Below, piece by piece: positions 1-64,000 of a stretch of DNA of 64,000 nucleotides (position 1 is its first letter; every line of letters begins with the position of its first letter). A program made the translations under genes and the position numbers. The notes beneath the pieces were generated by a model. That model searched no databases and was not told the origin of the DNA. It saw only the letters and a list, made by a program, of their open reading frames with translations. This stretch comes from the human T2T-CHM13v2.0 reference genome, Homo sapiens, in NCBI RefSeq assembly GCF_009914755.1, contig NC_060943.1; one strand, written 5' to 3'.

Positions 1-230
1 TCATTCTGAAGGACCAGCAGGCAAATGCCTTCCAAATGGTTCCTTTTCCCCCAAGAACAGCAGATCATTGCCAGCCGTGATCCCGTATGACTAAAAGAGC
101 CAACAACGTTGGTTGGCAGTACCCAGAACAAAGAGGGAGTTTTCCCCTAAGGATGCTCACTTTTGTTTCTGAGTTTCCTGGTTCATTCTCACCCACATTC
201 AGAACAAGTCTGTACCTTTACATGTGCAAC

Positions 231-663
231 TTTTTTTTTTTTTTTTTTTAGACAGAGTCTCACTCTGTTGCCCAGGCTGGAGTGCAGTGGCACGATCTTG
301 GCTCACTGCAGCCTCAGCCTCCAGGTTCAAGCAATTCTCCTGCCTCAGCTTCCCAAGTAGCTGGGACTACAGGCAGGTGCTGCCACGCCCGGCTAATTTT
401 TTGTATGTTTAGTAGAGACGGGGTTTCACCTTGTGGGCCAGGCTGGTCTCGAACTTCTGACCTGAAGAGATCCACGTGCCTTGGCCTCCCAAAGTGCTGG
501 GATTACAGGTGTGAGCCACCACACCTGGCCTCAAGAGATCCACCCACCTCGGCCTCCCAAAGTGCTGGGATTACAGGCGTGAGCCACCACACCTGGCCTC
601 AAGAGAGCCACCTACCTCGGCCTCCCAAAGTGCTGGGATTACAGGCGTGAGCCACCACGCCTG
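231..663 (-). mobile_element. Alu with a triplicated 68-bp 5' segment
   Basis: Alu consensus; tandem units at ~461, 529 and 597. Confidence 0.9.
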
Positions 664-850
664 TAATTTTTTTTAAATTAGACTCAGTGGAGCAGGCCCA
701 TAGTCCCAGCTACTCGGGAGGGTGAGGCGGGAGGATTGCTGGAGCCTGGGAAGTTGAAGCTGCAGTGAGCTATGATCACCCACTGCACTCCAGCCTGGGT
801 GACAGAGCGAGACAAAAAATAATAATAATAAAATAAAATAAAATAAAATA

Positions 851-1555
851 AATTCACACCTTTCAAGATAGCTATTCTTTAAAAAATAGCAAAACACAAC
901 ACGTGTTGGGGAGGATATGGAGAAGCTGGAACCCTTGTGCAGTGCTGGTGGAAATGTAAAATGGTGCCGCCACTGTGGAAAAGTCTGGCGATTTCTAAAA
1001 AAAGAAAAAATGTAAACAGAGAATTGCCATATGATTCAGCAGTCTCACTCCTGGATATTTAACAAAAAAAAAAAAAAAAAAGGAAAGCCAGAGACATGAA
1101 GAGTTATTTGTAGACTCAGGGTCATAGCGGCGTTATTCACAAGAGACAGAGGGTGGAAGCAGCCCGTGTGTCCATCAATGGAAGAATGGATAAACACGAT
1201 GTGGTCCGCCCATACAAGGGAATATGATTCAGCCACAAAAAGGAAGGAAATTCTGACACATGCTACAACATGGATGAATCTTGAGGACATCATACTCGGT
1301 GAAATAAGCCAGACACAAAAGGGCAAATCCCGTATGGTTTCTTTCCTAGGAGGTCCCTAGAGTCGTTAGACTCATAGAGACAGAAAGTAGAATGGGAGGT
1401 GCCAGGGGCTGGGGAAGGGGATAGAGAGTGAGTGTTTTATACAGAGAGTTTCAGTTTAGAAAGAGGAGAAAGTTCTAGAGATGAACAGTGGTGACGGTTG
1501 TACAACCATGTGGATGTGTTTAATGCCACTAAACTACACTCTTAAAAATGGTCAA
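851..1555 (+). mobile_element. Old L1 (L1M-type) ORF2 end / 3'UTR fragment
   Basis: Typical L1 3' motifs (gaatggataaac..., gaaattctgacacatgctacaacatggatgaatcttgaggacat). Confidence 0.85.
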
Positions 1556-1694
1556 AACGGGCTGGGTGTGGTGGATTACAGGCGTGAGCACTTTGGGAGG
1601 CTGAGGCGGGAGGATTGCTTGAGGTCAGGGGTTCGAGACCAGCCTGGCCAACATGGTGAAACGCTGACTCTACTAAAAAAACAAAAATTAGTCA

Positions 1695-1871
<177 letters not shown>

Positions 1872-2429
1872 TTATAGATATTTTACCACAATAAATGAAA
1901 CAAAACATAAAAATAAAAATAATAAATGGTGTGTTATGTAGAGGGAGGTAAACAAACCTCCCGTAGTCATAAAAATTAAAAATATTACACCTCAGATTTT
2001 AGGCTCAATGCTGTCTCCCACCCCGTGTGGCTACTTTTGTTTTGTTTTGAAACAGGGTCTCAATCTGTTGCCCAGGATGGAGTGCAGTGGTGCAATCATA
2101 GCTCACTGCAGCCTCGAACTCTAGGGCTCAAGTGATCCTCCTGCCTCAGCTACCCAAGTAGCCGGGACGACAAGTGTGTACCACCATGCCCGGCGAACTT
2201 TTCCACTTTTTTTGTAAAGACAGGGGTCTCACTGTGTTGCCCAGGCTGGTCTCGAACTTCCGGCCTCAAGCAATTCTCCCACCTCAACCTCCCAAAGTGC
2301 TAGGATTACAGGTGTGAGCCACTGCGCCTGGCCTCCATGTGACTACCTTTGATTCTGTCGTCACATATCCTAATGATATAACATCTCTGTGTTTATGTTT
2401 TGTTTTTCTGTTTGTTTTTTCCTTCCCAG

Positions 2430-2518
2430 CTGGGTTTGGAGCGTTTCCACGGAGTTGGTATCCTGGGGTTTAACTCTGCAGAGTGGTTTATCACTGCTGT
2501 TGGTGCCATCCTAGCCGG
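2430..2518 (+). CDS. ACSBG2: ACSBG2 coding exon (LGLERFHGVGILGFNSAEWFITAVGAILAG)
   Basis: Polypyrimidine tract + cccag acceptor; GG|gtaagg donor; 89 nt, phase 0->2. Confidence 0.95.
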
Positions 2519-3417
2519 GTAAGGTCATTGGCTTGGTTCATGGTGAGGGTTAAGGAGCCGCTACCCTGGGCCTGGGACCCCTGGGCTTGTCCAGTGTGAG
2601 ATGCAAACAGGAATTTTGGATGAACGCCCTAGTTAGCAGGCAGGATAGATGCACGAACAAATCATTCTGATCACAGGTCATACGCAATAACACCCATTAG
2701 ACTAGCAGTCTCAGACCTCTCGATTTTCTTCAGCTGAAGAACTTTTTGCAGACAAAATAATAATTGTAGATAGCATTTAGAGGTTTCTGATTATGTGCAG
2801 AAGCATTGTGCTCCACGTGTATGATCCTGTAAAACCTCACGACAGCAATGTGAAGTGGGTCCTATCATCCCCTATCTACAGATGAGGAAACTGAGGCTCA
2901 CACAGCCAGTGGGCAGCCTTGAAGTCTTGGGCTCATGCGATCCTCCCAACTCGGCCTCCAGGGTAACTGGGACTATGAGCACACACCACCACACCCAGCT
3001 AATTTTTTTTTTTTTTTTTTTTTTTTGTAGAGATGGTTTCTTGCTATGTTGCCCAGGCTGTAATCGTGAAAAAAACAAAAGTAAAAATAAAATACTGATT
3101 TCTTCTTGAGCTTGTAATTCTACCTTTGGGAGTTTTACTTAAAGAAACAAAACCAAAACATGAATATATTTTGGCTTATGCACAAAGATACTTCTTGGAA
3201 GTGTTATTAGTGATGGCAAAAAGTCGGGGACAACCTAAGTGTCCCACAGCTGTGGATTAAACCATGAGATGCCTTCTGGATGGGATTCTCGGTAATATTT
3301 TGAAATGATGGCTCTGAAGAGCACATTTTAAGCATTTTTGATGTCAGAGGTGACAAAGCAGGTATCAAAATCTTTATACACTGTATGGTTACAACTATGC
3401 TTAAAATTTAAATATCA

Positions 3418-3764
<347 letters not shown>

Positions 3765-4090
3765 TCACTCTTACCTATATGATATCATTGACTGCTCATG
3801 GTAGCCCTTTGAGGTAGGTGCCATCATGATCCCAAGTAATAATGATGGTGACGATAATCTGGGACCAATAGAGGTTAAGTGTCTTCCCCAGAATCATGCT
3901 GTGGTTGGATAAAGACCCTGAGATCTGAACTCGTTTGTTCGACTCAAGATTAATAATAACAACAGCAACGACAGCAGCAGCAGCAGCCACGGCCATGACA
4001 AAATTGAGCGGCTGGGCACAGTGACTCATGCCTGTAATCCCAGCACTTTGGGAGGCTGAGATGGGAAGACTGCCTTAGCCCAAGAGTTCA

Positions 4091-4477
<387 letters not shown>

Positions 4478-4703
4478 TTATATCTCATCATCGAGACTAA
4501 CACCACCCTAATATGTTATATTCTATTTTCCAAATTTTTATGAGCATATACTACCCCTGTCTTACAGTGAGTTGAAATATATATATATTTTGAGGCCGGG
4601 TGCAGTGGCTCATGCCTGTAATTCCAACACTTTGGGAGTGGAACACCTGAGGTCGGGAGTTTGAGACCAGCCTGACCAGCATGTAGAAACTCTATCTCTA
4701 CTA

Positions 4704-4868
<165 letters not shown>

Positions 4869-4870
4869 TC

Positions 4871-4912
<42 letters not shown>

Positions 4913-4952
4913 TTATTATATATATAAAATATATAATACATATAATAAATAA

Positions 4953-5333
<381 letters not shown>

Positions 5334-5574
5334 TAAGACAGTGTCATGCAGTGATTGGGCTCTGGTGCCACATCAGACCCAAATTCAAATCTTGGGTTGT
5401 CTGCTATTTTGTATTCTGTATGAATGAGCAGGAAAGCACACATCTCCATGCCTCACAGGGCTGTTATAAAGATTCAATAAGAGGATGCTTCATAAACCCT
5501 TAGCACAGTGCTTAGCAAATAGTATGTGCTTAAGAATGGTGATGAGAGTAACCATCTCAAATAATTATAATGTG

Positions 5575-6586
<1,012 letters not shown>

Positions 6587-6906
6587 TCAGATCCTAGGTC
6601 TAACACCTACTTGCTGTGTAATCTTGAGTGACTTCACTGCTGGGCCCCTGTTTTTCTCATCTATAAAATGCGGTGTTCTAAGTGTTCCATGACCTGTTGT
6701 CATAGTGACATCATAGGAGCTGTCACTTATCATCATTGTCATTTTTGTTGTCTTCATCATTGTTAAGTTGGGGAGGAAGGGAAGCTGGTGCTGTGGCTGC
6801 AAACTTAAGAACTTGCCTGCAAACCTTTCCTCTCTTTTGACCTTCCAGACCATTCTGCCTTTAAGGTGTGTGTGGATGCACACACGAATTTGTTTTCTTT
6901 TCCCAG

Positions 6907-7027
6907 GGGTCTTTGTGTTGGTATTTATGCCACCAACTCTGCCGAGGCTTGTCAATATGTCATCACTCATGCCAAAGTGAACATCTTGCTGGTTGAGAAT
7001 GATCAACAGTTACAGAAAATCCTTTCG
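6907..7027 (+). CDS. ACSBG2: ACSBG2 coding exon (GLCVGIYATNSAEACQYVITHAKVNILLVENDQQLQKILS)
   Basis: ttttcccag acceptor; TCG|gtaaac donor; 121 nt, phase matches the previous exon. Confidence 0.95.
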
Positions 7028-7261
7028 GTAAACCCCTACCCAGCACTGCCTGCCAAAGTCACCCAGGGGTACCTCAGGGCTCTGGGCAGGTGTTCTTTTT
7101 TTCCCAGGTAAATTCTAATGATAAGATAGGGCCATGCATCTGTTCAGCGAGTCCTCCATGACCTCATTAGTATATGTGGTGAAGCTATTTTTGGAGAAGC
7201 AGACTGAAATAGAGGAGTTTGATTTCCAATTCATATTAACTTAGTTTAATACTCAGCCTCC

Positions 7262-8195
<934 letters not shown>

Positions 8196-8275
8196 AGCCC
8201 CCACTTAAGTAAAAGTATTAATATATTTATGTATTATTTTATATACATCCCACTGCTAATTATTTTTTCTTTTAG

Positions 8276-8768
<493 letters not shown>

Positions 8769-9454
8769 TGATCTGCCCGCCTCGGTCTCCCAAAGTGCTG
8801 GGATTACAGGCATGAGATACTGCACCTGGCCTTGGTTACAATTTTCTTTTGCATTGTGTTGAAATTATCCAGTGAGTTTTATTTGCGTACAGTGAAATTT
8901 AGCTGCTGTCTTACGTTTTTTTTTTTTTTTCATTGTAGTGTCTTTGTATGGCTATTGTCGAAACTTTAAATTTCCTACATGTTTGAATGAGCTGCAGTTT
9001 GCTGAATCAGCTTTTGGCAGGAGGGTCCTGGAGAGGAGGGGAGTCCCTGGGAGGGGTGAGCCTAGATGGCTAGGTTCATTTCAGCTCAAGGACCACTGTG
9101 ACTGTTTCTTGAATACATGATTTCATGACTCTGAGTCACTCATTTCTTCACTTTTTCACATCTCTGGAGTCGAGATGTGTCTTTTCATTGATGGCATTCT
9201 CTGATCACTACTGGCCATATGTTTTCTCACATTTTATTCTCTCCGAAATTTGGGTACAGTTTCCAGATTCAATGAAATCCTAGCTAGACTCAGTGAAATA
9301 CAACACTTTCTCCTGCCTGGCTTCCTTTGACTCCTAATTCCTGACTTGGTTCAGGAAGGACAGACCTCCACCTCTGGCCTAGAGCTTTTAAAAATTCTTT
9401 TCTTTTTTCTTTTTCTTTTCTTTTCTTTTTTTGTTTGTTTTTTTCTTTTTTTGA

Positions 9455-9745
<291 letters not shown>

Positions 9746-10583
9746 TGATGCATCGGTGGTTCCCAAAACTCATGTCATACCTGTTTGTCCTCTTCCTAGC
9801 AGAACACACTATGGGGTGGGTGCTGGTGGGTGGGTGGGGTCCTTCTTCCAGCTGGGAATGCTGGCTTAATTTGAGTTTTCCATAACTGGAAAATGCCACA
9901 TACACAACCTTCCCCTCTACACCCACCTGGCTGCTGTGGATTTCTGTCCTGGTTCTAGCAGGTCCAGCATTAAGTGAATAAAGCAATATCTGAATTATTT
10001 CTGACTCCTAGTTTCATTGAAGGTGAAGTCTGTGGAGGATTTATTGTTCCAGTTGCTAGGTCTAGAAGATTCAAAACCAGGTTCCTGACATGCTTCTCCC
10101 AAATTGGATGCCCAGCTCCACTTGGAGATCTTTATTTGGGGGAGTAATCACAGATCCTCCTCTGCTTATAATCCTCTAATTCTCTAGCGGTTTTCTGTTG
10201 GAGTTAAATAAACTCCAAACTCCTCATCTTTGCCTCCAAGGCTCCGCTGATCTGGGCCTCACCATTCTTTCATGCCCCCTCCCCTATCATACTCTCTTGG
10301 GTCCCCACTCTGGCCATCCTGGACTTTTTGTATCCCTCAGACATCCCAAGCTGTTGCCTGCCCCAGGCTCCTTGAATGTCTGTTTCTTCTTCTCTCTGGA
10401 AAACTCCTGTCCAGCTGCTATACGGGCTTCTGCCATCTTTTCTCTCCAATGCATGCCAGAGGCGTGGTTATGATTAGCAAAATGGATGTTGCAAGTAACT
10501 TTTTCATTGGATTGGCTAGAAGTGTCATAGAGAGACCCCATTCCGCTTTCTTTGGCATGAACAGAGTATAAAAATCTCGCAGG

Positions 10584-10929
<346 letters not shown>

Positions 10930-11354
10930 CTAGGTATGGGTAGAGGGCTCTGCACTTGTCCAGGTTCCAGCCAACTTCATGAAGGATTTTTATTGCCTGA
11001 CTCCGAGTAAAAGGTTAGCTAAATCTGGGCTGCAAGGTGCAAAGTCCTGGAAAAGGAAGAGCCATGAGGGACTTCTTTTAGCTCATCAACCAAGATCCAC
11101 AATTCTGTGTAGCATAATTTGGTCAGAGATGTGTTGTCTCGGGCAGACTATTGTCATCCTCTACCGACACTGTTGGAAGCTACTGATATGGACTACAAAG
11201 AATCCAGGAGTCCTGAAACCAAGTCATTTGGAGTCAGTCAAGACCAATAGCAGCATTTTATAGTGTGGGCAGGGGAAGAAAAGAGGCTGGAGGCTGGGCA
11301 CAGTGGCTCACGCCTGTAATCCCAGCACTTTGGGAGGCTGAGGCGGGGGGATCA

Positions 11355-11687
<333 letters not shown>

Positions 11688-11691
11688 TCAG

Positions 11692-11772
11692 ATTCCACAG
11701 AGCAGCCTAGAGCCCCTAAAAGCGATCATCCAGTACAGACTGCCAATGAAGAAGAACAACAACTTGTACTCT
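11692..11772 (+). CDS. ACSBG2: ACSBG2 coding exon (IPQSSLEPLKAIIQYRLPMKKNNNLYS)
   Basis: ctttctttcag acceptor; TCT|gtaagt donor; 81 nt. Confidence 0.93.
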
Positions 11773-11775
11773 GTA

Positions 11776-12250
11776 AGTGTGGGAGGTGGGCACTGGGGAA
11801 AGGGGAGGGCGGGGCCTTGCAAGAAAAGTGGGCGTGGCCTAAGTGGAAGGTGAGCAGAGGGAGGAGGTCGGACCTGGCAAGGGTGGGAACTCTCAAAGGA
11901 AGTAGGTGGGGACTCTCAAAGGAAGTGAAAGGTGAGGAAAGGAAGTGGGTGGGGCCTTGTGAGGAAAGTGGGTGCGACCTTTCAAAGGACGTGAAATGTG
12001 AGCAGAGGGAGGGGGTGTGACCTTACAAGGGAAGTGGGTGTGGCCTTTCAAAGAAAGTGGGAGGTAAGCAGAGATGGAATGGGGCCTCACAAATGTGGTA
12101 GGTGGGGGTTTGCAAAGGGATGTGGGTGGGGCTTCATAAATGTAGTGGGTGGGGCTTTGCAAAGGGAAGTGGATGTGGCCTTTGCAAAGGGAAATGGGAG
12201 GTGAGCAATGCGTGGGGGCCTAGCAAAAGGACGTAGGCGGGACCTTTGGG
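11776..12250 (+). repeat. Degenerate G-rich minisatellite (~24-bp unit aagggaagtgggtggggccttgca)
   Basis: Repeated GGAAGTGGGTGGGG / CCTTTGCAAA motifs directly after the exon donor. Confidence 0.75.
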
Positions 12251-12531
12251 ACGCATTTTTCCCTTCTGGCATGAAGGGACTGATTAATGAACAGTGTCTG
12301 TTCTGGCTAATTACTGCTGGGCAACAAATCACCACCAAAACTGGTGGCTAAAAAAAATCAGTCATTTTGTTATTAATTTTTTCCCAAGAACATTAAGATA
12401 ATTAAACAATATACTAAAAAGTTGAAAATTATGTTAAAACTAACAACATTAAGTTTAAATATTTTATTTATACCCAAGCCAAAATTTGTTATAACAATGA
12501 CTAAGACAACCAATTAGAATTGCAGACTTCT

Positions 12532-14160
<1,629 letters not shown>

Positions 14161-14606
14161 GATTTAGTTTAGGACCCAGAAATGAGCAAAAACGAATGAG
14201 ACTGAGAAAGTGGACTGTGACATTTGGGAAGGAAAATGGCCGAGTAAGACAATGAACTGTGCCAGTTGTGATGCTTGGCATCTGTGTGCCCAACAGACTG
14301 AGGACCAACCCAGATCTCCAAGACAGGGGATTGGATTGGACCAGCATGGGTCTGGTGCCCATCCCAATCCAGTCATTTGTGGCTGTGGAAGCCGGGGGTC
14401 TTCTACCGGCCTTTGAAGGAACACCCTTTGTAGGGAGACCTAGGGGCATCTCTGAGAAAGGACAGGTTCCCCCAGAGGGCTTGTGTGTGCTCTTCCTCTC
14501 ACCCTTGCCCTACCTTGTTACAGATTATCTGGGCAAAGGGCTTTGCCTGCTCAGATGAAGCCAGCATCACCCTGGGCAGGTTTCAGGCAACACTGGCCAT
14601 CTGTAG

Positions 14607-14744
<138 letters not shown>

Positions 14745-16053
14745 TGAGGAGCTGGGATTACAGGCGCCTGCCACCACACCCGGCTAATTTTTGTATTTTT
14801 AGTAGAGATGGGGTTTCACCATGCTGGCCATGTTGGTCTTGAACTCCTGACCTCGTGATCCGCCCACCTCAGCCTCCCAGTGCTGGGATTACAGGTGTGA
14901 GCCACCGTGCCTGGCCGAGGGGCCTCCATCTTTAAGTCAGCGCATCACCCTCATCCAGTGCTTTGTTGGGGGTTCAATGGTAGAATTTCTGCAGATCCCA
15001 TGTGATGCTCAGTCGATACAACCCAAGAGTTCACTTTGCGGCACCGAATTCTGTCATAGTTAAGAGCACAGGCTCTGGAGTCAGACCTTGGGTTTGAATG
15101 CTAGCTCCTCTCTTCACTTGCCTTAAGTAATCTGCCTTGGGCAAGTAATCTACCACCCCTGAGCCTCAGCTTCTTCACCTGCCAGAGTGAGGCAATGCAT
15201 CAATTATCAATAAGGATGCCTTTGGTCGTAAGTGACAAAAGTCTGACCCCAAATGGCTTAAGCAACAAACAAACAAAAAGATAATCTGTTGGACCATGCA
15301 ACTACAGTTCAGGGCGTGGATTTCAGGCATGGCTGGAACCAGGGGCTCAAAGAATGTGCCCAGGCTCTATTTTCCTTTCTCTATTTCTTGGCTCCGCTCC
15401 AGCCTTGCTTTCTCACATAGTCCTGAGATGGTTCAGCAGCTCCTAGAGCTACATCTTGACTCATTCACATACACAGTCTGTGTCTCAGAATTCCCAGGTA
15501 AAGTCTTCATCTTCATTATGATTGGACCACTTGAGGTCACATGTCCAGACTTGATCCAATCACCATAACCCAGGCTGATAGAACAGTTTGAGCCAATTAG
15601 GGTTGACTTCCAGATCTGTGGGTGAAGTCAGCCCCATCCAATTGGTGACTAAGAAGTAGAGTGGGGAGTGGAATTTGGGAAGGCAGCGAACAAATAATAC
15701 CTAACTCCGTAGAACACTTACCACCTGCCAACTACTATTCTGAGCACTTTGCATATATTAACTCTCTTACTGCTTAGAACAACCCAAGGAGTTGCGTCCT
15801 GACATCATTCCCATTTTACAAATGAGGAAACTGAGGCACAGGGAGCTTAAGTGGCTTGGTGACGCTGCGAGGAAGTGGCAGAACTGGAAGCAGAGATCTT
15901 GGGACTTTTGTAAGAGGTGCCAGGACTGGCACATCCTAAGCCCTTCCACCTGCTGAGGATCATTCTTTAGGAAAAGCTGATAGGACGAGGTCTGGCTGGG
16001 TGAGAGGACTCCCGACTGCCTTCTCATCCTCCGCTTGTCTTTTCTGTCCACAG

Positions 16054-16203
16054 TGGGATGATTTCATGGAACTTGGCAGAAGTATCCCTGACACCCAACT
16101 GGAGCAGGTCATCGAGAGCCAGAAGGCGAATCAATGCGCAGTGCTCATCTACACTTCAGGGACCACAGGCATACCCAAGGGAGTGATGCTCAGTCATGAC
16201 AAC
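16054..16203 (+). CDS. ACSBG2: ACSBG2 coding exon with AMP-binding P-loop (YTSGTTGIPKG)
   Basis: ttttctgtccacag acceptor; AAC|gtacgc donor; 150 nt; ANL motif I. Confidence 0.96.
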
Positions 16204-16371
16204 GTACGCCAAAGTCCCTTTGCTCTGGAGTGGTGGCCTTTGGGCTGTTTCTCTTGTTGGCTTCCAGGGGCAGGGTGGCATTCCAGGGTCTAGTACGCAG
16301 TGTGGCTCCTTCACCATTGGGGGTTAGAGAGTAGCGTAGTTGCTTCACTAGGGGGCAGCAGAGTGCAGTGA

Positions 16372-16779
<408 letters not shown>

Positions 16780-18894
16780 TGAGCCACCACGCCCAGCCTA
16801 CTTTATTTTTCAGTTGTGTGTGTGTTTTGTTTTGTTTTGTTTTTTGAGACCGAGTCTGGCTCTGTGCCCCAGGCTGGAGTACAGTGGCACTCCACTCACT
16901 GCAACCACTGCCTCCTGGGTTCAAGCAATTCTCGTGCCTCAGCCTCCTGAGTATCTGGGACTACAAGCCAGTGCCACCACACCCAACTAATTTTTTGTAT
17001 TTTGGGTAGAGATGGAGTTTCACCACGTTGACCAGGCTGGTCTCAAACTCCTGACCTCAAGTGATCTGCCTGCCTCGGCCTCCCAAAGTGTTGGGATTAC
17101 AGGCGTGAGCCACAGCACCTGGTCTGTTTTTACACTGTTTTTAGAGATGGGTTCTTACCATGTTGCCCAGGCTGGAGTGCAGTGACTACTCACAGGCACA
17201 ATCATCATGCACTTAAGCTTCAGACTCAACAGGCTCAAGTGATCCTTCTGCCTCAGCCTCCCAAGTAGCTGGGTCTACAGGTGCATGCAATCACACCTGG
17301 CCTGCTGGTTTTTAAATGAAGAATTTCTATAAAAGCATTCTTATAAATGCTTCCCTGCCCCCCCTCAGCCTAGGGTAATAGTTACCAGCACACACTGGTG
17401 TCTGACCACCTCAGTGTTGGAATCCTGGCTTTGCTACTTGTAAGTAACCATGTAAGCTGGTGTGACATTGGTCATATGACATCACCAAACTGTGTGTCAG
17501 TTTGCCCAACTGTAAAATGGGGAGAGTAGAGGGCCCAATTCTGGCAGAGGGCCTGGCCCATGGAAGGTCAGCAATGGAAGATTGCAAAGGTCAGCCTCCA
17601 CTCCCTTAATACACTGTCTCAGCTAGTGCTGTATAGCAAGGTGTGGAGCTAGGATCATCCCCCTGGGTCTGGAGGTCCCGATCCTAGATCCACACCCTGG
17701 AAATCTTCTCTGAATTTCTCATTTTAACATGAATCCAAATCTTTTGCCAACACTGTCTCCTTCAGCAGAACTCCTTTCCTCCTCCTGCATCTTAGCTCAA
17801 GGCCTCTTAGAAGTTTTCTGATTTTTCTACAACTATGGTTTTTACTCTCCCACACTGTCTGTCTGAGCAATATCACGGGCCCAGGACTAAGGTCTATATG
17901 TAAATTAAAACTTGGCTTCCTGTAAAATTTGATGCATAAATATATTTTGCTATAACAACAAGGAAAGCAGGCTTCAAGTTTGGCAATAAATCACGGGAGT
18001 ACAAATTAAAAGTTCAGACATTACAGAAGCCCTTGGACTCAATTGTATGATGCATGATAGAGAAAAATTATTTTTGGCCCAGTCTCCATCATCGCTCCCC
18101 TGGACCTGTGTGGTTGCTTCCACCCCATCCGGTTACCCGCCTCCCACCCAACTCCCACCCTCACCCCCACCCCCAGTCTATCCTCTCTACAGCCACCAGA
18201 GAGTGCCTGTGAGCACCTGAGTCAAGTCCCAATCCTCCTCTGTCTGCAGCCCTCCATGGCTCCCACTTCCCTCCAGGTAAAAGCCCAAGTCTCCTGAGGC
18301 CCACAAGGCACTGCAAGCCTAGCCCCATCTCCCTTCTCCTCTCCTCTCCTCCCTCTCTCCCCCTTGCTCACTCTGTTCTAGCCACATGGTCCTCCTTGCT
18401 GTTCCTCCAACACACCAGACACGTCCTGCCTCTTGGTCTTTGCATGAGCTCCGTGGGAAGTATTTTTCCACACAGCTTGTTCCCTCCCCTCCTTCGGGTG
18501 GGTCTCTGCTCAGTGTCACTTCCTCAGTGAAGCCCTCCCTAACTTCCATGTTTGAAATAGCAAACAATAAACCACCCCATTACTACCTAATTCCCATTTG
18601 GCTACTTTTTTTCTTCCTTAGAAAATTTTGACACTGTCATATTATATGCTCATTTGTTTATCAGGAACATCAGCTCCTTGAGGTCAGGGGTTTTCTGTCT
18701 TATTCACTACTGTAACTGCAGTGCCTGATGAGCAGGAGGACTCAATCCACTTTTGGGAAATGAATGAATGAGGGAAATCTGATTAAACAGGATATTCCCC
18801 TCTATGCTGGCTAGTATTTATGCTCCTAGTGGCTGCATGTGTGGTAAGACATTCTCCTAGCACAGGCATTATGAGCATAGATCCTGGAGCAAGA

Positions 18895-23930
<5,036 letters not shown>

Positions 23931-24249
23931 TCACGTATCAATACACTGTTAGCAAGTGGCAGATTCTCATTCATATCCTTCTGGTTCCAAACCACAAGGC
24001 TTTCCACAATAGGGAAGATGACACTTGTCAGCCACGCTGAGCCCAAGCCACAGGGCTCTGGGCAGGGTCATGCTGTCTGTGGGTAGCTTACAGGACCAAC
24101 ATGAGGACATCACTCTTGAACTATTTTTTTTTTTTTTTTTTGAGACAGAGTCTGCTCTGTCGCTCAGGTTGGAGAGCAGTGGCACAATCTCGACTCACTG
24201 CAACCTCTGCCTCCCAATTTCAAGCGATTCCCCCACCTCAGCCTCCTGA

Positions 24250-24603
<354 letters not shown>

Positions 24604-24832
24604 TAGCAGAGAATCTGCAGCTCTGTTTAATCTACCACATATACATAAAATGCTTAGAACAATGCCTGGCATACAGGAAGCCATGTCAAGGATAGCTATT
24701 AATATTGTATTTGGCTGGGTGCAGTGGCTTATGTATGTAATCCCAGCACTTTGGGAGGCCGAGACAGGAGGATTGCTTGAAGCCAGGATTGTTTGAGAGA
24801 AGGCTGGGAAACACAGCAAGACCTCATCTCTA

Positions 24833-25052
<220 letters not shown>

Positions 25053-26343
25053 CTACAGCTCAGTGTTTCTCCCGTGTAGGGAACACTATGTTCAGTGCTA
25101 AGATAAACACATTTTAACTCCCCACTAAAACCCCACGAGGAAAATTTTGTCACTAACCCTTTTACAGATGAGAAAACTGAGGCTCAGACAGAGGAAATTA
25201 CTTGGTCAAGATCACAGAGCAAGGGAAGCTCTGAACTGAGATCTGAACCAGGAGTGTCTAAACCATTGTACATCATAGACTATACACAACAAGCCCCTTC
25301 TCTCAACAAGTGTGCTAGGTTCCTTGAACCCTGGACTGTGCATGACAAGGTTTATGGGAGCCTTCATCCTGAGCCCAGGGAAAGAAGTGGAACTAGCCTT
25401 GAGGGATATTTTGGGCTGACTGCTTTATGTCCTTTACTGCAGTTAACCATTCCTTCTATTTCCTCATTCATTCAAGAAAAATTCATTGAGCACCTAGTAT
25501 GTACTGGGGAATATTCCAGGAGCAGGGGAAACAGCAGCAAACAAGACAGACTCAATCTGGACCTTGGGAACAGATAAGAAATGAACAAATGAAAACATTC
25601 AGTTTGTGTGACATGGTACGTACAGACTTAGGCAGTCAATGGCACTTTCACCTTAGATGGTGTGAGATGGCCCTTCTAAGGAAGTGACATTTCAGCTGAG
25701 ACTTAATGTTCAAGAAGTAGCCAGCCATGGGGGTGGGGGACGGTGAGGGAAAAGGCTGAAGAAAGAGCATTCCAAGCAGGGGGAATAGCCAGTCCAAAGG
25801 CCCTGAGGCTGGACCATGCCTGATGCATTGGAGCAACAGCGAGGAGGTCTGGGTGGCTGGATTAATGAAGTAACTATTCACCAGAGATTTATGACACTAG
25901 TGAGAAATATAAGTGACAAAATTATAGGTACACTAAAACTTTACATCTACATATGCATTGGAGAAAGAAAAATGCTAATAATGCTAATTACTGGGGTGTT
26001 TATATGATGGGATTATGGGTAGCCTTTTTGTTTGTTTGACCATGTTGGTTCCATAGTTCTATATTGGACCTGAGAAGCCTCTGTCCCCACTTTAAAGAAG
26101 AGGCAATAAAAGCCACGAGGGATTTTAAGGAAATAGCCCAAATGTCTAGCAAACAGTGGAGTCAGGGTTTGACTCTGGGACACTTGCTGAATCCAGTTTT
26201 CTGAGTTCTGTCGTTGGACCCAAGGAAGTCTGCAACCTCCCTACTCCTAAAGCTGCCTGCTAAATTTTGCAACTCCTCCTAACTTCAGGCAAGTTAGTTA
26301 AGGACTCTGTGCTTCTGTTTTCACATAATTCTCCCTGATTAAA

Positions 26344-26659
26344 AAAACCGTTAGACCTAGGGCTTTACCCAAAAAAATCTGTCGAATGATTAACAACCAT
26401 CTACTCACCTGGGCTACCCAAGAGGCTGAAGTGGGGGCCCCAGGTCCTTACTCGATCTTACCTTGAGAGCATCTGCTTGAGCAAAGTATGTGAGCGCCCC
26501 AATCTTTATGGGTACCCAGATGTCCATCATCTGTGCTGCAATATGGCTGAGTGGGAGGTAGCTGACCACCATCTCATGCTTGTCTGTCAGTTGAAAGTCC
26601 TTTGCCACTGCTCCTGCCATCCACGTGATCTGTAACATAAGGGACAATCCAAGGTGCCT
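26344..26659 (-). repeat. Inverted duplicate of the ACSBG2 exon 27415-27582 plus flanks (exon copy at 26462-26629)
   Basis: Reverse complement of 27385-27699; AG/GT and an open frame are retained; 5 substitutions in the exon. Confidence 0.97.
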
Positions 26660-26698
26660 TATACTGACTTATGAAAAAACAACACACACACACACACG

Positions 26699-26891
26699 CA
26701 CTCAGCCAGACTGCAGCACAGACAATGGACATCTGGGTACCCATAAAGATCGGGGCACTCACATACTTTAGGCTTAAGCACATGCTCTCAAGGTAAGATC
26801 GAATAAGGACCTAGGGCCCCCACTTCATCCTCTTGGGCAGCCCAGATGAGTAGATGGTTGTTAATCATTCGACAGATTTTTTGGGTGAAGC
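26699..26891 (+). repeat. Partial direct duplicate of the 3' half of the same ACSBG2 exon and its downstream intron
   Basis: Aligns to 27491-27681 with several substitutions and a 2-nt insertion; keeps AAG|gtaaga; lacks the acceptor. Confidence 0.95.
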
Positions 26892-27079
26892 TCCAAAAAT
26901 TTTGGGAGAATTATAGTTACCAACCCCCAGGTGTTATGATGATTAAATGACTTGGTGTTTGTAAAGTATGAAGACAGTGTCTTGGTCATAGTAGGTGCTT
27001 TATAAGTGTTTACTTAATTAGTTTATTTATTTAGCTAAATACATTTAAAATCGCCCTCCAGGCTGGGCATGGTCGCTCA

Positions 27080-27373
<294 letters not shown>

Positions 27374-27414
27374 CTATGAGGGTGAGGCACCTTGGATTGT
27401 CCCTTATGTTACAG

Positions 27415-27582
27415 ATCACGTGGATTGCAGGAGCAGTGACAAAGGACTTTAAACTGACAGACAAGCATGAGACGGTGGTTAGCTACCTCCCACTCAGCCA
27501 TATTGCAGCACAGATGATGGACATCTGGGTACCCATAAAGATTGGGGCGCTCACATACTTTGCTCAAGCAGATGCTCTCAAG
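27415..27582 (+). CDS. ACSBG2: ACSBG2 coding exon (ITWIAGAV...YLPLSHIAAQ...ADALK)
   Basis: tgttacag acceptor; AAG|gtaaga donor; 168 nt, symmetric phase 0. Confidence 0.95.
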
Positions 27583-28055
27583 GTAAGATTGAGTAAGGAC
27601 CTGGGGCTCCGACTTCATCCTCTTGGGCAGCCCAGGTGAGTAGATGGTTGTTAATCATTCGACAGATTTTTTGGGTGAAGCCCCATGTCTAACGGTTTTA
27701 TCTCTGCCCTCATCTTAATGCTCTATTTAGAAGCATTAAAAACAAGACCAGGCACAGTGGCTCAATCTGTAATCCCGGCACTCTGGGAGGCCAAGACGGG
27801 CAGATTGCTTGAGCTCAGGAGTTGAGACCAGCCTGAGCAAGATGGCGAAACCCTATCTCTACAAAAACCAATAATAATAGTAAATTTTTCTAAAAAACAA
27901 AAAACACCTGACCAAATAAAACAACTTTTTTTTTTTAACCAGCTGGCTACATTCTCCTAGTTTTTATCTTTATCCAAGTCAGGGCATCCATGTATGGTTA
28001 TGTAGATTGAACACTGAACAACCCAAGACAAAGATGTACTTGGTACTGAAAGTAA

Positions 28056-28057
<2 letters not shown>

Positions 28058-28092
<35 letters not shown>
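28058..28092. repeat. (GT)n microsatellite
   Basis: Direct reading. Confidence 0.95.
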
Positions 28093-28094
<2 letters not shown>

Positions 28095-29729
28095 ATAAGT
28101 CAGTATTCCCAAATCTAAAAAGCTCCAAAAAACAGGAGTTTTTGGCAGCAAAGTCTGATCTGAATTGATAAGATGTTGTTTGTGGTCTTCATTTTATTCC
28201 ACTTACTGGGATTATGCATATATTTGTAGAATTTTTATACCACCTTTTCTTGACTTATACCCTTTAAGTATTATCTTTTGCCTTTCTATTGTGGTGAGGA
28301 TTTAGCTCCCTTCCTCTCCCGTCTTCTCATTTCTCCTTCCCCATTCTCTCAACATAAATTATTCTTAGTTAACTGAGCCAAGTAGTTTATCATATGATTC
28401 CACTTCCTGCTTGGTACAACTTTTTGTTTTTCCCAGAATTAAGTTGCCTTTCTTTTCCAGTTTGGTGAAGTTTTTGCATACATGTCCAGTTGCTCCATCT
28501 GATCTGTCACATGCTTATCAATAGTCTCCAAATGTTCAAATATTCATTGCATTATTATTATTATTATTATTATTTGAGATAGAGTCTTGCTCTGTTGCCC
28601 AGGCTGGAGTTACAGTGCCATGATCTCGGCCCACTGCAACCTCTGTCTTCCGGGTTCAAGCAATTCTCGTGCCTTAGCCTCCCAAGTAGCTGGAACTGCA
28701 GGCCTGTGCCACCATGCCTGGCTGATTTTTGTATTTTTAGTAGAGATGGGGTTTCACAATTTTGGCCAGACTGGTCTCAAACTCCTGACCTCAGGTGAGC
28801 CTTGGCCTCCCAAAGTGCTGGGATTACAGGCATGAGCCACTGCACCCAGCTCCATTGCATTATTTTTTTCCTCCATCCTTTTGCACTTAGCTGGACTGTT
28901 GTTTTAGGTTGTCTTAGGTTGGGTACCCTAGAAGCAAAATCTGAGTTGGAGATCTTTGTGATTTATCAATGGGGAGCTCTCAGGTGAAAACCAAAAGGAA
29001 GTGAGGAGAGAAGGATAGGCTGGGGGAAAAAACAAGAAAGGACACACATTCAGCTGGATTGTAACTTCAGACTGATCCCATAGGAAGCTCTGAGGCATGA
29101 ACGACACCAGAGTTGTTCCACTTTGAGGCAAGGAGGCTGTGCTTTTGTAACCCCAACTCAGATAGTCATTGGCTGTGGGCTCAGGCATCCATGTGGGATA
29201 GGGAGCATAACTTCCCAGTTATTTCTAAGTAAGGGCGGTTTTCTGGAAAAGAGGGAACTGTGGGCCACTAGAGATCTGATAGGACATCAACAGCATCTTC
29301 TACAAGCTGCCATACAGGGATATCCCTTTTTCCCACTCCTGGGTTGGATCCCCTATTTTCTGGGGTCTTTGCCTTCTTTTTTGGATTATTCCTTGATTTA
29401 GCTGGATATCATTCATTGGTAGGTTTTGCAAAGTAGTTATGTGAAAGAACACTTTGATTTCTTTCCTAAATTTTTTTTTTTTTTTTTTTTTTTTAGAGAC
29501 AAGGTCGTGCTCTGTTACCCAGCCTGGAATGCAGTGGCATGATCATAGCTTACTGCAGCCTTAAATTCCTGGGCTCAAAGGATCCTCCCACCTCAGCCTC
29601 CCCTGTAGCCAGAACTACAGGCATGTGCCACCATGCCTGACTAATTTGTTTTACAGTGATTTTCTACATGTCTAGACTTTGCAAACGGAGCCAGAAAAGA
29701 ACTCTGACATTTTCCCCAAGTTACATTCT

Positions 29730-30475
29730 CTGAATTAGTTTCCTGTTAATGCCACAACAAATGAACAGAAACTTAGTGACTTAAAACAATATTTATTTAT
29801 TTATTTAGAAATGGAGTCTCGTTCTGTCACCCAGGCTGGAGTGCAGTGGCAGTGGCATGATCTCAACTCACTGCAACCTCCACCTCCGGGTTAAACGATT
29901 CTCATGTCTCAGTCTCCCAAGCCGGGATTACAGGCATGCACCACCACGCCCAGCTAATTTTTGTATTTTTAGTAGAGACGGGATTTCACCATGTTGGCAA
30001 GGCTGGTCCTGAACTCTTGAACTCAAGTGATCTGCTTGCCTCAGCCTCCCAAAATGCTGGGATTACAGGCATAAGCAAGCGCGCCTGGTCCATTTATTAT
30101 CTTATAGTTCTGGTGGTCAGAAGTTTGAAAATGGTCTCACTGGGCTAAAATCAATATGTCATCAGGGCTGCATTCCTTCTAGAGGCTCTTGGGGACCTTT
30201 TCCAGCTTCTAGAGGCCACCTATGTTCCTTATCTCAGGGCCCCTTCCTCCATCTTCACAGCCAGCAGTGCAGCCTCTTCCCCTCTCCTGCTTCCCTCTTA
30301 TAAGGACCCTGTGATGACATTGGGCCACCCAGATCATCCAGGATGATCTCCCATCTCAAGATTCTTAACTTAATCCCATCTACAAAGTCCCTTTTGCCAT
30401 GAAAGATTACATATTCACAGGTCCCAGGAGTTAGAACGTGGACATCTTTAGGGGGCCATTATTTTGCCTCCCACA
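29730..30475. mobile_element. MLT1 (MaLR) LTR interrupted by an Alu
   Basis: ttatcttatagttctgg...gggctgcattccttct...gggccattattttgcctcccaca. Confidence 0.7.
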
Positions 30476-30699
30476 CTCTCCATCAAGCAGGCTAAATCTT
30501 AGGGCCTTTGCACGTGCTTCTAGAAGGTTCTTTCTCTTGTTCTTTGCAGGGCTGACTCTTCTTTGTCACTTAGCTCTCTGCTAAATATTTCCTTGGCCCC
30601 TCTCAATCCCTCTCATATGCCCCATGCTCAGTGCCTGAGATGTGTTAGGTCTTCAATACATATTTCCTTTCTTGGCTGAATACATAATACATACACATT

Positions 30700-32460
<1,761 letters not shown>

Positions 32461-32932
32461 ATCTTGCATCCTTTTTTAACAGTTGTGTAATATTCCACTG
32501 CATGCTTGGACCACAGTTTCTTTAGCCAACCCTTTGTCATTGAACCTGTAAGCTGTTTCCATTCTGTTACAAAACAGTGTTGCAAAGAACGTCTTGAACG
32601 TGTTTCTTTGTGTGCCTGAGTCTTTCCTTCAGCTGAATTCCTTCACCCACAGAAGTGAAGTTGACAGGTTGCACTTAAAATGTTAATAGAACTGTCATGT
32701 TACCTTCCAAAAATATTTTACCAGTTTATGCCTCTCATCAAATCCCTAGACAGAGTGCAAAAATCTGACTGGCCAACCCAGCTAATGGGTTGTCTCCTTT
32801 TGGTTGGGAGTCCTGCGTAATCTGATCAGTGAAGGAATGTTCTCTTGGGCAAAGTTGGGTGGATCAGGAGAGATGGACATCCCTGGTGCACGGAAGGCCC
32901 TGCTGTGGCTAACCTAGCTTCGTTCCATACAG

Positions 32933-33114
32933 GGCACCTTGGTAAGTACTCTAAAGGAGGTAAAACCTACTGTCTTCATTGGAGTGCCTCAAATTTGGGA
33001 GAAGATACATGAGATGGTGAAGAAAAATAGTGCCAAGTCCATGGGCTTGAAGAAGAAGGCATTCGTGTGGGCAAGAAACATTGGCTTCAAGGTCAACTCA
33101 AAAAAGATGTTGGG
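32933..33114 (+). CDS. ACSBG2: ACSBG2 coding exon (GTLVSTLKEVKPTVFIGVPQIWEK...KKMLG)
   Basis: ttccatacag acceptor; GG|gtaggt donor; 182 nt. Confidence 0.94.
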
Positions 33115-33220
33115 GTAGGTGGAGCATCCAGAGGGCTGGGAGGGTAGTTGGTGAGGAGGCTCAGCCTTCTCCAGTGGGTCCCATCAGCCCTTCTCCACTT
33201 GACGGCATTCTTATTCACAG

Positions 33221-33454
33221 GAAATATAATACTCCCGTGAGCTACCGCATGGCTAAGACTCTCGTGTTCAGCAAAGTCAAGACATCCCTTGGCTTGGATC
33301 ACTGTCACTCTTTTATCAGTGGGACTGCGCCCCTCAACCAAGAGACTGCCGAGTTCTTTCTAAGCTTGGACATACCTATAGGCGAGTTGTATGGGTTGAG
33401 TGAGAGCTCGGGACCCCACACGATATCCAACCAGAATAACTACAGGCTTCTAAG
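33221..33454 (+). CDS. ACSBG2: ACSBG2 coding exon (KYNTPVSY...SGTAPL...YGLSESSGPH...LL)
   Basis: ttattcacag acceptor after a 106-nt intron; AG|gtacca donor; 234 nt; YGxSE motif. Confidence 0.95.
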
Positions 33455-34948
33455 GTACCAGCCCCCGGGGCAGACCCCTGCTCCTCCCATAACATGGGGT
33501 CAAGAGGGGGAAGGTGGGTGGATAGATGGGCCTCTGGGTTAAGAGGAATCCTGACGTGGTGTCTCCAGAATGATCCTGTTCTCCAGCCTCCAAGTCCTAA
33601 CTCCGCATGACCGTGGGAAACCCTGGATGGTAAGAGAGCCCACAGATAAGGGGGATGGCTCTCTGAACATTCCATGGTCTCCCCGTTTGTCACTTGTGAG
33701 TTCTGCCTTCAAGGTCACCGCCTGTGACCTCAGCACCTTTCATCCCCATGATCCTCCATCTCAAAACACCTCCATGGCCGATTCCTGGCTTTCTCCCAAG
33801 CTCAGCTTGCCCTAGGCTGCAAGGTTGAACCCAATGATAAGAAAACTTTAAGAATACCAAATTGAGGTTCAACTCCCCATCTGAGAGCTGTCAGTCATAG
33901 AATCTTCTGGTTGTGTCTCTCCCTGACTCCCTCCTTTTAGCATGGGTGAGGTTTGAAAAAATCTTTTCATACATGTGTTTATTTATTAAATTTTAATTAG
34001 AGATAGGGTCTCACTTTGTTGCCCAGGCTGGAGTGCAATGGTACAATCATAGATCACTGTAACCTTGAACTTCTGGATTCAAGCATTCCTCCTGCCTCAG
34101 CCTCCCAACTAGCTAGGACTACACGCATGAGCCTCCATGCTTGGCAATTCTGTAAAAGTTTTTTTGTAGAGATGGGGTCTTGCCATGTTGCCTAGGCTGG
34201 CCTTGAATTCCTGGACTCAAGCAATCCTCAGCCTCCCAAAGCGCTGGGATTACAGGCATGAACCACCATGCCCAGCATTGCCATACATTTAAAAGTCATT
34301 TGTACTTCCTTTCCTATGAGCTGTCTGTCCATATTATCTGCCTGTTTTAAAAATTAGATTATTGGTCCCTTTATTATTGGTTTGTTGGCACTCTTTACAT
34401 ATTAGGAAAATCAGCCCTTTGTCTTTCATATGAGTTACAAATATTTTATCCCCTGGCTTGTCATTGGTATTTTGATTTTAGTTAAGATGTTTTTTACTGT
34501 GCAGAAATTTGTGGTCACAAATTTAGATGGTTGAACTTATCGATCTCTTATGGCTTCTGGATTTTTCTATATACCTAAAAAGGCTTCAGTGGGGGAAATC
34601 ATAAGGCAGCTCTTTGTAAGTTTTAAATTTCTCAGGTCTGTCTTCATTTTTTCTTTTGCTAACCAGGGGAATACCTACATTTAACCCTGGGACCATTGGC
34701 CTTGCTAACTGTTAATCAAAGAGATCTCAGCAACACACGGAGAAAATATTTCCTTTCCTGCATCCTAGAACTGCACTGGCCAGTGCTATCTCTAGGAAAA
34801 AAAAAAAAAAAGACAAAGAACCCAGATTTCAAATAGTGCTACTCTGTTTTATGAAAGTAACTTTTACCTCTAAAGAGATTGTAGTTGGTTGCCGTACTTA
34901 AAATTAGCTGTCCTAATCACTGCAGAGAGGTCTACCTGTTTTCTTTAA

Positions 34949-35377
<429 letters not shown>

Positions 35378-35619
35378 TAAGATTACAGGTGTGAGCCACC
35401 ACACCTGGCCACTGCTAGGTTTCCCAGTTCACAAAGCCTTTGGGAATCTGACACGCTGGATTAAACACTGCAGCAAACACCTCCTTCTGTGCGCTGGGGT
35501 GCATATCCAGCCTGCTCTAGCTGAGCAGAGTATTAGGCACCTAGGCTGAAGATCCAGGCAGAGCTGGGTGGCTGACTTTGTCCCTATGAGCCTGTTTCTC
35601 TGCTTCTGTCCCCTGGCAG

Positions 35620-35837
35620 CTGTGGCAAGATCTTGACTGGGTGTAAGAATATGCTGTTCCAGCAGAACAAGGATGGCATTGGGGAGATCTGCCTCTGGGG
35701 TAGGCACATCTTCATGGGCTATCTGGAAAGTGAGACTGAAACTACAGAGGCCATCGATGATGAAGGCTGGCTACACTCTGGGGATCTGGGCCAGCTGGAC
35801 GGTCTGGGTTTCCTCTATGTCACCGGCCACATCAAAG
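35620..35837 (+). CDS. ACSBG2: ACSBG2 coding exon with FACS motif II (GEICLWGRHIFMGY...GWLHSGDLG...TGHIK)
   Basis: ccctggcag acceptor; AAG|gtacca donor; 218 nt. Confidence 0.96.
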
Positions 35838-36379
35838 GTACCAGGGGCTGAGCTCTTTGGGAATCTCCTGCAAGCAGGCCCACCCTGAACATTTAAGGGC
35901 CCAGGGTACCAGCACGAAGGCCACCCCCAGTTCCTCACCTTCCAAGAGGAGCTGTGCAGAAACTCCTCAGTCTGTACAACCCAGCTCTATCCTCCTGTCC
36001 AGCAAACAGTTACCCCTTGGTCACTTGGTATCCCGTGGTCCACCCTCAGGAGGATGGACCTGCAAAAGACAAGCCTTGGAACCTCCTGAAGCCCCTTTCA
36101 GAATAGCACCAGCCCAGAGGAAAACTCAGTAAGAGAAGGATAAAGAAATTCCTTGTGACATCATTTTGGCACCTGGATCCAGCCATATCTGAAAGCCAAA
36201 GACCTTTTGAACTTTTCAGTTATATTGAGCCAACAGTTTTACTTTTTTTTTTTTTTTAACTCAAACTCATTCAAGCTGGTTCAAATGGGCTTGAGTAAAA
36301 AAGTGCCATCTTCTCCTGCATTTTAAGAGGATAATAATCGACAGAGTTGTAAGGATTGAAGAAAGTATAGAACAAGGAT

Positions 36380-36680
36380 AAGCCAACTTTTCCTGAAGAG
36401 GGCCCTTTAGTAAATATTTTTGGGTTCACAAAACATGTGTCTCTGTTGTAGCTTCTCAACTCTGTGATTTGTAGCACAAAAACAGCTGTTGACAACACAT
36501 AAAGAATGGGTGTGGCCAGCTGCCAATATGAATATCATAATTTTTATGTGTCAAAAAAAATTCTTCTTTTGACTTCCAACAACTTAAAAATGTAAAATTC
36601 ATTTTTAGCTTTTGGTTATACAAAATTGAATAGTGGCCTGGATTTGGCCACTATGGGCCATAGTTTGCCAAAATCTGATG
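36380..36680. mobile_element. MER58-like hAT DNA transposon remnant
   Basis: gtctctgttgtagcttctcaactctg...gggccatagtttgcca. Confidence 0.6.
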
Positions 36681-37208
36681 GAGAACACTTAGTGCTTTTT
36701 TACTCAAACCCATTTAAGATGGGTTTAAATAGGTTTGAGGAAAAAAATAAAAAGCAAAACTGTTGACTCAACGTAACTGAAAAGGTCAGTTGGCCAAAAG
36801 GTCAGCTGGCTTCAGGCATGGCTGGATCTGGGTGCCAAAATGAGGTCATAAGGAATTTTAAAATTCTTTTCTTGAGTTTTCCTCTGTGCTGGTACTATTT
36901 TATTTTTCAGAGAAGGTCTCGCTCTGTTGGCCAGGCTGGAATGCAGTGGTCCAATTATGACTCACTGTGGCCTCAACTTCCCAGGCTCAGGTGATTCTCC
37001 CACCTCAGCCTCCTGAGTAACTAGGACTACAGGCGTGTGCCACCACACCCGGCTATTTTTTTGCAGAGACCCAATTTCACTGTGTTGCCCAGGTTGGTCT
37101 AGCACTTGTGGGCTCAAGTGATCTGCCCACCTCAGCCTCCCAAAGTGGCAGGATTACAGGTGTGAGCCACTGTGCCTGGCCACTAGGTTTTTTTTTTTTT
37201 TTTTTTGA

Positions 37209-38030
<822 letters not shown>

Positions 38031-38449
38031 GTGAGTGGCCATGACATTTGGAGGCTGGTCCCTTGTTAGCATCTGGGACTGTGTGGGCTCTGAAGAGACA
38101 GGTCCTTTTCTGAAGGTCAGAGGGTCTATGAAACCAGCCAGGGACCAGGAGAGGGAGGCTGCCACCTTCAGCTAACTGGTCCCCAGCTCCTCATCTTGGA
38201 AATAAAATCCAACCTCCTTACTATAGCTCTATACAATCTCTCGCCTGCTGACCTTTCATTCACTCTGCACCAACTCTATGGGCTTTCTTGATGTTCCTGC
38301 AGCTCTCTGGGCTTTGTCCAACTATAGGGCCTTTGCACCTGCCAGTCTGCCTCCCTGGGAATACCCTTCCCCCTCAATTCCTTGCCTGGATGGCTTCTTC
38401 TCATTGTCCAGGTCTCACCCTACAGGCCTCTTCCCCCTCAGAGCAGCCT

Positions 38450-39362
38450 TGTTACAGGACCCCCAGGTTTGTATGCCCACTGCACAGTAATATACCAATA
38501 CACTGAGACAGCAGGGGATGCAGCAAAGACAGAGTTTAATTATGGCCAGGCACAGTGGCTCACGCCTGTAATCCCAACACTTTGGGAGGCTGAGTTGGGC
38601 AGACTGCTTGAGCCCAGGAGTTTGAGACCAACCTGGGCAACATGGTGAAATCCTAACTCTACACAAAATACAAAAATTAGCTGGGTATGGTAGCGGTGCC
38701 CAGCTACTCAGGAGACTGAGAGGATCGCTTGAGCCCAGGGAGGTCAAGGCTGCAGTGAGCCACAATCATGCCAGTGCACTCCAGCCTAGGCAATGCAGTG
38801 AGACCCTGTCTCAAAAACAAAAAACAAACAAACAAAAATAAAAAAGGAAATTAAATTCCCTTGCAGGGAAGCCAACCGAGATGGAAGGAACCCTCAAATC
38901 TCTCTTTGAGGAATTCTGGGCTGGGGTTTTAAGGGGATCTTTGGGGGTGAAGGGCTGGAAAATTAGAGTCATTGATTGGTTGAGGTAAAGGGGATGAAAT
39001 CATCGGATGTGGAAGCTGCATTCTTTGGTAAGTCAGCTCCCGTGGGGTCCTTCAGATCAGTGGGCATCAGTAGTTTCACTGGTATGCAGGACTTGAAAGG
39101 ATATCTCAGATGGAAAACTTGACCTTTCACAATGCTTAATATGTTATCTGTAGAGCAGTTAAGGGGAACTATATCTTGTGATTGGGTTTTTTGTGTGTGT
39201 GTGATTCTGGGGCAATAGGCAAACAGCTAGCTATGAGGAAGGGGTTAGAGAGCAAACTGACCTAATGATGAATGTTGAGTGTGCTGTAAGTGTGGCTGAT
39301 TTTAGTTTGTCCCCCTCCCTTCTTCTCTGATTAATATTATAAAGTTTTCAGGGATGGTTTCA
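38450..39362 (-). mobile_element. ERV1-class solo LTR with an internal Alu (38544-38845)
   Basis: TG...CA termini (minus strand begins TGAAACCATCCC); approximate 4-bp TSD gcct/gccc. Confidence 0.65.
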
Positions 39363-39843
39363 GCCCTCCCTGACCATGCTGGCTAAAGTGGCTTGCCATC
39401 GTCCTTAATATTTCACCCAGTAGCTTGCTGCCACCCCCATTATACCACCCTGTCTTCTTTAAAGCATCAGAACATGAAATTAGTCTCTGTATGTTTTATT
39501 TTTGCCTCTCTTCCCCCATGAGGGAAGGGCTCACTCCAGAGTGGGGATACTGGATTCTACTAATGTACTTTCATTTGCGAGTTTGCTGTCAGCGCTCGGC
39601 TGTAATCTGACGGTGTGGATGGAAGAATCAGAGCAAGTATGTGGCAATGAACAACCTGGGTTCAAATCCTGTCCCCTCTACACAGGGAAGTGACTTGTCC
39701 CACTGAGTCTTGTTTTTTTTTTGTTTGTTTTGAGACAGAGTCTTGCTCTGTTACCCAGGTTGGAGTACGATGGCACAATCACAGCTTGCTGCTGCAGCCT
39801 TGAACTCCCAGGCTCAAGCGATCCTCCCACCTCAGCCTCCTGA

Positions 39844-40113
<270 letters not shown>

Positions 40114-40768
40114 TGATCTCTTGACCTCGTGATCAACCCGCCTTGGCCTCCCAAAGTGCTGGGATTACAGGCGTGAGCCACCGTGCCTGGCCGCTATCCT
40201 CTTTTTGTTTTGTAGAGATGGTGTTTTGCCATGTTGTCCAGGCTGGTGGTCTTCTCATCTATAAGTTGAAAACACAGTCCTTGTGGGGTTGCTTGAGACA
40301 CCCAGAGGGGCTTCAATGCCCCTGGTGACTCAGAGGCTTTCAATGAAAGTCCTGGGCTCAGGGAGCAGACAACTCCCAGTTTGAGACTTGATTCTGCCGT
40401 GCACTTGCTGGCTGACCTCAGAGGAACTGGTCCTCTCTATGCCCCAGTTTCCTCACCTGTAAAATGGGGATAGGGGTATGGTTTGAGATGATGATATCCC
40501 TCCTCCATTGGGTGCACAGTCCACATCAGGCACAGAATGCACCATGCTCTTCACCTTCCAGCTCACAGAATCCTCACCACAGCTGAAGGATCACATGGAA
40601 GTTTTATCATCCCCATACAGATGGCAAAAGTTACACACCCTGAAAGTCAATGGCACAGCCAGCCACCCAGCCTAGCCCCAGGCATGGGACTCTGTTGCCT
40701 GGTCATGCATGGGTGTGTGTAATTTTCTTTTATCTCCACAACTCAATTGATTTCTCCTTTCTCGATAG

Positions 40769-40842
40769 GTCCAATGATGAAACTTAAGAGACATTTTGTA
40801 GCCCAGAAATACAAAAAACAAATTGATCACATGTACCACTGA
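40769..40842 (+). CDS. ACSBG2: ACSBG2 last coding exon (GPMMKLKRHFVAQKYKKQIDHMYH*)
   Basis: tttctcctttctcgatag acceptor; TGA at 40840-40842; the exon likely continues to a donor ATG|gtgaga at 40877. Confidence 0.94.
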
Positions 40843-40975
40843 CTGCTTTGATGGAGCTGCTCTCAGCTGTTCTGATGGTGAGATTCAGTTGCTTGGCTTT
40901 GCTGGGCTATGCATTCAGAGTCCAAGAGAGGGCTCCACTGTGTGGCAGGCAGATCTGTGACTGGAACTGCAGAAA

Positions 40976-40989
40976 ACACACACACACAC

Positions 40990-41040
<51 letters not shown>
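40976..41040. repeat. (CA)n microsatellite in the 3'UTR intron
   Basis: Direct reading. Confidence 0.95.
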
Positions 41041-41042
<2 letters not shown>

Positions 41043-41552
41043 TAGTTGCAGTGGATTCTGAGTAGCAGGCTTCAACTCATGCTGTCTCTACTCTACCAGG
41101 GTCATGGTAGGGTGTGTAAACTCCTTCAGCTGGCCACCAATGTTGTTAGCTGTGCTTCCTGCCTTTTCTATTTGTTTCTAGAAAGTAGGAGGCAATGAAT
41201 CCCAAATGTCTCATTGGGTCTTATTTGGAGAAGGCCTTTGTCAGAAACTTTAGTGGAGAAAGTTCTACTTGCCAGGAACTCAAGGAATGAGGTGTGTTGG
41301 CCCATTACACAGATAATAAGGGATGGAGGCTTGAACTTCCACTATCCACCGTTTATCCTCTCTTTTCCCCAAGACATGTGCAGAGGGAGCCTCCATGACA
41401 CCATGAATCACTGATAGTTATTGAGGTGTTTTTTTTTTTTTTCTTCACTAGATGCACAGTGCAGGCAGAAAGTAGAATGCATCTTCAATTGTCCTATAGG
41501 CTGCCTGTAACCTTTTCATGGGCAACTTGTTCTAATGCCACCAGCCAACCCA

Positions 41553-41950
41553 TGTTTTAGTTTGCTGGGGCTACATTACAAAGTACCACAGACTGGAGGG
41601 CTTAAACAACATAAACTTATTGTCTCACAGATCTGGAGGCTAAAAGTGTGAGATTGAGAGGCTGGCTGGCTTGGTTCCTTCTGAGGGCTGTGAGGGGAGG
41701 ATCCATTCCAGACTTCTCTCCTTGGCTTGCTGATGGCTGTCTTCTCTCTCTGTCTTCACATCATCTTCCCTCTGGGTGTCACTGTGTTCAAATTTCCCTT
41801 TTATAGGGACAGGTTAGTAAGATTAGGGCCCACCCTTATGACCTCGTTTTAACTTCTATAATGATCTAGTTTCCAAATAAGTTACACCCTGAAGTACTAA
41901 AGGTTAGGACTTCAACATGTGAATTGTGGAGGGATACAACTCAGCTTGTA
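41553..41950. mobile_element. MLT1 (MaLR) LTR
   Basis: aaagtaccacagactgg..ggcttaaacaac...gttaggacttcaacat. Confidence 0.7.
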
Positions 41951-43012
41951 ACTCATCATATCCATTGTCCTTTGTTCAACGTTAACTGGTTTAACCCTTC
42001 CACACCTTCATTTGTTGATGTCTTGTGGGTGGGCCCAGCAGTTCAACGTACCACATTCATAATTCTTCATCTTTCACAAGATTTCCAATTTCACTTTCCA
42101 GTTGAATGAGAAACCATTGGACATTGATGTGGGAGTGAGAGATGGACCCTCTTACACCAGTGCTGTCCAATATGGCAGCCACTGGCCACTATGTGGTCTG
42201 TCCAAACCAAGATGTGCTGTAATACATAAAACACACTGGGCTTCAAAAGCACAGCACCAAAAAAAAAAAAAAAAAAAAAAAATAGAATATACAATATCTC
42301 ATCAGTATTTTAAAATTTTGATTACATGTTGAGATGATATTTTGGAATACCGGGTTACGTAAAATATTTATTATTAAAAGTAATTTTACCAGTTTTAAAT
42401 TTTTATTTACTTTTTAGAGACAGGGTCTTGCTCTGTTGCTCAGGCTAGAGTGCAGTGGTGCATTCATACCTAATGTTTTAAATGTTTTTGTAGAGATGAG
42501 GTATTTCTATGTTGCCCAGGTTGGTCTCAAACTCCTGGCCTCAAGCGATCCTCCTGCTTCAGCTTCACAAAGTGCTGTGATTACAAGTGTGAGCCACTGT
42601 GCCTGGCCAAGTTCCTTTTTTAAAAATGTAGCTGCTATACATTGTTAAATTGCATAGGTGGCTCCAGTAATGTTTCTTGTGGATAGTGCCACTCTAAAGT
42701 TCATTGTGGGGAGATTTTGGGTGACAGCCAATTTATAAATGGATCGATTCACTCGGGAATATTTTCATCATATGGTGACTGTGGGATCTTGGAGACTGAA
42801 TGCACATATTACGAGAATCCCCATGTGATAACTTGTGTTTCTCCTCTTTGCAGCCTTCAGCAGGAAGACCTCATTGCAATAAGTGAAATGCTGCTCTAGG
42901 TAGAAGCTCTCCCTGCTGTTTTTAAGAAGCCACATTCCTCATTGGTCAGTTTCTTGATTGTTCGTCTGTTGGAGAGGTGCTCCCTAGAAGAACCTGCCAT
43001 ACGTTTCAAAGC

Positions 43013-43018
43013 AATAAA
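43013..43018 (+). terminator. Proximal poly(A) signal AATAAA (ACSBG2)
   Basis: AATAAA in the terminal exon. Confidence 0.55.
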
Positions 43019-43258
43019 ATCACTGTATATCTTTCTAAGGACCTTCAAGTCATGACTCCAGGGAAGCCTATTGGGAAGTCTACTAAAAACTGCCTGATTT
43101 ACAAGAAAGACCTGAACTTGTGGGCTCCCATTTGATTTTTTTCTCCTCAGGGGACTCAGACATTAGAAAGAAAAAGCCTCACAGATTTGAAGAACTGGAC
43201 CCCCAAATCAACTCACCTGCCTGGAAGCAACTGGGAAACCCTTCCAATAAGTCCTGAT

Positions 43259-43264
43259 AATAAA
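43259..43264 (+). terminator. Distal poly(A) signal AATAAA (ACSBG2)
   Basis: AATAAA followed ~20 nt later by GU/U-rich tgtcttgattttt. Confidence 0.7.
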
Positions 43265-43947
43265 GCACTTCAGGGTCCCATGTCTTGATTTTTGGCTTGA
43301 TAGAAATACTTTGTCCTTTATTTAGTGTGATGGGGAGGGCTTGGACTCTGAAATCAGTTCTGGGTTCAAATTGTGACCAGCTGTGATTTCAACTGTCTGA
43401 GGCTCGGAGATTTTAAACCTGGAAAGTAGATCCCCATCTCGGAGGGTGGCCATGGAAGTTCATGGAGATGATGTACAGGGAATGCAGTATCTAACTCCAG
43501 AAAGTCCTCGGTTTGAGTTAATGGTTATCATCAACACAGTCACTCTTGGTTAACTCAAGAGTCAAGGTATGACTCTTGACTAATTCCGTCATTAGGGAGG
43601 AGTTTTCTGTTGTAGTAAGTTAAGTAAACTTAAAGAAGATAGTTTATTCCTCTCCCATCCAACAGTCATATTATAAGCAGACCAGAGCTGATAAAGCATA
43701 TTCATAGTGTGTCTCCGAAATATTAGTAGGGAGAGTGGGAGAGGGAACATCTCCCAGCCTGGACAGAAACAGCATATCAGGAGCAACAAAACTCCCAGTG
43801 TCTCTTAAGCTTCTAGATACTCAGAGGCAGGCCAGAGACCCTTTTGAGTTCCATTTTTTAAATACACCAGAAATTTAAAATGACATTCTCCTTGCAAAAA
43901 AAAAAAATTAATGCAATGCCGATAAGGCTAATGTCATATTTGATTGC

Positions 43948-44353
43948 TGTACTAGGCCATTATTGCACTGTTATAAAGAAATACCTGAGATGGGGTCATT
44001 TATAAAGAAAAGAGGTTTAATTAATTAGCTCATGGTTCTACAGGCTTTATAGAAAGTATGGTGCTGGTGCCTGTTCAGCTTCTGGTGAAGCCTCAGGGAG
44101 CTCACAATCATAGCGGAGGGCAAAAGGGGAGCAGGCATGTCGCATGGCGAAAGCAGTTGCAAGCCAGAGGGAGTGCCACACATTTTTAAATGACCAGATC
44201 TTTTGAGAACACACTATCGTGAAGACAGCCCCAAGCCATGAGGGATCCGCCCCCCTGCCATGACCCAAACACCTCCACCAGGCCCCACCTCCAGCACAGG
44301 GGATTACAGTGCAACATGAGATTTGGGCAGGGACAAATATCCAAACCACATCA
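43948..44353. mobile_element. MST-type MaLR LTR
   Basis: ataaagaaatacctgaga...aagaggtttaatt...ggacaaatatccaaaccacatca. Confidence 0.8.
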
Positions 44354-45728
44354 ATGGCCCTCCTCAACTATTTGGCGGGCTTTTACTTTTTAATGAGTTA
44401 GTACAGTTGGTCCTCACTATCTGCCAATTCCATATTTGCAAATTTGCCTCATCGCTAGAATTTGCTTGTAAACCCCAAATCAATAGTTATGGCACTTTAG
44501 AGGTCATTCCAGGACATACACAGGAGTGAAAAATTTGAGTGGCCAACTGTACATTCCCAGCTGAGGTTGAACAAGGCAACACTCTGGCTTCCTGTTTCAG
44601 CTCTCACACTGTAAACAGTGCCCTTTCTGAGGTATATCTCATGCCACATTTTCTGCATTTTCATGTTTCTGTTAGTAAACCTTTTTGAGTTTTTTAAAAA
44701 TAGAGACAGGGCCTCACTCTGTCACCCAGGCTGGAGTGCACTGGTGTGATCTCAGCTCACTGTAACTTCAAATTCCTGGGCTCAAGGGATCCTCTCCTGT
44801 CTTGGCCTCCCAAAGCACTGGGGTTACAGGTATGAGCCACTGAACTCAGCCAAACCCTTCTAATTTTATCCATGACTACACTGTACAATTTTTGGTCAAT
44901 ATAATTCTATTTTATAGTTTTTGTTTCTACTGTCCATGTGATCTCCCCACTTGTAGGTTTTCTAGGTAGTTAATGTTGGTATATGGAAGTGCTGTTGATT
45001 TTTGTATGTTAATATTATATCTAGACACCTCACTGCTAACCTATTTCTCAAAATGTGTAAGCTTTTTACAGAGATGTGCATATCTTTTGCAAATATTTTT
45101 TTACTTCCTTTTCAATATTGATTCCTCATCAAGGAAATACAAATGGTTGATCATGTCAAGTGAGGGAAGCTCGAATACAGGAGAGGAATGTATGTATTTT
45201 CTATAATGATTCTCACCCTGGTCTCACTGTTCTCTTAATGTTCTCTCAATGTTTTTTGAGAAACGACAAGAATCTACTAATGTCAGGAAGGCTTTTAAAA
45301 TTTAACTGTGGTAAAATATATGTAACATAAAATGTGTCATTTTAACCCTTTTTTAGTACACAGTTCGGTGGCATTAAGCACATTCACATTGTTGTACAAC
45401 CATCAACACGACGCATTTCTAGAAGTTTCATCTCTTCAAACTGAAACTTTATATCCATCAAACAATTCCCCATTTCCCCTTCCCCTGAAAGCTATCATTC
45501 TATTTTCTGTCTCTTGAATTTTACTACTTTAAGCACCTTAAAAGTGAAATTGTCGGCCGGGCATGGTGGCTCATGCCTGTAATCCCAGCACTCTGAGAAG
45601 CCGAGGCGGGTGGATCATGAGGTCAGGAGTTCGAGACCAGCCCAGCCAATACGGCGAAACCCCGTCTCTACAAAAAATACAAAAATTAGCTGGGCGTGGT
45701 GGTGCATGCCTGTAGTCCCAGCTGCTCA

Positions 45729-45893
<165 letters not shown>

Positions 45894-45933
45894 TTAACTG
45901 AGGATAATGTCTTCAAGGGTCATCCTTTTTTAA

Positions 45934-46245
<312 letters not shown>

Positions 46246-46875
46246 TGAATCATGCTTCTATGTATATGGGTCCATGGCATGGTTCAGGGTCCATGGCAAA
46301 AACGCACTCAACGCCCAGAAAAGAAACCATGGGTGTATAAATATCTCTTCACGCCCCTGCTTTCAATTATGCTTGGTGGGCAAATGAATTCATAAACCCC
46401 CAGGCACAGTGACTCAAAGTCCTTCTCTAACTCAACCTTCTGGGAGCCCAGGGCTCTGCTTCCTTGACCTCGATGATGCCCACACCTTATTTACCTCCTC
46501 CATCTCACCACTCTTCTTCCAGCTCCCTTGGGAACTCTCTCACTCAACCTCAACAATGTAGAACAGTGACTCTGGAATCCCTCCTGCTGCCAGACTTGCC
46601 CCTGGCTCCTCCCTGGGGACTGTCACCTTGCAGACCACTGGCTTGTCAGGGCAGTGAAGGGCCTTCTTGGGTAGACCCTCCCTGCCCGCTAAAACTGGCC
46701 TCTACAAAGAGGCAATGGGCCATGTCCCCATCATGGCTCTGGGCCACGGGATACACAGTGATGGCACCAGGCTGGCCATGGACAGGAACATTCTGGATGT
46801 CTGGTCTAGGGACCACTGTCCCCCTGTGGCTAGAACGGGGGGAGTGATCAAGCTGATAAAAAGGTAGAGTCCAGA

Positions 46876-47779
<904 letters not shown>

Positions 47780-47959
47780 TCACTGCAACCTCCACCTCCC
47801 AGGCTGAAATGATTCTCCTGCCTCAGCCTCCCGAGTAGCTGGGATTACAGGTGCCCGACACGATGCCTGGCTAATTTTTGTATTTTTAGTAGAGATGGGG
47901 TTTCACCACGTTGGCCAGGCCTCAAGTGATCCGCCCACCTTGGCCTCCCAAAGTGCTGA

Positions 47960-48181
<222 letters not shown>

Positions 48182-48489
48182 TAGTAGAGACGGTTTCACC
48201 ATATTGGACAAGCTGGTCTCAAACTCCTGACCTCGTGATCCGCCCACCTCGGCCTCCCAAAGTGCTGGGATTACAGGCATGACCCCACGTCTGGCTGCCT
48301 GTTACCTCTTTTAAGATGCTTCTCCCTCCCTCCTTTGCCTGGTCAGTGTCTACCCATTGTTCAGAGAAGCCTTCCCTGGCCACCCCCATAACTCGGTGGG
48401 AATCCTGTGCCTCCCTGCTGGACCCTCCCACCCCTGCTGCCCACTGTAATTTCGTTTGAAGATCTGTCTGCCCAAGCCCAGCAAACTAG

Positions 48490-48622
48490 ATGCCCCCAGA
48501 CAGTGACAAGGAAAACAAAGATACTTTGAAGACCATGTCCTCGGACAGATTCAGAGTCCACGACAGAAAGGCACTCAACACCCAGGAAAGAAAAACAGAG
48601 TTTGGGGCTCCTTGGCTCCTGG
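48490..48622 (+). pseudogene. Candidate first coding exon of the ACSBG-paralog (Acsbg3-like) pseudogene
   Basis: ATG-initiated frame MPPDSDKENKDTLKTMSSDRFRVHDRKALN... ending at a G|gtgagg donor upstream of the relic exon at 49450; homology not verified. Confidence 0.35.
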
Positions 48623-48726
48623 GTGAGGGTAGTGGTGTTCCCAGAGAAGCCAGTTTGAGAGTGGGGATCTAGCGCTTCAGGGCTGGCCAAGGCCGTTCAG
48701 CCAGTGTTGGGATCCTTTAGGGTTCA

Positions 48727-49206
<480 letters not shown>

Positions 49207-49449
49207 CTACAGCTGACCTGTCTGCTTGCTGGTGGGTTTCCTGCTGAACTCCTCTCTGGGTCAGTGCGTCTCACTGTCCACCTGTCCCTGCATCCCCTTC
49301 TGTGCCTCGCTGGTCATCTTTCTCCCTTGGCAATCCACTTCATACACCACGCCTCCTCCGTCTGCCATCTCTCAGTGCCACGCTCCTGCCTGTGCTCCCA
49401 TCTCTCCCTGGTTTTGCCCCTGACACGCCACCTGCTCGCCTCTCTCTAG

Positions 49450-49712
49450 GTCCATCTGGGGGTCTCCGGCCGCCGCTGACCCGCCTGTCCGCAGGCTGAG
49501 CTACTCGGACCACGGAGCGCGACGGGGAGGCGCGACTGCGGCTCAGCAAGGACTAAGTTAGCAACAAGACACTCCTCACTGTGCACGACATGGTCGCGAG
49601 CACGGCCATCAAGTACGCCAACAACATCGCGCCCGGCTCCAACAGCTGCCACCTGCTCACCTACATCGAGTACCACCAGCAGTGTCTCGGCGTCGAGAAG
49701 TCTTTCTTCAAA
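49450..49712 (+). pseudogene. Disabled ACSBG-family exon (Acsbg3-like pseudogene)
   Basis: Reads LSY[fs]TTERDGEARLRLSKD*...TVHDMV...HLLTYIEYHQQCLGVEKSFFK|gt. This resembles the ACSBG N-terminal exon (WTT.RDGEV.LRL ... YYE.CR.AAKS.IK) that precedes LGLERFH. It has a 1-nt frameshift near 49506, TAA at 49554-49556 and a phase-0 donor at 49713. The acceptor could be 49449 or 49494. Confidence 0.8.
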
Positions 49713-50050
49713 GTACCGCCAGGCGGTCCGCGCCTGCGCGCCCCTCCCGCCCCTCCTGCGCCTGCGCGCCTCTTCTGCACCCACCCTCTTGCGCCTGCGC
49801 GCCACTTATTTCACCTCCTGCGCCAGCGCAGCGCTCCAGGGCCTTTCTTCCCCCGCCCCTCCCCGCGTCCTGCGCCTGCGCGCCTTTCTTCCCCCGGTAA
49901 GCCTGCGCGCCGCTCCGGCCCACTTGCTTCTGCGCCTGCGCGCCGCTGCAGGGCCTTCCTCCCCCATCTCCCCCCGCCTCCTACGCCTGCGCGCCACTAC
50001 ATCCCTTCTGCGCCTGCGCAGTGTTACTCTCCTGTGACTGCCACTTGTCT
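49450..50050. promoter_or_regulatory. CpG island with a homotypic NRF1-type motif array
   Basis: Very CpG-dense; six exact GCGCCTGCGC at 49730, 49758, 49791, 49872, 49932 and 50010, plus 3 variants; GC boxes. Confidence 0.75.
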
Positions 50051-50241
50051 GACTCGCATGTTTGTTTTAACGGATTCCCTGAGGCTGCCTGAGAGCCAGA
50101 AATGAAAAGCTGCAGACTTAGGGGCCCTGGTTCAGATCCCAGAGCAGCCATTAGCTACGTTTTCTTGCACGAAAACTTTGTGCCTTTGTGCCTCTGTTTC
50201 CCTATATGAAAACTTTACATATAAATATATATATATATAAA

Positions 50242-54200
<3,959 letters not shown>

Positions 54201-55210
54201 TCTCATTAAAAAAAAAAAAAAAAAGTGAAAACAACAACAAAAAAACCCAGCAGCCAGAGCCTACATAAGTATCAGCCAATACGGGGGATGATTAAATCAT
54301 GCCATCTCTATACTAGATGATATTATGTTAGATTTGATATTGCAGAGAAATATTTAAAGACTGGGGAAAACAGTCAAGATGAATGGTTTTGTGAACAAAG
54401 GCAGGTCTTGATAACGTACATGTAGTATTGCCCTGGCTCTGTAAAGTATGCATGCTTAAAAATGTCAGGAAGGTATTTTGTTTGTATTTTTTTTTTTTTT
54501 CCGGGATTTCTCAATCTCAGGGCCGTTGTCCTTAGGGGCCGAATCATTCTTTGTGGTGGAGAATGTCCTGTGAGTATCTAGTTTCCATCAATGCCAGTGG
54601 CGTTTCATTCCCCGAGCTATGACAACCCCAAATGTCTCCAAGTATTTCCAAATGTCCCCTGAGGAACAGAGTCACCCCCTGGCTGAGAGCCCCAGTTCTA
54701 GATGAAAGTGTGGTTGCTTGTCATGAGGGGGATGGGTTATTTTATCAGAGAAAACAACAGAAGAAACAGGACAAGAGAGGTGTCTGTAATCCCAGTGCTT
54801 TGGGAGGCCAAGGCGAGTGGATCGCTTGAACCCAGGAGTACAAGACCAGCCTGGGTGACATAGTGAGATCCCATCTCTACAAAAAAATTAAAAATTAAAA
54901 AATTAGCCAGGGGTGGTGGTGTACACCTGTAGTCCCAGCTACTTGGGGGACTGAGGCGGGAGGATTGCTGGGGCTGGGGGAGGTTGAGACTGCAGTGAGC
55001 CATGATTGCGCTATTGCATTCCAGCCTGGGCAACAGAGCAAGACCTTGTTTCAGAAAAAAAAAAAAAAAAAAAGAAGAAGAAGAAGAAAGAAAAAGAAGA
55101 AACAGGCGACAGAGAAAAGGGAGCCAAAGGTTCTCAGCCTGAGGCTCCCGGGCAGGTGGGGCGGGGATGGCTGAGCCTCCTAGTGCCTCACGAGGACCTC
55201 CCTCCCCTAG

Positions 55211-55299
55211 CTGGGCCTGGAGCGCTTCCACAGCGTGGGAATCATGGGTCTCAACTCAGAAGAGTGGGTCATCGCCAGCATTGGTGCCATCATGGCAGG
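55211..55299 (+). pseudogene. ACSBG-paralog exon (LGLERFHSVGIMGLNSEEWVIASIGAIMAG)
   Basis: Same 89-nt length and phases as the ACSBG2 exon 2430-2518; 21/30 aa identical; cccctag acceptor and GG|gtaaag donor are intact. Confidence 0.93.
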
Positions 55300-55729
55300 G
55301 TAAAGGGCACGCGGCCTCTCCCCGGAGTGTTTTGCGGGCAGGAAGCCACCAGCCCACCTTCTATGGGATCCCAAGGAAGAGTCCTCAGGACAGGGAGCTG
55401 ACAAGAGCTCCCACTTAAGTCTACGCTTAGTGGGATTTTTCAATGGCCCAGTCCTGAGCATGCTCAGCTCACCTTTCCAGACAGTCTCTATCTAGTGAAC
55501 TCATATACATCCTGTGAATCCCCGCATTCATGTCCCCTCTTCCAGAAAGCCCTCCCCACTTCTTGAGGCTCTCCAGCACTGAGCCCTCTCTCCACCCATC
55601 CAGAACATTGGGGAACCCCTTGAGAGCAAGATCCAAGCCTGAACTGTCCCTGAATTCCACCTCCCAACAGGGTATGTTGTGAGTGTCAGGTACTGGGGAT
55701 TCCCAGGAACCTTGCACTCACCCAGCAGG

Positions 55730-59305
<3,576 letters not shown>

Positions 59306-59865
59306 AAAGCCCTACCACGTTTTTACACATCCATAGTCCTTCCACTGCACCTTGGAGGGTCTGGGAACCCTGAAGGAACCACTGTAGACCTTCTTTCACT
59401 CCATATTCTTACTTTAGGAGCTCAGACCCAAAACCATACCCCGAAGGCCTAAAAGAACCTTTCTCTGGTAAGGCACGGGGCAGGGAAAGCCACACTCTGA
59501 TGCTGGGAATGGATTTTTTGGTTCCAGAGTAGAAGGGAGAAGACATGCTCCAGAGTCCCCAGCGCTAAGCTGAGCCCAGCTGAGTCCCCAGCTGCTGCCT
59601 GCTGACAAAAGTGATCTCAATCAGTGGCTGCCACGGTGATCCTGTAATGTGGGCTGCTCAGGAATGGAACTCCTGCTCCTCTGGGTGGAGCTGGAGCTGG
59701 AGCACAGAGGGGACAGATCTGCTCAAATGGGGCCAGTGACAGCTTTGTCTCCTGGAGGTTCACTGAGCTCTGCCACACTGAGGCCAGAGAAAAACCCACC
59801 AGAGGGAAACTGGGAGATGGCACGCTGGCTCCTGGGAAAAAATGTCTTTGCCTACATTTTTATTT

Positions 59866-60265
59866 CCATCCATCCAACCATCCATCCATCCATCCATCCA
59901 TCCATCCATCCATCCATCCACGCATCCATCCTTCCTTCCTTCCATCCACCCATTAACCCATCCATTGATCCACCCATCCATTCATTCTTCCATCCACTCA
60001 CCCATCTATCCATCCTTCCTACCATCCATCCTTTCCATCCATCCACCCATCTGCCCTTCCTTCCCTCCTTCCGTCCTTCCCTCCCTCCTTTCCTCCTTTC
60101 CTTCCTTCCTTCCATCCACCCATCGATCCATCCATCCTTCCATCCTTTCTTCCACCCACCCACCCATCTATTCATCCATGGTCCACCCAACCAATCATCC
60201 ACTCATCCATCAAACCACCCATCCACTCACCCACCCATCTGTTCATCCATCATCCATGCATCCAC
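59866..60265. repeat. (CCAT)n/(CCTT)n compound simple repeat
   Basis: Direct reading. Confidence 0.93.
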
Positions 60266-60559
60266 CTTATGAAACCAAGTTTTCTTCTCAACCCAAACCT
60301 TGCTGTCTGCTTCCAAGTAGAGAGCACAGCATCAGAAGCAGGATGTGAGCCGAATTCTCTGCCCTCTTGAATTGCTGGTAGCATCGTCTCCAGCCTTGCT
60401 CACACTCCCCACCCCCACCAGGCTTGGTCCCAACCCTCCTTCTCTGTTTTGGTCACTGATCTGGGGGCACTGGGACACGTAGTCGGGGCAGGGGGCCCCA
60501 GGCTACCTCGCAAGCCTGCCCACTGACTGGACAGGAGGAACCAGGCAGATGCATGCGTC

Positions 60560-63223
60560 TGCTTTCCCATCTGACTTTATTTCACTTTTTTTTTCTATAA
60601 AACTCCTCCATAATTTCACAATTTAACAAAAGTTTAAAATCCAGGAAAGAAACAATCCTGTAACTCGTTACAAACACGATTCTCCTTATTCCTTTTATCC
60701 AGGAGTTGGTCTCGGGCCGATGAGTGTCCTAGTTCCTAGTGAGACACGTTCTTTGTAAAAACCCTTATGGGCAAGAAAGGTATTCGATACCATTTGCTTT
60801 CCGGCGTCGGTTTACATTTTTGTTCAGGAGAGAGCAAAACACAGAGATTTGCACTGGGGGCAGGCGGCTTAACAGGAAACACGTGGCAATCACAAAGTGC
60901 CAGGCCCCTTTCCTATGGAAGTGTCCCCAGAGCCCTCGTGGGCCCAGCCGCCGGGCAGCTGGGGTGGGGTGGGAGAGCAGCTGGGGATGCTGCCTTGGGA
61001 GCCCATGCTGCCCAGCACGTCCATCAGGTGGTCACGGAGCCAGCCCTGGGCCCAGAGCAGCTCTGGAGGACAACGTGAGGCCTTCCGGCCAGAGGAGGTA
61101 ACTGAGAACTGGGTTGGTGCTTCCGGAGGCCTTGGAAACGGCAGGAAGGGCCAGACGCCACCACCGAGAGCAGGCGGGGGAGCCCGACCCTCCTCTGGCT
61201 GAGTGGAAGGCTGCTCGAGTCGCTGTGTGGATTTTGGGGGACTCCTGCGAAGGAGAAAGGCCAGCACCCTGGGCTGAGGTTCCTGTCCGTGACCCCGGCG
61301 GCCTCTTGTGCGTAGAGCTCCCAGCAGCACGGGCCCCCGGTCAGCCCCCCTCAGGCCAGTTCCTTCAGTCCAATGTCTTAGTTTCCAGAGAAGAAAGGAA
61401 GCGCCCCATGGTGGAGTATTGTTGGCCGCCCTGGGAAGGGGAGAGGGGGCACAGGGGCCTGCCCTCTTCCTGATACCTGAAGGCAGTGGGGCCGGGAGAG
61501 AAACAGAGCAGGTGGCGAGGAGTCCCGGAGGCTTCCTCCGAAGGTTCTCGGGCCTTTCCCCGAGAGTTCTGGGGAGTTTCCCCAGGACAGCTGGCATTGG
61601 GGGCAGCCTTGGAGGCATGGGTCCCCACCAAGGAGTGTTCAGGATCTGCTGACAGAATCAGAGCAGGGACAAGATGAGGGACCTCAGGGAGGGACAGATG
61701 GAGCCCCCCAAGTCTGAACTCATAGGCTGGGGAGGAGGAGACATCTAGGTGGGTTCGAGGGGGTGCGAGCCCACCTCCAGGCCCTCAGCCCTCTTTTCCT
61801 CATAACTTGGTCAGGGCACAAGGACTTGAAAGGACTTGAAAGTCAGGGGGTTGAGAGGACTGGAGGCGCCTCGAGTCAATGTCTGGGAAACAGAGGCTAA
61901 CCAGGCAGGCCTCCAGCCCCTGGGACCCCCAGCCACGATGGGCTGGCTCCGCGGGAGCGTCCTGGCCCTGGAAGAGTGGGCCGGGAAGGAGGACCGGCTT
62001 GGCCCCTGGAGAATCTCAGGCATACCAGGAGTGGGGCTGCGGGTGCGGCACCAGCATGAATTGCGGCGGTGGAGGCCGGGGCGGGCCAGGCCGCGACCAG
62101 AGAGAAAGGCAGCCTGGGAGGGCCAGCCCGGCCAACCCACCGGGCCTGCTGATGGCCGAGCCCACGCTCGAGGGGCTGACCAGAGTTCAATGCGCCTCAG
62201 AAAACTCCATAAACTATCCCGTCTTATTTGGCAAAAGCTCATATTTTTTTCAAAGTTTGAAGACTTGAATGAAAGAGAGGAAGAGGAGCCTATGGGAGGA
62301 GGCCGAGCCCCAGGGCGGCTGATGCGAGTCTGTCCGCGGAGACTGTTGGCGCTAGTCTGAGTAGAGCCCGAGAGCAGACTGGTGGCTCCCGGGCGCCCTG
62401 AGGACTCGCTGCCCTTTGTAGTGTTGGCTGACCCCCCCGGGAGCCCCGGGAGGAGGCGGCGGCATCCTTGGAACGGCAAAGGGAGAATTCCTCCATGCGC
62501 CTGGAGAGGGCCAGCTGCCGTGCCTGGCTCGGCCTCCAGCCCCACAACACCACCGCAGAGACATCTTAACCTACAAGCCCCACCGTACGCACCCCCCACC
62601 CACCCCACGTGCACTGCTGCCACAGAAACGCACATGGACACTGCTCTTGACCAGACAGTGCACACACATATATAATAGAGAGAACTATACAGCACAGACC
62701 CCAGCGCAGCGCGAGCCGGGGAGGAGCCGGCGCTAGGTCTACACGGAGGACGACGCAGACACACAGGCAGGGCCTTCTGAGGTCCAGGGTGGGCGGAGGG
62801 TGTGTTCTGAACCATTCGGGAGGCTGGAGATGCCCCCCAGCCGTCGATCCGCTGCTCAGAAAGGCTGGGGCAGCGACGCCGCACAGCCCGCCGAGCAGTG
62901 GGGGCTGGTCCCAAGGCTGGGCGAGGGGCCCCCGGCCCTGTCTCTGCCCAGAGCTGCCTTCAACACCAGCCGCTCTCTGAGGGGAGCCCAGAGAGCCCGG
63001 GGGGCGGCTCCCGTGTGGCCCAGCCCGGCCCCAGGGCTCCTGGCGATGGAGCGGGGAGAGTGGGCAGGGAGCCGCCGAGGAAAGTGCAGCGGGCTGTGCG
63101 GGCGAGGACAGGGCTGTCGCTAAGGCAGTGCTGCGGGCAGGCGAGACGGGAGAGGAGGGCAGGCGAGGCCTGGCTGCAGCCTCCCAGGACCCCGGCGGTG
63201 GGGGCCCGGCACGCGGCCCAGGG
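60560..63223 (-). other. MLLT1: MLLT1 3'UTR
   Basis: Repeat-free GC-rich sequence between the stop codon and AATAAA; end approximate. Confidence 0.85.
60576..60581 (-). terminator. MLLT1 poly(A) signal AATAAA
   Basis: TTTATT on the + strand at the end of an AU-rich UTR segment. Confidence 0.8.
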
Positions 63224-63352
63224 TCATGTGGCCACGGCCTCCAGGCAGCTCTGCAGTTTGCGCACGGTGGTCTCGTCCAGGGAGAAGAGGTCGAAGTCGA
63301 AGGTGGTGTTGGTGACATTGAAGTGGCCAGTCTCCTCGATCAGATTCACAAT
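63224..63352 (-). CDS. MLLT1: MLLT1 last coding exon ([42 protein letters not shown])
   Basis: cttacag acceptor; ENL C-terminus; TGA at 63226-63224. Confidence 0.97.
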
Positions 63353-63518
63353 CTGTAAGGTGGTGGCAGGTGGCTTCAGGGGCAGGGGGCCAAGGGTGGG
63401 GTTGCCCTGTTCCCTAACAGAGGTAGGGGCTCCTGGGGCAGCACCAGGGGCCCCCGCAGCCCACACTCCTCACAGGCACCCCGACCTCTGCCGGGCAGGA
63501 CCCTCAGGGGGGCGATAC

Positions 63519-63590
63519 CTGCTGCAGCACGTTGCGCTCCCGCAGCGCCATCAGCCTCCGGTGTAGCTCCACCAGCTCATCCGTGTAGGC
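63519..63590 (-). CDS. MLLT1: MLLT1 penultimate coding exon ([24 protein letters not shown]), AHD domain
   Basis: ccccag acceptor; CAG|gtatcg donor; ENL/AF9 ANC1-homology domain sequence. Confidence 0.96.
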
Positions 63591-63907
63591 CTGGGGAGGG
63601 GGGGCAGGTCTCAGCAGCGTGTGGGGGCCCTGGACCCTTCCTGCTCCCATGCCCAGCCCCACCCATGACCCAGTCCATCCCAGCACAGGACAGAGGTAGC
63701 CACATCCAAACCAAGGAAGGCCCAAGGCTGCAGGGGCAGCCCCTCAGCTCCAAGGCCACACCGGGAGGGGAGGAAGGACTGTCCCTGCTCCTGCCCAGGA
63801 AGAGTCCAACTGTGGGGTGTTGGGGGGCTCTGGGGTCCTCCACTGGCTGCAACTCCCACCACCCACCCCTCCGTAGCCTCCCCGCCTTGTCGTAGGTGCC
63901 CCCCCAC

Positions 63908-63979
63908 CTTGTCGTAGGTGCCCTTCTTGAGGATCTTCTCAGGCTTGCTGCAGGACTCGGGGCTCCTCCGGCCTGACAC
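63908..63979 (-). CDS. MLLT1: MLLT1 (ENL) coding exon ([24 protein letters not shown])
   Basis: ttccctgcag acceptor; AAG|gtgggg donor; 72 nt. Confidence 0.93.
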
Positions 63980-64000
63980 CTGCAGGGAACCCAGGTCTCT

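What the first reader, a model, noticed from the sequence alone, without database searches (positions are those of the whole stretch)
49450..50050. Dead exon turned CpG island with an array of NRF1-type sites: probable exapted promoter
Seen: the pseudo-exon and the next ~340 bp retain dense CpG while the surrounding DNA is CpG-depleted. Nine spaced copies of (T)GCGCCTGCGC (6 exact), separated by C-rich linkers, look like a decayed minisatellite. Established: GCGC(A/C)TGCGC-type motifs bind NRF1 in a methylation-sensitive way and are common in TATA-less, bidirectional and germline promoters. Inference: repeat expansion created a homotypic NRF1 cluster that keeps this site unmethylated and transcriptionally active after the gene died.
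Basis: partly seen in the sequence, partly recalled or inferred. Interest (0 to 1): 0.75.

Follow-up and report, generated by a model that had tools for sequence, protein, structure and literature searches.

The report
NRF1-site repeat promoter on dead ACSBG2b exon
A small CpG island between ACSBG2 and MLLT1 is made of a leftover exon of a lost ACSBG2 duplicate plus an old, decayed ~29-bp repeat carrying nine NRF1-type sites; it is the annotated start of an antisense lncRNA and resembles the repeat promoters that drive telomere transcription.

Summary
49450-50050 has CpG o/e 0.98 against 0.29 for the window. It carries six exact GCGCCTGCGC, two one-mismatch and one two-mismatch copies, all on the + strand. 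None of 1000 local dinucleotide shuffles reached this.

The "dead exon" is real. Read through its two stops, it aligns to the ACSBG2 exon just upstream of the window. A second relic exon lies at 55211-55300. This fits ACSBG2b, a tandem duplicate reported lost in Haplorhini.

The array lies 21-310 bp upstream of the annotated minus-strand start of lncRNA LOC105372255 (49709). That lncRNA's first exon is antisense inside the relic exon.

The 10-mer equals the functional NRF1 site of the TFAM promoter. It is also the core of the subtelomeric 29-bp TERRA-promoter repeats, which NRF1 binds in a methylation-sensitive way. The locus is single-copy and fails the tests for a TERRA/TAR1 copy.

"Exapted after gene death" is unproven. 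Codon-position CpG patterns suggest the exon was CpG-rich while still coding. NRF1 binding and methylation state could not be tested. Verdict: an ordinary kind of element with an unusual build.

The parts
49321..50120 (.). CpG island (sliding-window extent); the dense core is 49450-50050
   Evidence: 800 bp, GC 0.65, 69 CpG, o/e 0.90. Core 49450-50050: o/e 0.98 against 0.29 for the window. CpG histogram and depleted flanking Alus.
49450..49712 (+). Relic coding exon of a dead ACSBG2 paralogue (probably ACSBG2b). In-frame stops TGA at 49497-49499 and TAA at 49554-49556. Acceptor ...ctctctag| and donor |gtaccg.
   Evidence: frame translation; tblastn to the ACSBG2 exon at chr19:6136193-6136405, 21/71 identical, 35/71 positive, E 3e-6 in 59.3 kb; both exons end at ...K|gt (the ACSBG2 boundary ATCAAG|gtaaga is, the relic's). 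GC1/2/3 = 0.51/0.38/0.88.
49661..49709 (-). First exon of lncRNA LOC105372255 (NR_187772.1), with start at 49709. It lies antisense inside the relic exon. The splice donor GTGAGC on the minus strand is at 49660-49655.
   Evidence: Hub annotation for the exon coordinates. The donor was read from the sequence.
49730..50019 (+). Array of nine NRF1-type sites. Exact GCGCCTGCGC at 49730, 49758, 49791, 49872, 49932 and 50010. One mismatch at 49820 and 49983. Two mismatches at 49899.
   Evidence: Core mean pairwise identity is 0.917, against 0.52 for the six short linkers and 0.76 for the two long ones. 24 of the 37 CpGs of 49713-50050 lie in the core windows.
49815..49884 (+). First copy of an internal ~70-bp duplication (units 4-5)
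   Evidence: local alignment to 49927-49995, score 73, about 81% identity (my count).
49927..49995 (+). Second copy of the internal duplication (units 7-8)
49851..49858 (+). CCCCGCCC, a GC-box-like (Sp/KLF-type) element in a linker. The motif is recalled and its function untested.
   Evidence: regex scan
55211..55300 (+). Second relic exon of the same dead gene (LGLERFHSVGIMGLNSEEWVIASIGAIMAG), CpG-depleted
   Evidence: 70% identity over 30 aa to the next ACSBG2 exon, E 4e-9; the only one of 129 downstream + strand ORFs to hit Pfam AMP-binding (E 0.004, below the curated cut-off). CpG o/e 0.38; flanking ag| and |gtaaag.

Best explanation
49450-50050 is a small germline-protected CpG-island promoter. 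Its left half is the leftover third-exon homologue of a dead tandem duplicate of ACSBG2, most likely ACSBG2b. Its right half is an old, decayed minisatellite whose short units repeat about every 29 bp.

Each unit keeps the core (C)TGCGCCTGCGCG(CC), a GCGCNTGCGC-type NRF1 site identical to the functional TFAM-promoter site. The proposed mechanism has three steps.
1. NRF1 homodimers, probably with Sp/KLF factors on the C-rich linkers, occupy several of the six intact and three weakened sites.
2. This keeps the stretch free of CpG methylation.
3. It positions RNA polymerase II to start at 49709 on the minus strand, 21 bp from the nearest site.

The product is lncRNA LOC105372255. Its first exon and splice donor are the antisense strand of the dead exon, and it runs back across the living paralogue ACSBG2.

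Shown: the sequence anatomy, the ACSBG homology, the rarity of such arrays, and core-over-linker conservation. Taken from annotation: the transcript start and the RefSeq regulatory elements. Inferred: NRF1 occupancy, hypomethylation, and that the sites rather than CpG density alone drive the promoter. The exon half was probably CpG-rich before the gene died, so the island is more likely a retained feature of ACSBG2b put to a new use than a new creation.
For: (1) CpG o/e is 0.98 over 601 bp, against 0.29 for the window and 0.36-0.49 in the immediate flanks and Alus.

(2) There are six exact and two near-exact sites; 0 of 1000 local shuffles reach this. All are on one strand.

(3) The cores are far better kept than the linkers (0.917 vs 0.52/0.76 pairwise identity), although the cores hold 24 of the 37 CpGs. 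That is the opposite of what methylated neutral decay would give.

(4) GCGCCTGCGC is the NRF1 site of the TFAM promoter. [quoted passage not shown]

(5) The same core repeats every 29 bp in subtelomeric TERRA promoters (L002 and L039). There, NRF1 binding was detected by ChIP, binding rises on demethylation, and mutating the sites lowers promoter activity by 35-70% (PMC6600276; PMC5087959; passages).

(6) The hub annotation gives a BestRefSeq lncRNA start at 49709 (minus) and RefSeq enhancer elements at 48906-49509 and 49510-50112. I read a good GTGAGC donor directly after the annotated first exon.

(7) Dead-gene identity rests, and on the literature report that tandem ACSBG2b was lost in Haplorhini (preprint 10.1101/288530, passages).

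(8) The second relic exon is CpG-depleted (o/e 0.38). So CpG richness is a property of this spot, not of the dead gene's remains in general.
Against: - No tool here gives ChIP, methylation or CAGE data, so occupancy, hypomethylation and promoter strength are untested.
- RefSeq also lists a silencer at 49626-49955 over the array (hub annotation). In at least one assay, therefore, the fragment scored as repressive rather than activating.
- Le Berre et al. note that the 29-bp-repeat sites differ from the NRF1 consensus at two nucleotides, and they offer lower affinity as one possible reason for ChIP signal weaker than at TFB2M. These may therefore be weak sites.
- Three of the nine copies carry changes in the GCGC half-sites. 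Changes of this kind reduced binding 2-7-fold or more in ITC.
- The exon alignment is only 30% identical. Pfam, the PDB sequence search and the genome-wide protein search all missed it.
- CpG density alone can make a promoter without any particular factor.
Confidence: 0.6

Rival explanations
1. Retained ancestral promoter rather than exaptation. The CpG island, array included, was already an internal or alternative (testis or germline) promoter or 5' island of the living ACSBG2b gene. It simply outlived the coding sequence. The repeat expansion has nothing to do with the gene's death.
For: GC3 is 0.88 against GC1 0.51 and GC2 0.38. 16 of 19 CpGs (11 of 11 in the ATG-to-end part) touch a third codon position, so the exon was CpG-rich while still under coding constraint. 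The array is old: its youngest visible duplication is only ~81% identical and the short linkers only 52%. It could therefore predate the loss in Haplorhini. ACSBG2b is reported as testis-expressed.
Against: By homology the relic is the third exon. ACSBG2's own annotated start lies ~12 kb upstream of its counterpart and is CpG-poor (o/e 0.17-0.36). ACSBG2's intron after the homologous exon has o/e 0.18, and the 16 kb of its 5' region that I scanned (L038, L040) holds no GCGCNTGCGC site. So the island is not a shared feature of the two paralogues.
Confidence: 0.4
2. The array is an interstitial copy or very old relative of the subtelomeric TAR1/TERRA promoter (the 29-bp repeats). It would belong to the family of intrachromosomal TERRA-like promoters.
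For: The own-genome DNA search hit the chr14q terminal 29-bp array (70% identity over 220 bp, E 7.7e-8). The extended core CTGCGCCTGCGCG is the same, and the short-unit period of 27-33 bp (mean 29.5) is similar. Linker-shuffle controls reached the real score in 0 of 200 trials against chr14q, 8 of 200 against chr21p and 11 of 200 against chr1p. A preprint reports 106 interstitial TERRA-like promoters, 47 of them next to gene starts.
Against: - BLAST with the published query (Xq promoter) and my best rendering of the published settings gives no hit at E<=10 in a genome-sized search space.
- Shuffles reached the real score in 38 of 200 trials against Xq and 81 of 200 against chr9.
- Apart from one 22-bp match to the query's 61-bp-repeat region (query 47-68) at 59574-59595 (E 0.02 in a window-sized search space) and two 16-bp matches elsewhere, both about 10 kb or more from or unrelated to the array, no 61-bp or 37-bp repeat match turned up in the window.
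- No telomeric repeat lies near the array; there is one chance-level match at 31922.
- The 601 bp are single-copy, whereas 105 of the 106 published loci lie in segmental duplications.
- The GCGCCTGCGCGCC variant occurs as a pair nowhere else except one chr6 site.
Confidence: 0.15
3. Passive CpG-rich minisatellite. The sites are a by-product of unit duplication. CpG richness is kept by GC-biased gene conversion or repeat turnover, and the promoter works through CpG density and Sp factors alone. NRF1 plays no part.
For: Same-strand periodic copies are what duplication alone produces. One PRDM9-like 13-mer lies at 49961 (motif recalled). The sites may be low-affinity. RefSeq lists a silencer over the array (hub annotation).
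Against: The array is decayed, not young, yet the CpG-dense cores are much better kept than the linkers. The adjacent non-repeat exon is equally CpG-rich, so repeat turnover cannot explain the island. The identical 10-mer is functional in TFAM.
Confidence: 0.2

Closest known systems
Subtelomeric TERRA promoter 29-bp repeats (part of the 61-29-37 / TAR1 repeats)
   Same: Both are tandem units of about 29 bp that each carry CTGCGCCTGCGCG inside a CpG island. In the TERRA repeats the NRF1 sites are documented as methylation-sensitive and promoter activity as dependent on them. Genome-wide, tight triples of the exact 10-mer gave 649 matches. Among the 114 matches that searches listed, all lie at chromosome ends or at the four other places named in the Full report section, except this locus and one chr9 gene promoter; 549 matches were not listed.
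   Different: This locus is single-copy and 6.19 Mb from the chromosome end. It has no 61-bp or 37-bp repeats, no pre-telomeric segment and no TTAGGG. Its units are decayed and of uneven length. The annotated transcript leaves from the opposite side and in the opposite direction relative to the motif orientation at the chr14q end, where the telomere lies 3' of the motif strand. It is not detected with the published BLAST settings.
NRF1-dependent CpG-island promoters such as TFAM
   Same: The 10-mer GCGCCTGCGC is identical, lies in a CpG-rich TATA-less context, and sits within tens of bases of the transcript start (hub annotation).
   Different: The papers I read treat the TFAM-type site as a single element, whereas this locus has nine copies on one strand. 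Exact triples of the canonical palindrome GCGCATGCGC at 8-38 bp spacing occur 0 times in T2T-CHM13.
ACSBG2b, the therian tandem duplicate of ACSBG2 lost in Haplorhini
   Same: The relics lie directly downstream of ACSBG2 on the same strand. Two exons stand in the right order with ACSBG exon boundaries. The reported loss in Haplorhini fits the two stops and the missing remainder.
   Different: No ACSBG2b sequence from another mammal was available here. Assignment to 2b rather than another ACSBG duplicate rests on position and on the literature alone.

Membership tests
CpG island (length >=200 bp, GC >=0.5, o/e >=0.6; criteria recalled) | Length, GC content and CpG observed/expected | tested here: met
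   601 bp, GC 0.676, o/e 0.98. Sliding-window extent 800 bp, o/e 0.90.
NRF1 binding site (GCGCNTGCGC) | Sequence match to the intact consensus | tested here: met
   six matches to GCGCNTGCGC in the window, all in the array; the paper calls GCGCNTGCGC the intact consensus and uses GCGCCTGCGC as the TFAM site.
NRF1 binding site (GCGCNTGCGC) | Occupancy by NRF1 in cells, and sensitivity to CpG methylation | not testable with these tools
   No ChIP or methylation data are reachable. Only analogy to the TERRA repeats is available.
Promoter | Transcript start at the element | not testable with these tools
   The hub annotation gives NR_187772.1 exon 1 as 49661-49709 (minus). I confirmed only that a GTGAGC donor follows it.
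Minisatellite / tandem repeat | Head-to-tail copies of one unit | tested here: inconclusive
   TRF reports only 2.4 copies of a 33-bp unit. Anchoring on the core gives nine units with periods of 27-52 bp and a 70-bp internal duplication. This is decayed beyond TRF's threshold.
TERRA-type promoter (61-29-37 / TAR1) | 29-bp repeat with the NRF1 core | tested here: inconclusive
   The core and the approximate period are the same. Linker similarity beyond the core is significant against one of five arrays at 0 of 200 and not against two others.
TERRA-type promoter (61-29-37 / TAR1) | Detectable homology to the Xq reference promoter under the published BLAST settings | tested here: not met
   no hit at E<=10 with a genome-sized search space. 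The best local hit is 69% over 101 bp, E 0.85 in a window-sized space.
TERRA-type promoter (61-29-37 / TAR1) | Accompanying 61-bp and/or 37-bp repeats, pre-telomeric segment, or adjacent telomeric repeats | tested here: not met
   the only match to the query's 61-bp-repeat region is 22 bp at 59574-59595, about 10 kb from the array; nothing matches at the array beyond its cores; no TTAGGG run nearby.
TERRA-type promoter (61-29-37 / TAR1) | Location in a segmental duplication (105 of 106 published interstitial loci) | tested here: not met
   the 601 bp match only themselves plus the weak chr14q hit.
ACSBG (bubblegum acyl-CoA synthetase) gene relic | Protein-level homology to ACSBG exons in the right order, strand and exon phase, with disabling lesions | tested here: met
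   E 3e-6, 21/71; E 4e-9, 21/30; two stops; AMP-binding hit E 0.004, below the curated cut-off. Pfam, the PDB sequence search and the genome-wide search missed the first exon.

The most novel reading that the evidence does not exclude
This is an independent, single-copy counterpart (or very old relative) of the TERRA 29-bp-repeat promoter. It would be an NRF1-gated, methylation-switched repeat promoter that has survived the death of its host gene ACSBG2b for tens of millions of years. It now drives an antisense lncRNA across the surviving testis gene ACSBG2. The lncRNA, and through it ACSBG2, would then be co-regulated with telomere transcription by the same NRF1/AMPK and DNA-methylation inputs. 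If so, arrays of weak NRF1 sites at ~29-bp spacing would be a recurrent, convergently evolved promoter design rather than a subtelomeric peculiarity.
Probability: 0.2. Interest if true: 0.55.

Novelty: new member of a known kind. Interest (0 to 1): 0.38.

Why it matters
The locus shows how a piece of a dead gene can stay regulatory. The antisense strand of a dead coding exon supplies the first exon and splice donor of a lncRNA, and an adjacent repeat supplies a stack of factor sites.

It also offers a single-copy, uniquely mappable model of the repeat-built NRF1 promoters at chromosome ends. Those are hard to study because they are multi-copy. Site number, spacing and methylation sensitivity could be dissected here without that problem.

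Finally, it bears on how ACSBG2, a testis-expressed fatty-acid-activating enzyme, might be controlled by antisense transcription. None of this changes a textbook view. CpG-island lncRNA promoters with NRF1 sites are common, and both the transcript and the regulatory elements are already annotated.

Tried and rejected
- Pfam on four translations of the stretch gave nothing relevant. The PDB sequence search with the 51-aa open part gave nothing.
- The genome-wide protein search with the 51-aa open part of the exon found only itself and a chance chr4 hit. It missed ACSBG2. Homology appeared only in a local tblastn with the stops read as X.
- Rfam over 48000-51500 found only the Alu/SRP match at 48852-48968.
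- The canonical NRF1 palindrome as a triple array has 0 matches in the genome.
- TAR1/TERRA membership was rejected on four tests; the linker-shuffle test was mixed.
- A regex for four C-runs with loops up to 7 nt (a G-quadruplex on the minus strand) matched nothing in 49401-50100.
- A blastn search for ACSBG2 5'-region relics upstream of the exon gave 272 rows. The 15 I looked at all fall in stretches the hub lists as masked repeats or in the left flanking Alu.
- Pfam on 129 downstream + strand ORFs of 30 aa or more found only the second relic exon as AMP-binding. I did not scan the 80 ORFs from 43401 to 50089 in that call. The tblastn did cover 43300-60600, but with only the window-encoded (C-terminal) part of ACSBG2 as query.
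- Literature searches for a prior description found only a spaceflight expression preprint. The terms were 'LOC105372255', 'NRF1 + minisatellite + promoter', 'NRF1 + tandem repeat + CpG island + VNTR' and the 10-mer itself (59 papers, 15 listed, one read). None of the listings describes this locus.
- Supplemental Table S3 of preprint 10.1101/2025.05.15.654290, which lists the 106 interstitial TERRA-like promoters, could not be read. The locus might be listed there.
Full report
**The observation.**
- 49450-49712 has 25 CpG (o/e 0.99) and 49713-50050 has 37 CpG (o/e 1.00). The window as a whole has o/e 0.29. The immediate flanks have 0.38 (49160-49449) and 0.49 (50051-50240).
- A sliding scan merges this into one 800-bp island, 49321-50120, with o/e 0.90. 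It is the strongest of the 11 CpG-island-like stretches the scan listed in the 64 kb. The Alus on either side have o/e 0.45 and 0.36.
- GCGCCTGCGC is present six times exactly and twice with one mismatch. All eight window-wide matches are here and on the + strand, and 0 of 100 whole-window shuffles reach eight. A ninth copy at 49899 has two mismatches.
- Against the harder null of dinucleotide shuffles of the GC-rich 338 bp themselves, exact copies average 0.04 (max 2) and copies at <=1 mismatch average 0.57 (max 4). 0 of 1000 shuffles reach the observed counts.
- Periods between successive cores are 28, 33, 29, 52, 27, 33, 51 and 27 bp.
- Tandem Repeats Finder recognises only 2.4 copies of a 33-bp unit, so "decayed" is apt.
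- A 70-column internal duplication (49815-49884 vs 49927-49995, about 81% identical by my count) shows at least one later, larger duplication step.

**The dead exon.** Pfam, the PDB sequence search and a genome-wide protein search did not identify it.
- I read the frame through its two stops (TGA at 49497, TAA at 49554) with X. It then aligns to the ACSBG2 exon just upstream of the window (chr19:6136193-6136405) over 71 residues: 21 identical, 35 positive, E 3e-6 in a 59.3-kb search.
- Both exons end after the same lysine, followed by gt.
- The next ACSBG2 exon has a much clearer relic at 55211-55300 on the same strand: 70% identity over 30 residues, E 4e-9. Its flanking ag| and |gtaaag are intact.
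- Of 129 downstream + strand open frames of 30 aa or more, that one alone hits Pfam AMP-binding (E 0.004, below the curated cut-off). The rest of the gene is gone or unrecognisable.
- A preprint on the ACSBG family (10.1101/288530; passages read) reports three things. ACSBG2a and ACSBG2b arose by tandem duplication in the therian ancestor. ACSBG2b was later lost in Haplorhini. The duplicates are expressed essentially in testis. Position, strand and state of the relics fit ACSBG2b. I had no ACSBG2b sequence from another mammal to confirm it.

**Did the exon "turn into" a CpG island?** Probably not.
- In the aligned part of the relic, GC at codon positions 1, 2 and 3 is 0.51, 0.38 and 0.88. 16 of 19 CpGs involve a third codon position. 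In the part from the ATG to the exon end, GC3 is 0.93 and 11 of 11 CpGs do so.
- A process acting after the frame lost meaning would not respect codon positions. The exon was therefore already GC3- and CpG-rich while coding.
- The second relic exon is CpG-poor (o/e 0.38). ACSBG2's homologous exon has o/e 0.54 and its following intron 0.18. ACSBG2's own annotated start is CpG-poor (0.17-0.36).
- So the island is a local feature of this spot in the 2b copy. It has persisted since the gene died, which implies long-term protection from germline methylation (inference).
- Whether the array arose before or after the death cannot be decided here. Its youngest visible duplication is ~19% diverged and its short linkers are barely alignable. 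With recalled primate substitution rates, that means tens of millions of years, the same order as the loss of the gene.

**What the motif is.** A structural study of NRF1 (PMC10810270; passages read) calls GCGCNTGCGC the intact consensus. It uses GCGCCTGCGC as the native site of the TFAM promoter.
[quoted passage not shown] Paired palindromic changes, or replacing one GCGC repeat, cut it about 6-fold.
- In ITC on GCGCATGCGC variants, single changes lowered affinity 2-7-fold.
- Six units here therefore carry an intact, proven site type. The three variants (GCGCCAGCGC, AAGCCTGCGC, ACGCCTGCGC) should be weaker.
- Core pairwise identity is 0.917, against 0.52 for the six short linkers and 0.76 for the two long ones. 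The cores nonetheless hold 24 of the array's 37 CpGs.
- CpG-dense cores outlasting their linkers is hard to reconcile with methylated neutral decay. It points to constraint on the sites, to lack of methylation, or to both.

**The unexpected relative.** The own-genome DNA search returned one non-self hit: the last 2.4 kb of chr14q (70% over 220 bp, E 7.7e-8).
- There, CTCTGCGCCTGCGCGG... repeats every 29-30 bp right up to the TTAGGG tract. These are the 29-bp repeats of the TERRA promoter; the Xq reference is.
- Triples of the exact 10-mer at 10-40 bp spacing occur 649 times in T2T-CHM13. The 100 matches listed are all at the ends of chromosomes 1-3; 549 were not listed.
- I restricted the first gap to values that avoid the 29-bp register. 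That left 4 matches: this locus, chr9:40.8 Mb, chr9:149.87 Mb and the chr21q end. It left 10: the chr14q and chr17q ends, chr21p and chr22p.
- I fetched and read chr21p and chr9:40.8 Mb. Both are TERRA-promoter-like, with 37-bp-type repeats and telomeric hexamers. chr22p shows the same unit as chr21p in the listing, but I did not fetch it.
- chr9:149.87 Mb is an ordinary gene-type CpG island with a short GCGCAG microsatellite.
- Pairs of this locus's own variant, GCGCCTGCGCGCC, occur only here and once on chr6. Triples of the canonical palindrome GCGCATGCGC occur nowhere.
- So among the matches I could see, this array is the only non-TERRA-type one of its kind.

**What is known about the TERRA repeats.**
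- Each 29-bp repeat is predicted to hold two NRF1 sites. NRF1 ChIP signal at subtelomeric islands rises after demethylation. The rise in TERRA after targeted demethylation depends on NRF1. The sites differ from the consensus at two nucleotides and gave weaker ChIP signal than TFB2M (PMC6600276; passages).
- NRF1 binding was detected by ChIP on all tested subtelomeres with predicted sites. Mutating the sites in a 10q promoter construct lowered its activity by 35-70% (PMC5087959; passages).

**Is the chr19 array a member of that family?** I tested the defining features and it mostly fails.
- With the published query (Xq promoter) and my rendering of the published BLAST settings (section 12 of preprint 10.1101/2025.05.15.654290), there is no hit at E<=10 in a genome-sized search space.
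- Across the whole window, that query's only match to its 61-bp-repeat region is 22 bp at 59574-59595 (E 0.02 in a window-sized space), about 10 kb from the array. There are also two 16-bp matches elsewhere. No 37-bp repeat or pre-telomeric segment matches near the array.
- There is no telomeric repeat nearby.
- The 601 bp are single-copy, whereas 105 of the 106 published interstitial TERRA-like promoters lie in segmental duplications.
- I tested linker similarity beyond the cores by fixing the cores and shuffling each linker. Shuffles reached the real score in 0 of 200 trials against chr14q, 8 of 200 against chr21p and 11 of 200 against chr1p. They reached it in 38 of 200 against Xq and 81 of 200 against the chr9 pericentromeric copy.
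- My reading is that the array works like a TERRA 29-bp-repeat promoter but is not shown to be one. Convergence on the same site and a similar period is at least as likely as distant common origin.
- I could not read that preprint's Supplemental Table S3, so I cannot exclude that the authors list this locus.

**Promoter status.** This rests on the hub's annotation, not on my calls.
- NR_187772.1 (BestRefSeq) starts at 49709 on the minus strand, 21 bp from the first core. The array lies 21-310 bp upstream of it.
- Exon 1 (49661-49709) lies wholly inside the relic exon on the opposite strand and is followed by a consensus-like GTGAGC donor (read).
- The transcript then runs back across the whole of ACSBG2 (span -23844..49709).
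- RefSeq lists enhancer elements over 48906-50112. It also lists a silencer at 49626-49955 over the array, which counts against a simple always-on reading.
- The only paper naming the lncRNA reports transient expression changes in a spaceflight data set (preprint 10.1101/2025.09.12.675876; passages). That shows little beyond detectability.
- At the chr14q end the telomere lies 3' of the motif-bearing strand. TERRA is transcribed from the subtelomere toward the telomere (abstract in the listing). Here the annotated start lies on the other side and runs the other way. The interstitial-promoter preprint speculates that promoters lacking the 61-bp CTCF repeat may fire in both directions.

**Mechanism, with status of each step.**
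- Shown: an island of two parts (relic exon plus site array), intact NRF1-type cores kept better than their linkers, and rarity of such arrays.
- From annotation: the transcript start and the regulatory-element calls.
- Inferred from the TFAM and TERRA precedents: NRF1 dimers bind several cores, protect the island from methylation and help place the start. Methylation would shut it off.
- Speculative: the lncRNA modulates ACSBG2 by antisense transcription.

**Novelty.** I put 0.6 on the main reading. CpG-island lncRNA promoters with NRF1 sites are a known kind. Repeat-built NRF1 promoters are known at chromosome ends. The loss of ACSBG2b is in print. The transcript and regulatory elements are annotated.

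What I did not find in print is threefold: that this island is built on an ACSBG2b relic exon, that it contains a nine-site array, and that the array mirrors the TERRA 29-bp repeat. That makes it a new member of a known kind, of moderate interest.

Noticed in passing
window 55211-55300 (+): A second relic exon of the dead ACSBG paralogue, 70% identical in protein to the next ACSBG2 exon, with splice sites still readable and CpG-depleted. No further relic exons were detected between 50093 and 60558.
   Followed up: yes
whole genome: Exact triples of the canonical NRF1 palindrome GCGCATGCGC at 8-38 bp spacing occur 0 times in T2T-CHM13. Triples of GCGCCTGCGC occur 649 times, almost all in subtelomeric or TERRA-like 29-bp arrays among the matches that were listed.
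   Followed up: partly
L042 (G000:C9:149869801-149871400), about 756-813: A gene-type CpG island on distal 9q holds a short GCGCAG microsatellite that creates four overlapping or adjacent GCGCAGGCGC sites. This is another small case of a repeat making NRF1-type sites. I did not identify the gene.
   Followed up: no
L035/L044 (G000:C6:171665289-171665327): The only other place in the genome with two GCGCCTGCGCGCC 13-mers 10-45 bp apart. It was fetched but not examined.
   Followed up: no
L038 around 5251-5550 (chr19:6127251-6127550, in the ACSBG2 5' region upstream of the window): A 300-bp stretch with CpG o/e 0.95 inside the otherwise CpG-poor 5' part of ACSBG2. ACSBG2's annotated start itself is CpG-poor (o/e 0.17-0.36).
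   Followed up: no
window 62041-63340: Three adjoining CpG-island-like stretches (o/e 0.63-0.67, GC 0.63-0.70) over the 3' terminal exon region of MLLT1.
   Followed up: no
window 49961-49973 (+): One match to the recalled PRDM9-type 13-mer CCNCCNTNNCCNC inside a C-rich linker of the array. No chance expectation was computed.
   Followed up: no
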